The translations under genes were made by a program, and so were the position numbers. A DNA stretch of 64,000 nt from a virus. The stretch covers positions 32,001 to 96,000 of IMG/VR virus record IMGVR_UViG_3300047160_005727; one strand, 5' to 3'. The notes beneath the pieces are model-generated. The model worked only from the letters and a program-made list of their open reading frames with translations, was not told where the DNA came from and searched no databases. Below, piece by piece: positions 1 through 64,000 of this stretch; position 1 is the first letter of the stretch; the number at the start of each line of letters is the position of its first letter.

Positions 1-403
1 CCTACTGGTGAAGATCTGTGAGAACCTCCAGATCCAGGTACCGCCTTCGATCGTGGTCGGCCCGCCGCCCGATCAGATGATGATGCAACAGGCACAGCAA
101 GAGCAGGCAGCCCCTGGCGGTGGCGGCGCCAACATCGAAGGAGCCGGCGGGGGTGGAGGTGGCCCGGCCGGACCTGGCCCGATCCCGCCATTGACAGCTG
201 ACCAAGGCCCGATCGGCGGCGCGCCTGGCGGTGGCGGCATGAAGGCAGGTTCCGCCATCAGTAACCTGTCCAACCTGATCGATACTGGCCGCAGGTCGTT
301 TGACGTCGGCTCCGAGTATGCGCTCGACTCGCTGCGTGAAGTCCGTAGCAAGGCAGCGGCCATGGCTGCTCTTTCGAGATCACTCAAGAACGGTGCTGCA
401 TGA
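1..403 (+). CDS. Gly/Pro/Gln-rich hypothetical protein, 5'-partial
   Basis: Frame is open from the window edge. Low-complexity GGP/QQ linker. Stop overlaps the next ATG (ATGA). Confidence 0.7.
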   Translation, partial: LLVKICENLQIQVPPSIVVGPPPDQMMMQQAQQEQAAPGGGGANIEGAGGGGGGPAGPGPIPPLTADQGPIGGAPGGGGMKAGSAISNLSNLIDTGRRSFDVGSEYALDSLREVRSKAAAMAALSRSLKNGAA

Positions 404-654
404 TCCTGGAGATACTCGACGGTCTGGGGCATCCCATTGTGATCCCGGCCACCCGCGTGGTGATCAAGAGCTACAACGGGACACCTCTGGCTGCGGCTGT
501 GGAATGGGAAGGCAGCGAGGACGGGACGCACATCACGGTAGCTCACGCCAACGATAAGAACTTCAACCAGGTCCTGGCCAACCTCGGCCTCGACCGGGTC
601 AAGGTCGATACGGTTACGCCCAAAGCTCTCAGCGACTACGCCTGGCGGGTTTGA
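400..654 (+). CDS. small hypothetical protein
   Basis: 84 aa, translationally coupled to the upstream ORF, typical codon usage. Confidence 0.75.
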   Translation: MILEILDGLGHPIVIPATRVVIKSYNGTPLAAAVEWEGSEDGTHITVAHANDKNFNQVLANLGLDRVKVDTVTPKALSDYAWRV

Positions 655-684
655 GCTAAAGATCGGGCGTTTTCTTGTCATATA
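655..684 (+). promoter_or_regulatory. putative promoter P1, GCTAAA-N15-TGTCATATA
   Basis: The same bipartite motif recurs at 1337-1366 and 2051-2081, each time at the start of an intergenic transcription unit. Confidence 0.7.
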
Positions 685-689
685 GAAGT

Positions 690-1066
690 GTGGGACGCCT
701 ATGTCGTTTCCACCTGCCAGCTCCTGTTCCCTTTTCATGGGAGTCTGTGGCAGTAGCCGATCCTTGGTACGTCACGCTCGTTGCGTACGTATCGCCAAGG
801 TCACGGCAACGGGAAAAGGGCCGGAAAGCTACCGGAGCTGGTTCGGGTTTAGCGACTCTCGGACAGGAGAGGAAGTACCCGAGGCAATATGACTGTGTCG
901 CCTGGTTGACTTTGTGCTGGGGATCGCCGCGTCTAGTCAACGCGGAACACTCCTACAAGGTCAAGACCCGGCCATCCGTAGCAAGACTGCGGAGCGGACC
1001 AGGATGGTTCATGCAACACGGTGGGTACCCGTGCGCTGCGGAAGGGGCTGTCTCCCCTTCTTTTTT
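690..1066 (+). ncRNA. putative structured ncRNA 1, family unknown
   Basis: Nested helices 717-724/834-841, 729-736/813-820, 762-767/795-800, 843-848/877-882, 856-860/867-871, 906-915/955-964, 927-932/940-945 and 975-981/987-993. Lies between P1 and an intrinsic terminator, with no convincing ORF. Confidence 0.6.
1041..1066 (+). terminator. intrinsic terminator
   Basis: GAAGGGG-ctgtct-CCCCTTC followed by T6. Confidence 0.85.
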
Positions 1067-1084
1067 CACTTGCCCATGAAGTGA

Positions 1085-1322
1085 TGTAGCTGGTTGACTT
1101 TCTTGTGTGACATCTTTGAGCTGCCCGGCACCCCCGCACGTCCGCGTGGGGCCCATTACGCCGACGTGGTGGACGCACCACGACGAAGACGGATGGATCA
1201 GTCCAAGGCCAGGCTACCTGCGACAAGACCGCAGGATGGTCGGAGGGGAGGTTCCCTGACCCGACAAGCGACATGGTGATATTCCATGCAACGCGGAAAA
1301 AGGCTAACAACCTTTTTTTTTT
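1085..1322 (+). ncRNA. putative structured ncRNA 2, related to the 3' half of ncRNA 1
   Basis: Shares CTGGTTGACTTT, a CAAGAC-loop hairpin, CAGGATGGT and CATGCAAC with 902-1021. Hairpins at 1165-1182, 1217-1235, 1239-1265 and 1272-1288. Confidence 0.55.
1297..1322 (+). terminator. intrinsic terminator, possibly bidirectional
   Basis: AAAAAGG-ctaacaa-CC followed by a T10 tract. Confidence 0.65.
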
Positions 1323-1336
1323 ACCTATCAGCGGAT

Positions 1337-1366
1337 GCTAAAACTTGGCGCCGGTTCTGTCATATA
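1337..1366 (+). promoter_or_regulatory. putative promoter P2, GCTAAA-N15-TGTCATATA
   Basis: Same boxes and spacing as 655-684, located directly after a terminator. Confidence 0.7.
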
Positions 1367-1425
1367 CCAATGCAGTGCAGCTATGATCTGGGCTGATCAC
1401 CTGGATCGTCAAGTAGCTGTGTTGT

Positions 1426-1464
1426 ACGGCGTGGGGTAGCACCTTGCCCCACGTCGTTTCGTTT
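1426..1464 (+). terminator. strong leader hairpin, possible attenuator
   Basis: 14-bp stem 1426-1439/1444-1457 (with G-U pairs) followed by TTCGTTT, upstream of the ORF at 1494. Confidence 0.45.
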
Positions 1465-1493
1465 ACCATCAACAGGAGTAATGGAGGAGCGTA

Positions 1494-1925
1494 ATGACTA
1501 CAGAGGGAAACGGTATCGCGCGAATGGAGCAGGAGACAGTGGTGCATAAGCTATCGGACTGGTTGTTGCGGCAGCCAGGGCCATCGAAGCCGTACGTCGA
1601 AGCCGTGACCGGGCCGACGGAAGGCTTCAACATCGAGGGGACGTTTGCAGGGAAACCGATCTACGTGTTATGCAGCGGTGGCCCGCTGAACGAGCGCGAG
1701 GGAACGGAAGAATGGGCGACCCTGGACGGGATCATGGCCAAGGCCCTGTCCATGATGGAAGCCTACCGTGAAGATATCTGGCTCGCGGTCCCCAACTCTC
1801 CGGCGTTCGAGGCAGCAGCACGTAGTGCTGCTGCTAACCTGGAACTGGCCAAGCCCTGGCAGGCCATCGCGCTTGTCGGGCCAGGTGGGCAAGTGCGGTT
1901 CATCCAACGGCCGAAGACGGCGTAA
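1494..1925 (+). CDS. small protein with a degenerate PD-(D/E)xK nuclease-like fold
   Basis: GGAGG SD. The pattern E..V...L..WL / GFNIEG / IYVLCSG / WLAVP / ALVGPGGQV matches the layout of small restriction-endonuclease-like proteins, but the catalytic D and ExK are replaced. Confidence 0.6.
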   Translation: MTTEGNGIARMEQETVVHKLSDWLLRQPGPSKPYVEAVTGPTEGFNIEGTFAGKPIYVLCSGGPLNEREGTEEWATLDGIMAKALSMMEAYREDIWLAVPNSPAFEAAARSAAANLELAKPWQAIALVGPGGQVRFIQRPKTA

Positions 1926-2032
1926 CGGATGTGACGGATGTAACGGTTGCAAGCGACAGCAAGCGACTGCAAGCGACTGCAAACGACAGCAAGTGACAGC
2001 AAATGTCGCAACCGTTACATCCGTACTTTTTT
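1922..2032. repeat. perfect 17-bp inverted repeat enclosing five 10-bp direct repeats
   Basis: ACGGATGTAACGGTTGC (1934-1950) / GCAACCGTTACATCCGT (2008-2024). AARYGACWGC x5 at 1951-2000. 9-bp GTRACGGWT x3 at 1922-1948. T-tract follows the right arm. Confidence 0.9.
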
Positions 2033-2050
2033 CCTGTTTTTTGGCTGTTT

Positions 2051-2081
2051 GCTAAAGCCACGGGCCATTCCGTGTCATAAA
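2051..2081 (+). promoter_or_regulatory. putative promoter P3, GCTAAA-N16-TGTCATAAA
   Basis: Third copy of the motif, about 75 nt upstream of the ORF at 2155. Confidence 0.65.
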
Positions 2082-2154
2082 CTGTGAGGGGTATCATATC
2101 GCTTGATACCGATGGGAACCGTAGCAAGGGCCTGGCCCTTGAAAGGAGTTTTGA

Positions 2155-3087
2155 ATGGCTTCGGTTCAGAGAGTCACTGTCATGGTCGAACGCGATGGTA
2201 TAGGTGTCGAGACCATCACGTTCGAGCGAGGCGGCGACACGAGGATCACTTTGGACCTGTTCGAGAAGCGGTCTGTTTGCTTCTCGGTAAGCAGTCTGGA
2301 TGCCGGTTCTAATGCTCGACCACCGTTGCAAGAGGAACGGATAGCAGAGCCGGCACCCGTGTCGGAAGCAGTGAAAAGCCCGCCGTCATCATCCACACCA
2401 TCCCCGGTCGTTGAACCGGTGGAACCGCCCATGAATGGTGAAGTTCTACATGCGACACCAACAACGCATCTTGAAGGTGCGACTGCGGCCTCGCAAAAGG
2501 CAGCAGAGGGCGAGCGCTGGAAACACTACGATGATGACGATGAGCTATCGGATGATGATCTATCGCGGAAGGCTTCACCGAACTCGAAGGCTACCATGGC
2601 CACGGCGCTGAAGAGCAGGGGCAAGCCCAAGGATCAGCGACGTAGCAATGAGCACCCCGAGTACTACAGGAACCACCACGACTATCGTGGGCCAGACGGT
2701 AGATCGTGGCAGAAGCGCCCCGAGACGCTGACTGCCGAGCCGTTGGCTGTCGAACTGTCGACTCCTGAGTCACCTCCTATGGAGGACTCTGGATCGGCAA
2801 CGGTGGGTGCGGCGCTCTTGGATCCGGTGAAGCCTGGGGTATCCGCGTTCGCTTCGCTGGCTGCCGCGCCGGCTCCTGCTCCGAAGGCGTTCTTGCCGGG
2901 CACGCCCGAGTTCGTGCCCAGGCGGAAGCATCGGGACAGGAAACGAAAGAAGAAGACCAGCCGCAGAAACCAGGGCTGGTACAAGAACAAGTTGCGGGAT
3001 ATCGGGGGCAAGCTCCGATCGTCTCTTGATCTCTTGGGGGACCGTAAGGTTCTGCTTCCGATCGACATTCCTACGCCTTCGTCGTAA
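2155..3087 (+). CDS. hypothetical, largely disordered protein with a basic C-terminal patch
   Basis: AAGGAG SD. Pro/Ser/Glu-rich middle, RRKHRDRKRKKKTSRR near the end, followed by a terminator. Confidence 0.75.
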   Translation: MASVQRVTVMVERDGIGVETITFERGGDTRITLDLFEKRSVCFSVSSLDAGSNARPPLQEERIAEPAPVSEAVKSPPSSSTPSPVVEPVEPPMNGEVLHATPTTHLEGATAASQKAAEGERWKHYDDDDELSDDDLSRKASPNSKATMATALKSRGKPKDQRRSNEHPEYYRNHHDYRGPDGRSWQKRPETLTAEPLAVELSTPESPPMEDSGSATVGAALLDPVKPGVSAFASLAAAPAPAPKAFLPGTPEFVPRRKHRDRKRKKKTSRRNQGWYKNKLRDIGGKLRSSLDLLGDRKVLLPIDIPTPSS

Positions 3088-3090
3088 GTT

Positions 3091-3138
3091 ATGGGGGGAT
3101 GGGACGGCCTGCGGGCTGCCCTCCCCCATCCTTTTTTT
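3091..3138 (+). terminator. intrinsic terminator
   Basis: ATGGGGG...CCCCCAT stem with an inner CGGCC/GGCTG stem, followed by T7. Confidence 0.75.
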
Positions 3139-3156
3139 AACTATCAGGCGGCAGGG

Positions 3157-5133
3157 ATGCTCAAGACGACCCTCGGTCAGATGATGCTGAACGATCAGCT
3201 CCCCGAGGACATGCGGGACTACACCCGCACCCTGGATAAGAAGGGTATCCAGAAGCTGTTCCAGGAAGTTGCCGAGCGGTATCCCGACAGATACCGAGAA
3301 GTGGCCAAGCGGCTCTCCGACATGGGCCGTGATGTTGCCTACTCTACCGGCGGCTTCTCTCCTAGCCTGGAAGACATGCGGCCCAGCAAAGCGGCTGAGC
3401 GCATCAAGGAACAGATCCGCCGGCACGTTCAGCTGATCCAGGCTGACAACCGGATGGATGACGAGCGCAAGTCACAGGCGATCGTTGCTGCCGTGGAAGA
3501 GCGGCAGAAGGAGATGGAGGATGCCGTCTTCGAGGAAGCCAAGGCATCTGGCAACCCCTATGCGCACCAGGTGGTTTCCGGTGCGCGGGGCAGCAAGCTC
3601 AACCTGAAGTCATTGCTGGGCTCGGACATGCTCTACGTCGATCACCACGATCGGCCGATCCCGGTGCCAGTGCTTAACGCATATCCGCGTGGGCTCTCGC
3701 CAGTCGAGTACTGGGCCGGTGCCTTCGGGGCTCGCAAGGGCGTCGCGGCCACCAAGTTCGCCACTCGAGATGCCGGCTCGCTGGCCAAGCAGCTCAACCA
3801 GGTTGCTCACCGGCTGATCATCACGGGCCATGACGACCCGAACGAAGACACATCCACGATCCGCGGGCTGCCGACGGCGACTGATGATCCCGACAATGAG
3901 GGGGCCTTGCTGGCTCATCCGGCCGGGCCGTATGGCCGGAACACGATCTTGACTCCCAAGATCCTCAAGGACCTCCAGACCAAAGGGCATGGCAAGATCC
4001 TGGTTCGATCACCCCTGGTAGGCGGACCGGCTCACGGTGGGGTTTTCGCCCGCGATGTCGGTGTCCGGGAGCGGGGCGGTCTGGCGCCCATGGGTGACTA
4101 TGTCGGTCTGGCTGCTGCGCAAGCTCTCTCCGAGAAGCTATCCCAGGGGCAGCTGTCAGCCAAGCATACCGGCGGTGTCGCCGGTGCCGACAAAGCTGTC
4201 TCCGGCTTTGCTCTTATCAACCAATTGATCCAGGTACCGAAAACTTTTACGGGCGGCGCTACCCATGCCCAGCTCGACGGCAAGATCACGTCGATCGAAG
4301 ATGCCCCCCAGGGTGGCAAGTATGTCAACGTCGGCAGCGAGCAGCACTACATACCGCACGGGCTCGACCCGACCGTCAAGATCGGTGACTCGGTCGAGGC
4401 CGGCGATACCATTTCAGGGGGCCTGCCCAACCCCGCAGAGATGGTCAAGCACAAGGGCATCGGCGAGGGTCGCCGCCATTTTGTCAAGGCGTTCGGGGAT
4501 GCCTACCGGGGCTCGGACATGGGTGCACACCGGCGAAACATCGAGCTTCTGGCCAGGGGCTTGATCGATCATGTTCGGGTAACGGACGAGTTTGGTGATC
4601 ATGTAGAGGACGACATCGTGCCGTACTCGACCATCGAGAAGAGCTGGAACCCGCGCGCGGGTTCCAAAGTGGTCGGACTGTCGTCGGCTGTGGGTAAGTA
4701 CCTCGAACGTCCTGTCCTGCATCACAGCATTGGCACCAGGGTCAAGCCCGGGATGCTTCCCGAACTCAAAGAGTTCGGGGTCAATAACCTGGAGGTTCAT
4801 GATGAACCTCCGCCGTTTGAGCCGACGATGATCCGGGGCCAGTACAACCTCCAGCACGACCCCGACTGGATGACCCGGCATATCGGTTCCGGACTGGAGA
4901 AAGCCACCCTCCAGGCAGCTCACCGGGGCTCCAGTAGCGATATCGCTGGTACGAGCTATGTCCCTGCACTGGCAGAACGTACGCACTTCGGCAGGCAGGG
5001 TCCGACCCAGGGTTGGCACCCGGAGGCGCAGCATTGGGACGACGATGACGATAATATAGGCCACGACGATACGCCAAAAGTGCGGCCCCATACGCCAGCC
5101 GGCGCCAGGACCGCTACCTGGCGGTCTGACTGA
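3157..5133 (+). CDS. rpoC: phage multisubunit RNA polymerase beta'-like subunit, C-terminal half (split subunit)
   Basis: SGARGS motif; GLSPVEYW..GARKG..T..AG.L (bridge helix); VRSPL; GDYVGLAAAQ.LSE..SQ....KHTGG (trigger loop); SBHM-like VKIGDSVEAGD; RRNIELLARGL. No NADFDGD motif. Start placed at the ATG after the terminator. Confidence 0.9.
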   Translation: MLKTTLGQMMLNDQLPEDMRDYTRTLDKKGIQKLFQEVAERYPDRYREVAKRLSDMGRDVAYSTGGFSPSLEDMRPSKAAERIKEQIRRHVQLIQADNRMDDERKSQAIVAAVEERQKEMEDAVFEEAKASGNPYAHQVVSGARGSKLNLKSLLGSDMLYVDHHDRPIPVPVLNAYPRGLSPVEYWAGAFGARKGVAATKFATRDAGSLAKQLNQVAHRLIITGHDDPNEDTSTIRGLPTATDDPDNEGALLAHPAGPYGRNTILTPKILKDLQTKGHGKILVRSPLVGGPAHGGVFARDVGVRERGGLAPMGDYVGLAAAQALSEKLSQGQLSAKHTGGVAGADKAVSGFALINQLIQVPKTFTGGATHAQLDGKITSIEDAPQGGKYVNVGSEQHYIPHGLDPTVKIGDSVEAGDTISGGLPNPAEMVKHKGIGEGRRHFVKAFGDAYRGSDMGAHRRNIELLARGLIDHVRVTDEFGDHVEDDIVPYSTIEKSWNPRAGSKVVGLSSAVGKYLERPVLHHSIGTRVKPGMLPELKEFGVNNLEVHDEPPPFEPTMIRGQYNLQHDPDWMTRHIGSGLEKATLQAAHRGSSSDIAGTSYVPALAERTHFGRQGPTQGWHPEAQHWDDDDDNIGHDDTPKVRPHTPAGARTATWRSD

Positions 5134-5181
5134 CGGTATGATGTGAGCGAGACCTTTTGCCTTGTACGGAGACACCGACCT

Positions 5182-5493
5182 ATGGCAGCATCCAAGAGAC
5201 CGCGACCGAAGAACAAAGACGGCTCAGACATGAGCACCAAGGACCTGATCCAGGCCGCAGAGGACGCGCAGGCAGCTTTCGACGATGCTTCTGCCCAGTT
5301 CGGAGCGGCGGCACAGCAGGTGCAGCAAGCTCAGACCATCCTCACAGCCGCTAACCAGGCCGTTCACGATGATCTTGCCGAAAACGGTGCGTGCGTCATC
5401 GTCGATGACACGACTTCTCCAGTCACGGTCACGATGTACACCGCCAATGATCCTGACAGCTTCACGGCCACGCCGATCCGCGTTGCGGAATGA
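5182..5493 (+). CDS. small hypothetical protein, paralog A
   Basis: GGAG SD. C-terminal AVHDDL.ENG.C..VD....DPDSF.AT.IRVA is shared with the next ORF. Confidence 0.75.
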   Translation: MAASKRPRPKNKDGSDMSTKDLIQAAEDAQAAFDDASAQFGAAAQQVQQAQTILTAANQAVHDDLAENGACVIVDDTTSPVTVTMYTANDPDSFTATPIRVAE

Positions 5494-5505
5494 TCGGAGG
5501 GTGTC

Positions 5506-5781
5506 GTGCGTGGTAACGGACTGACCACCAAACAGCTGATCGACGCCGCACTGCGAGCCCAGTCGGCGTACAGCTGGTCTGTCATCGTGCTTGGACGGGT
5601 GGCACAGGCTGTCAGGGCAGCCTTTGTCACCGTCCAGGCAACGAGCAAGGCCGTTCACGATGATCTTGAGGAAAACGGGCCGTGCTGCGTCGTGGACAAC
5701 TCGACCAACCCACCCACAGTGACAGCCTATATTCCTGCTGACCCCGACTCATTCATGGCTACTCAGATCCGGGTAGCCTGA
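5506..5781 (+). CDS. small hypothetical protein, paralog B
   Basis: GGAGG SD, GTG start, clear tandem paralog of the previous ORF. Confidence 0.75.
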   Translation: MRGNGLTTKQLIDAALRAQSAYSWSVIVLGRVAQAVRAAFVTVQATSKAVHDDLEENGPCCVVDNSTNPPTVTAYIPADPDSFMATQIRVA

Positions 5782-5804
5782 GACTATTTCGGAAGGAGTC
5801 GGTC

Positions 5805-6356
5805 GTGACCCCGCGAGAGCTAGGACGGCAAGCCGCTCTCTTGCACCTGAAAATGGCCGCAGCCTCGGCGACAACATCATCATCGAGCAGCAGTCCCAGT
5901 CTCAGCACCTCCGGTACTGGAACTCCGACTAGCACTGGAGGTGCAGCTTCGGCAACGACGCTCGGCGCCAAGCCGGGGAACATTGCTCCGGCACCGGCGG
6001 TCCCAAATGTCACGCCGCAGCCTGGCGCAGCGCCGGGTGGCAGTGTGACCCAACCATCGCTCGCAACAACACGACCTGCGCCACCGGCTCCAGCCCCGGC
6101 AGCCCCGGCCGGCGGACTCGGCGCCGGAGCCGGCGCCAGCGCTGGAGGCGGACTCGGCGGTATGCTTGGCGGACTGATGAACCCACAGATGCTCGGACAG
6201 CTGATGGCAGGCCCGCTCAAGGGGCCTGCTGAACAGTTTCTGGGAATGGGTGGCTTTCCGCTTCTGGCTGGTGGAAGCAATGCGCTGCTTCGCGGAGGTC
6301 AAGATATCGGTAATATCATGAAGGGGTCGATCGGTAACGTGAAAGCCGGAGCGTAG
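5805..6356 (+). CDS. Ala/Gly/Pro-rich putative internal head protein
   Basis: AAGGAG SD. N-terminal LKMAA motif, S/T/P linker and Gly-rich hydrophobic C-terminus. Confidence 0.7.
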   Translation: MTPRELGRQAALLHLKMAAASATTSSSSSSPSLSTSGTGTPTSTGGAASATTLGAKPGNIAPAPAVPNVTPQPGAAPGGSVTQPSLATTRPAPPAPAPAAPAGGLGAGAGASAGGGLGGMLGGLMNPQMLGQLMAGPLKGPAEQFLGMGGFPLLAGGSNALLRGGQDIGNIMKGSIGNVKAGA

Positions 6357-6427
6357 ATGGAGTAGGCCCAGCGAACGCGGGGGCGAACGCTGGGCCCTGA
6401 CGACAACCTGTGCAAGAGGTCATCGTC

Positions 6428-7180
6428 ATGCCTGAGTCTATTGCGAGTGTGAGACGGCGTCGACAAAAGCGGTTGCTGGCTGGACTGTGCGTACGTTGCG
6501 GCGATCGGCCGCCAATACTAGGGATGACCAAGTGTGATAAGTGTCGGGAGAGTAGTCTGGCATGCTATGCAAGGCAAGTCGCTCGGGGTAAATGTACGGG
6601 GTGTGGCGGTAAGACTTCCGGGCGGGTCCATTGCGAAGACTGTAGACGCAGAGAACGGGATAAAGAAATACAACGGATCAAAGCCGGACTCTGTGCTGAC
6701 TGTCGGAACCACCATGATGGAAAGACAAGACGATGTGAAACTTGTCGCACTAGAAAGCGAGTCGCTGATCAACAGCAACGCGATAGGGTCTTCGCGGCTT
6801 ATGGCGGCTATCACTGCAACTGCCCTGGTTGCAACGAGACTGAGCCGGTCTTTCTCGAGATCGATCATATCGAAGGTGGTGGCAACAAGCACCGTAGAGC
6901 GGTCGGGCGAAGCAACCTTTATCGGTGGCTCTGCAAGAACAAATTTCCTCCCGGTTTTCAAGTCCTATGTGCTAACTGCAACCGTGGCAAATACCGCCTC
7001 GGAGTCTGCCCTCATCAGCTGAGCAAGGAGGCTCGTCCATGCCTGCCGCAACCATCAGTCGCAGCCGCTCCGAGATCGTCCAGCGGCGCGAGCTACTCGT
7101 CAAGGTCGCTGACGGGGCCGGGGACGGCCAAGACCAGGCGTTCGAGCAGGCATTCGCCAACTTGGCTCACGCCTACCTGA
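6428..7180 (+). CDS. HNH homing endonuclease with N-terminal Cys zinc-finger repeats
   Basis: Repeated G.C..CG...C..C units, then C.CPGC..LEIDHIEGGG..HR...LCANCN. Lower GC than neighbours. 3' end overlaps the next gene. Confidence 0.85.
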   Translation: MPESIASVRRRRQKRLLAGLCVRCGDRPPILGMTKCDKCRESSLACYARQVARGKCTGCGGKTSGRVHCEDCRRRERDKEIQRIKAGLCADCRNHHDGKTRRCETCRTRKRVADQQQRDRVFAAYGGYHCNCPGCNETEPVFLEIDHIEGGGNKHRRAVGRSNLYRWLCKNKFPPGFQVLCANCNRGKYRLGVCPHQLSKEARPCLPQPSVAAAPRSSSGASYSSRSLTGPGTAKTRRSSRHSPTWLTPT

Positions 7181-9633
7181 AAGACCGGGCTCCCGGTCTG
7201 CTCGACTACGAGGTCGGGTTCCAGCTCCTCGATCGCAACGAGGACAACTCGAAGGCCATTGGCGTTCGAGGCTTCAAGGTCGGCTCCCAGATCCTGTTCG
7301 CCCCGGTATTCTTCATCGATGGCGACCTGAAGGGTCATGAGCTGCTGTACATCAAGAACGATGATCAATTCGTGCCGCTGAAAGAGAACTGGATCAACTA
7401 TCTCCTCCAGAAGAAGCCCATGACTTTGGGCGACGGGATACACAGAGACACTCGCCGAGTCGGCGTACGACGGCCTACTCTGGGCCGGCTGGTGCACTCG
7501 CCCAGCAAGTACGCTTCTACCATGCCGGGCTGGCTCCAGGATGGCCTGCCCGGACTGGCTTACGCGGCAACGACCAACCCGTTTACTGATCTCCGCTACA
7601 AGGGCATGCGCGAGGTACCCGATCTGCTCAAGGAAGGCGGGATCAAGACCGTGCGAGCCCTGCTGAAGTATGCCCAGGCGTACCCGGCGATCGCACGTGG
7701 CCTCGATGAGTTCTACGATATGAAGGTGATCGGTGGCTTGCTGGCCGATCTCAAGCGCGAGAAGGCCGCAGCGGCGATCACCAGTGTCCTGTCCGGACTG
7801 GATGTAGCTCCGCGTCGCGCGCTGCCAGGCTGGGCACGCGGTCCGTCAGTGCTGGGTGACCTTGAGCCGTACAACCCGATCAAGACCGGGGCACTCCAGG
7901 TCTACAACTATGACCGTGCCGGTGGCAGCAAGGCACGGGCTACCGAGGGCCTGGACGAGATCGACAGCGAGAAGCTGCTCCGAGATGCGATCCTGATCAA
8001 GGACGAGCGGAAGCAGGACGAAGGGATCTCGGTCCCGTACAAGGTTCTGACCAAGCGGAACCTGGTCAACCCCGACCAGACCGGGCTCTACGACGTCATG
8101 GTCAAGCCGGACGTCTTCGAGAAGATGCTGGTGGTCATTGGCCCGTATGGTGCCGACGGCCGCAAGGGTTTCTGCACGGTCGCCCGCGTCGAAGGCGATC
8201 CCAAGGGCTGGATCAACATCCACCCGTCCTATGTCGTGGTCTCGAAGCAGTACTCCGATGATGACTGGAAGAAGTGGACTGACGGTCTGCCCGATGCCGA
8301 CAGTCTGACCGAGGATAGCGATGGCCAATACATGGTCATCGGAGCCGACAAGGCCGATGCTACCCTGCCGTTCATCGTCCAGGGCACCATCGGCGATCCC
8401 GAGGGCTACAAGCTCTTCAACGTCCGCTTCGATATGTTCTCGGGGCGGCCTCGCCCGTCAGCCATGCGCGGCATGACACTATGGGGCTACTACGAGAGCC
8501 GGATCACGGACAACTCGGAAGTCTACGATCGCTGGGCCGACGGCGAGCGGTTGCACGTTGGCCCCCGGCTGGGTGCCGAGATGCGGAGCCGGCGCGGCGA
8601 CGTGTTCGTGCCCCAGGGCTCCAAGCTGTTCAAGGTCGAGATGGCCGACTACGACGACGATCAGTGGGATCCGCCAGAAGAGAACCTGATGAAGCCCATC
8701 AGGCCGATCAAGAGCCTTACCGGCGGCAAGGGCGAGAGCAAGACGCCGCCGATCGCGCCCTCCCACTTCATCGACATCGAGATGGGCATGTGGCACGAGA
8801 AGGTGGGTGAAGAGGTCCGGGTGCGGACCGATCGGCTGGGTATGACTATCCCGCATGACCGGCTCGTGATCCGGTTCGACGGCAGCAGTGCCAACATCGA
8901 CGGCGGTGGCTACCTGACCGAGAAGCAGGCGATCGTGCATCTGGTGCGTGACAAGGGGTTCACCGAGAAGGTTGCCCGTGCCTTGCTTGCCGAGGCTCAG
9001 GGCAACTTCGCCAAGAAGACTGGCCCGATGGCCGAGTTCCGCGTCGAGTATGCTCCCTGGGTCAAGTGGGCCATGAACAAGCGGGCTGCCAACCCCTATC
9101 TGCTGGACGACAGTCCGATCGCACCGGCCATTCCGGATCCCCGGTATGACCAGGACTCGTACATGGGCTCGTACGTGCCGTCGCAGAAGCCGCAGGAAGA
9201 CTTCCTGCCGGTTGACGGCATGCGCGCTGACCCGGCCAACCGCGAGCTGTACCGTCCCACCGTCGAGCCCGACCCCTATGCAGCTCACGCCGCGACGGAA
9301 GCCGCCGCCAAGGGGCAGCGGGAGATCTTCGACACATCGATCCTGGGTGGGCTGCTGAAGACCACTCGAGACGATCAGCTCACCGATCGCTACCTGGGCG
9401 ATCTGATGAAGGGCATGGACCGCATCGGCCGGATCCTGTTTCAGCTTTACTGGCACCGTGACTCGTTCGAGGAGCGGTACGGCAAGCAGCACGTTCCCGA
9501 GCTGGAAGACATGCTCCGGAACTCGTTCGAGGATATCGGCGATCTGGTGCTCGATCTGAAGCAGAAGACGATCGAGCCCGATCCTGAGTCGGCCGGCCAG
9601 CGGATCGACTTCAAGAGCGACACGAACGACTAG
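7039..9633 (+). CDS. large putative virion head protein, function unknown
   Basis: AAGGAGG SD, 864 aa, several K-x-A motifs, located in the head cluster. Confidence 0.7.
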   Translation: MPAATISRSRSEIVQRRELLVKVADGAGDGQDQAFEQAFANLAHAYLKDRAPGLLDYEVGFQLLDRNEDNSKAIGVRGFKVGSQILFAPVFFIDGDLKGHELLYIKNDDQFVPLKENWINYLLQKKPMTLGDGIHRDTRRVGVRRPTLGRLVHSPSKYASTMPGWLQDGLPGLAYAATTNPFTDLRYKGMREVPDLLKEGGIKTVRALLKYAQAYPAIARGLDEFYDMKVIGGLLADLKREKAAAAITSVLSGLDVAPRRALPGWARGPSVLGDLEPYNPIKTGALQVYNYDRAGGSKARATEGLDEIDSEKLLRDAILIKDERKQDEGISVPYKVLTKRNLVNPDQTGLYDVMVKPDVFEKMLVVIGPYGADGRKGFCTVARVEGDPKGWINIHPSYVVVSKQYSDDDWKKWTDGLPDADSLTEDSDGQYMVIGADKADATLPFIVQGTIGDPEGYKLFNVRFDMFSGRPRPSAMRGMTLWGYYESRITDNSEVYDRWADGERLHVGPRLGAEMRSRRGDVFVPQGSKLFKVEMADYDDDQWDPPEENLMKPIRPIKSLTGGKGESKTPPIAPSHFIDIEMGMWHEKVGEEVRVRTDRLGMTIPHDRLVIRFDGSSANIDGGGYLTEKQAIVHLVRDKGFTEKVARALLAEAQGNFAKKTGPMAEFRVEYAPWVKWAMNKRAANPYLLDDSPIAPAIPDPRYDQDSYMGSYVPSQKPQEDFLPVDGMRADPANRELYRPTVEPDPYAAHAATEAAAKGQREIFDTSILGGLLKTTRDDQLTDRYLGDLMKGMDRIGRILFQLYWHRDSFEERYGKQHVPELEDMLRNSFEDIGDLVLDLKQKTIEPDPESAGQRIDFKSDTND

Positions 9634-9644
9634 GAGCTGCACCG

Positions 9645-10142
9645 ATGGCCGATACCAGTTCGCAAGGGACTAACCAGTTTCCTGTCGCCGTTACCGGCGG
9701 CCAGATCGTCCGTCTTGCGCTTGGTGCACCGGCGATGGGCTTGATCATGAAGGCCACGATCGTGCAGCTCAACGCAGATGGGAGCGCGATCGCTGATGGC
9801 AACGCCGCGCTGGGTGGCTTCTCATATACGTTCTTTGATGCGGGTATTGCCTGTCCTCCTGGGGTAACGAACATATCCGATGAGGCCACTACGCCTCTCG
9901 TTACCGCCGCCGCAGAGGCCCAACACCAGATCTCACCAACCAAGACAGTACCGTCTGGTAAAAGCCGCTTTCTACTTGCAGACGGTACCGACGGGACTTT
10001 CTCACAGATCGGCATTCCCTACATCAACCGGGATGGCAGCTTATCGAGTGCTCAGCCCGTGATCTACCTGAAGCTGGTAGCACCGGGCAGCGGACCCAAG
10101 ACCTTCGGTGTTTTCATGGGGATCCAGCACTACCGCGGCTGA
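9645..10142 (+). CDS. hypothetical protein, possibly structural (beta-rich)
   Basis: AGGAG SD, 165 aa. Confidence 0.7.
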   Translation: MADTSSQGTNQFPVAVTGGQIVRLALGAPAMGLIMKATIVQLNADGSAIADGNAALGGFSYTFFDAGIACPPGVTNISDEATTPLVTAAAEAQHQISPTKTVPSGKSRFLLADGTDGTFSQIGIPYINRDGSLSSAQPVIYLKLVAPGSGPKTFGVFMGIQHYRG

Positions 10143-10161
10143 TACGCGGCGTAACAAAGTC

Positions 10162-11124
10162 ATGATCCACAACTACTCAGCACGAAACCCTCGCAGACCA
10201 GTCGACTGGAGATGGAAGCGCGCCGGACTGGCCGCTGGTGGCGGGTATCCGCTGTCGCGACGGCGGGACAATGACGCGTGGATCGCCCGCGCGGCACGGT
10301 TCATCAAGGAACATGAAGAATGCAAGACTGAGCAGGATCTTGCCGTGCTGGAGGATAAGTACCCGGTCCTCTATTGGGCTTATGATATCTGGTTTACCCA
10401 GAACGAGGGCGGCAACCCGGTCAAGAGCGAGGTCGAGGCCAGGTTGCTGGCTGATGACGACCCGCACAACATCGCCCGTCGCGTGCGGACTGAAGTCGAT
10501 GTTATTGATGCTTACGAGCACATTTTTTTCAACGTCAGCGAAAGTTTGGGCAACCGCGGCTATCTCATGCATTGCGTCCTCGGGCCGGCGGTTCATCTGG
10601 GTTTCCAGACCAGCGAATACGATATGATCTGGAAGCTGTTCGCACTTCTGGGTGGACCACTGGCTGTTGACCTTATGGTCGATCAGTCGGTAGGTCATGC
10701 CCGGCCCGACCGTGCCAGCGATCTGAAGTACTTCGTCGCCGACGTCGCCCAGAACGATCTGCGCCGCGTGGCGATGCTCGCTTTGAAGACCTTGCGCATT
10801 AACAACTTCAACGCCGTCGAGATCATTGACCGGTTCTTGAAGCTAGTCGAGCTGGAACGGACTGGCGGCGGTGCCGGCGGTGGTGCCAACGAGGCATTCA
10901 AGCAGAATGTTCATACCATGCTTGTCGGGCTGCCGTTCACGGTCGGCCGGCGGCTGGGGCGTGTGGACGTGACTCCGATCGGCCGTTACGATGATCTGGC
11001 GGCCGAACTTCGCTACGAAGAGGTTATGGCGATCGCGGCCGGCCAGATCATCCCCGCACAAAGTATGCTGGAGATGCTGGCATTTCCATCGGCTAATGGG
11101 TCCATCACGGAGGCTACGGACTAA
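10162..11124 (+). CDS. hypothetical protein
   Basis: Long helical ORF coupled to the next gene (TAATG). Start uncertain. Confidence 0.7.
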   Translation: MIHNYSARNPRRPVDWRWKRAGLAAGGGYPLSRRRDNDAWIARAARFIKEHEECKTEQDLAVLEDKYPVLYWAYDIWFTQNEGGNPVKSEVEARLLADDDPHNIARRVRTEVDVIDAYEHIFFNVSESLGNRGYLMHCVLGPAVHLGFQTSEYDMIWKLFALLGGPLAVDLMVDQSVGHARPDRASDLKYFVADVAQNDLRRVAMLALKTLRINNFNAVEIIDRFLKLVELERTGGGAGGGANEAFKQNVHTMLVGLPFTVGRRLGRVDVTPIGRYDDLAAELRYEEVMAIAAGQIIPAQSMLEMLAFPSANGSITEATD

Positions 11125-12497
11125 TGCCAAGGACTATGCCCCGAATGACCAAAGAGGGCGAGGCGCGACTGCGAGCTGCCCTCGACGCCGTTGTTGACAT
11201 GGTCAACAGCGGCGAAGCCCCTGACGATGCCATCGTCAAGGTGGCGTCCGAACAGGCGATCCAACCTGGCCACGTCGGTCTGATGGTGCACGCCTACAAT
11301 ACTGGTCGCACCACCAGGCATCGCGAGTCACACTCTTCACTGCTCGACAAGGCAGCCGACTTTCCCATCGCTGATGCACCAGCGATCCTTGAACGGCTGT
11401 ATCCGTCCAGGGTCAAGTCAGCTGCTGCGATCGAGCGCGAGTCCGGAGTGCACATCGACTACACCATGTCGCCGGCCTGGTACACCCGTGCCTCCCATGC
11501 CACCGGAATGGAGAAGGCAGCCGAGGCGGTTGACTGGAAGATGTCTGACCGGCAGGTTACGGCCTATCCGACTGTCCGTGATCTGGAGGCCGGCGATCGG
11601 ATCAAGGTCGCCCGGCAGAAGGCTGCCAGGGCCGAGGAGGAGGACAGGCTGCAAGCCTCGCGCATCCAGAACGACATCATGGCCGGCTTCGCCAAGCTGG
11701 CCGAGTACTTCGCCGGCTACACCAACCTGACGCTGCACGACGTCCGCGACAACGTCGAGACCCTGTACGGCAACGAGGGTATGGCGGTCCTGCGGCAGCT
11801 GGACCGCACCCGGCCCAACCTGGTGAAGCGGGCCTCGACCGGTAGGTTCCATTCGGCGGCGGCCGAGCCCTACCAGACCATCGGTCATCTGGTCAAGCTG
11901 GCCGGCCAGCTCCGGCAGATGATCGCCTGCAACGAGAAGCGTGCCGCCGAGCGTGCCGCAGCACTGGAGGAACTTGAGCGCCCTTTCGTACCCGCCCCTC
12001 GCCAGTCACTTCTCGATCCGCTGTCCTTACCTATGACTAAGCGGGCCATCGGCGAGGGGCTTCTTGGTGGTATCAATGACATAGTCGGCAGCGAGTTCAT
12101 CCAGCCGACGATCGAGCAGTTGCGTCCGACCGACAAGGACAAGCTCGTCCAGAAGAAGCTCGAACAGATCGCTACCCCGCAGCACGAGCAACAGCTTCGA
12201 GACATCAGGACACGGGCGATGCTCGAAGACATGCTGTCCAATGATCCGGTCATTCAGGGACATGATCGCGACGACGTACTCAGTGCCTTCAATGAAGTCA
12301 GTCAGCTGGCTCCGCGGGCTAGCCAGCAGCCTCTGTTGATGAACGCCATGTTGCGGACGCGGCTCCAGCAAGGTAGCCTCGATCCGTTCCAGACGGGCGA
12401 ACTGGTCAAGACCGAGCAAGGGTTGAAAAACATCGGTAGCGTTCCCGCACCACCAGGAGCCAAGAGTGGACCGCCATCAGCCAGCGTTCTGGCTTAG
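11124..12497 (+). CDS. putative head/core protein rich in K-x-A motifs
   Basis: 457 aa. Contains VKVAS, DKAAD, VKSAA, EKAAE, VKRAS, VKLAG, EKRAA and TKRAI. Confidence 0.75.
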   Translation: MPRTMPRMTKEGEARLRAALDAVVDMVNSGEAPDDAIVKVASEQAIQPGHVGLMVHAYNTGRTTRHRESHSSLLDKAADFPIADAPAILERLYPSRVKSAAAIERESGVHIDYTMSPAWYTRASHATGMEKAAEAVDWKMSDRQVTAYPTVRDLEAGDRIKVARQKAARAEEEDRLQASRIQNDIMAGFAKLAEYFAGYTNLTLHDVRDNVETLYGNEGMAVLRQLDRTRPNLVKRASTGRFHSAAAEPYQTIGHLVKLAGQLRQMIACNEKRAAERAAALEELERPFVPAPRQSLLDPLSLPMTKRAIGEGLLGGINDIVGSEFIQPTIEQLRPTDKDKLVQKKLEQIATPQHEQQLRDIRTRAMLEDMLSNDPVIQGHDRDDVLSAFNEVSQLAPRASQQPLLMNAMLRTRLQQGSLDPFQTGELVKTEQGLKNIGSVPAPPGAKSGPPSASVLA

Positions 12498-13671
12498 TCA
12501 GGATCCGGCAGGCGCTGCCGACTTCCTGGCACGCACGGCTGTGGCCAGCCGTGTCGTGGGTGGGTTCGTCAAGACAGCGCAGGGGCCGGCGCCACCGCCA
12601 CCACCGGCAGCAGGCGGATCATCTCCTTGGACGAACGCGCTGACCAACGCTGCCATCGGTGCCGGCGTCGGTGGACTGGGCGGGCTCGGGATGGGCCTGT
12701 TCTCGAAGCGTCGGAAGAACCCGATGACATCGGCACTTACTGGGGCTCTTCTGGGTGGTACTCTTGGCGCTGCTGTTCCTGCGGCGTATGAAGGGCTCAA
12801 GGGTCTGAGCGCGCCGGCCTACAACAGCGGTAATGCAGCCCTGGATGCCCGGCGAGCTGCGGCCTTCGATGCGGCACCAGGCTACATGAAGGCTATCTAC
12901 AAGATCACTGGTGGTGCCCCGGAGATCGACTCCGGAGCGCCACTTCCAGAGCAGCAAACGCAGCTTCAGCGGACTCAGGCTAACACTGGCTGGAGCGATA
13001 TTGCGAAGCAAACTGCCAAAGAAACCCTCGGCGGGGCAACCGGTGCTGCCAAGGGTTATGCTGCGGACAACCCGGCCACGGCCGCGTATCATGGTGCCGT
13101 CGGGACGGCCCAGGGCTTGTATGCTGCCAGGACGGCTGCGGCAAAGAGGTGGCAGCAGGTGCAAGCTGGTGTTCAGGGTACCAAGATCGATATGGGCACA
13201 CCTCCTGGTCCGAGAGGGAGTAAAGGCGCGGGCGGAAAAGCGCCGGCTGATCCGGGGCTTGCACGGCTCAAAGCGTACGTGGATACAGCCTCGCCTGATG
13301 TTGGTCGCGTACCTGGGACTAACCTGCGCATGTCAGGATGGAACCCATTCCGCAGATGGAACGAAGCCAACCTCGGCCGTGAACTGGGAAGAGTTCAGGC
13401 TGGTGCCACCATGACAGGCCCACGTTTCGGACCTATTGCCGGTAACGCCGCCACAGGCCAGGTCAAACTTCCTGGAATGGGAGCGTCAGCCGTCAACGCG
13501 ATGCAGCAGGCCGGCAGGGACGCGATAGCTGCGAGGGCTGGAAAGGGAATGATCGGTAAGGGTATGCGTGGCGGTGGCAAGGTGATAGGTACGACACTAA
13601 TGTATGCTGCACCACATGCCCTGCCTTGGGCGTACAACACGGTAAAAGACTGGTGGAACGGGGCCCAGTAA
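12466..13671 (+). CDS. Gly/Ala-rich putative internal (ejected) protein with glycine-zipper helices
   Basis: VKTAQ near the N-terminus, then AAIGAGVGGLGGLGMG and ALTGALLGGTLGAA helices. Confidence 0.65.
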   Translation: MDRHQPAFWLSQDPAGAADFLARTAVASRVVGGFVKTAQGPAPPPPPAAGGSSPWTNALTNAAIGAGVGGLGGLGMGLFSKRRKNPMTSALTGALLGGTLGAAVPAAYEGLKGLSAPAYNSGNAALDARRAAAFDAAPGYMKAIYKITGGAPEIDSGAPLPEQQTQLQRTQANTGWSDIAKQTAKETLGGATGAAKGYAADNPATAAYHGAVGTAQGLYAARTAAAKRWQQVQAGVQGTKIDMGTPPGPRGSKGAGGKAPADPGLARLKAYVDTASPDVGRVPGTNLRMSGWNPFRRWNEANLGRELGRVQAGATMTGPRFGPIAGNAATGQVKLPGMGASAVNAMQQAGRDAIAARAGKGMIGKGMRGGGKVIGTTLMYAAPHALPWAYNTVKDWWNGAQ

Positions 13672-13672
13672 C

Positions 13673-15172
13673 ATGATGCTCAAGTGCTCCGGCATCAATG
13701 CCTACAACTTCGGTGAGCCGACCATGACCCTGGTCAGGCTGCGCCGCGACGGACGGCTGGGGCCAAATGATCGTTCAGTGCTCGTGAAGCGTGCCGGTGT
13801 TGAGTTCGTCGATCGGCTGCGGCATATCAAGCTAGCCGAGGATGAAGTGCCGGTGCACATCATCGGTCTGGGTGCCACCGAGGACTACGGTCCGAACCGC
13901 AACGGCGACGGCTTTGATCGCGATGAGTGCCGCAAGCATCACGGGACGTTCCAGAAGTTCGGTCGGTTTTACCGCAACCACATCAACAAAGATCCCGACA
14001 AGAGCTACGGCCGTTTTCTGGACACGGCTTTTAACGAGCCCATGAAGCGGATCGAGCTGCTGGCCGGTCTGAATGGCAGCGAGAAAGCTGCCAAGGCCAA
14101 CGGCGGTCTGGTGGCCGACAAGGAGATGGAGCTGTTGGAAGCCGGTAAAGATATCCCGACTTCCATGGCCTGCAAGGTAGCTCACGACATTTGCTCGGGC
14201 TGCGGCAACAAGGCCCGCACCCGCCAGGAATACTGCGACGGCGCTCTGTGCAAGTACGGCGGGCTCAAGGACAACATCGGTCGGACGTTCGATGACGGTC
14301 ATGTGCTTCATGCCAGGAACCCGAACCCGGTTTGGTTCGACGACTCACACGTCCACAAACCGGCTGACCGGATCGCCTGGAGCCTGGGTCGCCTGGAGAA
14401 GTCCGCTTCGACAGGTGGCCGGGTTATCGGCTTGGGCGGCGCTGCCCTCGCCGATGAGATCGGTCTGACGATGCCCCTCGAACTGATGGTCGACCCGTTC
14501 ATGCCGAGCTGGGTCGCGCAGCACGTCAAGACAGCCCAGCTGCTGGCTGATGCCGAGAAGCGGGTTGAAGGCGAAGGCCCGACCAATAGCGATCGTGCCT
14601 TCGACTATGAAGTGCAGGGGCCGGTCCGGGACTTTCCGGATGACCTGCATACCAGGAACCGGCTCGAACACATGCTTGGTGCCCTGGCAAACGAGAAAGT
14701 TGCATTGCCGCTGCGAGACTTTCTGGTATTAGTAGCTGGTGATGAGAAGCAGGCCAGTGATGCTTACGCAGATGTTGCCGCACAACTGCCGGGCATCTAT
14801 GGTAGACTAACCCGGAGCCCGACCCTGGATACCCAGGTGCGGGACAGCATCTATGTTTTCAACGGCCATGCGGCCCATCCGCCGCTGGCCATGCAGACCT
14901 GGGCGTCCAAGCTAGCCATGACCCACGGGCTACAACAGAAGCATGTTCAGGACCGTGTGCACACGCACGCGATCCGCAGTTTGCCCGTTCCGCGGCATCG
15001 CGGCCAGGGCGAGGAAATGCTCAAGCAGGCGTCCGATATGGGCGGTGCTGAGCGGCTTGCGAGGCAGTATGCTCTCTACAAACTTGCACTGGCGTCGGCG
15101 CTCCGGGCGACCGACGAACGTACTTTCCCCTTGACATCCACTTTACTGGTGCGCCAGAACTACGTAAGCTGA
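13673..15172 (+). CDS. putative prohead maturation protease (HK97/assemblin-like fold) with a Cys zinc-finger insert
   Basis: Candidate catalytic His (FYRNH) and Ser (TSMAC), DS.V.KPA motif, CSGCGN..C insert. Canonical position upstream of scaffold and capsid genes. Confidence 0.7.
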   Translation: MMLKCSGINAYNFGEPTMTLVRLRRDGRLGPNDRSVLVKRAGVEFVDRLRHIKLAEDEVPVHIIGLGATEDYGPNRNGDGFDRDECRKHHGTFQKFGRFYRNHINKDPDKSYGRFLDTAFNEPMKRIELLAGLNGSEKAAKANGGLVADKEMELLEAGKDIPTSMACKVAHDICSGCGNKARTRQEYCDGALCKYGGLKDNIGRTFDDGHVLHARNPNPVWFDDSHVHKPADRIAWSLGRLEKSASTGGRVIGLGGAALADEIGLTMPLELMVDPFMPSWVAQHVKTAQLLADAEKRVEGEGPTNSDRAFDYEVQGPVRDFPDDLHTRNRLEHMLGALANEKVALPLRDFLVLVAGDEKQASDAYADVAAQLPGIYGRLTRSPTLDTQVRDSIYVFNGHAAHPPLAMQTWASKLAMTHGLQQKHVQDRVHTHAIRSLPVPRHRGQGEEMLKQASDMGGAERLARQYALYKLALASALRATDERTFPLTSTLLVRQNYVS

Positions 15173-15224
15173 GTCTTTGCACTCGGGCACGGCTGCTGCA
15201 TCGGTCAAAGGAGTGACCCCACTC

Positions 15225-16520
15225 ATGTCAACTCTGAAAACTTCGCGAAACGCGGTCTTCTCCAGCCTTCGCTCGTTCTTCGACGAGATCGATGGCGAGA
15301 AACAGGCTGCTGAGAAGCAGGGTGCCCCACTGAGCGAGCCAGGCTCGCGTGGCGGCGAAACGACCCATCCGTCCAAGAACGTCGACGACGGGCTCATCCC
15401 TCTTCAAGAGGGCGCCCGGTTCAAGGAGAACACGTCGGACGTCAAGGAAGAGATCGGCGCGGCGTCGGTCGAGAACGCCAAGGACCCCGGCGGTCAGATG
15501 CAACACGAGTTGCAAGTCGGCGTCCGGCACGCTCCGACCGGCGAAGACCCATCCGTTGAGGATGACTTCAAGGGGAACAAGGAAGATCCCGGCACGTCGT
15601 CGGTCATGAAAGCCGATGACGGCGAGAAGTATGGTGAGTGGGACTTCAAGAAACTTGCCGCCGCGATCGGCAACCTCGGCAACGAGATCATGGCCGACCT
15701 GGGGCACGGCAAGCTCGTCGAGAAGCAGGCGACCCCGGCTGGCAATGGCACGGTTCACAGCCGTGGTCAGACGTTCAAGGTCAACAACCCGCCGCCGGCT
15801 CAACCCACTGAGCCGCCCGCCGAGGTTGACGAAGAGACCAAGCAGGCCGCTGCCGCCGGCTACAAGCTGGCTGCCGCGATGGGACTGGACGGCGACGGCG
15901 CTGACGCCCAGGTCTCCCTGATGGTCGAGACCATCATCAAGGAAGCCCAGGCTCAGGCAGACGGGCTGGCGCAGTTCATCGACGCCTATGCGCGTACCGT
16001 CAAGCAGGCTGCCGATCCAGCAGCTACCGAAGCCGAAGATCACATGGCACCGGGCGGACCTCCTCCACCCGGTGCCGACCCGTCCGCTGGCGGCGATGGC
16101 GCTGGCGGTCCGCCGCCTGATGGCGGCGGCCAGGATCCGATGGAGATCCTGTCGCAACTGCCGCCGGAAGTGCTCCAGCAGCTCGTTGCTGCCGTTCAGC
16201 AAGGTGGGCTTGTTCCGGGTGGTGGCGGCGGTCCAGGCGGCCCTCCGGGCGGTCCTGGAGGCGGTCCGCCCGATACAGGCGGTGATCCAACCGAGAACCT
16301 GAGCGGTGCCATGCACGAGATGGGCGTCTCGCCCGACGAGCTGGCAGCAGCCGCTCCCAAGGTTGCCGCCGATCAGCGTGAGACCTTGTTGAAGATCGCT
16401 AACACGGTCAAGACCAAGCGGCGTTCGGGCCAGCTGGGCTACAAGGTAGCCTCGACCCCTTACGACCAACAGGTCAGGGCTGAAATGCGGCAGTACCTCG
16501 CCGAGGTCATCGGCGCCTGA
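15225..16520 (+). CDS. putative scaffolding/core protein
   Basis: AAGGAG SD. Acidic, low-complexity GGPP linkers and about ten K-x-A motifs. Lies between protease and capsid genes. Confidence 0.65.
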   Translation: MSTLKTSRNAVFSSLRSFFDEIDGEKQAAEKQGAPLSEPGSRGGETTHPSKNVDDGLIPLQEGARFKENTSDVKEEIGAASVENAKDPGGQMQHELQVGVRHAPTGEDPSVEDDFKGNKEDPGTSSVMKADDGEKYGEWDFKKLAAAIGNLGNEIMADLGHGKLVEKQATPAGNGTVHSRGQTFKVNNPPPAQPTEPPAEVDEETKQAAAAGYKLAAAMGLDGDGADAQVSLMVETIIKEAQAQADGLAQFIDAYARTVKQAADPAATEAEDHMAPGGPPPPGADPSAGGDGAGGPPPDGGGQDPMEILSQLPPEVLQQLVAAVQQGGLVPGGGGGPGGPPGGPGGGPPDTGGDPTENLSGAMHEMGVSPDELAAAAPKVAADQRETLLKIANTVKTKRRSGQLGYKVASTPYDQQVRAEMRQYLAEVIGA

Positions 16521-16536
16521 TCACGGAGGAGAATTT

Positions 16537-16962
16537 ATGGCTGCGGCCCGTACCCGACCCAGGACTGTTCCCGAGAAGGTTCTCGAGTTCGTCGACATGT
16601 CCGCCGCAATGGCGGAGAAGGCGGCCGGGGTTCTCTCGAAGCAGGAACAAATGGAAAAGCAGGCTGCCGATCTGATCCCCACGGCCGTCGACGAGCTACT
16701 CAAAGCCAAGCTCATCGAGCCCGAGGAGAAGCAGGCGGCACTCGACGCACTCAAGGATCCGGTGCGAACGCTCCAGATCCTGATCAAGACCGCGCGTGCC
16801 AAGCACGACGACAACTCATTCACGCTCGGTCGACCGGACACCAACGGTCATGCCGAGAAGCGAGCCAACGCCGGGCCAGGCCCCTATGCCGGGCGTCGTT
16901 ACGGTGAGGCCGAGGAGCCCGAGAGCTTTCGCGTGTTCCGCAACAGGCTCATGGGTAACTAA
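16537..16962 (+). CDS. small helical scaffold-like head protein
   Basis: GGAGG SD. Contains EKAAG, EKQAA x2, IKTAR and EKRAN. Confidence 0.7.
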   Translation: MAAARTRPRTVPEKVLEFVDMSAAMAEKAAGVLSKQEQMEKQAADLIPTAVDELLKAKLIEPEEKQAALDALKDPVRTLQILIKTARAKHDDNSFTLGRPDTNGHAEKRANAGPGPYAGRRYGEAEEPESFRVFRNRLMGN

Positions 16963-17007
16963 GGGGACGGATACCGAAGAACCTTCAAGGAGGTAAAAGG
17001 AACTCAC

Positions 17008-17646
17008 ATGTCGACCTACACTGGCCCAACCCTGATGTTCCAGCACTGCCTTGATGAACTCAAGGGGTGGCCCGATGAGTCTGCGCTCGACTTCGACGCG
17101 TACCTGTCGACCAACGTGACAGTCGACCCGGTTTACGGCGGTAGCTGCGTCCACGTCAACCAGTCCGGTCAGTTCGAGCTAGGTGTCGGCGCTGGTCCTG
17201 GCGACATGGGGATCTTCCTGCTTCAGGGATCCCATGAGCTTGACGTGGCCAACCCTGGCGGCAACAACTGGACGCCCATCGCACCGGCCGGACCCAACGG
17301 CAACCCGATCGGCAAGATGTCAGGACTGGTCGCCACCGGCGCCTACGAGCTGGAGACGACCGAGTTCGACCCGACGACCACCATCTTCGGTGGCGCCAAT
17401 GTCCATCCCAACATCGTCCCTGGTCAGATGCTGACTGCACCGACCGAGGCCGCGATCACCACCGGCACTGACAAGAGCATGGCCGGCAAGCTCTTCGCTT
17501 TCGCCAACTGGCCGGGCGGTGCCGGAGATGCGGTGATCGCCAAGAACTATCCGGTTTGTGCAGTGTGCAGCCGGGTAACTCACTGGAACCATCACCGCGT
17601 GCCGGTCACGTCGTTCTGGCCGGTTTATCTGCCCAAGCAGTCCTGA
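17008..17646 (+). CDS. putative capsid decoration/cement protein
   Basis: Strong SD, beta/Gly-rich, immediately upstream of the capsid gene. Confidence 0.55.
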   Translation: MSTYTGPTLMFQHCLDELKGWPDESALDFDAYLSTNVTVDPVYGGSCVHVNQSGQFELGVGAGPGDMGIFLLQGSHELDVANPGGNNWTPIAPAGPNGNPIGKMSGLVATGAYELETTEFDPTTTIFGGANVHPNIVPGQMLTAPTEAAITTGTDKSMAGKLFAFANWPGGAGDAVIAKNYPVCAVCSRVTHWNHHRVPVTSFWPVYLPKQS

Positions 17647-17700
17647 GTCCATCGTTACTGTTCGCTATGGAAACCATCCCCTTCACGGAGGAGACCTAAA

Positions 17701-18645
17701 GTGGCAGCCGGCAACGCCGTCATGACCAGGTCAGAAGTGCAGCTCATGAACGAGACGCTCTTCTCGCACCTGACGAACCCCGGGATGATCAAGACCGCCA
17801 TCGACGCAGTGAACGACTTCACTCGCATAAAGATGCGTGAAGATGGGTTCGCTCGTCGTGTCATGCCCCCACTCCAGATCGCCAACGACGAGCTGGATCG
17901 CCAGGTCGACACCGACAAGCCCGTCAAGGTGGTCGACAAAGAGCCCGACAGCCCGGCCGCGATCTCGATCCCGTTCGCGACGCTGCCGACCAACGTCTAC
18001 ATCCGAGGCCCGCGTTACCGCGTTGCGTTCGACCGCATCGTGACCCCGCGGTTCACCAAGGACGTCGACGAACTCCGTACCTGGATCATGGATATCCGGC
18101 AGGTTTTGTCGGACAATGCCATCAAGGACATGCTAGCGGAGGAGGACTCTAAACTCATAGGAGCAACCAACTTAGCGTTGGTCGCCCATGACACGCCGGT
18201 GCCTTGGTCGCAGATGCCACAGTGGGTCACGATCCATGGCGGCATCACTCGTGACTCCGTCCTCGACTCGCTGAAGATCATGCCGAGCACGGACGCGAGA
18301 CTTGAAGTCGCCACGGTGTTGATCAACAACGTGACGATCAAGGAAGTCATGAAGTGGGGCCGTGACGAGATGGGCGGTGACTTCAGCCAGGACGTTCTCC
18401 GGAACGGCTGGTCGGAAACCGACTTCCTCGACAAGCGCTGGATCATCACGATCAAGCACGACTTGGTTCCAAATGACAGCATATTCATGTATGCTGATCC
18501 GAAGTTCATAGGCAAAATGTATATTCTCGAAGATACTACAATGTATATCAAGAGAGAAGCATATTTGCTTGAGTTCTTCGCCTACGAAACACTGGGCGGA
18601 ACCATCGGCCACACCGGCGGGTTGGCTCGGGCAGACTTCGCCTGA
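17701..18645 (+). CDS. major capsid protein (HK97-like fold, inferred)
   Basis: GGAGG SD, 314 aa, located after protease/scaffold/decoration genes. Helix, E-loop and spine-helix layout ending in a beta-rich C-terminus. Confidence 0.75.
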   Translation: MAAGNAVMTRSEVQLMNETLFSHLTNPGMIKTAIDAVNDFTRIKMREDGFARRVMPPLQIANDELDRQVDTDKPVKVVDKEPDSPAAISIPFATLPTNVYIRGPRYRVAFDRIVTPRFTKDVDELRTWIMDIRQVLSDNAIKDMLAEEDSKLIGATNLALVAHDTPVPWSQMPQWVTIHGGITRDSVLDSLKIMPSTDARLEVATVLINNVTIKEVMKWGRDEMGGDFSQDVLRNGWSETDFLDKRWIITIKHDLVPNDSIFMYADPKFIGKMYILEDTTMYIKREAYLLEFFAYETLGGTIGHTGGLARADFA

Positions 18646-18705
18646 GCATCTTTTGATCTGTTTACGGTTACTTCACGCGGAACTTGATCTACCAGGGAGG
18701 GCAAC

Positions 18706-19125
18706 ATGGCCGAGGGGCAGAACCAGGACCAAGCACAGGTTCCGGTGCCGAGGCCCGACGCGGCGTACGACTTCTTGTACAGCCAGATCCACGCCCCGGT
18801 ATTCTTCAACAAGCTCGCCCAGGACTACGGCATCGTTCCGCAGAACGATACCGAGGCCATTCAGCTCCTGGATATGGCCGCTGATCTGTTTGCAGCCGGC
18901 CAGCAAGAGCAGCAGAAACAGGCCAGTGCTCAGGGCACCTTCATCAACCAGGCCCACCAGAGCCTCCAGATGCTTCTGGGCAAGACGGGTGGTGCCCGAG
19001 ACGTCAATGCTCCGGCCAACGACCGTCTGGTCAAGCAAGCGGCGGCTGAGCTGACCAGGAACCCTTACGTCCGGGCCGCCGCCCTGTCGTATCAGTTGCA
19101 CCTGGCTCAACAACAGCAAGGATGA
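18706..19125 (+). CDS. small head-associated protein
   Basis: GGGAGG SD. Contains FFNKLAQ, QKQAS and VKQAA. Confidence 0.7.
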   Translation: MAEGQNQDQAQVPVPRPDAAYDFLYSQIHAPVFFNKLAQDYGIVPQNDTEAIQLLDMAADLFAAGQQEQQKQASAQGTFINQAHQSLQMLLGKTGGARDVNAPANDRLVKQAAAELTRNPYVRAAALSYQLHLAQQQQG

Positions 19126-19154
19126 GCCGGGCTCAAGGATAAGGAGATATCGCC

Positions 19155-19580
19155 ATGCCTACCGCTGAACCACGAGCTGGTATTAGCCCGACGCCTGTGG
19201 CGTACAGCCTCTACTCGACCGTCTTGAACTCGAGTGGGGTTGAAGCGGTCTTCAGCTTCATTCCACCCCACGGCAGGCGGATGGCTGCCAGTGAGCAACT
19301 GACGGTGGCTGGTAACATCATCGACCGGCTTGCCGTCAAGACCTCGAACCGTCAGTTCAAGGCGTTTGAGGCTGCTATCAGCAGCGGTGTGCTGACTCTT
19401 GTCTCGACACCTGGTGTGTTCGTGTATAACGGCACCAAGCCCCAGGTCATCTCTGGCGGCACCGGCTCGCTCGGCATGGTCGATCCGATCTTCTTCGTGC
19501 CAGGCAGCAACCCGCCTGTGACGCCTATGGTTGATGAAGAGGAAGAAGCTAAGGCCGAGAAGTCAACTGCGCGCAAGTAG
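19155..19580 (+). CDS. hypothetical virion-cluster protein
   Basis: AAGGAG SD, 141 aa. Confidence 0.7.
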   Translation: MPTAEPRAGISPTPVAYSLYSTVLNSSGVEAVFSFIPPHGRRMAASEQLTVAGNIIDRLAVKTSNRQFKAFEAAISSGVLTLVSTPGVFVYNGTKPQVISGGTGSLGMVDPIFFVPGSNPPVTPMVDEEEEAKAEKSTARK

Positions 19581-19626
19581 CACACCGGGATGAGGGACTG
19601 CCGCGGTTCGCCGCGGAGCACGCAGG

Positions 19627-20895
19627 ATGCATATCACCGTCATCACGCCCACGCACGAAGTGACCTGGTTGGGCGATGCGTGGGCGAGTCTGCGATCGCA
19701 GACCTATGATGACTGGGACTGGCTGATCCTGCCCAACGGTGGCGCCAGGGTTACCTCGGACATCAGTTCAGACCGCCGCGTTGGCGTACTGCCCGAGGAC
19801 TGGACTACGACCGGAAACGTCGGGGCCTTGAAGCGGCAGCTCTGCAACCACGCTGCCGGCCCTGTGATCGTCGAGCTGGATCATGACGACATCCTGACGC
19901 CTGACTGCCTGGCCGAGGTTGCAGCGGTCATTGGCGACCCCGAGGAGCCATCGTTCGTCTACTCGGACTTCGTCCAGTTCTGGCCTGATCACAACAGCCA
20001 TGTCTTCAGCGCTGACTGGGGCTGGGAAACCTACCCGTTCGAGTTCGGTGGTCGGAGCTACACGGCAACGCGGGCATTCGATGCAACAGCCGCCAGCCTG
20101 CGCCAGATCTATTTTGCACCCAACCATGTGCGTGCCTGGACCAAGGCGGCTTACGGGCTCGTCGGCGGCCATGACCCGGAGCTGCCTGTCTGCGACGACC
20201 ACGACCTAGTTTGCCGGCTCTATCTGGCTCAGGTGCCGTTCCATCACATTCCCAAGGTACTTTACCTGTACCGGGAGCGAGCCCACGCCGTGCCCTCGCA
20301 GAACAGCTACCGCAGCTTCCAAGGCGATGGCACACTCGAGAAGGTGCACCATCGCAACCAGAACCGGTATACCTGGCGGCTGGCTCACGAATGGTGCCGC
20401 CGGGCCGGCCTGTCGATGTACGATCTGGGCGGCCGCATCGACTGCCCCGAAGGCTACAAGTCAGTCGACCGCTTCGATGCCGATGTCTGCTGCGACGTGA
20501 CCGAGGGGTTGCCGTTCGAGGACAACTCGGTGGGCATCTTCCGGGCGGCTGACTTCCTGGAGCACATTCCCAGGGAGCACGTCATTCCGTTCATGAACGA
20601 CATGTGGCGATGCCTGGCGCCTGGTGGCTGGGTCATCAGCCGTACACCCTCTACGGGCGGCAAGGGAGCCTTCTGCGACCCGACTCACGCTTCGTTCTGG
20701 AACGATCTGTCCTTCCGTTATTACTGCGATCGTCGATACGCTGCGTATGTGCCGGAGATCAAGTGCCGCTTCCAGGCGGTGCGGGTCTGGGAGTGCTATC
20801 CTAACAACTGGCACAAGAAGCAAGAGCTGAAGTACGTGTATGCCGACTTGATGGCCTTGAAAGGTCAGCGACACCCAGGCTTGCAGCTGATCTAG
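19627..20895 (+). CDS. GT2 glycosyltransferase fused to a class I SAM methyltransferase-like domain
   Basis: N-terminal ITVITPT..SL.SQTY.DW.W, ELDHDD (DxD) and DDHDL..R. C-terminal DLGG, GLPFEDNSV, DFLEH and WRCLAPGGW. Confidence 0.9.
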   Translation: MHITVITPTHEVTWLGDAWASLRSQTYDDWDWLILPNGGARVTSDISSDRRVGVLPEDWTTTGNVGALKRQLCNHAAGPVIVELDHDDILTPDCLAEVAAVIGDPEEPSFVYSDFVQFWPDHNSHVFSADWGWETYPFEFGGRSYTATRAFDATAASLRQIYFAPNHVRAWTKAAYGLVGGHDPELPVCDDHDLVCRLYLAQVPFHHIPKVLYLYRERAHAVPSQNSYRSFQGDGTLEKVHHRNQNRYTWRLAHEWCRRAGLSMYDLGGRIDCPEGYKSVDRFDADVCCDVTEGLPFEDNSVGIFRAADFLEHIPREHVIPFMNDMWRCLAPGGWVISRTPSTGGKGAFCDPTHASFWNDLSFRYYCDRRYAAYVPEIKCRFQAVRVWECYPNNWHKKQELKYVYADLMALKGQRHPGLQLI

Positions 20896-20969
20896 TCAAG
20901 CCGTAGAATTTGCGCCTGGGGCCCTGTCGTAGGCTCACACGGACGTCGTCCGAGGAAAGGGAGTTCCCA

Positions 20970-21524
20970 ATGGCAGCAACTGTCACGATCATGCGATGGA
21001 CCGGAGCCGCCGGTTCGCCGACCAAGACCGACATCATCAACACGCTCGCCGGGAATACCCGGGCCAACGCCATCGACCAGGCCACATCGGCCGATACAAC
21101 CTATCCCGTCCAGATCCCGACCTCGGGCACCAACTGTAGCTTCTGGGTATCCACCCGGTTGAGTTGCAGCGTCACGCCGGCCAACTTGATCAACAACCTG
21201 CGCTGGTTCTCGGATGGCGGCAACAACTTCGGCGGCGGCATCACTGCCATCGTCGGCAAGGCTGCGGCCTATACGCAGGCCACTGGCTCAAACGGTGTGT
21301 CCGGAAACCCGCTTACCACGGCTGCCTACGCCGGGCTCACATCGCCGGTAGATCCATTCACTACCTACCCGCCCGGAAGCCCATTTGCGCTGACCGGTTC
21401 GCTGAATAACCCGACTACCGGTGACTTCGGTGACTTCGTGGTATATCAGATAGTCGTCGCGACCAGCGCGTTGCCTGGAGCCACGACACAGGAAACGTGG
21501 ACGTGGAAATATGATGAGCAATAG
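20970..21524 (+). CDS. putative structural protein (Thr/Gly-rich beta sandwich)
   Basis: AAGGGAG SD, ends TWTWKYDEQ. Confidence 0.7.
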   Translation: MAATVTIMRWTGAAGSPTKTDIINTLAGNTRANAIDQATSADTTYPVQIPTSGTNCSFWVSTRLSCSVTPANLINNLRWFSDGGNNFGGGITAIVGKAAAYTQATGSNGVSGNPLTTAAYAGLTSPVDPFTTYPPGSPFALTGSLNNPTTGDFGDFVVYQIVVATSALPGATTQETWTWKYDEQ

Positions 21525-21538
21525 GTAGGTAGTATTTT

Positions 21539-22021
21539 ATGGGTCGGATCGAATACATTGCGGGGCTGTTCGACGGCGAGGGGACATTTTCGATCCAGTT
21601 ACAGCTCGACGTCAGTAAGAAGGGGGTTCAGACTGTTCATTTCACCCCTCGGATGACGATGACTCTGCACTATGGGACTGAAGTTCTTGATGAGCTAGTT
21701 GGTGTTCTTGGTGGTACGATCTATCCTTACAAGAACGGAGCCCGTCGGTGGTCCCTGGGTAGACGAGATGAGGTGACCGCAGCTGCCAAGTTGCTTCTTC
21801 CGCATTTGAGGATCAAGCAGCGGATCGCCGAACAGTTTCTCGAAGCCCTTGCGATCTTCCCGACTGAGCGGGCCGACTTTCGTCGAGGCAAGCGGGCGTG
21901 GACGCTGGAAATGACGTTACGGGTAGCTAGGATAGCGCTGACACTCAACCCATACAAGAAGAGTCCAAAAGGCATTGAGTACTTGAAGGTGCTTGAGGCC
22001 GCATACAAAGGAGTAGCATGA
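21539..22021 (+). CDS. free-standing single-motif LAGLIDADG homing endonuclease
   Basis: YIAGLFDGEGTFSI motif, LGGTIY, LLPHLRIK. Lower GC. Confidence 0.9.
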   Translation: MGRIEYIAGLFDGEGTFSIQLQLDVSKKGVQTVHFTPRMTMTLHYGTEVLDELVGVLGGTIYPYKNGARRWSLGRRDEVTAAAKLLLPHLRIKQRIAEQFLEALAIFPTERADFRRGKRAWTLEMTLRVARIALTLNPYKKSPKGIEYLKVLEAAYKGVA

Positions 22022-22674
22022 TGCCTGACCCACGACACCCGCAGCAGCCTCGCCCGCCGAGACATCCGGCGCCGCAGCCGCAGCGAGGTCAGCCCGCGCA
22101 GCCAGCGCCAGTTCCTACCAAGCCCTCAGCGATGCGGCCGGTTCGGCAGCTTGCTCCGTCCGAAGAGGCCCCGCCCCTCGAGAAGCAGCGGAAGCTCAAG
22201 AAGGGCGAAAGCTACTGGGTCGTAGGTCAACGGCATCTGGAGAGGCCACTCAAGGGCAAGATCGTCCGGCTGTCCAACGAACCAGGCAAGGCGATCGGTA
22301 TCGAGTTCGATCAGCCGATCGGCGGGCTCGACAAGGAAGGGCAGCTCTGGGGCGTCAACCATACCTGCGATGGTCATGGCAAGCAGGGGCACTGCCTTTA
22401 TGTTCGCCCCGACCAGGTTCTCGATGAAAAAGAGATGGCGAGCTTCAACGCGCGTCAAGCCGAGGCGAGAGCCGCCGAGACGAAGTGGGAAGAATTTGAT
22501 GAGCTAACTGTTGGCCCGACAGCTCCACCGTCGGTTCCGGCGGAACCGGCCCCGAACGGGCACAGCGAGAAGATGACGATCGGTCCTGGCGACGTCGGCA
22601 AGCTCGAACTCAAGAAGGAAGAAGACAAAGACGAGGACGAAGACGAAGAGGACGAAGAGGACGACGACAAGTAA
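22018..22674 (+). CDS. hypothetical protein with an SH3/CAP-Gly-like domain, Pro/Gln-rich N-terminus and acidic tail
   Basis: KGKIV...IGIEFDQPIGG...HTCDG.GKQGHCLYV, then a C-terminal D/E run. Confidence 0.65.
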   Translation: MMPDPRHPQQPRPPRHPAPQPQRGQPAQPAPVPTKPSAMRPVRQLAPSEEAPPLEKQRKLKKGESYWVVGQRHLERPLKGKIVRLSNEPGKAIGIEFDQPIGGLDKEGQLWGVNHTCDGHGKQGHCLYVRPDQVLDEKEMASFNARQAEARAAETKWEEFDELTVGPTAPPSVPAEPAPNGHSEKMTIGPGDVGKLELKKEEDKDEDEDEEDEEDDDK

Positions 22675-22753
22675 CCACCGCACATAGGACCGGCTGGTAC
22701 CGAATACCATTGCTGCCAGCCATCCGCAGGTCCCACCCGGGAGAGGCAATACA

Positions 22754-23557
22754 ATGTCTTTCACCTGGGCCGCCTTTTACCGCGACGGCGGCCATGCGCT
22801 TCAGCGCAAGAACGACAAGCTCCACCTCGATACCGCTGTGCTCAAGAGCATTCAGCTCTTCGACCACAGCGGTCGTCCTTTCATCGAGCAGCTCTTCGAG
22901 CCCCAGCAGCGGGCGATCTATCACGTCCTGCCGCACACGCCGCTGACCGGCGCTCCCTGCCACATGCTGGGCTGGCAAGAGACCCTCAAGCGCGATGGTC
23001 GTGACATCAGTATGCAGCACATTGCCTACATCTCGGAAGATGGTCGGATCATCATGGCCGGCCGCTACGATGAAGGTCTGCCCTGGTTTGCCGTGGTTCG
23101 TGACGTCAACCCTGGCATGCCCGACCTGAGCTGGGTTGCCTACTACGAAGACGGGCAAGTTGACCCGATGTACGAGCCTCGCACCCACCATGAGATCAGT
23201 GCCGCGCAGATCGATCGAGGGCGGCTGCTCTCGATGGTCTTCTACGGCAACCAGGGCCTACCCTGGTTCGAGCAGTACTTCGATCGCGGTCAGCGGATGA
23301 TCTTCCGGCGGCGGAACTTCATGTCCACTGGCGAGCTGATAGCTGGACAACCACCGGTCATCAACATGCTGGGCTGGCAGTTCTCGGCCCAGACTCCTGA
23401 CGGTCGTGATAGCAACGTCCAGCACATCGCTTACGTCATCGGCGATGAGTCGATCATCATGGCTGGCGCCTTCCAGGAGAAACATCCCTGGTTCTACAGT
23501 CCGCAGCTCGTTGCTACCGATACCTGGGAGATCGGTTCGCCGATGCCCGGTGCCTAG
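22754..23557 (+). CDS. hypothetical protein made of two tandem copies of one domain
   Basis: W.A.Y.DG ... MLGWQ ... QHIAY....IIMAG occurs twice. Confidence 0.75.
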   Translation: MSFTWAAFYRDGGHALQRKNDKLHLDTAVLKSIQLFDHSGRPFIEQLFEPQQRAIYHVLPHTPLTGAPCHMLGWQETLKRDGRDISMQHIAYISEDGRIIMAGRYDEGLPWFAVVRDVNPGMPDLSWVAYYEDGQVDPMYEPRTHHEISAAQIDRGRLLSMVFYGNQGLPWFEQYFDRGQRMIFRRRNFMSTGELIAGQPPVINMLGWQFSAQTPDGRDSNVQHIAYVIGDESIIMAGAFQEKHPWFYSPQLVATDTWEIGSPMPGA

Positions 23558-23586
23558 CCGGCCGGTGATCCAAGGAGGGATCGCGC

Positions 23587-24780
23587 ATGGCCTACCTGAC
23601 CAAGACGGACCGGATCATGGAGCAGGCCGCCGCGCCAGGGACCGGCAACGTGACCCTGGGCGGTGCCGTGACCGGGTTCCGCACCTTCGCGTCGGTTTTG
23701 AACTCGGCCAACCCTGACACCTGCGCCTACCTGATCGAGGCCGTGGATGCCAACGGGATCCCGACGGGACCGTGGGAGCGCGGTTTCGGCACCCTGACGG
23801 CTGCAACCACTTTCGTCCGCACGGTCGTGCTCGAGTCGATGCAGGGTCCTGGCAGTGCCGTCAACTTTACGACCGGCATCCGGATCAGCAGTGTTCCGAT
23901 GACCGAGACGACCCAGTTCTATCCGCAGCCAGGTGGCCGGCTGACCCTGTCAGCTACCCTTCCGGTGGCTGAAGTCGGCGGCGGTAGTACCATGCTGTAC
24001 TACTTGCCGTATCTGCACGACAGGGTTCCCCTCTGGAACGGCTACGCCATCCAGGTCGTCAGCGTTACCAACGGTGTATCTCTCAACCTCACTTCCGTCG
24101 GGCTCGCGATCAATTCGGTCTATGACGTCTTCGGCTTCATCTCGGCGACGGGGGCCATGAACCTGGAGGTACTGGTCTGGACAGATCTGCACAACCGGGC
24201 AACGAACATCACCGTACAGAACGGTCTTCCCTGCAAGCAGACCGACGCCACCCGGCTCTATCTGGGTACCTTCTACACGCCGTCCGGAAACCAGATCTAC
24301 GACGTTGGTACAGGCGTCGGGTCAGGCGGTCAGCCCAAGCGCTATCTGTGGAACTATTACAACCGGGTGCAGCGCCACATCGTCATGTATGACAACACCG
24401 CCAGCTGGAGCTGGGCCACCAACGCGTGGCGAGTCATGCGGGGCCTGACACCACCCAACGGTACCGTCGAGATGGTGCGTGGGAACAACGACGACGAAGT
24501 CATACTGTACGCTACGCTCGCGTGTAACCCTCCCGTCAACTGTACCGGATATGTCTGTTTCAGTCTGGACTCCGCTACCGCGACTACCGGCCCATGCTCC
24601 TACGGGATGATAACCAACAACGCGACCTACAACCTGGCCAAGCAGATCACTGCGGTATACACGGGGTACCCCGGTATTGGCTACCACTACATGGGCTGCA
24701 TGGAAAATAGCTATGGAGGCACGGTGAGCTTCGGTGGGAACTGGGGCGGGAATGGTATTGCCGGGATCGTGTGGGCATAA
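23587..24780 (+). CDS. fibre/adhesin-like virion protein, paralog 1
   Basis: N-terminal DRIME...PGTGNVTLGGAV.GFRTF, typical of phage fibre attachment domains. Also PGGRL, YYLPY and KR.LWNYYNR. Confidence 0.75.
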   Translation: MAYLTKTDRIMEQAAAPGTGNVTLGGAVTGFRTFASVLNSANPDTCAYLIEAVDANGIPTGPWERGFGTLTAATTFVRTVVLESMQGPGSAVNFTTGIRISSVPMTETTQFYPQPGGRLTLSATLPVAEVGGGSTMLYYLPYLHDRVPLWNGYAIQVVSVTNGVSLNLTSVGLAINSVYDVFGFISATGAMNLEVLVWTDLHNRATNITVQNGLPCKQTDATRLYLGTFYTPSGNQIYDVGTGVGSGGQPKRYLWNYYNRVQRHIVMYDNTASWSWATNAWRVMRGLTPPNGTVEMVRGNNDDEVILYATLACNPPVNCTGYVCFSLDSATATTGPCSYGMITNNATYNLAKQITAVYTGYPGIGYHYMGCMENSYGGTVSFGGNWGGNGIAGIVWA

Positions 24781-24792
24781 AGGGCTCTGTCG

Positions 24793-25983
24793 ATGGCGTA
24801 CAGAACGCTAGGCACAGATCGGATCATGGAGGTCGCTTCTGCGCCCGGCACCGGCAGCGTGACCCTGGGCGGTGCTGTATGCGGCTTCCGCACTTTTGCC
24901 AGTGTTCTGGCCTCGGCCGACACTGTCGGCTACTTCATCGAGGGCGTAGACGCCACCGGGACTACCGCAGCGCCGTGGGAGCGAGGCTTCGCCACGTTTA
25001 CCAGCGCCTCGAACACCTTGGCCCGGTCGATCGTGATCGAGTCATCTGCTGGTAGCGGCGTCACTGCCAATTTCACGGGCAACGTCCGGGTTGGCGTCGC
25101 TCCGATGACCGAGACGACCCAGTTCTATCCGCAGCCGGGCGGCCGGCTGAGCGTCATCTCGGGGAACCCATACGGCGACGGTTCAACGACAGGGAACCTG
25201 ATCTGGTATTTGCCCTTCATGCACGACAAGTGCCCTGTCTGGAACAACGGCGGCATCCAGGTCCTGACGATCCCCGCGGCCGGAGTATCCCTCAACATCG
25301 CCGGGTGTGGGGCCGGAACATGCTGGGATGTTTTCGCCTACAACAATGCCGGGGCGCTCGGGCTAACGATGCTTGCCTGGGCCAGCCTTACGGGTAGGTC
25401 CACTAACGTGACCTACCAGAACGGCTTCCTGTGTCTTCAGACCCAGGCAGCCAACCGTTATCTGGGCAGCTTCTACACAACTGCCGGCGGTACGGTCTAT
25501 GACACCCTGAATGTTGCCGGTGGCACTGGCCAGCCAGCCAAGCGGCTGCTCTGGAACATGTATAACCGGATATCGAGGCCGGCCTACATGTACGACACGA
25601 CTGCTAGCTGGAACCCTGTCGGCTCCTGGCGACCCATCCGGGGCGCGGTAGTTCCCAACGCCTGTGTCGAGGTGATGCGGGGGTTAGACGAAGATGCGGT
25701 CATAGCGCTCGGCCTGGTATCCGGTCAGGCTCCGAACGGTCCAGGCTTCTTCGGCTCCGTCGCCCTTGATAGTGCCACCGCCACTACACCGGTGGGTTGG
25801 GGTCAGGTCAATAATGGCAACCCCGGGACCGTCCAGAGTCAGATCGCTATTCCATATGCGGGGTTGCCCGGTCTCGGCTACCACTACCTGATCCTGTGTG
25901 ACAACGGTGGTACCTCTGCCACCATCTCAGTCATTGGCTGGCAGAGCGGATCATGCTCCCTTATTGGAACTGTACGCTCCTAG
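24793..25983 (+). CDS. fibre/adhesin-like virion protein, paralog 2
   Basis: Collinear with paralog 1, including a 36-bp identical DNA block. Confidence 0.75.
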   Translation: MAYRTLGTDRIMEVASAPGTGSVTLGGAVCGFRTFASVLASADTVGYFIEGVDATGTTAAPWERGFATFTSASNTLARSIVIESSAGSGVTANFTGNVRVGVAPMTETTQFYPQPGGRLSVISGNPYGDGSTTGNLIWYLPFMHDKCPVWNNGGIQVLTIPAAGVSLNIAGCGAGTCWDVFAYNNAGALGLTMLAWASLTGRSTNVTYQNGFLCLQTQAANRYLGSFYTTAGGTVYDTLNVAGGTGQPAKRLLWNMYNRISRPAYMYDTTASWNPVGSWRPIRGAVVPNACVEVMRGLDEDAVIALGLVSGQAPNGPGFFGSVALDSATATTPVGWGQVNNGNPGTVQSQIAIPYAGLPGLGYHYLILCDNGGTSATISVIGWQSGSCSLIGTVRS

Positions 25984-25996
25984 AGCGGGGTCGCTG

Positions 25997-27202
25997 ATGG
26001 CATCCTACAGGTTTAACAAGGTAGACCGGGTGCTGGAAACCGCGACGTCGCCGGGCACAGGCAACGTGTCATTGGGTGGTGCTGTGCCTGGGTTTCGTAC
26101 TTTCGCGTCCCTTCTGGGCGCAGGCGACACCTGTGCTTATACCATCGAGAACGTGGATGCCAACGGCAACCCGAACGGGGGTTGGGAACGCGGCTTCGGT
26201 ACGTTTCAAAGCGGTCCGGTCCTGGCCCGAACGACCATCATCGAGTCGTCTGCCGGCGGTACTACTGCCGTCAATTTCGCCGGGAATGTTCGGGTCGGTA
26301 TCACGATGATGTCGGACACGGTTGTGTGCTACCCGACGCCGGGTGGCCGGCTAACTGGGGTGTCAGGCGGCCCGGTCGGCGATACCCCTACCACCGGTAA
26401 CAATGCGATCTATTACGTGCCTTACATGCACGACAGGATCCCCGTCTGGAACGGTGCCGGCATGCAGATCATGCAGATCCCCGCAGCCGGACTGACCATC
26501 AACGTCGCCAGCATGGCGGCCGGTACGGCCTGGGATGTCTTCGCCTATCCTTCCGGCATGAACCTCGCGCTGGAGACGGCTCAGTGGACCAGTCCTACGT
26601 CTCGGGGCAGCTTCAGCATAGTTTGGTCCAGCAACGGCGGCTACATAGCCAAAAGTACTGATGCAACCCGCCGATGGATAGGCAGCTTCTACATAGATAC
26701 TGCGGGCACGATCTATGATGTCGCGGCTACCGGCAGTAGCAATTCCCAGCCTGCCAAGCGGCTTCTCTTTAACGCGTATAACCGGGTGGCGAAAGCGGCC
26801 TACATGCAGGACTCCGGCGCCAACTGGAGCGGCGGCGCTACCGGCAACTGGCGGGTCATTCGAGGCCAGACGATCCCGGCGGCCTCGATCCAGTTATTCC
26901 AGGGGTTGGGGGACGAGTCGGTCTATGTGGCCGGCTCGCTTGGCGTACAGTGCGCGTCCGGCGTGTGGGCTAACGGCGGCATCGGCCTGGATGGGACCTC
27001 TGTTCCTGGCAACTCGGGCTGGGGTGACTTCTATACCAGCTTTGAAGCCACTCAGGGGGTTATCACCTTCTCTTATTCGGGGCAGCCCGGTCTGGGCTAC
27101 CACACCCTGACTCTGCTCGAAGGTGCAGCTGCTGCCTCTCCTTATCCGACCTTCGGCTGGGCCTTCGGGGGAGTCGGCATGTGGGGAGTCGTGCGTTGTT
27201 AG
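25997..27202 (+). CDS. fibre/adhesin-like virion protein, paralog 3
   Basis: Collinear with paralogs 1 and 2. Start set by alignment (MASYRFNKVDRV). Confidence 0.75.
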   Translation: MASYRFNKVDRVLETATSPGTGNVSLGGAVPGFRTFASLLGAGDTCAYTIENVDANGNPNGGWERGFGTFQSGPVLARTTIIESSAGGTTAVNFAGNVRVGITMMSDTVVCYPTPGGRLTGVSGGPVGDTPTTGNNAIYYVPYMHDRIPVWNGAGMQIMQIPAAGLTINVASMAAGTAWDVFAYPSGMNLALETAQWTSPTSRGSFSIVWSSNGGYIAKSTDATRRWIGSFYIDTAGTIYDVAATGSSNSQPAKRLLFNAYNRVAKAAYMQDSGANWSGGATGNWRVIRGQTIPAASIQLFQGLGDESVYVAGSLGVQCASGVWANGGIGLDGTSVPGNSGWGDFYTSFEATQGVITFSYSGQPGLGYHTLTLLEGAAAASPYPTFGWAFGGVGMWGVVRC

Positions 27203-27220
27203 TCAGGGAATAACAAGACG

Positions 27221-30200
27221 ATGTTTTCCGCTTCACCCTTCTCACGACAGCCATCGTCTTCGTTGCCCAACGACGGCCCGTATGGTGCGCCGACTGATCC
27301 CAACCTGATCTCCTACTGGAAGCTGGACGAGTCCGCGACCGGCGCGATCGCGCACGACTACGGCAAGGCGATGGCCCACGCCACCGATACTTCGGCCGCC
27401 ACGACGGTATCCACGACATCGCCGGTTGCGGCACCGGTCAATAACTTCGTCGATCCGTCGGGCCGTTACTTCCCGAGCAACACCAACAATGGCTTGAATG
27501 CCGGAACGCCAGCAGCACACCTGATCGCCGACAACTTCACCGTCGGGTTTTGGTGCCGTGTTACCAGTCTTGCCGGCAACAACACCATGTGTCCCATCTC
27601 GAAGTGGGACTATACCGCGCCTTTTGCTGGCTGGTCGTTCGTCGTAAATACCTCCGTCTCCAACATCGGCTATCCCGACTTCATCGTCGGTAGTAGCTCG
27701 ACCCTCTATCACTGTCTCGCCAATGGCCCACTCACGGTCAACGTCTGGACTCACGTTTGCGGCGTGCAGCGGAACGGTACTCGGTACATCTACATCAACG
27801 GGATCAAGCAGGCTGCGAGCAACAGCCAGGCGTTGGTGGTCGTAGGCTCGACTCTGCCGACGTACATCGCCCAGATGAGTACCAGGAACTATGGCTGGTA
27901 CGGCGACCTCGATGACATTCGCTGGTACGGCATCGCGCTCACTGATGACCAGATCTACAGCCTTGGTCATGGCAATGATCCGTACCTGACCACGATCACG
28001 ACCAGGACGCACACGACCGATGCTGTCAAGTACCTGACAACAGCCGAGACGCATACCACCGACACTGCGAACCTCCTGACGTCGACGAAGGCGCATACTA
28101 CCGACTTTTCGGTGCAAGCTCTCGGGGTGCCCCGGTCGCATTCCACTGACTGCCGGGTCGTCGATAGCAGGCTGGTCTCCTACTGGCCGCTGGACGAGGC
28201 TGCGGCTGGCAACACCGCGATGGACTACGGCTGGGCCGGCGCCAATGCTACCGATGGCTCAAGTACCGTAGGCCCCTCGACAACTGCGCCGATCGCGGCA
28301 CCAACTAACTTCACCAACCCTCGCGGCCGACTCTTCCCGGGCACTACTGCTGGCATCCTGAATGCTGGGGCTCCTGCGGCCCACAAGATCACTGATAACT
28401 TCACCGTGGCGTTCTGGTGCCGGACCACCAACAGCGCCACATCGAAGGCTGCCATCACGCGGCTGGATAACACAGCGGGCGCTACCGGCGGCTGGGTTGT
28501 GTACCTCGGTACCTCGTTTCCAGCCGCGGCTATCTGCCAAGTTGGCACTGGTTCGACTTATACCAGCATCACATCTGCCAACCTCATTCAGTCTGGTGTC
28601 TGGACTCATGTCGCTTTCAAGCAGACGTCTGGCACCCGCCAGATGTATGTCAACGGCGTCAAGTCGGGCGCATCTGCCGTTACTGCGTACAACCAGCCTG
28701 GCGCGACCGTAGCGACCCAGATCGGTGCGTACTGGACTGGCGGCTCATCAACCTTCAACGGCGACCTCGATGATGTTCGCTACTACAACGTAGCCCTCAC
28801 TGACGATCAGATCACCAGCTTGGGCGCTGGTAATGATCCGTTTCTGGTCACGACCACAACTAGGACCCACACCACTGATATCAGGCGGTACCAGACGACC
28901 AGCAAGACCCACACCACTGATATCAGGCGGTACCAGACGACCAGCAAGACCCACAGCACTGATATACGGGTCTACCAGACAGTCAGCAAGGCCCACGGTA
29001 CTGATATCAAACTCTGGCGGTCAGTCAGTCCGGCTCACAGCACTGATATCAAACTCTGGCGGTCAGTCAGTCCGGCTCACGGTACTGATATCAGACTCTG
29101 GTGGTCGGTCAGTCCGGCTCACAGCACTGATATCAAACTCTGGCGGTCAGTCAGTCCGGCTCACAGCACTGACACTCAGCTTCGATCCATACTGACCGTC
29201 ACGATAACCCACAGCACCGACACGCGGGTCTACCAGACAGTATCCAAAGCTCACAACACTGACACACGTGTTTATCAGACAGTATCAAAAGCTCACAGCA
29301 CCAACACACTGGTCTACCAGTCGGTGCAGAAGGCTCACAGCACTGACACATGGCTGTCGCAGCTAGTAACGAGGTCAATAACACATGCCACTGACACTCG
29401 GCTGTGCTGGGCACAGCTCGTCTCCTGGTGGAAGCTCGATGAAGCGACAAACGGCGCGGTTGCGATCGACTACGGGTGGGCTGCCGCCAACGCTACTGAC
29501 ACCGGCGGCACGACCATCTCGACACCGGCGCCGACCACCTTCGCCAACCCCAATGCTCGCCACCTCCCGGGTGCCCCCACCTATCTGAATGCCGGTACTC
29601 CAGCGGCGCACATCATCAACGACAATTTCACTGTGGCGCTCTGGGTACGACCTTCCGCTTCGCTCACAACTAGCTACGGCCTAATAGGGCGGTGGAACAA
29701 CACGTCCGGTAGCTTTGGCGGTTGGGTCGTCCAGAACAGCAGTACTGCGGTCCAGTTGATGGTTGGCACAGGCGGGAGTGCCAGCCCCGTAAACTCGAAT
29801 GCCGCGCTGACGATCGGCACCTGGACCCACGTTGCCTTCAAGCAGACATCCGGTACCCGTCAGATCTACATCAACGGCATCAAGTCAGGCTTACCCACCT
29901 CCGTTGCATGGCAGCAGCCCGGTCCGACCTATCCAACGCTCCTCGGCAATACGTTTACCGCTGGAACACCATGGAAGGGCGACCTCGATGATGTCCGCTA
30001 CTACAACGTAGCCCTCACTGACGATCAGATCAGCAGCTTGGGTGCCGGCAACGAGCCATACCTGGTTACAACTTCAACCAAGACGCATACCACCGACAGC
30101 TACCTGCTCCTGTCGCCGATCAAGACCCACACCACCGATATCGACCTGGCCACGGTGGTGTTCAAGACCCATACCACCGACACGCGGGTCTACCAGTCGG

Positions 30201-30649
30201 TGCAGAAGACCCACACCACTGACACGCGGGTCTACCAGTCGGTGCAGAAGACCCACACCACCGACACGCGGGTCTACCAGACTGTCAGCAAAGCCCACAA
30301 CACCGACACGCGGGTCTACCAGACTGTCAGCAAAGCCCACAGCACCAACACCTGGCTCTCGCAGCTTGGCACTGTTGTCATCTACCACACCACCGATACC
30401 GACTTCAAAGGATCGGTGACCTGGACCCACACAACCGACACGAGAGTCTACAAGTCAGTCAGCAAGGCCCACAACACTGACACGCGGGTCTACCAGACCT
30501 ACAGTAGGGCTCACAGCACCGATACTGCCATCCCGCACACATTTACCGTGACCCATTCCACCAACTCCTTCCTCAAGATCGGGATCGTGGGGTCACGATC
30601 CCGTACCCAACGCATCGGTACGCGAACCCTAGCCTTCAACGAGAGGTGA
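27221..30649 (+). CDS. long fibre protein: three LamG/ConA-like domains separated by 14-aa H-x-T-D repeats
   Basis: Three copies of L.S.W.LDE...NFTV..W...WTHV....R..Y.NG...GDLDD.R.Y..ALTDDQI, and about 30 HxTD repeats. Confidence 0.85.
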   Translation: MFSASPFSRQPSSSLPNDGPYGAPTDPNLISYWKLDESATGAIAHDYGKAMAHATDTSAATTVSTTSPVAAPVNNFVDPSGRYFPSNTNNGLNAGTPAAHLIADNFTVGFWCRVTSLAGNNTMCPISKWDYTAPFAGWSFVVNTSVSNIGYPDFIVGSSSTLYHCLANGPLTVNVWTHVCGVQRNGTRYIYINGIKQAASNSQALVVVGSTLPTYIAQMSTRNYGWYGDLDDIRWYGIALTDDQIYSLGHGNDPYLTTITTRTHTTDAVKYLTTAETHTTDTANLLTSTKAHTTDFSVQALGVPRSHSTDCRVVDSRLVSYWPLDEAAAGNTAMDYGWAGANATDGSSTVGPSTTAPIAAPTNFTNPRGRLFPGTTAGILNAGAPAAHKITDNFTVAFWCRTTNSATSKAAITRLDNTAGATGGWVVYLGTSFPAAAICQVGTGSTYTSITSANLIQSGVWTHVAFKQTSGTRQMYVNGVKSGASAVTAYNQPGATVATQIGAYWTGGSSTFNGDLDDVRYYNVALTDDQITSLGAGNDPFLVTTTTRTHTTDIRRYQTTSKTHTTDIRRYQTTSKTHSTDIRVYQTVSKAHGTDIKLWRSVSPAHSTDIKLWRSVSPAHGTDIRLWWSVSPAHSTDIKLWRSVSPAHSTDTQLRSILTVTITHSTDTRVYQTVSKAHNTDTRVYQTVSKAHSTNTLVYQSVQKAHSTDTWLSQLVTRSITHATDTRLCWAQLVSWWKLDEATNGAVAIDYGWAAANATDTGGTTISTPAPTTFANPNARHLPGAPTYLNAGTPAAHIINDNFTVALWVRPSASLTTSYGLIGRWNNTSGSFGGWVVQNSSTAVQLMVGTGGSASPVNSNAALTIGTWTHVAFKQTSGTRQIYINGIKSGLPTSVAWQQPGPTYPTLLGNTFTAGTPWKGDLDDVRYYNVALTDDQISSLGAGNEPYLVTTSTKTHTTDSYLLLSPIKTHTTDIDLATVVFKTHTTDTRVYQSVQKTHTTDTRVYQSVQKTHTTDTRVYQTVSKAHNTDTRVYQTVSKAHSTNTWLSQLGTVVIYHTTDTDFKGSVTWTHTTDTRVYKSVSKAHNTDTRVYQTYSRAHSTDTAIPHTFTVTHSTNSFLKIGIVGSRSRTQRIGTRTLAFNER
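28864..29350 (+). repeat. 42-bp coding tandem repeats
   Basis: Two exact copies of GACCCACACCACTGATATCAGGCGGTACCAGACGACCAGCAA, then about four near-identical CTGATATCAAACTCTGGCGGTCAGTCAGTCCGGCTCAC units. Confidence 0.85.
30165..30350 (+). repeat. 42-bp coding tandem repeats
   Basis: Near-identical GACACGCGGGTCTACCAG-containing units encoding KTHTTDTRVYQSVQ. Confidence 0.8.
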
Positions 30650-30652
30650 TCT

Positions 30653-31216
30653 ATGAAAGAGCGCCAGCAACTGAGCACCAACTACCCGATCGGGTTCATG
30701 CTGGTGCTGAAGTCCGACCACATCACCGGGGCCGTTGGCAAGGCCAGCACGATAACCCTGACGATCTCCAAGAACGCCGCCCTGGGGTTCTCACCCCCGG
30801 CCGGCGCTCCTGGGACCATCATCACCGAAGTGGGCAACGGCTGGTACTACTGGAACCCGGTAGGAGCTGACCGGAGCGATCTTGGTGAGCTGCGGATCCA
30901 CGTCGATGAGCCCAGCTGTGATCCCTACGACGAGAAGTACGACATCGTCCAGTACGATCCGTACGCCTACGTCAGCCTGCCGGCCAGCGAGCGAACCTCG
31001 ATCGCCGATGCGATCTTGACCCGGGACTGGAGCCAGGTCACCGGCTGGGCAGCCCGCTCCTTGATCCAGGCCATGCGGCTGCTCCGCAACAAGTGGGGCG
31101 TCGACACGACTGGCAAGCTCACCGTCTGCATCGAGGACGACGCAACTACGGCATGGACCGGACAGCTCCAGAGTCAGCAGGGTGCCGATCCGATCGTTGG
31201 TCAGACCCCGCAGTAA
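30653..31216 (+). CDS. fibre-associated protein homologous to the C-terminal domain of 32309-36238
   Basis: KERQQ...YP.GF, GWY and IAD..L.RD are shared with the downstream fused protein. GAGGTG SD. Confidence 0.75.
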   Translation: MKERQQLSTNYPIGFMLVLKSDHITGAVGKASTITLTISKNAALGFSPPAGAPGTIITEVGNGWYYWNPVGADRSDLGELRIHVDEPSCDPYDEKYDIVQYDPYAYVSLPASERTSIADAILTRDWSQVTGWAARSLIQAMRLLRNKWGVDTTGKLTVCIEDDATTAWTGQLQSQQGADPIVGQTPQ

Positions 31217-31244
31217 CTTCAACCAGCTTGAAAGGAGGCAGCTC

Positions 31245-32309
31245 ATGTTCCGTTTCGGTGATCCGGGCGGCCGGATGTATCAGGTCGCTGGTACATCCGG
31301 TGCCAACATCCTGGCTCTCTGGACGCTCTCCGCCCAGATCGGCCAGTGGTCGGTTGTCGCAGGCGGCGGTCGCCTTCCTGGCAATACCTGCCTGCGCATG
31401 GCGGTCGCCGGCAACCCGGCACTCGTCAAGACGATGGACAGCCAGCCGACTTGGGGCATCGCGTTTGGGCTGAAGCAGTCGATCATCCAACCCAACGTCG
31501 CGATCCAGGTGTGCGGCTTCCAGGACGCAAGCACCGTTCAGATGGACCTGCGCACTAACCTCGACGGTACGCTCTCTGCGACCCGCAACGGGACCGTGCT
31601 GGGTACGTCGACAGTTGCGCTGGGAGCGAATGCCTGGAACCACATCGAGTACAAGGTCACGTTCCATTCGAGTGCCGGTGTTATCCAGCTATGGATCAAC
31701 GGCGTCCAGCAGTTTAACCTCACCGGCCAGAATACCCGCGCGACCGCGAACAACTCGGCGAACCAGGTCTTCATCGGCAACTTCAACGGCGGTAACGCGG
31801 CCAACTACGACTTCGATGATGTTATCGCTTATGACGCACAGCCCAACGACGCCAACGGCTTTGCCGACATCACCGGGCCGATCGGTGACTGCTCACTCAA
31901 CTGGCTGCTGCCCACGGGTGCCGGCTCGACAACACAGTGGACCCCTGACTCGGGCTCGAACTACGCACGGGTGAACGAGGCTACGCCCGATGGCGATACG
32001 TCCTACGTTCAGGACGCGACCGTCGGTGACATCGACACCTATGCGACCGCAGACCTGCCGGCTGGTACGGCCACGGTCAAGTCCATTGCGGTGTGTAACT
32101 ATGCGCGCAAGACCGATACCGGCTCTCGCACGATCGTTGCCGAGATCCGCTCCGGCGGTACGAACTACGCGCACACGATACCGATCCCGCTAGCTCAGAC
32201 TTATGCGTATGGCTTCTCGAACTGGGGCATGAACCCATCAGGTGGCGGAGTGGCCTGGACTCCAACTTCCGTCAACGCACTCGAGGTGGGTCAGAAAGTC
32301 AACAGTTAA
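31245..32309 (+). CDS. virion protein with a LamG/ConA-like domain
   Basis: AAGGAGG SD. WNHIEYKV...IQLWING...FDDV. Confidence 0.75.
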   Translation: MFRFGDPGGRMYQVAGTSGANILALWTLSAQIGQWSVVAGGGRLPGNTCLRMAVAGNPALVKTMDSQPTWGIAFGLKQSIIQPNVAIQVCGFQDASTVQMDLRTNLDGTLSATRNGTVLGTSTVALGANAWNHIEYKVTFHSSAGVIQLWINGVQQFNLTGQNTRATANNSANQVFIGNFNGGNAANYDFDDVIAYDAQPNDANGFADITGPIGDCSLNWLLPTGAGSTTQWTPDSGSNYARVNEATPDGDTSYVQDATVGDIDTYATADLPAGTATVKSIAVCNYARKTDTGSRTIVAEIRSGGTNYAHTIPIPLAQTYAYGFSNWGMNPSGGGVAWTPTSVNALEVGQKVNS

Positions 32310-35300
32310 TGCCAGACAAGGCCGGTGCACCCCCTGCTGGGACCAACTCGGTAAGTCAGACTGGCGCGCTCATCGTCAGTCAGGGGACCCCGGCTGCGCG
32401 CGCAAGTCAGAAAGGTGCGCTTGTCGTCAGCCAGGGAACGCCGGCTGCACGTGCATCTTCTGCGGGTTTACTGGTCATCACCCCGTTCGTGAGCGCCAGC
32501 ACACTGCCCGCGCATGTGAGTCAGACAGGTGTGCTCGTTGTCGATCAGGGAACGCCAGCAGCTCGTTCGAGCCAGACCGGTCTACTGGTCATCGTGCCAC
32601 CCCCGCCTGTCACTGTCACAAAGGTACACGCGACCAGCACAGTGACGGCTGCACCTCCCACCATTGGGCCAGGTTATCACAGCATGTTCGCTACCTGGCT
32701 GGGTGGCGGCGGCATGCGGACCATGGTCCTGGATACGACCCATACCACGGACACGTTGGCGGTTCACTGCTACGCTACGACCCATACCACCGACGTTCGC
32801 ATATATCAGCCGGAGATCGTCACCCATCGCACCGATACGCTGTGCTTCCGCACGGTTCAGCTTCCCGAGTGGGTTCAAACGCTGTGCTGGCAGTCTGTGT
32901 CCATAGCGCATCAAACCGACACCAAGCTCTGGGCTGCCATCGAGAAACCGCACAGCACCGATACCTGGATCACGCTGCTCGGCACTGTCGTCATCTTCCA
33001 TACCACTGACGTCGACTTCCACGGGTCCATGACCTGGACCCACGCGACTGACAGCTGGCTCTACCAGACGGTGCTCAAGACCCATAAGACCGACATCTGG
33101 CTCTACCAGTCGGTGCTCAAGACCCACAAGACCGACACCGCGGTCTACCAGACATCCAGCGTAGGTCACAAGACTGACAACTGGCGTTACCAGACGGTCC
33201 AGAAAGTTCATGCCACAGACATCTGGCTCTACCAGTCGGTTCTCACAACTCACAAGACCGATACGCGGGTCTATCAGACTGTCAGCCCGGCTCACAGCAC
33301 GGATACCAAGCTCTGGTGGGCGGCGTACAGGACCCATACCACCGATACCGACTTCAAAGGATCGGTAACAGTCGGGCATTCAACTGACACGCTTGTCATG
33401 AGTGCCACGCTGATCTCCTGGTGGAAGCTCGATGAAGTCGGTACCGGCCAGATCGCAGTTGACTACGGATATGCCGTTGCCAATGCGACTGATACTGCCG
33501 GCAACACGACTGACGCGAAGACAGCGCCGATCCACGCACCAACGACGTTCACCAACCCGCACTCCCGCGACTTCCCGAGCGCTACCGGTGCCGGCTTGAA
33601 TGCCGGACATCCGGCAGCGCACATGATCTACGACAACTTCACCGTGGCGTTCTGGTGCCGGCCCAGTTCGTTCTCAAGCGCGATGGGTGCTATCTCGCGG
33701 GCAGATATTACACCCAGCGCCATGGGAGGCTGGAGCTTCTACATATTCGGTACTGCTGATGGCGCCAATGTCGGCAAGGTCTCGTTCCGCGGCTTCAGTG
33801 CCAACAGTACCTACGAGCTGCTTACTGACAGCCCGATCACGGCCGGCGCCTGGACCCACATTACTGGTGTGCAGCGGTCACCTTATCACCGCTTCATCTA
33901 CGTCAATGGGATCAAGCAGTCCGGATCTGACAGCAACCCGTGGGGTATCCCCAACGCGAATACCCCGACGATCCTCGGCCAGTCTGCCGGTGCTGGGCCT
34001 TCCGGGCCTGGCATGCTGGGTACGGGCGGTCCTGGAACCATCACTGGAGTCGGCTACAACGGCGACCTCGATGATGCCCGCATCTACGCGGTCCCGCTCA
34101 CCGATGACCAGATCTATAGCCTGGGTCATGGCAATGATCCGTTCCTGGTCACGATCGTGACCCCGGCTCACATGACCGATACCGCCGTACAGACGTCGTT
34201 CACCAGGGCTCACAACACTGACATCCGGATCTACCAGACGGTCCAGAAGGCTCACAACACCGATATCCGGATCTACCAGACGGTAATGCTGGTGCACAGC
34301 ACCAACACCTACATCACGAAGCTGACTACCGTCCTGGTGCCGCACAACACCGATGTCAACCTCAAAGGCTCAGTGACCTGGAGTCACACGACTAACACAT
34401 ATATCACGCAGCTGATCCCTGAGACGATCGTTCACAACACCGACAGCGATCTCAAGGGCTCAGTGAGCTGGACTCATACTACAGACAGTCAGATCTACCA
34501 GACTGTCGAGGTCGATCACGCTACCGATGCGTTTCTCTTCCAGCTCGAAGCCGGCACCTACGTCGTGTGGCACGGCACGGATACCGACATCAAAGGATCG
34601 GTCATCGTTTCGCACACGACCGATGTGGACATCGCCAGTGATGTCGATCGAGAACACACCACTGATATCAAGCTCTGGCGCCAGGTCTTCCTGACCCACA
34701 CGACCGATGTCCGGGTCTACCAGACGGTACCCAAAACCCATCGTACAGATACCAAGCTCTGGCGAGAGGTGCTCAAGACCCACAACACCGACACACGGAT
34801 CTACCAGTCAGTATTCAAGCCCTTCACCACAGATACGCGGGTTTATAAGACCTTCAGCCAGGCCCACAAGACGGACATACGGATCTACCAGACAGGCAAC
34901 AAGGCCCACAATACCACCACGCTCGTGCGGCAGACGGTCTCGGAGGGCCATGGCACCGATACGCTCGTACGGCAGGTGTACTTCAACACTCACACGACCG
35001 ATGCCGTGAAGCAGCTGTCGGCATCCAAGGCCCATAACACTGACACGTTGATCCGTACGACGCGATCGGTGGCTCACAGCACAGATACCGCGATAGCTAA
35101 CCTCGTCCTGATCGCTCACAGGACTGACACCCTGGTTCGAGGTTCTCGAGCCTGGGTTCACAAGACTGACACCACGAAGTGGCGGTCCGTCCAGGTCGCG
35201 CATACAACTGATAGCTATAACCTGGCCAGGCCGATCGTGGCCCACACCACCGACACGGATGTGAAGGGTTCAATGAAACTGCCTAACTGGGTCCATACGC

Positions 35301-36238
35301 TGAAGCGCGGAACCTACCCCCGTGCCCACAACACGGACTCGGTGGTCTGCTACATCTACACCGTTCATCACACCACGGACATGCAGGTCATCGGCACCTG
35401 GTTCCGCGGCCACAAGACTGATACTGATATCGCCACAACCCAGTGGACGGCTCACGAGACCGACACGTCGACCTTGAAGGTGCCGGCAGCGTTGCACACG
35501 ACCGATATCATCAAGGTTCATCCCAGGAGCATCATTCACAGAACAAGCACGCTGACGGCGCAGCCGCCACTCAATGGACGCTGGGCATCGCAGCGGGTCG
35601 GAACTCGCTCACTGGCCCAGATGGCCTACAAGGAACGGCAGCAAGGCGACGCCACTTATCCGGTCGGGTTCTTGATGGTCACCGGCGGGCGGATCTCGCC
35701 AGTGCTCGGCGCCCATCCAACGGTCAAGCTGTTGCGGCCTGGCAGTACTGTTTGGGTACCGGCTAACGGCGCAGTTACCGAGTCGGATGACGGTACCGGC
35801 GACAGTCACGGATGGTACTTGCTGGCCGGCAATACCGACGATCGTCCGATGACCGGCGAGTACGTGCTGATGGCCAGCGCTCCAGGCGCCGAGACGACCT
35901 TCGTCAAGTTTGACGTCGTACTTCCCGATCCATTCGCGAATATCAGCCTCGGGCTGGATGAGCACTTTGCGATCGCTGACGTAACCCTTGGACGAGACTT
36001 CGCTTCTGCGGTTGGCTTTGTCGCCGTACGCTGCTTCCTCCAGGCAGCCCGAGCGCTCTTCTCCTGGACGACGACCTGGAAGTCGACACAGACTTCGATG
36101 ACCATAGCTGCTGAGAACAATACGACAGCGTGGCAGGCAACTGTGGTCACATCTGATCCGCCGCTGCTGCCAACCAGGGGTATGACTCCAGATCCTCCCC
36201 CGACTAAGGGGATAGACCCAGCAGAGCCGGAGCGATAG
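32309..36238 (+). CDS. long fibre protein: 17-aa N-terminal repeats, about 45-50 H-x-T-D repeats, one LamG domain and a fused C-terminal domain
   Basis: SQ.G.L.V.QGTPAAR repeats, HxTD arrays, and a LamG domain paralogous to those in 27221-30649. Confidence 0.85.
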   Translation: MPDKAGAPPAGTNSVSQTGALIVSQGTPAARASQKGALVVSQGTPAARASSAGLLVITPFVSASTLPAHVSQTGVLVVDQGTPAARSSQTGLLVIVPPPPVTVTKVHATSTVTAAPPTIGPGYHSMFATWLGGGGMRTMVLDTTHTTDTLAVHCYATTHTTDVRIYQPEIVTHRTDTLCFRTVQLPEWVQTLCWQSVSIAHQTDTKLWAAIEKPHSTDTWITLLGTVVIFHTTDVDFHGSMTWTHATDSWLYQTVLKTHKTDIWLYQSVLKTHKTDTAVYQTSSVGHKTDNWRYQTVQKVHATDIWLYQSVLTTHKTDTRVYQTVSPAHSTDTKLWWAAYRTHTTDTDFKGSVTVGHSTDTLVMSATLISWWKLDEVGTGQIAVDYGYAVANATDTAGNTTDAKTAPIHAPTTFTNPHSRDFPSATGAGLNAGHPAAHMIYDNFTVAFWCRPSSFSSAMGAISRADITPSAMGGWSFYIFGTADGANVGKVSFRGFSANSTYELLTDSPITAGAWTHITGVQRSPYHRFIYVNGIKQSGSDSNPWGIPNANTPTILGQSAGAGPSGPGMLGTGGPGTITGVGYNGDLDDARIYAVPLTDDQIYSLGHGNDPFLVTIVTPAHMTDTAVQTSFTRAHNTDIRIYQTVQKAHNTDIRIYQTVMLVHSTNTYITKLTTVLVPHNTDVNLKGSVTWSHTTNTYITQLIPETIVHNTDSDLKGSVSWTHTTDSQIYQTVEVDHATDAFLFQLEAGTYVVWHGTDTDIKGSVIVSHTTDVDIASDVDREHTTDIKLWRQVFLTHTTDVRVYQTVPKTHRTDTKLWREVLKTHNTDTRIYQSVFKPFTTDTRVYKTFSQAHKTDIRIYQTGNKAHNTTTLVRQTVSEGHGTDTLVRQVYFNTHTTDAVKQLSASKAHNTDTLIRTTRSVAHSTDTAIANLVLIAHRTDTLVRGSRAWVHKTDTTKWRSVQVAHTTDSYNLARPIVAHTTDTDVKGSMKLPNWVHTLKRGTYPRAHNTDSVVCYIYTVHHTTDMQVIGTWFRGHKTDTDIATTQWTAHETDTSTLKVPAALHTTDIIKVHPRSIIHRTSTLTAQPPLNGRWASQRVGTRSLAQMAYKERQQGDATYPVGFLMVTGGRISPVLGAHPTVKLLRPGSTVWVPANGAVTESDDGTGDSHGWYLLAGNTDDRPMTGEYVLMASAPGAETTFVKFDVVLPDPFANISLGLDEHFAIADVTLGRDFASAVGFVAVRCFLQAARALFSWTTTWKSTQTSMTIAAENNTTAWQATVVTSDPPLLPTRGMTPDPPPTKGIDPAEPER

Positions 36239-36267
36239 GATCGAAACCGGCACGGAGGCTTTGTTCC

Positions 36268-37518
36268 ATGGCCTTTGAACCCTACACCAGAGTCAACTTC
36301 GGCCCGGTCAAGACCGGCCTGAAAACCATCGGTTACACGCTGGTAAAGGCCGGCAGGCCGATCGGCCCCCGTGTGACCCACGGGATCGAAGACCTGGGCG
36401 ACGGTCATTACGGGGCTGCGATCCTGTATCCCAGCCACTTCCGCGGCCAGCTCATCTGGGATACGGGCGGGCCTAGCCCGCAGACTATCGCCTTCGATGT
36501 CACGCCCGAGCAAGGTGCAGTCCAGATCGGGTCAGGCGCTGTCGTAAAGCGTGCTGCCCCGGTGTCTCGCCGGCCAGGGCCTCGAGTTCGGGTCAAGCAG
36601 CCACCCATCGTCTCGGCACACTCGCTGCTTGAGCCCTGCGAGACGCCGCCATCCGAGCCAGTTGTCGGCACGGTCGATACGATCCCTGTTACGCAGCGTA
36701 TTCGGACGGTCATCGTCAGCTCGAACCCGTGCCCGTCTGTTGCCTGGACAATGGTCGACTCCCAGGGCTGCCCGGTCGATCTGAGTTCGTGCTGTCCTGG
36801 CGCCCAGTGTCCAGTCCTGGGTACGCTCCGGGTCGGGCCTGACTGTCACAACTACTTCCTCGACTACTCGGCCAGTGCGTCCGACCCCGTGGCCGGGCTG
36901 ATGGTTGCCGATATCGATCCCGTGGCCCTGGGTGGGCCTGGGATCTACGTTGCTGAGATGGGCGTCTTCGATGCCGAGGGGACGTGTGTCGCCATCTCGA
37001 ACCGGTTCTTCCTGGTTGTCGAGAAGGGGCTCTTCGGTAACTTCCAGGCCAAGGGGCCACCTACCATCGCCGAGATCCGGCTGGAGCTGCGGGATAGCTC
37101 TCCCCTGGAAAGCGACCTGCTCGATGACTCGGTGGCCTGGGACAACTCCGAGATCGCGGCGGCACTGGTCAGTGCTGTCGACTACTGGAACGAGTCCTTG
37201 CCGCCGATCCCGCCCTATTACACCACCCAGAACTTCCCGTTCCGGTACTGGTGGAAGCAGGCGGCCAAGGCCATGCTCTTCCGGGTGGCTGCCGAATGGC
37301 ACCGCCGCAACCAAGTCGCCTATTCGGCCGGCGGCGTTTCGTTCGATGATCACGGCATGAAGGCCCAGCAGTATGACCAGGCAGCTGACAGCATCTGGGC
37401 CGAGTACAAGCAGTTCGTCAAGGAGCGGAAGATCTCGAACAACCTGGAGGCCGGCTGGGGCGAACTTGGCTCCGACTACGGCCGTATTTCTTATCCTGCC
37501 GGGGGCTACTGGTGGTAA
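36268..37518 (+). CDS. putative head-tail adaptor/neck protein with an N-terminal Ig-like extension
   Basis: GGAGG SD. C-terminal helical domain with YSAGGVSFDD, first gene of the neck-tail block. Call is based on synteny. Confidence 0.55.
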   Translation: MAFEPYTRVNFGPVKTGLKTIGYTLVKAGRPIGPRVTHGIEDLGDGHYGAAILYPSHFRGQLIWDTGGPSPQTIAFDVTPEQGAVQIGSGAVVKRAAPVSRRPGPRVRVKQPPIVSAHSLLEPCETPPSEPVVGTVDTIPVTQRIRTVIVSSNPCPSVAWTMVDSQGCPVDLSSCCPGAQCPVLGTLRVGPDCHNYFLDYSASASDPVAGLMVADIDPVALGGPGIYVAEMGVFDAEGTCVAISNRFFLVVEKGLFGNFQAKGPPTIAEIRLELRDSSPLESDLLDDSVAWDNSEIAAALVSAVDYWNESLPPIPPYYTTQNFPFRYWWKQAAKAMLFRVAAEWHRRNQVAYSAGGVSFDDHGMKAQQYDQAADSIWAEYKQFVKERKISNNLEAGWGELGSDYGRISYPAGGYWW

Positions 37519-38423
37519 CGGACCTGACCAACTTCTATGACCGGGGGCCAGTCTTCAAGCGGCTGCGCATCGACCACATGGTGGCGGGCCAGAGCCGGCT
37601 GAGCTGGGAGATGGCACCCTGGTTCTGCGATCCGCTGCCCTGGGAGTTCTTGCCTCAGATCTCCGATACAGGCGTCGACACGTCAGTTTGGCGCGATCTT
37701 ACCGGCTGGCTGCCCAACTGGTTCACGATCATCGTCGGGCCGGTCCTGGAGGGGGGTCGCAACCTGACGACCAATTTCCGGGTTCTGTTGCGTACGCCGG
37801 CCGGGGAATACGCCTCGGAGCCTCAAAATGTCTTCGGCACATTACCCAGCAAGGGCTGGGTCCGGGCTCGTGTCATTGTCAAGAAAGAGCGGCTGCGGTT
37901 TCGTACGGCCACCGTCGTCAAGGGCTGGCTGCTCAAGCGGATGCGCACCGGCACGACGCCCGATCCGACTGATCCGCGTACCGCCGTCACCAACTATCTG
38001 ACTGGGGAGATCATCAAGACGGTTGATCCGGCCACGGTTGGTACCGAATACTTCGGCGGGTTCTATATGCCGGTGCCTTATGATCTGGATGCCGAGCCTA
38101 CCGGGCTTTACGAGCATCGCGATGAGCTGCAAGGGCGTGGCACCATCGATGATGACTCACTGGTCAGGCAGGCCCGCATCATCCATGACCCGCCGGTAGC
38201 TCACTGGGATGCCTTCGTGGCCGATCAGTCCGACCTGCGGTTTTACATTCACCGCGTAAGGCATCTTGCCGAGATCGCTTCCGTTCCGTTGGTGTCCCAG
38301 GCCGAGTTGCGGCTGGCACCATTCACCGATGTCATCTACACTGTGGAGGTTCCATTAACTCGTGAACAGTTCCGAGACCCCTGCGCCGCCCACCCCGAGC
38401 CCTACAAAGCCCGAGCGAGGTAA
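37512..38423 (+). CDS. putative head-closure/neck protein
   Basis: Overlapping GTG start, located between adaptor and tail terminator. Confidence 0.5.
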   Translation: MVTDLTNFYDRGPVFKRLRIDHMVAGQSRLSWEMAPWFCDPLPWEFLPQISDTGVDTSVWRDLTGWLPNWFTIIVGPVLEGGRNLTTNFRVLLRTPAGEYASEPQNVFGTLPSKGWVRARVIVKKERLRFRTATVVKGWLLKRMRTGTTPDPTDPRTAVTNYLTGEIIKTVDPATVGTEYFGGFYMPVPYDLDAEPTGLYEHRDELQGRGTIDDDSLVRQARIIHDPPVAHWDAFVADQSDLRFYIHRVRHLAEIASVPLVSQAELRLAPFTDVIYTVEVPLTREQFRDPCAAHPEPYKARAR

Positions 38424-38427
38424 GCGC

Positions 38428-38562
38428 ATGTTGCCGCAAATGACTCCCCAGGACATGATGGACTATGAGCCGGACCCAGAACAGATCAACGTGATCCTGG
38501 GCCGACCCGCAGGCAGGGAAGCCAAAAGCAATGGACGAGTACCCTTCCAACGGCGGTCCTGA
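38428..38562 (+). CDS. possible 44-aa small protein
   Basis: GAGGT SD. Fills the gap between neck genes. Confidence 0.35.
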   Translation: MLPQMTPQDMMDYEPDPEQINVILGRPAGREAKSNGRVPFQRRS

Positions 38563-39220
38563 GTTACGGGTCGAGCACTACTCGAACCCGTGCTCTTTCG
38601 GGCTTACGCCGATCCTGATGACCGGCTTCCTGCTTCAGTGGCTGGGCGATCACTTCTCGCGCCGCCAGAACGTCGAGCATCCAGAGCTGCGTGACATTCT
38701 CTGGAGAGCTAACACCAGAAATGGTATCCTGATCGCGAGCATTACCGACTGGGATCCCAAGGCGGTTGAGAAACGGCCCGGGATCATCATCAAGCGAAAC
38801 GCGTGGACGGCCGAGCGTCTTGCCATCGACGACCGGCTAACGCCCACTCCTGATGGCGATGAGCACTATTGCACTTTAATGCGTGGTTCTCACACCATCT
38901 TCTGTTTGGCTGGCGAGGGCGGTGAGGTCGAGATCCTCGGTGCCGAAGTGTTCCGGGAACTGCTGGGGTTCAGCTCCCTCATTCGACGCACGCTGAACCT
39001 GAACCGTTTTGGCGTCTCGGAATTAGGCCCCGTCAATGAGCTTCAAGAGGCGACGGAGAACTACGCCGTTCCGATCACCGTCGCGTACGCTTCCAGCTTG
39101 GCATGGACTCTTGAGCAGGATGTGCCCAAGCTGAAGCGGATAATGCTATCGGCGAACATATTTTCGTCAATGGATACTGGCGGCCGGCTTTGCGGGGTTT
39201 GCACCCCCGGAACCGGATAA
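38531..39220 (+). CDS. putative tail terminator/completion protein
   Basis: RPGIIIKR motif and alpha/beta pattern, directly upstream of the sheath gene. Confidence 0.55.
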   Translation: MDEYPSNGGPELRVEHYSNPCSFGLTPILMTGFLLQWLGDHFSRRQNVEHPELRDILWRANTRNGILIASITDWDPKAVEKRPGIIIKRNAWTAERLAIDDRLTPTPDGDEHYCTLMRGSHTIFCLAGEGGEVEILGAEVFRELLGFSSLIRRTLNLNRFGVSELGPVNELQEATENYAVPITVAYASSLAWTLEQDVPKLKRIMLSANIFSSMDTGGRLCGVCTPGTG

Positions 39221-39268
39221 CAATGGACTGGACACAACCGTTCGACTGGCATGGAGGCACCGATAGCA

Positions 39269-42031
39269 ATGGCTTACATTCTGCCGCAAGTACTCGTGTT
39301 CCAGGAGTTCGATCTTGTCCCGATCGCCCTGCCGGACACGCTGCGGGCACACATTTCTGGAGCACATGCGTTCATGCTCCGGTATTCGGAGCCTAACGAG
39401 AAGCTCCTGGCCTACCTGGGCATGTATGATCCGCTCAATGATGCCATCAGCGAATGGCCCCAGCGGCCACCGGGTGGGATCGTCGATGCCAGCTACACCA
39501 AGGTTTACATCGACAACGCCAACCTTCAGTACTATCAGCGGCTTGTCCCTTCTCCTGCCGATCCTACTACCGCCGTGACGCCGGTCGGCAACAACAAGAT
39601 CCGCAGTGCTGACCAGGAGTACGGCTATGCGGCTAACGGCGTCAACTACCCACGCTTCCCTGAGCTGGGTGACCGTGATGTGCAGGTAGGTGATCGGGTG
39701 CACATCCGTGGTGTGGTCGGGACTGCAAACTATGACCTCGATACCTATGTCATGGGGATCGAGGCCGACCCGACCGGAGCATCCGTGGCCGAGCCGGAAT
39801 TCCCGGACAGCAACGGGAAGCAGCAGTCGGCTAGCGCGGTCGTCACCCCGACCGGTGTCACCAACTCGATCCTGCTCACGGTCGACAACAGCAACTACAG
39901 CGCCCTGGCCGATGGTGCGCTGGATGACACTTACAACATCGAAGTCACCCAGGCTTCGAGCGGCGGCAAGCTGGAGACCGCCCAGCTGCGGATCACCACG
40001 ACCAGTGGTAATGACGATGATCTGGTCGTGGTTCCGGCCGCGGCAGGTACGAGCTTCTCGGTGGGCAACCGTGGGTTGAAGCTGACGTTCGCTCACAGCA
40101 ATACGACTGATGATCTGCTGACCACCATGTCCTTCTCCGTGGAGGTCAAGTGTGCTTATGCGCCGGTCACTGCGGATAGCAGTACCAGCACCTATCGGGG
40201 CACCAAGTCGACGACCTACATCATCGAGTTCACCAGGGGCGGGCTGGTCAGCACTGACCATACGACCTGCCCGGCATTCACTGTCACCACCACACTGGGC
40301 GTCGATAGCAGTACCGCGCTGCCGGTTACTGATCTTACCTTGATCTATCCGGTCGGTACCCAGGGCGTGAAGGTCAAGTTCGGTGGCGCCGCGGACGGCA
40401 TCCGCAAGGGTGACAAGTTCACTATCGAAGTCGTCGCCGCACAGGATGGCCGCATCGCTGTACTTGTCCTGGCTCATAACCTGCCGGCAGACCTGGTGAC
40501 TCCGACACCAGTGGCCGATCTCGATCTGACTCTTTACGTGCAGCGGAACATCATGGTCGACGAGTCGGCCGACGGCTTCGTCAACTGGGAGCAGAACGAG
40601 ACCCAGATCCTCATTCACGGCGGGATCGTCGCTTATGACGAGACGTTCACCCTCGGCGGCGAGCCACGTCCCTTGCAGGTCATGTCCGGTGAGGTCTACG
40701 TTGAGTACCGAGCCTGGCTTTCCGATCTGGCCTCGAGTGTGGGCACGATCTACGACGTCGGCACCATCGACGACATGATCAGCGGACCGCTATCGCCCGA
40801 CAACCCGCTCAAGTGGGGCGTCTTCAAGGCGCTCTCCAACTCCAACGGCTCGGAGGTGAAGTTCACATCTGTGGCCAACCCCAATGAGATCGAGAGCTGG
40901 GTCTCGGTCCTGGAGCTGCTGATCGGCCGCAACGATGTGTACAACTTGGTGCCGCTGACCTTTGACCGTGAAGTCCTGGATCTGTACGCGGCCCATGTCA
41001 ACGATGAGTCGTCACCCGAGCAGGCACGCTGGCGCGCGGTTTGGGGGGCTATACAGGCCAAGACCACCGAAGCTGTCGTCTCCGATACGACTTCGACGAA
41101 TGGCCTGGTTGTCATGGCCGTCATCAACCCGAACAACGAAGCCTTTGAGACCTCGACCGAGAATACGCTGCTAACCGTGCCGGCCGGCAACTCTGCCTTC
41201 CTTGACAACCAGGTTCGGCCTGGCGACGTGGTGCGAACCAACTACGGTATCGACACCAGCGGCAACGAGACCTATGTCGAGTACGTCATCGACCAGGTGA
41301 TCAACGAGAACGCCGTTCTACTCATGTCTGGACCGCCGGACCCCATTACTACACCCCAGAAGATCGAAGTCTGGCGGTACATGAACAAGGACGAGATCGC
41401 CCAGGACCTGGCCATGCAGGCCGGCAGCTTTGCCAGCCGCCGGGTCAAGATGGTCTGGCCGGACGTGGTTGGCTCGGGCGGTGTACTCCAGGAAGGGTTT
41501 TACCTTGCAGCTGCCCTGGCTGGCTTGCGATCAGGTATCGTGCCGCAGCAGGGCATGACCAACCTCCAGGTCGCCGGCTTTGACGACCTTTCCCGCACCA
41601 CGAACTTCTTCGGCGGTGCCCAGCTCAACACCATGGCCGGTGCCGGTACCTGGATCGTGACCCAAGCTCCGGACGGGACGGTCTATACCCGGCACGCTCT
41701 GACTACGGACAACACCGACGTCAATTCAAGCGAAGAGATGATCACGACGAACCTGGACTCGATCTCTTATGTGTTCGCCAACCGGCTAGCACCATACATC
41801 GGCCTGATGAACGTCACCGACTCGGGCCTGATGATCCTGAGTACCGAGATCGACTCGTGCATCAACTTCCTGAAGTCCAACGGCTACGTAGCCCGGCTCG
41901 GCGGTCAGCTCGTCGATGCCACGGTCGTCAGCCTCCAACCCCACGCCATACTCCCGGACCGGGTGGTGTGCGTCATCGATGTCACGCTGCCTTATCCTCT
42001 TAACAACCTCGAAATTCACCTGGTCGTCTGA
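39269..42031 (+). CDS. contractile tail sheath protein
   Basis: N-terminal MAYILPQVLVFQEF. C-terminal sheath features AALAG..SG..PQQGMTN, LN.MA.AG and V.LPYPLNNLEIHLVV. About 920 aa. Confidence 0.85.
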   Translation: MAYILPQVLVFQEFDLVPIALPDTLRAHISGAHAFMLRYSEPNEKLLAYLGMYDPLNDAISEWPQRPPGGIVDASYTKVYIDNANLQYYQRLVPSPADPTTAVTPVGNNKIRSADQEYGYAANGVNYPRFPELGDRDVQVGDRVHIRGVVGTANYDLDTYVMGIEADPTGASVAEPEFPDSNGKQQSASAVVTPTGVTNSILLTVDNSNYSALADGALDDTYNIEVTQASSGGKLETAQLRITTTSGNDDDLVVVPAAAGTSFSVGNRGLKLTFAHSNTTDDLLTTMSFSVEVKCAYAPVTADSSTSTYRGTKSTTYIIEFTRGGLVSTDHTTCPAFTVTTTLGVDSSTALPVTDLTLIYPVGTQGVKVKFGGAADGIRKGDKFTIEVVAAQDGRIAVLVLAHNLPADLVTPTPVADLDLTLYVQRNIMVDESADGFVNWEQNETQILIHGGIVAYDETFTLGGEPRPLQVMSGEVYVEYRAWLSDLASSVGTIYDVGTIDDMISGPLSPDNPLKWGVFKALSNSNGSEVKFTSVANPNEIESWVSVLELLIGRNDVYNLVPLTFDREVLDLYAAHVNDESSPEQARWRAVWGAIQAKTTEAVVSDTTSTNGLVVMAVINPNNEAFETSTENTLLTVPAGNSAFLDNQVRPGDVVRTNYGIDTSGNETYVEYVIDQVINENAVLLMSGPPDPITTPQKIEVWRYMNKDEIAQDLAMQAGSFASRRVKMVWPDVVGSGGVLQEGFYLAAALAGLRSGIVPQQGMTNLQVAGFDDLSRTTNFFGGAQLNTMAGAGTWIVTQAPDGTVYTRHALTTDNTDVNSSEEMITTNLDSISYVFANRLAPYIGLMNVTDSGLMILSTEIDSCINFLKSNGYVARLGGQLVDATVVSLQPHAILPDRVVCVIDVTLPYPLNNLEIHLVV

Positions 42032-42050
42032 CACGGAGGTTTAGCCAGTC

Positions 42051-42578
42051 ATGGCCGACATTTTCAATAAAACCTCGAACCGGCTGGGTGGGGCATGGTC
42101 CGCCGATGGCGCGGCTGTATCCTTCTCCGGCCAGGCTGCCGGTCTGCTCGGCGTCGGGATGATCGTGCAGCAGGTCAACGTCGGGTACCAGCAGCAAGTC
42201 ACCCGGCTCTACGAGATCGGCTCGAACATGACCTACTACGTGGCCGGTCGTGTTCAGGGCAACATGACGATCGGCCGGGTCGTCGGGCCAGGTGTGGTCA
42301 TGTCGGCGTTCTACACCGCGTTCGGCGATGTCTGCAACGCCGCCAACAACACACTGAACCTGTATATCGGAACTGGCTGCCGCTCCTCGGGAGGGGTGAC
42401 TGCGCAGTTCACGAACGCGAGGTTCACCATCAGTTACGCTGTGCTTATCAGCGTCGGCATCTCGGTCGGCGCCATGGACATGGTGATCAACGAACAACTC
42501 CAGCTAATGTTCATCAACATGGCGAGCAGTGGAGGCGCCACCAACTCTCTGGGCAACGTCCTCGGCAATGTCGCATAG
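42051..42578 (+). CDS. tail tube protein
   Basis: Follows the sheath. VQQVNV.YQQQVTRLYEIGS motif, 175 aa. Confidence 0.8.
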   Translation: MADIFNKTSNRLGGAWSADGAAVSFSGQAAGLLGVGMIVQQVNVGYQQQVTRLYEIGSNMTYYVAGRVQGNMTIGRVVGPGVVMSAFYTAFGDVCNAANNTLNLYIGTGCRSSGGVTAQFTNARFTISYAVLISVGISVGAMDMVINEQLQLMFINMASSGGATNSLGNVLGNVA

Positions 42579-42647
42579 TGTTCGCGGCGGCCCACTGGGC
42601 CGCTAGGGCCCTGGTGCCCGTAACCTCACCGCAAGGTGGTCTGCACG

Positions 42648-45350
42648 ATGCATACGAACAACCAGGGGCGTCGGCCTTTGTTCGGGCCGACGTCCCAGAC
42701 AGCATACGGCTTGGACTGGCAGCGTAAAGCCAAACCCAGCGCAGCTTCAGCCCCGATCGATGACGCCCAGGGGCACGCTTACAACGTCACCAGGAACCTC
42801 GGGATCGGCCCTGAGATCTACCGCGGCAGGGTCGTCGATGTCATCGCCTATGCTCACTGCTACCGCGTGCTGCTTGAACGCAACGGCGGCGTGATCCTCT
42901 GCATGGCCCTGGTATCCGGCGGTCTGCTGCCGATCGGCCCCCATCCGATCACCTCGATCGGGCCGGGCTCCGAGGTCTACGTGATCCGTCCCCGGCCCGG
43001 CAACTTCGGGATCATCCTGGGCGGCTTCCCGTCCGCCATGACCGATCCCTCGGTCGCCCTGTCAGACTTCATCCATCAGAGCAGCCGCTGCGGTCTGCGG
43101 GTCGACAAGACCCACTCGGCGCCGTTCGGCACCAGTGATCACGGCGGTATCGGCGACTTCTCCAATGGCCGGCCGTTCGACGGCATGTCGATGGGCGAAT
43201 GGGGTGCTATCTGCGAGACCGGGCTGCGCCAGTTCCTGGATCCGTTCATGGTGCAGTGTGCCGTCGATGAAGCGACCGGCGTCTTCGTGTTCTACCACGA
43301 CCAGCTCTTGCGTTTGGCTGGCTATAACACCCAGATGTTTTCGGGTGGGCATGAGGTCGAGATCTACGTCGACCAGCGCGAGGTCCATCACTACGACGGC
43401 TTCACTCCCTACCCGTGGGAGCAGTGCGGTGCTCTCACTCCCAGCGAGGACCCATACACCGAGAACTCGCCGAAGGATACCCAGATCGACAAGCCCTACT
43501 ACGGTGCCTGGGAGCCCCAGGAAGACGACCAGATGCCGTTCCACCGCTCGCTCGGGTTTCGGGGCTACCTGGGCCAGGGCGGCAAGCGGATGGTCATGGC
43601 GCCGCCCGGACAAGGCCCCAATGTCTACGGTCAGCCAGGAGCTTACGCGGCACTGTTCGAGGAGAACATCGGGCTCGATGGTCGTTACTCGCTGCGCTCA
43701 TCCAAGGGGCTGCACATCGTCAAGTATGCTGCTATTCCGCCTGTGAAGCGGATGAAGCGGCCCGAGGATGCAGGGGGCGACAACCCTGATAACTACAAGT
43801 TTGCCGGTGTCACCGGCAGCGGTCCGGATCACAAGGTTACCGGTCAGATCAAGCCCGGCAGCGATAACCCCCATCTCCAGCAAGCTGCCGGCATCATGGA
43901 CGTGCATTCCTGGGTCTTCAACTGGTTGGGCGCGCATCCGTTCCACTACCACGAGAAGGACTGGCTGATCAAGGAAGAGACCGACACCTTCGCCCAGAAG
44001 GTCGAGGCTCCGATCAGCTATGGCGATCTGGCTCAGCAGTTCTACCTGAAGCGCCCCGATCCGGTGACCCAGAAGATCGACCAGCGTTACGGCGACGTGA
44101 ACTACTTCCCGAACCACTCGTACATCAGCATGAACGACGATGGGGGCATCTCCATCGGCGACGGCTACGGCGCCGAGATCCGCATGTGCGGCGGTCACAT
44201 CTTCCTCACGGCGCCTGGTGACGTCTGGGCCAAACCTGGGCGAAACTTCAACGTCCTGGCCGGCTACGACGCCTGCTTCCGAGCCAATAACTCGATGGAT
44301 CTGTCGGCCAGTAAGAACGATCTGCGACTGAAGGCCGAGCACAACCTGCATCTGCTCGGCGGCAACGACGGCAAGCAAGGCGGGGTGCTCATCGAGTGCA
44401 AGGCCCCCGGATCTTATGGCTACCAGAATGCCGTCGGCGAAGACGTACGGATGGGCGGCTTCCAGGTGAAGGTGGATCAGGGTGATGCCGTTATCTGGGC
44501 GACCAACATCTACCTCCGGACTGGCGGTGGTGATGTAAAGCCAGGCTTCATCACACTCGATGCCGCTGCCGGCCAGCAGCCGATCACACTCTACGCCAAT
44601 ACGATCAGCAACTATGTCAGCGGGTTCATTGCGGACAACTTCGGCACCAACGGGAACATCACGACCAGTCACGTCTGGCAGGCCGGGTCCAACATCATCG
44701 GCTCGGGCTGCTATGTGAACGGGTTCGGCATCTTCGACAACAACGTGCTCGTCAAGGGATGGGTCGAGGTCGTGGCTGGCCACTTCGCCAGCGAGTTGGC
44801 CGACTCCTTTGACGGCAAGGTTGCTTCGATGCAGGGCCTGAGCCTGTTTCTTGCCTACCAGGATCTGGCCAAGGCCGAGGCGGATGCAGCCACGGGCGTC
44901 ACTGATGCTGCGCAGTACTGGCAGAAGCTCTTTCCCAACTATCTGTACGCGGACAAAGGGGCAGGGAACGACGCTGTCATCACGGCAGTCCACTTCACTT
45001 TCCGCAACCCGAACCAGTACAAGACCAACAACTTCAAGCTCTTTGAAGATCGCTGGCAGATGATGGCGAGGCTCGCCGGCCAGACGCTGTCCAAGTGGGA
45101 AGAGAAGTCGATCACCGGTGGCTCCGAGGAGACCATGCCTTACCCCGGCAAGAAGCCGTGGAAGGATGATAGCACCTTCATGACGATGGACCTCCAGCTC
45201 TATGACCCCAAACAAGGGGCCTCGATCCCTCGAACCAAGTCAGCAGGGACGGACACGTCGCCGAGAGTGACCGAGGATAAGTACGAGCAGCCTCAGTTCA
45301 AGGACCCGCAACCACAGCCGCCTTCCAGTGGATACATGGTTGTCATTTGA
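42648..45350 (+). CDS. baseplate central spike (gp5/VgrG-like)
   Basis: N-terminal OB-fold-like GRVVDV...PGSEVYV...IILG, and later beta-helix-like repeats (ISMNDDGGISIGDGYGAEIRM.GGHIFL). Confidence 0.6.
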   Translation: MHTNNQGRRPLFGPTSQTAYGLDWQRKAKPSAASAPIDDAQGHAYNVTRNLGIGPEIYRGRVVDVIAYAHCYRVLLERNGGVILCMALVSGGLLPIGPHPITSIGPGSEVYVIRPRPGNFGIILGGFPSAMTDPSVALSDFIHQSSRCGLRVDKTHSAPFGTSDHGGIGDFSNGRPFDGMSMGEWGAICETGLRQFLDPFMVQCAVDEATGVFVFYHDQLLRLAGYNTQMFSGGHEVEIYVDQREVHHYDGFTPYPWEQCGALTPSEDPYTENSPKDTQIDKPYYGAWEPQEDDQMPFHRSLGFRGYLGQGGKRMVMAPPGQGPNVYGQPGAYAALFEENIGLDGRYSLRSSKGLHIVKYAAIPPVKRMKRPEDAGGDNPDNYKFAGVTGSGPDHKVTGQIKPGSDNPHLQQAAGIMDVHSWVFNWLGAHPFHYHEKDWLIKEETDTFAQKVEAPISYGDLAQQFYLKRPDPVTQKIDQRYGDVNYFPNHSYISMNDDGGISIGDGYGAEIRMCGGHIFLTAPGDVWAKPGRNFNVLAGYDACFRANNSMDLSASKNDLRLKAEHNLHLLGGNDGKQGGVLIECKAPGSYGYQNAVGEDVRMGGFQVKVDQGDAVIWATNIYLRTGGGDVKPGFITLDAAAGQQPITLYANTISNYVSGFIADNFGTNGNITTSHVWQAGSNIIGSGCYVNGFGIFDNNVLVKGWVEVVAGHFASELADSFDGKVASMQGLSLFLAYQDLAKAEADAATGVTDAAQYWQKLFPNYLYADKGAGNDAVITAVHFTFRNPNQYKTNNFKLFEDRWQMMARLAGQTLSKWEEKSITGGSEETMPYPGKKPWKDDSTFMTMDLQLYDPKQGASIPRTKSAGTDTSPRVTEDKYEQPQFKDPQPQPPSSGYMVVI

Positions 45351-45360
45351 GGATCAAACG

Positions 45361-46638
45361 ATGGCTGAAAAGAAGAAACTCGATCTGCGCAGCCGGCCCA
45401 AGACACCACCGCCGGCAGCAGCCCCGGTGACTGTTCAGCGAGATGCCTTGGGGCCTGATGTCTACAAGCCGGGGCAAGTGCTGGATCCGCGGTACCTGAC
45501 TCCTTTCGAGCGACAGCAGCTGGAGTCGATCGGCTGGGAAGAGGGCTCGCCGGTGCCGGGCAATGCTGCCGAACTGATCAAGGCGGTCCAAGAGGAAGCG
45601 ACTGCCGAAGGCGTCTTGCCGGTGCCGGCCGATACACCGCCGCTGACAATGCCCGACCCCATCGACATCAGCAGGTTACCTGCCGCGAAACAAAAGGAGC
45701 TGTACGCGGCGATCAAGAAGGCCGGCCAGTACCAGAAGCAGCTTGCCGAACAGGGCGCCGCTGTTGCTAACCTGAACCCCGACATCGCCGAGGCCGTACG
45801 GGTAGCCGACGATGTCGCGCGAGCCAACAACCCGCCGCGTGGCATCACTGTCGTCGACGACCGGCCGTTCCGAGCACCCCAGGCATCTACTGCTACTGCT
45901 ACTGCTACAGCTCAGAAACCCCGGCCGAAGGGCTGGCCCAAGCCTGAGCCCCCGGCGCCTGAGCCCCCACCAGAGCCGATACCACAGCCGGGTCCGGCAG
46001 GTTGGAAGCGACCCGCACCGCCACCATTCGAGCCGCCGCCGAGCGAGCCGCCATCTAGCCCACCGATCGGCGATCTCTCGGACGCTGGTGGGGTTGGGAT
46101 CACTCACTGCCCGCATTGCAGCTGGGACCTGAAGCAGGATGATCCCAGCGATCCAACTGATGCCGATAAGCGGGTCTATCTGATGGCCGCCCTGGCCGGG
46201 CCTGGCCATCGTTTCGCCCGCGAGACTTCACTGCTGGGTGGGACGGTCAAAGTTGGCTACCGTGAGCTGACCGGCGGCGAGGCCGACGCCGCCTTGACCC
46301 AGATCGCCGAGGACGTTCGCAGGAACCGGGTCGTCGGCGACGGCGAATGGTGGCAGCGGCTGATGGACTACCGCATGACCCAGGCCATCGAATACATCGA
46401 CATCAATGGCGTGGGTCGCGTGTACGAGGGTGTCGAACTGGACGAGATCGAGTCGGATGACGGTAACCTGACGGCGTTCCCGGCGCTGGTAGGACACCTG
46501 CTAACTAATGTCCTGCACAGTGAGAGTCTGCGGCGGGCGGTCGGTCAGGGATACATGCGGTTTCAGCGGTTATGCGAGAAGCTCGAAGCCAATGCGGACT
46601 CAGAGTCTTTCTGGAACGGGATCGGTTCGCCTCGCTGA
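45361..46638 (+). CDS. putative tail/baseplate assembly chaperone with a Pro-rich linker and CPHC motif
   Basis: GAGG SD, V.YRELTG.E motif, located upstream of the tape measure gene. Confidence 0.55.
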   Translation: MAEKKKLDLRSRPKTPPPAAAPVTVQRDALGPDVYKPGQVLDPRYLTPFERQQLESIGWEEGSPVPGNAAELIKAVQEEATAEGVLPVPADTPPLTMPDPIDISRLPAAKQKELYAAIKKAGQYQKQLAEQGAAVANLNPDIAEAVRVADDVARANNPPRGITVVDDRPFRAPQASTATATATAQKPRPKGWPKPEPPAPEPPPEPIPQPGPAGWKRPAPPPFEPPPSEPPSSPPIGDLSDAGGVGITHCPHCSWDLKQDDPSDPTDADKRVYLMAALAGPGHRFARETSLLGGTVKVGYRELTGGEADAALTQIAEDVRRNRVVGDGEWWQRLMDYRMTQAIEYIDINGVGRVYEGVELDEIESDDGNLTAFPALVGHLLTNVLHSESLRRAVGQGYMRFQRLCEKLEANADSESFWNGIGSPR

Positions 46639-47066
46639 TGGTGCAGGCTGCCGCAGCTGGGGTCGTAGACTTCAGCCGGGCCGATCCCGACGATCCCAAG
46701 TGGTGGCGGCACTTGCGTTTGGTCCTCGATCAACTGGAGCGGAACCACCTCAAGGAATATCATCGGCTGTACAATGAGCGGGTCATATCGGTGCTGTCCC
46801 GCGCCGATCTGGCCAGAGAGTCAGGGGAAAAGTTACTGGAGGAGTCTGACTCACGGATCGACAATATCGCCAAGATCATGTTTCCGTGGGCCGATCTGGA
46901 CCGTACAACGATACGGCAGGAGCAAGCCAAGCAATTACGCGAGCTTTGGGAGTCCTGGTTCGGCAAGCTGGATGATCCTGATACGCAACGGCGGATCCAG
47001 GTTACGGCAGACTGGCTGAGGAACACCGCTGCAAGGCGGAAGACCCCAGGGACGGGGAGGCGTTGA
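46638..47066 (+). CDS. second tail assembly chaperone ORF, possibly a -1 frameshift extension of the previous gene
   Basis: TGATG overlap. The frame is open back to at least 46572. Immediately precedes the tape measure gene. Confidence 0.6.
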   Translation: MVQAAAAGVVDFSRADPDDPKWWRHLRLVLDQLERNHLKEYHRLYNERVISVLSRADLARESGEKLLEESDSRIDNIAKIMFPWADLDRTTIRQEQAKQLRELWESWFGKLDDPDTQRRIQVTADWLRNTAARRKTPGTGRR

Positions 47067-50000
47067 TGTCGACCGGCTACCAGCAACCACTGCTCGACGA
47101 GCTAGCCATGAACCGCGGGCTCTTCGGCGGTTCGCTTGAGCCCAGGCAGCGCCTCGACTTCAACTTCACCGACGCCGGTATGGGCGGGATGTTTGGCAGC
47201 CTCGCGCCCATGGTAATGAACCCCATGATCAGCCATTTCTTTGGTCATGGTGGCATCATGCCGGCCCAGTTTGCGCCCCAGCAGGGGCTCTACGACCAGT
47301 GGCGGGCCAAGCAGTACTGGCAGCAGCGCCAGACGGCCATGGCGACTGCCAGCCAGCAGGACCGGGAAACCTACGTTCAGATGTTCCGGGGCATCTCTCA
47401 AATGCAGGGAACCCCGTGGGGCATCGAACAGCAGCGATCGGCCAACATCATGGCCGGTGACCTGGCATACATGGCTCCCTTCCTGGCCCAGGCGATGCCC
47501 GAGACCTTCGATGCCCTGCACGGCACGCGGGGCTCGGCGACGGTCATGTCCACATTCCTGCACCGTGCTGGCATCACCGGTGTTGACCCAGCGACTGGCC
47601 GCACCGGGATCACAGGTGACTCGGCCGGGATCTTGGCCGCCGAGATGCACAAGCGGTTCTTCGGTGTCGATGCCGACCTGACTGGCTGGAAAGGCATGTC
47701 AGCCGGCCGTGCGGGCGCTCTCTACGAAGAGATGAATACTCGCGGCCTGATGGGCACATCGATCGGTGCTATGAGCCGGCAGGAGCAGGTTCAGCGGCTC
47801 AGCCAGACGACCGGCCGGGACATGGCGGATCTCGAGAACATCCGCAAGCTGGATCCGACCCAGTTTGAGGGGATGCTGCGGACCTTCGACGCCAACCGGA
47901 TCGGCAACCGGCTCAAGGAGATGTCCGGCGCTGTTGCTGCCATGCGTGAGATCTTCGGCGACATGGGCAAGCCCAACGCTCCCATGAAGGAGCTGATCGA
48001 GGGCCTCGACAAGCTGACCCAGGGCGGCATGGCGACCATGACCCCGGCCCAGCTGGAGCAGACCGTCCGGAATACCCAGGTCATCGCGCGCACCAGCGGT
48101 CTTGGTATGCAGGCACTCGAAGGTCTGACGGCTCAGGGAGCCCAGCTAGCTCGGATGCAGGGGCTGGATGCGCGCTTCGGCATCACGTCGGCTCAGGGTG
48201 CTGCCGAGTTCGGTGCCGCCTATGGTCAGGTAGGCGGCGGCGCCGCCGGGGGTTGGGGCCGCGCCGGTCGTGATCAGCTGACGCTTCTGGATCAGCAGCT
48301 CCGGGTCAACGCGGCAGCCTCGCCGATGGCCAACCGGCTGGGTGCCATCATGCGGATCGCCGAGACCCAGGGGGAAGGGCTCAAGGGTCCGCTCGCGAAT
48401 GTGGCCGAGGCGGTCAGGAACCATCAGGACACGTTTCTCAATGAGCGTGGCGAGCGAGAAACGCTGAATATGAACGAGGCCCGGTTCATGCAGCTTGCCG
48501 CCGCCAGCAATGTCGATCGGGGCACGGCGATGTCCTTTCTGCGGGCCAACGCCGCCAACCAGGAGCAGGTCGACCGCTACAACATCACCGATCTTGCCAG
48601 GCGACGGCAGGGTGACGAGGTTCGCAACGTCGTAGCTCAGAGTATGCGTGAGACGCTTCGTAACCAGCTGAACGCTGCCGGCGTTACCGGCGAGCGTGCC
48701 CGGGATATCGCATGGACTGCATCCAATGCGCAGGCACAAGCCCTGACTGACATGCCGGTCGAGACCCGTGTCAACGACCAGACACGTAATGCAGCCCTGG
48801 GAGCCGCCACCCGTACAGCCGTGGTCGCCCAGCTCCGGAAGGAGGGCATGAGCGAAGAGCAGGCTACAGCCGAGTTCGAGCGGATGTTTCCCCAGGCGCA
48901 GCTCAACATGACGGTAGCGGGCGGATACGGCCGAGCTATGCAGCGGTTTGCCAGCGATCCGGCCTTGAAAGGCTACGGCGGTCTGGCCCGTGCGCTCGAC
49001 CTGAACAACCCACGAGTCCAGGAGCGGCAGGCATTTCTGCGGGCAGAGAACGCAGCCGAGGCCGCCATGGGTAAAGCTCTGGGCGGACTGGGTGCAGCCG
49101 GACCGCTAGCCAGGATCATGGACGAGATCCAGAACCCGTCAGGCGATATCGGCACAGCGATCAAGAAAGCCCTGGGTGGTGTGGATCCGGCAGAAGTTCG
49201 CGAGCGGCTAGCTGCCATCAACCCAGAGGATCTCTCCAAGGAAGGCGGGCCTGGGGCCAAGGAGCGGCTAGCCGTGATCATGGAGGAGGTCATCACGACG
49301 ACCAGGCAGTTCGAGCAGAAGCGGCCTGAAGGTATGTCGGATGCAGACTGGCAGAAGCGGCGTGAAGCCCTTCGGGTTCGTGTATCGGCGCTGCGGGCTG
49401 GCGGTGAAGCGGCTCAGACCCAGACTAAAACCGAGCTGGTCGCAGCCAACATCATTTCTGGTGATGCTACTCCTGAAGCCGTGAGACAAGCTGCCCAGGA
49501 TGTTGCAACTGGTAAGAAAGGCTCGCCGGAACTCCGTAAACGGATCCTGGCTTTGCGTGCTGCTGGTGCCGGTGTCGACGCTGCATTCGTCAAGCGGCAG
49601 CAGCTGAGTGCGCTACGAAGTGCAGGTGTCGCAGAAAAGGATCTTGAGGACGCACTGGCTGGCAAGGATGTTCCAGGCATGAACCAGGAGCTTCGTGACC
49701 GGCTCCTGGATATAGGATCGGCAACCGGTGGGATAGACGTCAAGGCAGAGCGTGCTGGCATCACCACCGGGGCCCAGGTCGGCGAGAAGCAGCTGGGCGA
49801 CGTGATGAACCAGCGCGCATTCCTGGAGTCTGATGCCGCTATACCGGCGGTCGGCACTGAAGGTCGGGACGACATCATCCGGGAGCGCGAGCGACATGCC
49901 GGCGCTGTCATCGATCGCGGTCAGCGCTGGATGGACGTGCTGCTCGGCGACACAGCTTCGATGAAGAACCTGGGCGCCGGCGGCTTTGATCTGGCCAAGG

Positions 50001-50776
50001 GCACTCGCGACAAGCAAACAGAGATGTCCGGGCTCGCTCGCCGTGCTGGACTGGACCTGACTAAGGTCCTGGCAGGCACTGTCGATGAGTCCAAGCTGAC
50101 CGACAAGCAGCGGGAAGCCATCGCAAAGATCCGTGGGCTCGATACCGAGGTCAAGGACTCGACGGCACGGATGGTTCAGATGATGACGGCCAAAGATAAG
50201 AAGCCTATGGGCAAGGATGAGATCGAGCGCCACGAGAAATGGCTAGCCGAGGAGAAGCGGTCCGACGAAGAGAAGAACAAGGAGGTCGTCAGCGATATCG
50301 TTGGTAAGGATCTGACTGGCGCTGGCGACCAGGACGCAGTAGCAAAGGAGATAGGGACAGGTCCCGAGGCTGCGGAGCGGCGGCAAGAGCTGCAACGGAT
50401 GTTCAAGGCTCGTGGTGACCTCCTGAAACTGGCTCAGGGACATGGCGTCAAGACCGTCGAAGAGTTCACCAAGCGATGGAGAACTGAGTCCGGGGTCGCC
50501 AAGTTCTTCAGGATGGGCGTCGCCGGCGAAGAGGGCGATAAGGCCGAGCGGTTGATCAGGGAGTCAGGCGCCCTGTCCGAGGGCGGAGGGGCTGATAGTG
50601 TCCGCGCTGCCCTTTCTCAGATCAAGGGAAGAGAAGCCGAGGAGAGCAGCAAGATGGCAGCCGGGGCCGGCGGCAAGATGCAGATGTCCGGCAAGGTAAC
50701 GGTCGATATGCAGAACAACACGATGGACATGTCCGGGTCCAATGCCCAGATGAATTCGACGCCTGTGGGAGGTTGA
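47066..50776 (+). CDS. tape measure protein
   Basis: About 1236 aa, Ala/Gly/Gln-rich and helical, located after the tube and chaperone genes. Confidence 0.8.
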   Translation: MSTGYQQPLLDELAMNRGLFGGSLEPRQRLDFNFTDAGMGGMFGSLAPMVMNPMISHFFGHGGIMPAQFAPQQGLYDQWRAKQYWQQRQTAMATASQQDRETYVQMFRGISQMQGTPWGIEQQRSANIMAGDLAYMAPFLAQAMPETFDALHGTRGSATVMSTFLHRAGITGVDPATGRTGITGDSAGILAAEMHKRFFGVDADLTGWKGMSAGRAGALYEEMNTRGLMGTSIGAMSRQEQVQRLSQTTGRDMADLENIRKLDPTQFEGMLRTFDANRIGNRLKEMSGAVAAMREIFGDMGKPNAPMKELIEGLDKLTQGGMATMTPAQLEQTVRNTQVIARTSGLGMQALEGLTAQGAQLARMQGLDARFGITSAQGAAEFGAAYGQVGGGAAGGWGRAGRDQLTLLDQQLRVNAAASPMANRLGAIMRIAETQGEGLKGPLANVAEAVRNHQDTFLNERGERETLNMNEARFMQLAAASNVDRGTAMSFLRANAANQEQVDRYNITDLARRRQGDEVRNVVAQSMRETLRNQLNAAGVTGERARDIAWTASNAQAQALTDMPVETRVNDQTRNAALGAATRTAVVAQLRKEGMSEEQATAEFERMFPQAQLNMTVAGGYGRAMQRFASDPALKGYGGLARALDLNNPRVQERQAFLRAENAAEAAMGKALGGLGAAGPLARIMDEIQNPSGDIGTAIKKALGGVDPAEVRERLAAINPEDLSKEGGPGAKERLAVIMEEVITTTRQFEQKRPEGMSDADWQKRREALRVRVSALRAGGEAAQTQTKTELVAANIISGDATPEAVRQAAQDVATGKKGSPELRKRILALRAAGAGVDAAFVKRQQLSALRSAGVAEKDLEDALAGKDVPGMNQELRDRLLDIGSATGGIDVKAERAGITTGAQVGEKQLGDVMNQRAFLESDAAIPAVGTEGRDDIIRERERHAGAVIDRGQRWMDVLLGDTASMKNLGAGGFDLAKGTRDKQTEMSGLARRAGLDLTKVLAGTVDESKLTDKQREAIAKIRGLDTEVKDSTARMVQMMTAKDKKPMGKDEIERHEKWLAEEKRSDEEKNKEVVSDIVGKDLTGAGDQDAVAKEIGTGPEAAERRQELQRMFKARGDLLKLAQGHGVKTVEEFTKRWRTESGVAKFFRMGVAGEEGDKAERLIRESGALSEGGGADSVRAALSQIKGREAEESSKMAAGAGGKMQMSGKVTVDMQNNTMDMSGSNAQMNSTPVGG

Positions 50777-50777
50777 G

Positions 50778-51554
50778 GTGCCTGAGATATTCAACAACCA
50801 ACCTGGCGTCGTGGTCGTGCTCAAGACGGGAGGCAGCAGCTCCAACCCGTTCCGCATGACCATCGATGGCTTGAATACCGGACAGTCGACCGGGCTCATC
50901 GTGACCGAGCTGGCTGTTCAACGGCATGGCAACTTCCAGTTCCTGCATACGCTCAAGGACCTGATCTATGTCTACAGTTTCGGCGAGCGGATCGGTCAGA
51001 TCAGGGCCAGCGGCATGGCCTTCGCGAAGATGTGCAGCGGTGGGCAGGAAGGGTTGAGCGGGATCCTGGACTATTACGAGCAGTACCGGCTCGAGAACCG
51101 GGCGACGCCGATATCGATCGCCATCGGCACCAGCGGGAACGGTCGGTTCCGCGCCTTCCTGACCGAGCTGAACGCCGAGATCTCCCGCCCTGAAGCGCAG
51201 CTGGCCCAGTTCGGCTTGCAGTTCCATGCACTGCCCAGTGCCAAGTCATCGAGCGGCGGCGGCGCCGGAGGTGCCGGTGGAGGTGCAGGCGGCGGAGGTG
51301 GTGGAGGTGGCGGGACAGCTGGTACCGGCACTACTGCCGGGGGTGGTGCCGGTCGTGGCGGTGGCGGAGGTGCCGGCGGTACTGCCGGTCCTGGTGGCGG
51401 CGGTGGTGGCGGAGGTGGAGGTGGAGGTGGTACTGCGGGCGGTGGCGGCGGTGCCGCTGGTACTGCCGCTTTTGGTCTCGACGGTCTTCGTAGTGGTCAG
51501 ACTCGTGGTGGTCTCAGCGTAACTGGCGGCATCATTAGCCTGCCGCCGCGGTAA
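50778..51554 (+). CDS. tube-like baseplate/tube initiator protein with a poly-Gly tail
   Basis: GGAGG SD. IYVYSFGERIGQI..SG resembles tube-fold proteins. About 70-aa G/A/T tract at the end. Confidence 0.6.
   Translation: MPEIFNNQPGVVVVLKTGGSSSNPFRMTIDGLNTGQSTGLIVTELAVQRHGNFQFLHTLKDLIYVYSFGERIGQIRASGMAFAKMCSGGQEGLSGILDYYEQYRLENRATPISIAIGTSGNGRFRAFLTELNAEISRPEAQLAQFGLQFHALPSAKSSSGGGAGGAGGGAGGGGGGGGGTAGTGTTAGGGAGRGGGGGAGGTAGPGGGGGGGGGGGGGTAGGGGGAAGTAAFGLDGLRSGQTRGGLSVTGGIISLPPR
51260..51465 (+). repeat. GGN-rich low-complexity coding repeat
   Basis: Runs of GGT/GGC/GGA with repeated GGTACTGCC units. Confidence 0.8.
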
Positions 51555-51558
51555 GAGG

Positions 51559-52353
51559 GTGACAGTTTTGATCAACCATGTGCGAACACTCCTGTTGAAC
51601 ATGCCAGCGTCGTCCATGACCCCGATGGGGGAGTACGTACCGCTGGAGTTCAACACAGTGGCGGTGCCGTCGGCTGTGCAGCGCGCTCGTGACATCCTGT
51701 TCGGACCACGACCGGATGCCACGATGCTCGACTACCGACTTCGCCAGTATATGACCATGCTGCATTCGACCGAGCTGGTCGAGTTCGTCACTGCCCAGGA
51801 TCCACGGATCACCTATGCACCTGGTAGTCGGGCCATGTCGGACTTCGATCCCGCAGCGGTCGTCACGCCAGTTGAAAACAGCATCGAGCTGTTCATCACC
51901 GGCAACTTGCCCAGGACTGCTGACGGTCGGATGTCATGCCTGTGGCAAGTCAAGGCCATGGTTGCCGGCTCGACGTCGGTGTCGGTAACCCGTCGCAGTG
52001 CACCACCTGGCACATCCATCTACCCCATCACCTACACCGGCGGCCTGTCGAACGAGTTCCCGCTGACCGGCTCGCCGCTCCTGGCCAGCTTCCAGGACGA
52101 AGGCGTTGTCGATGGGATCACCTGGAATGTCAGCTGCCTGGCAATGCCTCTTCGAGATCCAGGCCAGGTTGCTGCCGACCTGGGAGCTACAGGCGCGAAT
52201 ATCATGCCCTTTCTTTTCGGTATTGGCGCGCAGGAGCCGTACCGCACCTGGCAGAACCTTTGGGCGTCGAACCAGCCGCTGCCGTACCGGCTGGGGGCAG
52301 CACTACTGGCCGTAGCGGCACGGACCGATGAAGCTCGTTTGAGGATAAACTGA
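51559..52353 (+). CDS. hypothetical baseplate-cluster protein
   Basis: 264 aa, coupled to the next gene. Confidence 0.7.
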   Translation: MTVLINHVRTLLLNMPASSMTPMGEYVPLEFNTVAVPSAVQRARDILFGPRPDATMLDYRLRQYMTMLHSTELVEFVTAQDPRITYAPGSRAMSDFDPAAVVTPVENSIELFITGNLPRTADGRMSCLWQVKAMVAGSTSVSVTRRSAPPGTSIYPITYTGGLSNEFPLTGSPLLASFQDEGVVDGITWNVSCLAMPLRDPGQVAADLGATGANIMPFLFGIGAQEPYRTWQNLWASNQPLPYRLGAALLAVAARTDEARLRIN

Positions 52354-54014
52354 TGCCATCGACTGCACCCTGGGCACGTTACGATCCACGGATCCGGCTC
52401 GTCGTCGACGGCAAAGAGATGCCCTGCATCCGCTGCAACGTCGACTACGAGTTGAACGCGATCCCCCAGGCATCGGCTACGCTCGCCGTGGGCCGTAGCT
52501 TCGACAACGAGACTTCGCCGGTGCACGCACTGGTCGAGAACTTCGTCGACCGGGCGCCGGCCCAGATCTACATCACGCCTAACGCGAAAGGCCAGGATCC
52601 ACAGTCGGCCAAGCAGGCAAACGATCTCGGCCTTTCCGGCAAGGAAGTCCGGATCTTCGATGGCTTCGTCACGGCGGCCGGCTTTACCCGTTCGCGAGGC
52701 ACTGCGCAGTTCAATATCCAGATGGAGCACTGGCTATCCGAGCTGGGGTTCAGCTCGATCTTCTCCAAGAGTAGCCATCCCGGTAACCCTGGTCAGTATT
52801 CCTTCGGGGCGCTGGGGCCGATGGGCAGCGACACCGGCTCACCTTTCTCTGACTTCGGTCTCGCCTACAACTTCATCACTGCTGACAGCATTACCAACGA
52901 CTTCTGGGGCGAAGGGCTCAAGCCGTTCTTCATGGAGCTTTGCAAACAGGACTCCTTCTGGTACTGGGAGCCGGAAGTCGGAGGTGGTGGGGGCGCCAAC
53001 GATGGCGCGCTGGCTGCACTCAAGCGGTTCAACAGCAAGTGTCAGCAGAAGCTAGCTGTCGCCATGGCGCTGGACGCAGATGTTGTATCCAACATCACGA
53101 TCCACGCCGGCGCTGCCGTCGGCACGCCTGACCAGATCGCTAACCAGACGCTCTGGGATGTTCTGGTCAGTACATTCGGTGCCCAGTATCTGTTCTACAT
53201 CGTACCGCGAGTTGAAGACGCCATCGTGGCGGCGTTCACACCCGGCTACCGGCAGAGCTTCATCACCATCAATGCCGATGAAGAGACCCAGGTCGAATGG
53301 ATGCGCGGTCTAGGCCGACCCATCCGCGGTGTCGGCATCCTGGCTGGCGTCGAGTCCTCGTGTGGAACAGCACTACCAGGACAACCTGCTCCATCTCAGT
53401 TGGGTATCGGTGGCTACTTTTCGCCCTACAAGACCGCTGCACCAGTAACGACCGGGCCGCCTGCGCCGGGACCTCCGGGCATCATCATTATCAAGCAAGG
53501 CCCGGACTGGATGACCAAGCTGTATGCCCCTGCGAAATATGCCCAGGAGTCTACCGGCGCTGGCGGCGGACCTATCAGCACCGCTGTCAACCCGGACGGT
53601 GGCAAACCACCAAAGGACGGCAGCCCGACGGATGCAGTAACTGCGCGGTTGAAGGACGTCGTCAAGCCGTTCCTGGACAACTTCGCACAAGCCCACTACG
53701 CCCTGGAGAAGCTCCGTACCCGGCAGGCAGTCTGCTCGTGCCCGTTCCGCCTGGATATCGCTCCTGGTTCGAGTGTCAAGGTCCAGAACGAAGGTGAGAC
53801 CCACGTGGGTAACGACCCGCTGGCTGCCCCATTCTATGCCCACGTAGCTCGCGTCTCGATCGCCGTGGACGCCGAGCAGCCCATGATCGGTACATCGCTT
53901 CACCTGTCCCACATTCGCAGCGAGAAGGAGAATAGCGACGACAAGACATCGATCGCCAAGCATCCGCTCTACAAGGATACTTTCCTGGGGTGCGCTCTGG
54001 TTGATACTAAGTGA
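52353..54014 (+). CDS. putative baseplate hub protein (gp27/gpD-like)
   Basis: YELNAIPQASATL, IFDGFV and C-terminal RLDIAPGSSVKV. Located after the tape measure gene. Confidence 0.6.
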   Translation: MPSTAPWARYDPRIRLVVDGKEMPCIRCNVDYELNAIPQASATLAVGRSFDNETSPVHALVENFVDRAPAQIYITPNAKGQDPQSAKQANDLGLSGKEVRIFDGFVTAAGFTRSRGTAQFNIQMEHWLSELGFSSIFSKSSHPGNPGQYSFGALGPMGSDTGSPFSDFGLAYNFITADSITNDFWGEGLKPFFMELCKQDSFWYWEPEVGGGGGANDGALAALKRFNSKCQQKLAVAMALDADVVSNITIHAGAAVGTPDQIANQTLWDVLVSTFGAQYLFYIVPRVEDAIVAAFTPGYRQSFITINADEETQVEWMRGLGRPIRGVGILAGVESSCGTALPGQPAPSQLGIGGYFSPYKTAAPVTTGPPAPGPPGIIIIKQGPDWMTKLYAPAKYAQESTGAGGGPISTAVNPDGGKPPKDGSPTDAVTARLKDVVKPFLDNFAQAHYALEKLRTRQAVCSCPFRLDIAPGSSVKVQNEGETHVGNDPLAAPFYAHVARVSIAVDAEQPMIGTSLHLSHIRSEKENSDDKTSIAKHPLYKDTFLGCALVDTK

Positions 54015-54040
54015 GTGTTACGCGGCGTATCGGAGGGACC

Positions 54041-54832
54041 ATGCCCAGCACTTTCAAGCCAGTCAAGATCGATGACTTCTCCAGTCCGGGTAACCGGCTC
54101 GAACCCAAGTTCGCGCCGGCTTTCCATACCTGGTCGGCCGATCCCAGCCCGGCCAACTCCGACCAGTTCCTGAAAGCCATCGATCCGATCGTCCAGGAAG
54201 GGCTGAACGTCTATGGGGGACGCAACGCCAACCCGATGATGCGGAGCCGGGCCCGCCGGATCGCCCTCGATGCCGCCACCAAGTACGATCCCAGCAAGGC
54301 CAGCCTGAAGACCCACCTGATGGCCCATCTTCAGGGCCTGCGTCGCTACGGCGCGCAGCAGAACCAGGTGATCCATGTTCCCGAGGCCGTGGCCCTCGAT
54401 CAGCATCACCTGGGCGAAGCCGAGGCCGAGCTGAGCGATCAGCTGGGTCGTGATCCCTCTGACGCCGAGCTAGCCGATCATATGGGGCTCTCCCGCCGGC
54501 GCATCGCCCACATCCGTGGCTACCGTCCAGCGGTACCCGAGGGGCGGTTGGCCTCCCTGTCTGATGAAGATGAAGAAGGGGGTGCCGGAGGCGGGTTCGA
54601 GCCGGCCGTGGAAGGCCCGGACCGGTCTATGCTTCGTGCCCAGTTCCTTTATCATGACCTTGACCCGCACGACCAGGTGATCCTGGAGTACGGCATGGGT
54701 TTGAACGGGTCACCCAAGCTGCCGGCCGCCCAGATCGCCCGACGGCTGCGGATCTCGCCGGGTGCTGTCAGCCAGCGGGCAGCGCGCATCCAGCAGATGC
54801 TCGATGAGTTCGAGGACACCAACGTGCTGTGA
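54041..54832 (+). CDS. sigma70-family RNA polymerase sigma factor (group 3-like)
   Basis: Region 2 AATKYDPSKASLKTHL, region 3 LGRDPSDAELADHMG, region 4 LDPHDQVIL...GL....QIARRLRISPGAVSQ. GGAGG SD. Confidence 0.88.
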   Translation: MPSTFKPVKIDDFSSPGNRLEPKFAPAFHTWSADPSPANSDQFLKAIDPIVQEGLNVYGGRNANPMMRSRARRIALDAATKYDPSKASLKTHLMAHLQGLRRYGAQQNQVIHVPEAVALDQHHLGEAEAELSDQLGRDPSDAELADHMGLSRRRIAHIRGYRPAVPEGRLASLSDEDEEGGAGGGFEPAVEGPDRSMLRAQFLYHDLDPHDQVILEYGMGLNGSPKLPAAQIARRLRISPGAVSQRAARIQQMLDEFEDTNVL

Positions 54833-54839
54833 GGATGAC

Positions 54840-55286
54840 ATGCCAAGCAAGGGTAAGATCCACGACGTATTCCAGAACGACATTCAGCAGCTTACTACCC
54901 AGGCCGGGCAGCAAGCGGACATGATCCGGGGCAAGGGAACCCGCCCTTGGAACGATCCGAAGTGGTCGGATGCCAGTAAGCCCAAGAGCCCGCTCGATAT
55001 TCCTGGCATCACGGACGGCTTCAACCGTGACCAGATCGACACCAACTACGGCCAGCTGATCCAGTCTGGCTCCGATGCCGGCACTGTCGGCGATGTGATC
55101 TGCGTCAAGACACAGGGTGACTACATCGCCGAGATGGAGCGGGGCTACCGGGCCAGGCATGCCACGCCGGTTCGGTGCATCGGCCACGCAATGGCTCGGC
55201 GTAAGGGTCATTCGATGACCAACGGCGTATTCCAGGGCGGCGTGCTCAAGCATGTCCAGGATGCGCTGAAGGGAGGCCAGAGTTGA
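54840..55286 (+). CDS. hypothetical protein
   Basis: GAGGA SD, coupled to the next gene. Confidence 0.7.
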   Translation: MPSKGKIHDVFQNDIQQLTTQAGQQADMIRGKGTRPWNDPKWSDASKPKSPLDIPGITDGFNRDQIDTNYGQLIQSGSDAGTVGDVICVKTQGDYIAEMERGYRARHATPVRCIGHAMARRKGHSMTNGVFQGGVLKHVQDALKGGQS

Positions 55287-55795
55287 ACGGCGACCCACGG
55301 GTCTACGATGTTCTGGCACTTCAAGGCGCCAAGCCCATTGGTGAGGTTCTGCTCCAGCAGATCCTCTTCACCGATGCTGCCGCGGGTATGCTCTGCACCG
55401 GGATCCAGAAGCTGGCCCAGCGGTTTGTACTGGAACTGCTCACCGAGCTGGGCTCGATGCTTTATCTGCCCAACCGCGGTACCAGGTTCCTGATCCAGTT
55501 CTACCAGGGCTTGCTCCGCACCGAGACCGATGTCTTCATCGCATTCAACCTCGCCCTGAACGATCTCGAGTTGAGCCTGACCGCCGAGGAGCTGGATACC
55601 GATCCGCTCGACGAGCGATACGGCAGTGCCAACCTGGACTCGGTACTCATCACCAACGGCAACATCATCATGCACGTTACGTTGCGGAGTCTGGCTGGTA
55701 GGTCCCGCCAGGTGATCATGCCCATCTCGACTACGCCCGGCATCGTTGCCACGCCGACCGGGACGACGCCTGAAGTGCTCACGACCACAGTCTGA
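55283..55795 (+). CDS. baseplate wedge protein, gp25-like
   Basis: TGIQKLAQR...LLT..GS....P.RGT and DER motifs. Directly before the baseplate J-like gene. Confidence 0.75.
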   Translation: MNGDPRVYDVLALQGAKPIGEVLLQQILFTDAAAGMLCTGIQKLAQRFVLELLTELGSMLYLPNRGTRFLIQFYQGLLRTETDVFIAFNLALNDLELSLTAEELDTDPLDERYGSANLDSVLITNGNIIMHVTLRSLAGRSRQVIMPISTTPGIVATPTGTTPEVLTTTV

Positions 55796-55806
55796 CGGAG
55801 GCTCGT

Positions 55807-57504
55807 ATGGCTGACATTCTTGATGTCCTGGATCTATCGACGGTCGACCCGGCCCTCGTGGCCCAGGTGCAGTCGCAGCTCTCCGAGCGGATGGCCGAGC
55901 AGTTCCCCGAGCTGGAGACCAAGCGCGGGGTGATCCATGACATCGTCCTCTACCTGACGGCGATCCTGGGTGCCGAGCAGCGAACCCGCATGGAGCTGCT
56001 ACGCGAGTCGTCCAGTCTACAGGCGATCTCCCAGAACCCGCAGCTGAGTGATGACACGATCGTCGATGTGGCACTATCCAACTTCCGGATCACCCGCGAG
56101 CCCGGTACAGCTGCCTCCGGTACGATCACCATCGTCCTCAACGCCCTGGTACCGGTCGTCATACCGGCTGATAACCAGTTCTCGTCCGGCGGCATCATCT
56201 TCACACCAGGTCTGGCCTATGCTGCACGGCTCAGTGCCGACACGGCCACCACGGCCACAGATCGTGTGCTTCGTCCAGTTGGCGACGGCACCTACGCCTT
56301 CTCGATCCCGGTGACTGCTCAGGATACGGGCTCGGCCGGCATGCTGCGCCGCGGGGCCGGACTGACCACTCTCGACCCGATCCCTTACTTCAACCGGGCG
56401 TTTGCCGAGAGTGACTTCACGGGCGGCTTCGACCCCGAGACCAATGCCGAGATGATCGCCCGGCTTCAAAGCGGCCTGGCAGCTCAAGCATGGTCGAACC
56501 GGGTCACGATCGACGCTTCGATCCGGGCTATGCCCGAGTTCGCCCGCATCCTTCAGATGTCGATCATCGGCGCTGGTGACGCCGAGATGCTCCGCGACAA
56601 GCACACCATCATGCCGATCGCCAACTTCGGCCGGGTGGATCTCTACGTGCGCACCCAGGACCTGCCGTTATCGCAGGCCATCTACGATCCGCCGACGTCG
56701 AGTGTGCCGGCACCTACGACGAAGACAGCCACGCTGATCCAGAAGACCGCCGAGGGCGGGATCTGGCAGTTCTCGATCGGCTCGGCTGATGCTCCCGGCT
56801 TCTACCAGGTCGATCGGGTCGGGCCGATCCAGACGGCACAGGATGATGCCGGCTACGAAGTGATCGGCGATGTACGCGGGATAGATCTCAACTATCCCGG
56901 CTTCGTGCCCGATATCGTCCTACCGATCGAGGCCGTCTACAGCCGTTACCAGGCGGCGACGATCCAGTTTCTGGACACGGATACGCCGGTTGCCAACCTG
57001 GTCGAGAACGAGTCCACGGCTGCTTACTACGTCACGGTGCTGGGCATGCCGCTGATCGCTGAGCTGCAAGACACCGTCTCCGGGCGCTCGTTCGGCGCCC
57101 CGGCTGGCGATGCACTGGCCAAGGCCCCGATACCGTGCTTCCTGACCATTAGCTTCAACATCAACAAGCGGGCCTCGGTCGTCGTCGATCAGCCGACCAT
57201 CGACGGCATCTGCATCAGTGTGGCCCAGCTGGTCAACTCGCTAGGCTTTCCCGGGCAGCTCTACGCCAGTCTGATATCCGACCTGGTTCAGCAGCAGCTT
57301 CCCGATGGTGCCTACCTCGGGGCCATCGATATGTTCGGCACCATCCGGCGGCCAGATGGTTCCTTGCGGCGAATTCGCAGCACCGAAGTCCTGGTGATCC
57401 CTGACGAGCCCAGTCTCATGGTCACGCCGCGTACCGTGGCCTTCATACTCGATCCCCTTGCCGTCGGCGTATCAGTCATCGACGCGGATATGCCCGACAT
57501 TTAA
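55807..57504 (+). CDS. baseplate J/gp6-like wedge protein
   Basis: ITREPGTAASGTI, VTAQDTGSAG, FTGGFDPETNAEM..R and GRVDLYV. Confidence 0.85.
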   Translation: MADILDVLDLSTVDPALVAQVQSQLSERMAEQFPELETKRGVIHDIVLYLTAILGAEQRTRMELLRESSSLQAISQNPQLSDDTIVDVALSNFRITREPGTAASGTITIVLNALVPVVIPADNQFSSGGIIFTPGLAYAARLSADTATTATDRVLRPVGDGTYAFSIPVTAQDTGSAGMLRRGAGLTTLDPIPYFNRAFAESDFTGGFDPETNAEMIARLQSGLAAQAWSNRVTIDASIRAMPEFARILQMSIIGAGDAEMLRDKHTIMPIANFGRVDLYVRTQDLPLSQAIYDPPTSSVPAPTTKTATLIQKTAEGGIWQFSIGSADAPGFYQVDRVGPIQTAQDDAGYEVIGDVRGIDLNYPGFVPDIVLPIEAVYSRYQAATIQFLDTDTPVANLVENESTAAYYVTVLGMPLIAELQDTVSGRSFGAPAGDALAKAPIPCFLTISFNINKRASVVVDQPTIDGICISVAQLVNSLGFPGQLYASLISDLVQQQLPDGAYLGAIDMFGTIRRPDGSLRRIRSTEVLVIPDEPSLMVTPRTVAFILDPLAVGVSVIDADMPDI

Positions 57505-57518
57505 CCCGAGGAGGAGTC

Positions 57519-58004
57519 ATGAAGACGATCCATGCTCTCCAGAGTCGGCGTAAACATATCCGTGACTTCATCACCAAACTACTGGAGGCTCATTTCGACC
57601 CCGATACAACCAGGCCAACATTGGGCGGCCTGGCTGGTTGTCTGACCGACGAAGAGCCTGATAACTTGCCTCGCGACGAGGAGCTGGTCATCGAACCTTC
57701 ACCTCAGTTGCCGCACCCGACCGGCATACTGCGCCGTAACGGTGGCAACGATATCTGGGCCCACTTGGCCGACACAGAATACTACCTGCACATTCCGCAC
57801 GATCTCGTAGTCCGCTACAAGTTCGAGGTGTCCGGCGACTATGTGGCACTGGTCATTCATTCGGTATCACGGCTCGCGGGGCTAGAACTCTCCAAGGACT
57901 TCTCTGAAGTTCCAGTCGATCGAATGATCATCGAGCCGCCGTTGGTTGTGATGCTTACGCCTGATCAATACAACTGCGAGGATGTCGAGATCGAGATCCC
58001 ATGA
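57519..58004 (+). CDS. hypothetical protein inserted in the baseplate operon
   Basis: GAGGAG SD. Codon usage less GC3-biased than neighbours. Confidence 0.65.
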   Translation: MKTIHALQSRRKHIRDFITKLLEAHFDPDTTRPTLGGLAGCLTDEEPDNLPRDEELVIEPSPQLPHPTGILRRNGGNDIWAHLADTEYYLHIPHDLVVRYKFEVSGDYVALVIHSVSRLAGLELSKDFSEVPVDRMIIEPPLVVMLTPDQYNCEDVEIEIP

Positions 58005-59533
58005 CTTACACGTACGTCGACAGTGATCTGCACAACTCCCGCAAGCTCCTGAGCCTGTTGGGCAGCTTCTGGTCGAGCCTGTTCCTGGGCGTCGATCAGG
58101 TTCAGGAACACTGCGTCGGTGTTGGCGAGGCCGGCTATCAGGCCAGCATCGACCTGGCGGAGACGATCCATTCCGTCGGTCGCCCCACCGTGCCCGTCTT
58201 TCATACCGAGCAGTGGTATTCCTATCCGGTCCTCAAGTCCGAGATGGGTGTTGCCCCGGTGCTCTACGGCGGCCAAGGCTCCGGGCTCTTCGGCGGCGGC
58301 CTGAGCTATGGCTCAAGCGTGGCGCCGGTGTACTCGTGGAACTGCCCGGTTGCCAACGTCGATCTGATCTTCAACCGGATCTACGACCCGTCGGCCACGT
58401 TCACCCGCGGGCTGGACTTCGTCATCGATAGCGGGCGGCTCGTCTTTCTCGCCAACCCTTTCGAGGATGCCCGGTTCATCCCCGAGCCCGTTCTGGACAG
58501 CATGGGCCAGGAGATCGATAGCCAGCTAACCCTGTGGTTGTTCCGGCCCGCTGTCGACTATCAGCACATCTGGACCCAGTTCGGCTACATCATGGGTATC
58601 CGGCTGGACTCGTCCCAGGAATACAAAGACCTGATCAATGCCTTGCTGGATGCGATCACCGGCTGCACTGCGACCGAACAGCTCGATGAAGTCCTGGCGG
58701 CCGTGACCGGCTGTCCGCTGGCGCGCGGCAATGAGGTTGTTCAGGATGTCACCCTCTTCGCCAATGACTTGCTGGTGATCACCGATCAGTGGGCTTATCG
58801 CTACCCGACGACAGCCAACCCAGTGGTTCAGATCGGCGACAAAGTCGAGCAGGGCGACTCGCTCGTCGATACGGTCGAGACCTGGTACCTGAACCACGGC
58901 ACTGTTCCGGACTGGCTGTACGCGCTTTCGCTTGGTCCGGGTCTGCTCTCGACCGGCTACCTGTCTGATCTCACGTTCAGCAATACCGAGACGCCACTGG
59001 TCGTCGAGATGGCTGACGATGGCTATACCAAGGTCAGCTGGGCTCTGGGTGGGTTCCCTGCCGACGTGACCGAGTTCTGGAACGAAGTCCATCGCCGGGG
59101 TGTGAGCAGCGGTACGACCCTGGCCCATCTGCTCGATCTCCGGGAGTCGCCGATCGGTGAGCCGGGGCCGGACAGCTTGCCTTCGGCGATCAACCCACTG
59201 ACGTTCTTGGCTGCCAACTACTTGCGGCATAACGCTTTGCTTGTCAGGATCAAGACCGGCGGGTTCGGCGAGGGGGCGCTGGGCCTGGCACAGCTCAGAC
59301 ATCTCCGGCGGATCATACCACCACACGAGATGATCCTGATCGTGATGGAAATGCCGGTCGTGGAGGACTCTGTTATAGTGGACGGCGTCGACGGGCTTGT
59401 TGATGAAACGCTATTGTCCTACAGTGCCGGTGAGCCGTTCTATGAGCCAGCTGATCCTAGTCTTAATGTGGGTGACGGTCCTTCCATCGCTTCTATTATT
59501 CTGGGCACCTGCTACTCGGAGGCTGACTGGTGA
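58001..59533 (+). CDS. baseplate wedge protein (gpI/gp7-like, inferred)
   Basis: Follows the J-like gene. FGYIMG....S..YK.LINAL and RRIIPPH motifs. Confidence 0.6.
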   Translation: MTYTYVDSDLHNSRKLLSLLGSFWSSLFLGVDQVQEHCVGVGEAGYQASIDLAETIHSVGRPTVPVFHTEQWYSYPVLKSEMGVAPVLYGGQGSGLFGGGLSYGSSVAPVYSWNCPVANVDLIFNRIYDPSATFTRGLDFVIDSGRLVFLANPFEDARFIPEPVLDSMGQEIDSQLTLWLFRPAVDYQHIWTQFGYIMGIRLDSSQEYKDLINALLDAITGCTATEQLDEVLAAVTGCPLARGNEVVQDVTLFANDLLVITDQWAYRYPTTANPVVQIGDKVEQGDSLVDTVETWYLNHGTVPDWLYALSLGPGLLSTGYLSDLTFSNTETPLVVEMADDGYTKVSWALGGFPADVTEFWNEVHRRGVSSGTTLAHLLDLRESPIGEPGPDSLPSAINPLTFLAANYLRHNALLVRIKTGGFGEGALGLAQLRHLRRIIPPHEMILIVMEMPVVEDSVIVDGVDGLVDETLLSYSAGEPFYEPADPSLNVGDGPSIASIILGTCYSEADW

Positions 59534-59778
59534 AGACGACGCCCGGCATACCACGAACCAGGCAGCTGTTCCGTGAGATCGGTCCTGGCACGAACTTTCA
59601 GGCCGAATGGCACGGGAAGGTGGCCGACTACCTGACCACAGACCTGATCCGAGCCGCACCGGATAGCAGTAAGCCATGGGACCGTCGTGCAGCGGTCAAC
59701 CTGGAAACCGGTGAGACTGTATGGTTTGCCGACGATCAGACAGTTACACCCACGATCATGCAAGCTGGCCCAGCCTGA
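59530..59778 (+). CDS. small hypothetical protein
   Basis: GTGA overlap, GGAGG SD. Confidence 0.55.
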   Translation: MKTTPGIPRTRQLFREIGPGTNFQAEWHGKVADYLTTDLIRAAPDSSKPWDRRAAVNLETGETVWFADDQTVTPTIMQAGPA

Positions 59779-59805
59779 CGAACATTCAGCAAGGATGCAA
59801 CGCAC

Positions 59806-60402
59806 ATGGATGGACCCATCGCTTCCGGCCAGCACATGGCCTTCCACGTCGATGATAAGACGGGGCTCTGGACCCCAAGGCAGAAGCTGTTCACACCCAA
59901 CACGCTTCTGTATACCTGGGGCAACATCGTCTCGCGCTGCTGCGGGATGGGCGACATGGCATACAAGGTGTCGGTGATGTACCTGGAGTTCGAGAACAAC
60001 AGCGACGGTGGGCCGATCTCGGTCCCGTCGTTCAACCGCGAAGACGGCATCGAGTACTACAACAACTTGTCATCCAACCCGTGGCGCGACTATCTCCGGG
60101 TGCCGATCAGACCCTACCCGGACATCGTCGTTGCTCCGGGGTTTGAGCAGTATCTCGACCCGGACGAGGGCAACTGCTGTGTCTTCTTCGCTCAAAGCCA
60201 GGGCTCATTCGGTGTGCATGGCGTCGCCTTCTCCGATGGTGTGCACTCGATAGTTTACGGGGTGGCCTTGGCGGCTGCGCCGGTCACCAACGATCCGACT
60301 CAAGATGTACTGTTCGCCAGAAGTTACTACCAGTCAGAGAACCAGGTTCCCAAGGTGCCCTCGGGTCAGATCGGCGTCCAGTATCCGATGACCTTCAAGT
60401 GA
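59806..60402 (+). CDS. putative baseplate/tail-fibre attachment protein
   Basis: Located after the wedge genes. C-terminal VLFARSY...K....IGVQY. Confidence 0.55.
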   Translation: MDGPIASGQHMAFHVDDKTGLWTPRQKLFTPNTLLYTWGNIVSRCCGMGDMAYKVSVMYLEFENNSDGGPISVPSFNREDGIEYYNNLSSNPWRDYLRVPIRPYPDIVVAPGFEQYLDPDEGNCCVFFAQSQGSFGVHGVAFSDGVHSIVYGVALAAAPVTNDPTQDVLFARSYYQSENQVPKVPSGQIGVQYPMTFK

Positions 60403-60419
60403 GCCCAAGGAGGGGTCTT

Positions 60420-62270
60420 ATGCCCGGCGGCGTATGGATCAACCGGATCCGGCACGTCAGTGATGGTGAGGCGGTCAATGGCGCCATCGACAGCCGGCCA
60501 ACCCGCGCTCTCGAGGGTAACGGCCAGTACCTGAAGGATCGCATCGACTCGGCCGAGCTGGGTGAAGCTGTCTGTGCGTACGGCGAGACGGTCGAACCCG
60601 ATGCCCTAGTCGGCATGGCCGTCTACCGCAACAACGTCACCGCCCGCTACGAGCGAGCCCTGGCCGCCGTCACGACGGATCGGAAGTCCGGGACGCTTGT
60701 GCCTGCACCATCGTCAGACTGCATCGGCATTGTCGTCTTCAAGTGGAACGCCACCAAGGCCGACATCCTGCTGGCTGGCCGGCGGACTGTCGACATCTCG
60801 CAAGCTGTCGCCTACGCTTCCCCGCCCAACAGCGCCCCGCCAGGCCGGTACTATCTCTCCGCAGCAACGCCTGGCATGCTCGTCCAGCAGAAGCCGCCAG
60901 TCTCGGTCTCGGTACTGGTCTACACCGATGACGGCATCGCGATCGTCCAGCCGATCCAGCGCGACTTCATGGAAGATCACATCCACTACAGGTTCCGGCT
61001 GTATTCGCAGCCAGCCGGGTTGCGGAGCCTTGTCGATGGCGGCATCGTTTCGATCGACACGCCTGACGTGACTAAGTATGGCTGGCTGCCGGTCGACCAC
61101 TTCGATAGCAGCATCGTGCCGACTGGGGCGGTCTTCGGCTACAACCTGGCCACCCATCCCGAGCTGGCCCGGGTCTTCCCGCCGATCCCGCCGGACGCGG
61201 CTGCCATCTTTCTCGACCGCGGTCAGAACCACGCAGGCGGTACACTGATACCGATGGGCCCCGGTGGCCTATGCATCGTCGATCGCAATGGCATCTGGTG
61301 GATGAGCGACTGTGCGGGCGATGCCCCCTGGCCTGATGCCTGGGTCGCCAGCGATCCTCAGATCCCACCACTGACGTATGATCCGCCGCCGCTGGTAGCT
61401 ACGGACCCACCCGAATGTCCTCGCGCGGAAGAGTTCAAGATCATCCTGTCCTACACTGTGATGGTCTTCACCACCGAGAAGACGGTGGTGACCAGCCTGC
61501 GGCCGGCACCGAACAGTCCGCTGGTCTTCACCAACTGTGACGGTCAGGATGCGACGACCGGCGACCTGTGTGCCGATCTCGACCTGGCATTCCTGGTGGA
61601 TACCTCCGAGATGATCCCGGGCTGCGTGGTCTTCAAGGAGCTGGATAACGAGACCTTCAAGCAGGGCTACGTCGTCGAGGGGCTGAAGCAAGGTCTGGGC
61701 TGCTCTCTCATATCACTCAGCGGTCTGGTCACGCCCGATGGTATCTATCAGGGGGTCGTTGAGGTCACGCTGGATACCTCGTCCGGCGAGCGCGAGCTAC
61801 CAGCCGATCTGATCCGCCTGGCACAGACTCAAGAACGGTTTCACCTGGACATCCCGTATATCGGCTTCGACCCTGGCCGCGATACCAGCCTGCGGATGCG
61901 GTTCTACGTACCGACCGACGGCATACCAGACAGCTCCCAGGTGGCGATCCGGATGCAGCTCCTGGGGCGAGCCGGCGCTACACTGCCATCGCTGGGGTTG
62001 AGCTACCGCAAGTTGCAACGACCGCCACTGCCGCCATGGACACCGGTCAACCTACCGGGACTGGCCGCCGAGGTCCCATTGGCCATCGATACCGCCAAGC
62101 CAGTCGGCGTCGACCAGTACATCGAGGTTCAGAGCACTGATCAGATCCCAGTGGTAAAGGGCGACACGATCCTTGTCACCCTGACTCGGCTTTCTACCGA
62201 CGGTTATGTCGGCGAGGTCGGACTTATGCGGCCGGTCGGTGTCCTGACAAGCACGACATCGGGAGCATGA
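60420..62270 (+). CDS. putative tail fibre/baseplate peripheral protein
   Basis: AGGAGG SD. N-terminal DGE.V....SRP...LE.N.QYLK..ID, typical of fibre N-termini. YYLS..TPG.L. Confidence 0.65.
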   Translation: MPGGVWINRIRHVSDGEAVNGAIDSRPTRALEGNGQYLKDRIDSAELGEAVCAYGETVEPDALVGMAVYRNNVTARYERALAAVTTDRKSGTLVPAPSSDCIGIVVFKWNATKADILLAGRRTVDISQAVAYASPPNSAPPGRYYLSAATPGMLVQQKPPVSVSVLVYTDDGIAIVQPIQRDFMEDHIHYRFRLYSQPAGLRSLVDGGIVSIDTPDVTKYGWLPVDHFDSSIVPTGAVFGYNLATHPELARVFPPIPPDAAAIFLDRGQNHAGGTLIPMGPGGLCIVDRNGIWWMSDCAGDAPWPDAWVASDPQIPPLTYDPPPLVATDPPECPRAEEFKIILSYTVMVFTTEKTVVTSLRPAPNSPLVFTNCDGQDATTGDLCADLDLAFLVDTSEMIPGCVVFKELDNETFKQGYVVEGLKQGLGCSLISLSGLVTPDGIYQGVVEVTLDTSSGERELPADLIRLAQTQERFHLDIPYIGFDPGRDTSLRMRFYVPTDGIPDSSQVAIRMQLLGRAGATLPSLGLSYRKLQRPPLPPWTPVNLPGLAAEVPLAIDTAKPVGVDQYIEVQSTDQIPVVKGDTILVTLTRLSTDGYVGEVGLMRPVGVLTSTTSGA

Positions 62271-62271
62271 C

Positions 62272-63219
62272 ATGCCGGTTGGCATCTGGAACCTCGAATG
62301 GTTAAACCATAACTCGCAGCGTTCTTATCCGTTGGCCGAAGATGCCACCAAGACGGATCAGACCGGCACGTTCAAGCTGCCCGATGACTTCATATTGGGG
62401 CTCTACCTGCCCGTCCACGCCGGTCTCGACATCGATGTCGAGAACTTCTTCATCCGCTCGATCTCGGTGTTCGCGACCGGCTACAACATTTCGATCGGCT
62501 ACGACGACGGCACAGGCAACGTGACGGTCGTAGCTACGGCTGTGATCAGCCAAGCTGCCCACACGGCCAACATGTCCTACGCGCTGCCAGGCGTCAACGC
62601 TTTCGATGACACGGTGGGCAAGCTCGTCATCGGCATTCTGGACTCGATCAACCAGCAACCTTCCGGTCAGTTCTTCTTCGACTACGCGGGCGGTAAGCTC
62701 GATGCCGACTGCATCCGGCCGATCATCCGCGGTATCCAGTCGATCCGCACCCTGAACAACGGCGAGCTGAGCGCGCCGATAACCGGGCACGTCATCTTCT
62801 CGGCGGGCTCGAACTTCCAGCTGTCGGTTACCCAGGTGCCGGGTCTGCCGGCCGAGATCCGCTTTGATGCCATCGACGGTGCCGGCCTGACCGAGGACTG
62901 CGCCTGCGAGGATACCACTGTCGGTCCCATCAAGACGATCAACAGTATCGGCCCCGATAGCTACGGCAACTTCACCCTGAACGGCATCAACTGCCTGGAG
63001 ATCCAGAAGATCGACAACGGGATCCAGCTCAATGACACCTGCTCGTCACCGTGCTGTGGCTGTGCTGAGCTGGAGCAGCTCACCAAAGAGATCGAGATGG
63101 TCAGCACCGCCGAGTCGACCCTGGAGAACTTCGTCAACCAGCTAGCGCTCCAGATGACCAACTTCAGTCAGACTGTTTTGGGCTCAAAACTAAACGACAC
63201 TGGGTGCGTGCAGTGTTAA
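62272..63219 (+). CDS. Cys-rich baseplate/fibre-associated protein
   Basis: N..RSYPL, IKTINSIGPD..GNF and CSSPCCGC, then a coiled coil. Confidence 0.7.
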   Translation: MPVGIWNLEWLNHNSQRSYPLAEDATKTDQTGTFKLPDDFILGLYLPVHAGLDIDVENFFIRSISVFATGYNISIGYDDGTGNVTVVATAVISQAAHTANMSYALPGVNAFDDTVGKLVIGILDSINQQPSGQFFFDYAGGKLDADCIRPIIRGIQSIRTLNNGELSAPITGHVIFSAGSNFQLSVTQVPGLPAEIRFDAIDGAGLTEDCACEDTTVGPIKTINSIGPDSYGNFTLNGINCLEIQKIDNGIQLNDTCSSPCCGCAELEQLTKEIEMVSTAESTLENFVNQLALQMTNFSQTVLGSKLNDTGCVQC

Positions 63220-64000
63220 TACTCCCAACCGGCGGTAGAGGCATCGGTGTCGAAGGCAACGGGTCAAATTACCCGTTTGTCCAGCCAAGTGCTGACATCG
63301 TCGGCCTGCTCGCTGATCTCTGGCTGGCCCACGAGTACCGTGACGTCGTGCTGCCGCTGAAGGTTTCCTGGATGGCGGGTTTCCAGGCGGCATTCGACGG
63401 TAACAATACCCGCGTGCAGATCCAGATCACTGACGCTGAGGACACGCCTGTCTTCGACTCGACGGACGTGAACCCGGCGAACTACACCATGAAGGACTGG
63501 GGTGAGCGGCTACGGATCCACGAGTGGTACTACCCACCTAACTCTGTCTGCCGGGTCGTACAGCATCGTGCCGTTCCTGATCCGCCGCCGGCCTGGCCTG
63601 GCTGGCCTGTGCAGATCTATCCCGAAAACGGTGTGCTCGATGAGCGGACCTCGGAGCTGATGCCCGAGCGACTGCTGACCATCCAGGAGAAGAAGAGCGG
63701 TGTCACGGTCGCAGGCGAGATCATCTTCGTCAACGGCTGGAACGTCGAGATCGACAATACGGCTTACCCGGAGCCGCTCCGGAACACGACTGCGATGTCT
63801 TTCAGCGCCAATGCCGGCGGCGGTCCTGGCCGCTACCCCGGCTGCCAGACTCCCGATGTCGTCTTTCGTACGATCAACGGTATACCTCCGGATCCCCGTG
63901 GCAACTTCAACCTCGCGGCCGACGGCTGCTATTACGTTCGGCAACCGGTTGGCGTCGGGACCGACGGCAAGGCCGTGCCGGTACCGGCCTCGCTGGATCT
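63213..64000 (+). CDS. paralog of the preceding protein, 3'-partial (absent from the supplied ORF track)
   Basis: Translated by hand from GTG 63213 and open to the window end. NYPF and FRTINGIPPDPRGNF resemble RSYPL and IKTINSIGPDSYGNF upstream. Confidence 0.75.
   Translation, partial: MLILPTGGRGIGVEGNGSNYPFVQPSADIVGLLADLWLAHEYRDVVLPLKVSWMAGFQAAFDGNNTRVQIQITDAEDTPVFDSTDVNPANYTMKDWGERLRIHEWYYPPNSVCRVVQHRAVPDPPPAWPGWPVQIYPENGVLDERTSELMPERLLTIQEKKSGVTVAGEIIFVNGWNVEIDNTAYPEPLRNTTAMSFSANAGGGPGRYPGCQTPDVVFRTINGIPPDPRGNFNLAADGCYYVRQPVGVGTDGKAVPVPASLD

Follow-up and report, generated by a model that had tools for sequence, protein, structure and literature searches.

Among the structured non-coding RNAs of phages and prophages are GOLLD and ROOL, which are 500–800 nt long and whose function is not known. 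Adjacent, related small-RNA genes with their own terminators are exemplified by PrrF1/PrrF2 and OmrA/OmrB, where read-through could give longer species; these RNAs are short, Hfq-dependent and base-pairing, with conserved seed regions and a promoter for each gene. In the giant phage 201phi2-1, 11 small RNAs have a start site closely followed by a terminator; three of them are intergenic, one is conserved across giant phages, and the function is unknown for all of them (PMC11512511). In T4-type phages, repeated promoter/stem-loop units (PeSLs) mediate the shuffling of cargo (PMC2839356, PMC4122927).

The window analyzed here is a stretch of 64,000 nt, bases 32001–96000 of a 141-kb IMG/VR viral contig with an estimated completeness of 68%. 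We found that positions 655–1322 of the window consist of a phage promoter cassette and two non-coding units that are related to each other and have a hairpin and a T-run at their 3′ ends. Our preferred reading, to which we give a probability of roughly 0.6, is that this stretch would be a self-contained cassette of two paralogous small-RNA genes, carried as accessory cargo by a large uncultured phage that encodes a multisubunit RNA polymerase (RNAP). Judged by analogy, the nearest known kind is the small RNAs of 201phi2-1, and the window element appears to be a new family of that kind. As with the small RNAs mapped between genes and in 5′ UTRs of the giant Pseudomonas phages 201phi2-1 and phiKZ, the units are short, run from promoter to terminator, have a predicted fold, are conserved in relatives, and belong to a phage with its own multisubunit RNAP (PMC11512511). 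The 201phi2-1/phiKZ RNAs, however, are single-copy and have transcript evidence, whereas the window RNAs are tandem paralogues with a shared core and are known from sequence alone; no sequence or model similarity connects the two sets. What distinguishes the window element from the 201phi2-1 set is the tandem paralogous pair, the shared 3′ core, the hypervariable 5′ domains, and the location in a shuffling hotspot. The resemblance to PrrF1/PrrF2 and OmrA/OmrB lies in two adjacent related small-RNA genes with a terminator each, but in the window it is a multi-hairpin core at the 3′ end that is conserved, and no promoter is evident for unit 2. GOLLD and ROOL, likewise structured, non-coding, and borne by phages or prophages, are much larger, and no Rfam model matches the window region even at E ≤ 10.

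All long ORFs of the window are on the + strand. Positions 3091–5133 encode a C-terminal beta′ fragment of a multisubunit RNAP (Pfam RNA_pol_Rpb1_5), and the closest matches among cultured phages reach only ~25% identity. The RNA cassette is situated between a conserved 84-aa gene (400–654) and a 143-aa gene (1494–1925), which places it within the RNAP gene cluster. Its features, and the positions of the homologous cores in related contigs, are collected in Table 1.

Table 1. Features of the RNA cassette in the window and positions of the conserved core in the four phage contigs
Feature	Contig	Position	Strand	Remarks
Promoter cassette 1	Window	655–705	+	GCTAAA at 655–660, TGTCATATA at 676–684, then conserved initial transcribed stretch
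Unit 1, fast-evolving 5′ domain	Window	686–898	+	Other phages share only about the first 20 nt, which are part of the promoter cassette
Unit 1, candidate closing helix P1 and variable insert	Window	899–974	+	5′ strand ~899–913, 3′ strand ~956–972; minimum-free-energy pairing; tentative
Unit 1, hairpin A	Window	975–993	+	7-bp stem, CAAGA loop; 5 of 6 modelled pairs compensatory
Unit 1, hairpin B, short form	Window	996–1010	+	Loop AGGAU
Unit 1, hairpin C	Window	1013–1039	+	Outer GCA/UGC helix, asymmetric internal loop, inner CACGG/CCGUG stem
Intrinsic terminator 1	Window	1040–1067	+	From terminator scan: stem 1040–1061, 8 pairs including 5 G-C, then T-run
Unit 2, variable 5′ domain	Window	1068–1202	+	Candidate P1 5′ strand at 1087–1093
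Unit 2, conserved stretch	Window	1203–1216	+	Ends in GGCUA; candidate P1 3′ strand
Unit 2, hairpin A	Window	1217–1235	+	Hairpin with covarying stem
Unit 2, hairpin B, long form	Window	1239–1265	+	Predicted fold; shifted by one column in the model alignment
Unit 2, hairpin C	Window	1268–1294	+	Outer helix GCG/CGC, compensatory to GCA/UGC of the other copies
Terminator 2	Window	1297–1322	+	A/U-rich, weak stem (two G-C pairs); 10 T follow
Promoter cassette 2	Window	1337–1385	+	Ahead of the next cargo gene (1494–1925); 3′ boundary of the RNA cassette
Core, copy 1	Window	961–1045		Structure-aware alignment
Core, copy 2	Window	1203–1300		Structure-aware alignment
Core, copy 1	L002	4636–4724		No copy 2
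Core, copy 1	L133	5501–5583		
Core, copy 2	L133	5713–5837		
Core, copy 1	L161	5583–5672		
Core, copy 2	L161	5756–5861		

The search for homologues started from the 84-aa protein, which has 24 relatives at 65–100% identity in the protein collection, and the contigs of these relatives were examined. Two covariance models were used, R1 from the first three copies of the core and R2 from five copies. Seven core copies were found in four related phage contigs, three of which hold tandem pairs and one a single copy; a metagenome contig, L083, is a duplicate, 99.9% identical to the window and from the same phage. All copies occupy the same slot, 3′ of the conserved 84-aa gene, and the four phages share one layout. 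The 84-aa gene is followed by a promoter cassette, a 5′ domain of 200–300 nt, core 1, and a terminator, and then by a shorter 5′ domain, core 2, another terminator, a second promoter cassette, and the next gene; the exception is L002, where the first unit terminates without a core. Between phages, the 5′ domains could not be aligned beyond the ~20 initial transcribed bases of the promoter cassette. At the same slot, the core is absent from nine close relatives (L003, L129, L131, L132, L134, L135, L136, L162, and L163). Model scans of whole records found no core in a complete 226-kb relative (G002), nor in five more distant relatives whose beta′-C is 43–57% identical. Exact-pattern scans of IMG/VR and the GTDB genomes left, after model scoring, only chance matches of ~20 bits, and among the matches listed from the metagenome contigs there were only chance matches and the duplicate L083.

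The core that both units have in common is ~90 nt long and consists of hairpin A, a variable hairpin B, and hairpin C, followed by GG and the terminator. It opens with a stretch ending in GGCUA, after which come hairpin A (6–7 bp with a CAAGA loop), a linker of 2–3 nt, hairpin B, which varies among the copies in both length and sequence, a short linker, and hairpin C. In the latter, an outer GCR/YGC helix is separated from an inner CAYGG/CCRUG stem by one A facing a 3-nt bulge, and the loop begins with UG. After the GG, the terminator, which has a purine-rich 5′ arm, follows the core with no spacer.

In the alignment of the seven copies, 96% of the cells form standard pairs, and in a control where the partners were slid by 1–3 columns, pairing fell to 24–38%. 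Ten of the 19 pairs are changed on both sides among the seven sequences, which belong to one narrow clade; this is compensatory change as expected of a structured small-RNA gene, and 0 of 500 shuffles reached the observed values. The statistics of covariation are modest nonetheless, given only seven sequences from a single narrow clade. RNAalifold recovered the same helices unprompted. Most of the covariation is in hairpin A, where five of six pairs are changed on both sides. The original prediction had pointed to a hairpin with a changed stem and a kept loop, and this (975–993 and 1217–1235) turned out to be a real feature and the best covarying helix of the core. In hairpin C, a single clean compensatory switch is seen in the outer helix, which reads GCG/CGC in window unit 2 and GCA/UGC elsewhere, and the inner stem is nearly invariant across copies, which suggests that it is read by sequence. 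As hairpin C hardly varies, its pairing is largely assumed. The G-U pairs of the core are compatible with the + strand only. We also observed that the core is still detectable where the flanking intergenic DNA has diverged past alignment, the neighboring genes being 72–78% identical at the DNA level, which speaks for selection on the core. The seven-copy alignment and its covariation thus bear out the claim that two tandem, related, structured non-coding units are present here.

A helix closing the core, here called P1 and formed by the 6 nt before the final UA of GGCUA with an upstream strand, is plausible from modelling and tentative. It covaries in three copies (GCUUUG/CAAAGC, GCCAGC/GCUGGC, and GCCUGGC/GUCAGGC) and is better than shuffles in only three of the seven (L133a, L161a, and L161b, with z of about −2 each); it is ambiguous in the others, including window unit 1. 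By folding energy, unit 1 is unusual (z −2.9) and unit 2 is no better than shuffles (z −0.67). Five ordered blocks had been described as shared between the two units. We located all five where they had been reported, among them CTGGTTGACTTT at 902–913 and 1090–1101, but two proved to be out of register. In unit 1, the block CAGGATGGT (1000–1008) belongs to hairpin B, of which it forms the loop and the 3′ arm, and in unit 2 (1232–1240) it is made up of the linker and the preceding 3′ arm of hairpin A; CATGCAAC covers the linker and 5′ arm of hairpin C in unit 1 (1003–1021) and the 3′ arm and outer helix of hairpin C in unit 2 (1278–1296). In the structure-aware alignment these positions are not homologous, and both blocks are coincidences.

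The promoter-like motif that had been noticed ahead of the units is present at 655–684, beginning two bases past the stop codon of the 84-aa gene. It is bipartite (GCTAAA, 17–19 nt, TGTCATAYA) and the 141-kb genome contains six copies, each of them on the + strand, where shuffles would give 0.5, a 12-fold enrichment. The spacer of ~18 nt suggests that recognition may depend on a sigma factor; if so, intrinsic terminators would be expected to work on that enzyme. The whole cassette, which includes ~20 nt of conserved initial transcribed sequence, lies 2–4 nt 3′ of the 84-aa gene in most relatives and is also found ahead of most cargo genes. A further copy was seen in the window at 2051–2100, and others in L133 (5259–9530), L134, L161, and L132. 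In all four RNA-positive phages, promoter cassettes are present both 5′ and 3′ of the RNA cassette, and in the window the second of them makes the downstream gene independent of read-through. A promoter cassette directly upstream was found for unit 1 only, and unit 2 lacks one. Of the terminators proposed for the ends of both units, the first was recovered by our scan. The second is present as well, yet it is weak and was missed by the scan criteria on account of having just two G-C pairs in an A/U-rich stem. At the position homologous to terminator 2, strong terminators are found in L002, L133, and L161.

Under the small-RNA reading, transcription would start near 686–690, as presumed from cassette 1, and give a unit 1 transcript of ~380 nt that ends at terminator 1 or reads through to terminator 2. 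Unit 2, ~250 nt when alone, would be made by read-through of terminator 1 or from an unrecognized start. The products would be stable, trans-acting RNAs in which the hairpin A loop and hairpin C, with its invariant sequence, could serve as a platform binding a host or phage protein, and the variable 5′ domain would carry phage-specific content. On this reading they would be accessory, stand-alone, and probably protein-binding small RNAs. The constant order of promoter, 5′ domain, core, and terminator argues for this reading, as does the retention of tandem pairs in three of the four contigs. Points against it are unit 2, with its z of −0.67, weak terminator, and missing promoter, the derivation of the covariation from seven sequences, the failure to find a significant antisense match in the genome of the phage itself, and the dispensability of the RNA.

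The main rival is a cis-acting function, which we regard as possible and distinctly less probable than small-RNA genes. The hairpins and terminators would then act as a double insulator or attenuator that stops transcripts of the upstream RNAP operon or of cassette 1 before they reach the early cargo genes, and one of the polymerases, but not the other, might read through. In favor of this, every core borders directly on a terminator, and no terminator was found between the 84-aa gene and the RNA cassette in the window, so that upstream transcripts would enter the cassette. The same genome also has another promoter, structured leader, and terminator ahead of a gene. However, the same junction is without the element in nine close relatives, a separate promoter precedes the downstream gene, and neither an invariant hairpin C nor a conserved hairpin A loop is needed for insulation. 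Moreover, no antiterminator pairing was seen upstream of the five terminators that were read, those of the window, L002, and L133.

The slot from the 84-aa gene to the beta′-C gene holds different small genes in each relative, and in L133 it contains six promoter cassettes within 4.3 kb. It is a hyperplastic hotspot for cargo, with repeated promoter cassettes as its bounds. Downstream of the RNAs, the genes of the different phages are unrelated to one another. In the window these are the 143-aa gene and a 310-aa gene (2155–3087), which have a homologue in 0 of 14 related loci, RNA-positive ones included, and no match in Pfam; they are therefore cargo specific to the window phage, and no protein is consistently linked to the RNAs. 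For the same reason, the neighboring 143-aa gene was rejected as a candidate for the partner protein of the RNA. The parallel with PeSLs is that hyperplastic regions hold small, variable pieces of cargo, not the same in close relatives, with repeated promoter-bearing cassettes on their flanks. PeSLs are themselves the shuffling signals, whereas here the GCTAAA...TGTCATAYA cassette is their counterpart and has the RNAs among its cargoes: the repeated promoter motif that flanks variable hotspot cargo is supplied by the flanking promoter repeats, not by the RNA. A tree of the flanking genes is nearly unresolved and cannot separate repeated loss from transfer. It puts the RNA-negative L134 beside the RNA-positive L161, which implies at least one gain or loss, and the absence of the RNA from most close relatives shows that it is dispensable.

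This patchy distribution, in which phages with and without the RNA are mixed on a tree of poor resolution, would also be expected if the hairpins were a DNA-level feature or a selfish remnant, that is, recombination or mobility signals of a shuffling cassette whose RNA has no function. That the cargo in the slot differs from relative to relative and has repeated promoter cassettes at its bounds, resembling PeSL shuffling in T4 (PMC2839356, PMC4122927), fits such an account too. We nevertheless consider it unlikely: the compensatory changes keep G-U-tolerant pairing on the transcribed strand, which points to selection on the RNA fold, both paralogues have been kept in three phages despite ~30% divergence, and the ends of the cassette are promoter repeats, not hairpins.

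The core followed at once by a terminator, twice in tandem, is also how a pair of riboswitch-like sensors would look, each an aptamer with its own terminator and both controlling the downstream cargo gene. Tandem riboswitches are known. Here, however, a promoter cassette separates the element from the next gene in four of four phages, these next genes are unrelated between the phages, reading of the sequences upstream of the five terminators found no mutually exclusive antiterminator, and there is no Rfam match; we regard this explanation as very improbable.

Overlapping ORFs are present in the region (675–1079 on the + strand, 134 aa; 933–1310 and 656–940 on the − strand, 125 and 94 aa; and one of 63 codons), and none of them has a match in Pfam. 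With tblastx, the three intergenic regions compared (window, L133, and L002) gave only segments of ≤20 aa, similar in all frames and on both strands, and all of these fall on the conserved core or the promoter cassette. The neighboring 84-aa gene, run as a control, gave 85 aa at 156 bits in a single frame. That one or more small proteins are encoded here, as these ORFs of 134, 125, 94, and 63 codons might suggest, is the least probable of the explanations, since there is no frame-specific conservation between the phages compared and no Pfam match, gene callers placed just 49–53 aa ORFs in the homologous stretches, and spurious long ORFs are expected at 61% G+C. The original view that the region has no credible ORF therefore holds at the level of Pfam matches and protein conservation.

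The whole window had 0 matches in Rfam 15 at gathering thresholds, and at E ≤ 10 only wcaG appeared (14 bits, E 8.4), which is noise; on three homologous loci, only weak matches driven by the terminator hairpins were obtained, none common to the loci. ARAGORN found no tRNA or tmRNA in the window, in agreement with the earlier failure to assign the region to either. The proposal of an undescribed family is upheld by the lack of an Rfam match at either threshold, the homologues in three other contigs, and the compensatory pairs. As far as sequence comparison can tell, the element thus appears to be an undescribed, covariation-supported family of structured phage RNAs, with a narrow and patchy distribution and outside every Rfam family.

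A sponge for CsrA/RsmA, of the CsrB or RsmY/Z type, was considered owing to CAGGAUGG and the many GGA motifs in unit 1, and was rejected. Window unit 1 has 14 GGA motifs against 7.5 expected, and all eight units together have 50 against 45 ± 5, which is no enrichment. The best antisense target in the genome of the phage itself was 13 nt long (E ~0.2–0.5), which is at chance level. None of the functions suggested at the outset, namely a decoy for host defense, a regulator of RNAP, a packaging RNA, or a ribozyme, gained support in the tests that were run, and an essential role, for example in packaging, is made less likely by the patchy occurrence of the RNA in close relatives.

A more specific version of the small-RNA reading, speculative and in our estimate improbable, is that the three-hairpin core would be a scaffold loading a dedicated protein, and the hypervariable 5′ domains interchangeable modules of guide or decoy specificity. 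If this were true, the cassette would be a swappable, RNA-programmed system directed against nucleic acids of the host or of rival phages, or against defense proteins, with two differently programmed units kept side by side. The RNA biology of phages with their own multisubunit RNAP is barely charted, and the element adds a new covariation-supported structured RNA to it, with a scaffold, a variable domain, and a tandem duplicate, on a cassette traded between related phages. Model R2 is a defined means of finding further members. The general reach is limited by the narrow, patchy distribution, as befits an accessory element that is no core part of the phage life cycle.

Several other features were observed nearby and in the relatives. 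In the leader of the 143-aa gene, between the promoter cassette and the ribosome-binding site, there is a hairpin of 14 pairs with a T-rich tail (window 1426–1457). Directly 3′ of the same gene, at 1922–2045, a 17-bp inverted repeat followed by a T-run encloses two sets of short repeats, one with a 9-nt unit (2.8 copies) and one with the 10-nt unit GCAAGCGACA (5.4 copies). This patch could be a large-loop terminator or a protein-binding array; a similar repeat patch is found 3′ of the RNA in L002, at ~4770–4840. Outside the window, G000:C1:104650–105600 (locus L164, 150–1105) carries a promoter cassette, a strongly folding leader of ~150 nt (z −3.9), and a terminator. The gene that comes next encodes 231 aa with a PEP-CTERM sorting signal at the C-terminal end (TIGR02595, 18.4 bits, cut-off 16), and this signal suggests a host that would have an exosortase system.

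In L129, the slot of the RNA is filled on the − strand (5280–5945) by an ORF of 221 aa that has many Cys, His, and Arg residues and no match in Pfam; it may be a mobile nuclease-like gene. Finally, it was observed that the beta and beta′-N genes, viewed in the upstream 5 kb of each close relative, L162 included, are arranged differently from phage to phage. Introns, inteins, or assembly errors could account for the differences: the two genes give a fused product of ~1490 aa in L129 and L161, are separate genes in L131 and L133, and are in several short pieces with gaps in L132.

Follow-up and report, generated by a model that had tools for sequence, protein, structure and literature searches.

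Organization of the head module

The window, the whole 64,000-nucleotide stretch of viral DNA analysed here, belongs to a 141-kb record and carries a phage head module with the gene order 11124, 12466, protease 13673, Ala/Glu/Lys-rich 15177, 16537, 17008 and capsid 17701, open reading frames (ORFs) being named by their first position. A first-pass annotation had noted a Lys-x-Ala (K-x-A) tripeptide recurring in the head proteins and proposed it as a prohead-protease cleavage site or a packaging code, and all of the examples that it listed are present in the ORFs to which it had assigned them. The features are given below, with K-x-A counts set against those expected from shuffles.

7039..9633, + strand: head-module protein of 864 aa, fold unrecognised; 8 K-x-A against 4.4 expected
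11124..12497, + strand: head protein of 457 aa, fold unrecognised, predicted multiply cleaved substrate; 11 K-x-A against 2.5 expected
12466..13671, + strand: Ala/Pro-rich ORF of 401 aa, membership of the head set uncertain; 2 K-x-A against 3.7 expected
13673..15172, + strand: prohead protease of 499 aa, gp21-like fold, homologs annotated as prohead protease; 12 K-x-A against 2.6 expected
14162..14164, + strand: codon of Ser164 in TSMAC, proposed nucleophile, invariant in 61 homologs
14399..14407, + strand: K243-S-A245 in the interdomain linker, proposed autocleavage site, a conserved island in the pLDDT <50 segment 228-252
15177..16520, + strand: Ala/Glu/Lys-rich protein of 447 aa, predicted substrate; 10 K-x-A against 3.4 expected
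16537..16962, + strand: head protein of 141 aa, predicted to yield small peptides on cleavage; 5 K-x-A against 1.7 expected
17701..18645, + strand: HK97-fold major capsid protein, matching PHROG 2522 and NCBIfam capsid_Caudo_2
17791-17799, + strand: lone capsid K-x-A, aligned across relatives, possible site of propeptide removal about 26 aa in from the ATG
18706..19125, + strand: head protein of 139 aa; 3 K-x-A against 0.7 expected

The true start of the capsid protein is probably the ATG at 17722. The 15177 gene sits between the protease and capsid genes and is scaffold-like by position, and the 11124 protein is weakly homologous to gp220 of Salmonella phage Arash. Pfam, PHROGs and NCBIfam hold no name for the six proteins enriched in K-x-A, the only match of the protease in these collections being the function-unknown phrog_2774. 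ORF 12466-13671 has homologs in just 3 loci and one well-placed site, FVKTAQ at residue 36. The 864-aa protein had been taken for the portal, an assignment that we could not substantiate: its model (pLDDT 66) matches neither a portal nor any other PDB entry, ESM Atlas returned no match, and its sequence resembles Arash gp218 weakly and the phage G and E3 portals not at all. Nor does the 141-kb record contain any match to gp204, the protein annotated as the portal of Arash.

K-x-A is over-represented in six head protein families

Across the head set (7039-19125), K-x-A occurs 53 times where 22.4 ± 4.4 occurrences are expected from composition-preserving shuffles of each protein, a count matched by 0 of 1000 shuffles (Poisson 4e-8). 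The five densest ORFs (11124, 13673, 15177, 16537 and 18706) hold 41 of these sites against 10.9 expected (Poisson 3e-12), and K-x-A followed by Ala or Ser is found 21 times against 4.0. In an unbiased scan of the head module for all residue pairs at gaps of 0-3, K-x-A ranks first with a z of 6.4, the runner-up reaching 4.05. No excess is seen in the non-head genes of the window (36 against 48.7 expected) or in the remainder of the 141-kb genome (158 against 156.8). The enrichment thus survives composition-shuffled controls, and the over-representation of K-x-A in the head module is real.

The excess is confined to six protein families, each enriched 2.1-3.2-fold, together with a single conserved site in the major capsid protein. 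The earlier description of a motif saturating the head-module proteins holds for these six families and the one capsid site, but not for ORFs 5805, 6410, 9645, 10108, 12466 and 17008, which, like the capsid protein as a whole, are not enriched. Nothing supports a separate packaging code. As a flag for packaged ORFs, K-x-A performs in part, as it points to one further candidate protein outside the head module and leaves unmarked the RNA polymerase β′ piece encoded by ORF 3091-5133, in which it is not enriched.

The motif is specific and extends over roughly seven residues

In the six families pooled, K-x-A is enriched 2.69-fold, against 0.90 for A-x-K, 1.07 for K-A, 1.28 for K-x-x-A and 0.96 for K-x-x-x-A. 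None of the residue swaps is enriched (R-x-A 0.86, K-x-S 0.94, K-x-G 0.76), and E-x-A is flat. The bare tripeptide first proposed as the code is confirmed as a core, but the full motif covers roughly 7 residues, [L/F/I]-[E/V/I/T]-K-x-A-[A/S]-[A/D/E], with flanks that are informative from -2 to +4. When scored with a flank-only matrix built from distant relatives, the head proteins contain 19 sites of at least 3, whereas the rest of the window, about three times as large, contains 1. The top-scoring site of the window is MEKQAAD in the 16537 protein. A 658-aa ORF upstream of the window, with 12 K-x-A against 4.9 expected, was rejected as a substrate because its count is owed to a K-P-A repeat and to low-scoring sites.

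The motifs of known capsid proteases show no such behaviour in the six families, where the T4-type [LI]-x-E stands at 0.96-1.10-fold and the phiKZ-type [SAG]-x-E at 0.88-1.08-fold, against 2.7-3.2-fold for K-x-A; the herpesvirus assemblin-type [VLI]-x-A is likewise not enriched (0.89-0.92-fold). With neither Glu motif enriched, a specificity different from that of the Glu-cutting proteases, as first suggested, is the natural reading of this indirect, enrichment-based test.

The head module encodes a gp21-fold protease

ORF 13673-15172 had been read as a protease with a serine of interest in TSMAC; its predicted fold supports the reading, and that serine, the proposed nucleophile, is invariant. 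In an AF2 model (pLDDT 84), an N-domain with the gp21 fold (about residues 15-225) is followed by a disordered linker (228-252) and a helical C-domain (253-499). VIA-align matches the protease to T4 gp21 (5jbl_A) with Z 8.2 (135/165 residues aligned, rmsd 3.4), the next rows being HCMV protease at Z 3.4-3.9, and the top three Foldseek matches are 5jbl chains (probability 0.66-0.90). By its predicted structure, the ORF 13673-15172 product is a T4 gp21/herpesvirus-assemblin-fold protein. Fold comparison alone connects it to T4 gp21, as a search of PDB sequences with a profile of the protease alignment and hhalign against the gp21 sequence found nothing useful. Its tblastn matches include proteins annotated as prohead proteases in Rhodococcus phage E3 and Gordonia phage Stormageddon, as well as phage G gp19. 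In an alignment of 61 homologs, the candidate catalytic residues H103 and S164 are invariant and H210 and H213 are at least 90% conserved. One homolog (P0009) carries an intein between A166 and C167, 2 residues after S164.

The protease family is itself the densest K-x-A carrier. Its linker site is 97-99% conserved as L-E-K-x-A-S, with K-x-A itself in 113/118 and 97% of homologs, while the columns flanking the K243 site are just 15% identical.

Conserved sites lie in variable or disordered segments

Clade-wide conservation was assessed in about 80 related loci (protease identity 37-91%), the counts over which are not phylogenetically independent. Head gene order is kept in the 80 loci and in Arash, and K-x-A is the top pair in about 70/80 of these uncultured phage loci, over a GC range of 0.42-0.64 and with ordinary codon use. 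It is also the top pair in the cultured Salmonella phage Arash and Vibrio phage D69, whose head proteins are filled with the extended motif and whose tail proteins are without any high-scoring site. The rule does not extend to every homolog of the protease, since Rhodococcus phage E3, whose protease domain is homologous, has no excess of K-x-A. A DNA-level cause of the excess was rejected, as the Lys and Ala codons follow general usage and the motif holds from GC 0.42 to 0.64.

Within families, sites turn over rapidly: 93-120 alignment columns hold a site in families 7039, 11124, 13673 and 15177, each sequence keeping about 10-14. The conservation of motif positions anticipated by the first-pass annotation takes the form of K-x-A islands within variable or disordered stretches, as in the protease linker and at residue 306 of 11124 and residue 108 of 16537. 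The 11124 family (2.65-fold enriched in 78 loci) has sites at residues 39 and 76 in 98-100% of homologs, the 15177 family (2.11-fold in 77 loci) has one at residue 42 in 90%, and the 18706 family (3.24-fold) has one at residue 71 in 95%. In the 7039 family (2.45-fold in 77 loci), K22 and A24 are invariant in 37 sequences within a pLDDT <50 N-terminus, and a site near residue 681 is followed by a disordered segment (682-699). The sites of the 16537 protein, whose family is enriched 3.19-fold, lie about 13-24 aa apart. Some other conserved sites fall inside predicted helices or the protease core (residues 95, 137 and 154) and could be structural.

In the capsid protein, the site is aligned and conserved as G-[ML]-x-K-x-A out to Arash and Vibrio phage D69, down to 29% identity. 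Its form in the window is atypical, with Ile at +3 and a matrix score of 0.9, and the N-terminus is conserved throughout. Cleavage at the capsid site is uncertain because the site is atypical and the N-terminus around it is all conserved.

A proposed role in head maturation

We consider the K-x-A sites to be, probably, prohead-protease sites that are cut after Ala and read by the product of ORF 13673-15172; the cleavage, the bond cut and the enzyme responsible are each what we infer from the patterns above. K-x-A would be the core of the recognition site of the phage's own head-maturation serine protease, which would cut after Ala inside the prohead, with [L/F/I] at P5, [E/V/I/T] at P4, Lys at P3, any residue at P2 and Ala at P1, followed by [A/S] at P1′ and [A/D/E] at P2′. 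The protease would remove N-terminal propeptides of about 20-40 residues, chop the scaffold-like and core proteins 11124, 15177, 16537, 18706 and parts of 7039 to small peptides, and separate, then destroy itself, at the linker K243-x-A245. The capsid protein may be trimmed by about 26 residues.

Our literature search, which covered few subscription journals, found no report of a prohead cleavage rule written as K-x-A, KxA or Lys-X-Ala. The proteome paper on Arash gives coverage percentages, with many head proteins at 100%, which we count against K-x-A cleavage, and a feature table; the paper never mentions a protease or cleavage, and peptide lists are absent from its supplement (PMC10585845).

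The same motif might instead serve internal head proteins without proteolysis, either in docking to the capsid interior or scaffold or in lysine crosslinking or modification. The strict need for Lys would suit ε-amino chemistry, the motif is limited to proteins that assemble inside the head, and cleavage at K-x-A has never been observed. Such a role is made unlikely by the ten or more copies found in a protein and the speed with which their positions change, by sites located in disordered linkers or some 20-40 residues in from the N-terminus, by the protease being itself the densest carrier, and by motif flanks that parallel a measured protease logo. A protease site with a different bond or enzyme is in our judgement quite unlikely; cleavage would then be trypsin-like, on the C-terminal side of Lys with Ala falling at P2′, or be the work of a host enzyme or of a second protease of the phage. 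HK97-type capsid proteases do cut after Lys, and Lys is absolutely required at the motif with Arg no substitute. However, a cut after Lys would, unusually, leave most of the information at the prime-side positions +1 to +4, and the proposed P3-x-P1 spacing, Val at P4 and Ser at P1′ included, agrees with that of SPN3US gp245; against another enzyme, it is the gp21-fold protein encoded in the module that carries the best-conserved sites.

Composition or shared ancestry, without sequence-specific function, is a highly improbable source of the excess, and one already disfavoured by the shuffles and the flat control patterns. The K-x-A carriers are Ala-rich and largely helical, so that a by-product of Ala/Lys/Glu-rich helical or coiled-coil composition has to be weighed, and related loci are not independent samples. 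However, the shuffles kept the composition of each protein, and the helix-periodic or reversed patterns K-x-x-A, K-x-x-x-A, A-x-K and E-x-A are flat. In addition, the 1237-aa ORF 47063-50776, at 14% Ala and 4.4% Lys, has 3 sites where 7.6 are expected, and the motif persists at 27% capsid identity (Arash, D69) and over GC 0.42-0.64.

Relation to known capsid proteases

To our knowledge, every characterised T4-type prohead protease (T4, phiKZ, 201phi2-1 and SPN3US) cuts after Glu. T4 gp21 (PDB 5jbl; MEROPS S77) cuts (L/I)-x-Glu sites in gp23, gp22, gp24, the internal proteins and itself. The protease described here resembles gp21 in fold (Z 8.2), in the place of its gene, directly ahead of the scaffold-like and capsid genes of the head module, in a short P3-x-P1 motif repeated many times in scaffold/core proteins and the protease, and in the N-terminal propeptides predicted. 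It differs in that it would read Lys at P3 and Ala at P1, as opposed to Leu/Ile and Glu in T4, and in being a 499-aa protein that has a helical C-domain of 250 residues and an insert with 4 Cys, and whose similarity to gp21 is undetectable at the sequence level.

The proteases of phiKZ (gp175), 201phi2-1 and SPN3US (gp245) use (S/A/G)-x-Glu or A-x-Glu sites (PMC5694885, PMC10052503), and the SPN3US gp245 logo has A-x-E at P3-P1, Val at P4 and Ser at P1′ (PMC10052503). Similarly, Val or Glu precedes Lys and Ser or Ala comes after Ala in the K-x-A motif. The phiKZ-group protease also cuts itself at a copy of its motif beyond the C-terminal end of the catalytic domain, as we propose for the linker site. 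A further likeness is that phiKZ, 201phi2-1 and SPN3US are jumbo phages whose virions carry a multisubunit RNA polymerase and whose head proteins are in many cases processed. Unlike in the phiKZ group, however, the capsid and RNA polymerase here belong to a lineage akin to that of Arash and Vibrio D69: searched by tblastn, the capsid and protease sequences matched Arash, Vibrio D69, D148 and D181, phage G and actinophages, and no phiKZ-like phage.

Herpesvirus assemblin (MEROPS S21; HCMV protease, PDB 1nkk) cuts (V/L/I)-x-Ala|Ser maturation and release sites. Fold class, a small Ala at P1, Ser or Ala at P1′ and self-release from a C-terminal scaffold-like domain are points of likeness, whereas the phage motif has Lys and not an aliphatic residue at P3 and occurs at dozens of sites per protein set, compared with two, and the structural similarity to assemblin is much weaker than that to gp21.

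On balance, we favour the view that, in a widespread environmental clade of phages of about 170-230 kb, a gp21-fold head protease has changed its specificity, once (hydrophobic or small)-x-Glu, to Lys-x-Ala|Ser/Ala. If so, this would be a phage enzyme with a herpesvirus-like P1/P1′ pair, and sequence alone would suffice, clade-wide, to tell the processed head proteome, the propeptide boundaries and the scaffold or core proteins that are degraded. A Lys-x-Ala rule would show that the specificity of the gp21 fold can evolve, in one lineage to a form nearer the Ala|Ser of assemblin, and it bears on the shared ancestry of the phage and herpesvirus enzyme families. K-x-A could also aid annotation of otherwise unnamed head genes across hundreds of large uncultured phages, where the motif would indicate propeptide-bearing proteins, degraded scaffold or core proteins and mature ends, and would supply a defined peptide substrate for biochemistry.

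The clade with the K-x-A motif comprises hundreds of uncultured genomes, among them the source phage of about 200 kb, together with the cultured phages Arash, D69, D148 and D181. Arash gp222, within gp218-gp226 (OQ632216; PMC10585845), corresponds to the protease at 35% identity, and Arash shares the capsid (27% identity), an RNA polymerase β′ piece and the gene order; the head modules of Vibrio phages D69, D148 and D181 are likewise homologous to the window. These relatives share the extended K-x-A motif, and their capsid proteins carry the equivalent site, at residue 27. Candidate cut sites in Arash are K27-E-A29 of gp226, K30-Q-A32 and K218-V-A220 of gp222, and K32-V-A34 of gp220. Unlike the source phage, they are cultured, on Enterobacteria and Vibrio, with proteins annotated merely as 'structural' or 'hypothetical', and as two groups of cultured relatives they make the K-x-A prediction directly testable.

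Local enrichment of K-x-A in the head module

The Lys-x-Ala (K-x-A) motif was described in the first-pass annotation as saturating the head-module proteins, where it might mark cut sites of the phage's own prohead protease. Every pentapeptide listed there was found in the sequence. When each protein was shuffled separately with its own composition kept (1000 shuffles), the head set (ORFs 7039-19125, named by start coordinate) held 53 K-x-A motifs versus an expected 22.4 +/- 4.4, a count that 0 of the 1000 shuffles reached (Poisson tail 4e-8). The five densest ORFs held 41 versus 10.9 (Poisson tail 3e-12), and K-x-A-[AS] occurred 21 times versus 4.0 in shuffles. In contrast, all non-head genes of the window together held 36 versus 48.7 expected, and the 141-kb genome outside the head module 158 versus 156.8. 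The enrichment is thus genuine and restricted to the head module, where it is uneven: ORFs 5805, 6410, 9645, 10108, 12466 and 17008, like the capsid protein, have K-x-A at or under expectation. In an unbiased scan of all residue pairs at gaps 0-3, K-x-A ranked first (z 6.4), followed by K-Q (z 4.05).

The window was taken from bases 32001-96000 of a 141-kb IMG/VR virus record whose estimated completeness of 68% implies a phage genome of about 200 kb. Its long ORFs all lie on the + strand (GC about 0.60) and include the following.

3091-5133, +, RNA polymerase beta' piece (split), Pfam RNA_pol_Rpb1_5 match
17701-18645, +, major capsid protein, HK97-fold
19627-20895, +, methyltransferase-like ORF directly after the head module, phrog_6636 match at residues 243-336

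The Pfam match rules out ORF 3091-5133 as a terminase; nor is ORF 19627-20895 a tail sheath. No portal gene was recognised within the window; ORF 7039-9633 encodes an 864-aa conserved head-module protein for which AF2 gave a mediocre model (pLDDT 66) that matched neither a portal nor any other solved fold. The closest cultured relatives of the capsid protein are those of Salmonella phage Arash and Vibrio phages D69, D148 and D181 (25-27% identity). The listed capsid start is GTG 17701; because the relatives begin at a Met equivalent to ATG 17722, the latter is probably the true start, which would make the protein 7 residues shorter and place its K-x-A at residue 24.

Conservation across the clade

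ORF 13673-15172, the putative protease, has more than 760 metagenome homologs, mostly on contigs of 170-230 kb. Among 80 IMG/VR loci sampled with 10-kb flanks (protease identity 37%-91%), K-x-A heads the list of over-represented residue pairs in about 70, these being phylogenetically related loci and not independent samples, whereas the single-window shuffles are independent. In the remaining loci it is still in the top seven, outranked only by low-complexity Gly/Pro/Thr/Gln repeats or pairs such as E-K, Q-L and R-x-V. Locus proteins were sorted into families by orthology to window proteins, and six families are enriched.

K-x-A observed/expected in the enriched families
7039: 2.45x
11124: 2.65x
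13673: 3.24x
15177: 2.11x
16537: 3.19x
18706: 3.24x

Flat or depleted families are the RNA polymerase beta' piece (0.79), 10108 (0.77), 17008 (0.70), capsid (1.16), 19155 (0.56) and 19627 (1.02). Locus GC ranges from 0.42 to 0.64, and the Lys and Ala of the motif are encoded with ordinary codon usage, indicating a signal at the protein level.

A helical or coiled-coil composition bias should lift the reversed and i+3/i+4 patterns as well, and these stay flat. Over the six families, K-x-A stands at 2.69x, versus A-x-K 0.90, K-A 1.07, K-x-x-A 1.28, K-x-x-x-A 0.96, R-x-A 0.86, K-x-S 0.94, K-x-G 0.76 and E-x-A 1.11; such a bias is thus disfavoured. With the background share of sites subtracted, flank information spans -2 (L 22%, F 14%, I 7%) and -1 (E 33%, V 17%, I 11%, T 11%), through +1 (Q favoured), to +3 (A 37%, S 25%) and +4 (A 24%, D 17%, E 10%). 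A flank-only matrix from distant relatives, with two close ones left out, gave 19 window sites scoring >=3 in the head set versus 1 in the roughly threefold larger remainder.

The putative protease and its conserved sites

The AlphaFold model of the protease, built from 61 homologs (mean pLDDT 84), consists of an N-domain rich in beta structure and a helical C-domain (253-499), with residues 228-252 between them disordered. Its best three PDB matches in Foldseek are T4 gp21 chains, and VIA-align gave Z 8.2 against 5jbl (135 residues, rmsd 3.4), followed by HCMV protease at Z 3.4-3.9; a sequence-profile comparison with gp21 gave no match. By tblastn, the N-domain matches annotated prohead/capsid maturation proteases of Rhodococcus phage E3 and Gordonia phage Stormageddon, and phage G gp19. 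Among the 61 homologs, the putative catalytic residues H103 and S164 are invariant, the latter being the TSMAC serine singled out in the first-pass annotation, and H210 and H213 are nearly so. Inteins favour active-site motifs, and one homolog (P0009, metagenomic, 863 aa) carries an intein (Pfam LAGLIDADG_3 and Hint_2) exactly between A166 and C167 of TSMA|C, two residues past S164 (window 14168-14173).

Five cysteines, invariant C174, C177, C188 and C193 and near-invariant C167 (residues 167-193, window 14171-14251), follow the putative catalytic Ser and precede the downstream His residues; the cluster looks like a zinc-ribbon-like insert. To our knowledge, T4 gp21 is without such an insert. 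C-x-x-C also ranks high among the enriched pairs of several related loci.

Particular motif positions are conserved in homologs. In the protease, 97-99% of sequences retain L-E-K-[A/S]-A-[S/A] at K243, where the flanking columns are only 15% identical, and 99% retain F-V-K-R-A-G at K39. The K243 site falls in the disordered interdomain linker, the same architecture as in auto-cleaving phage proteases such as phiKZ gp175 and SPN3US gp245 (PMC5694885). In family 7039, K22 and A24 are invariant within an N-terminus of pLDDT <50, and the site at about residue 681 is followed by a disordered segment (682-699). Similar conserved islands occur in 11124 (residues 39, 76, 306), 15177 (42, 395), 16537 (108) and 18706 (71). 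The first K-x-A typically lies 19-39 residues from the N-terminus in most enriched families and the capsid protein, and earlier in 11124. Most sites are lineage-specific: families 7039, 11124, 13673 and 15177 have 93-120 alignment columns with a site somewhere, yet keep about 10-14 per sequence, which suggests selection on site number as well as position. Processing of the capsid at K-x-A is no more than possible, given that its site, G-M-I-K-T-A, scores only 0.9 (Ile after Ala) and lies in an N-terminus conserved throughout.

Predicted cut bond and known proteases

The SPN3US protease gp245 cleaves behind A-x-E (P3-P2-P1) and prefers Val at P4 and Ser at P1' (PMC10052503), and the T4, phiKZ and 201phi2-1 proteases also cut after Glu at a P3-x-P1 motif (PMC5694885). 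In this register the E/V/I seen before the Lys falls at P4 and the A/S seen after the Ala at P1', from which we infer that cleavage would follow the Ala of K-x-A. The proposed mechanism is of a known kind, in which a gp21-fold prohead protease reads a short P3-x-P1 motif present in many copies in scaffold/core proteins and also in its own sequence. The code put forward here, with Lys at P3, Ala at P1 and Ser/Ala at P1', was not among the phage codes reported in the literature searched. Its P1/P1' pair would resemble that of herpesvirus assemblin (Ala|Ser), with a different residue at P3. The canonical Glu motifs [LI]-x-E and [SAG]-x-E are not enriched in the six families, nor is herpes-type [VLI]-x-A (0.9-1.1x).

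Cultured relatives

In the head modules of Arash (z 4.7) and D69 (z 5.1), K-x-A likewise ranks first among residue pairs. With a scoring matrix derived from the uncultured clade, many sites (e.g. ELVKEAS, LEKAAAV) were seen in Arash gp220, gp223 and gp225 and D69 0268, 0271 and 0273, and each protease homolog has an N-terminal and a mid-protein site. At residue 27 the two capsid proteins read G-L-x-K-E-A-G, which aligns with G-M-I-K-T-A of the window. No high-scoring site was found in Arash tail proteins (about 3,800 residues). The Arash paper nowhere mentions a protease or cleavage (PMC10585845). Rhodococcus phage E3 showed no K-x-A excess. Bacillus phage G has a weaker one, with 8 versus 2.5 expected in gp19, the protease homolog (13704-14606), and 7 versus 2.8 in gp21 (15132-16592); its capsid protein has none, with E-T-E-E aligned to the site. 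In the phage G lineage the rule may be shared in part or may have shifted.

K-x-A-rich ORFs outside the window

Upstream of the RNA polymerase genes, a 658-aa ORF (G000:C1:24530-26506) carries a C-terminal (K-P-A)n low-complexity repeat that inflates its K-x-A count, and its sites fit the extended motif poorly. A 418-aa minus-strand ORF (G000:C1:122395-123651), distant from the head module and with no PHROG match, has 12 K-x-A versus 3.3 expected; its sites score well (FVKSAS, YEKQAA, LQKAAR), and its product is a candidate for a further processed head protein.
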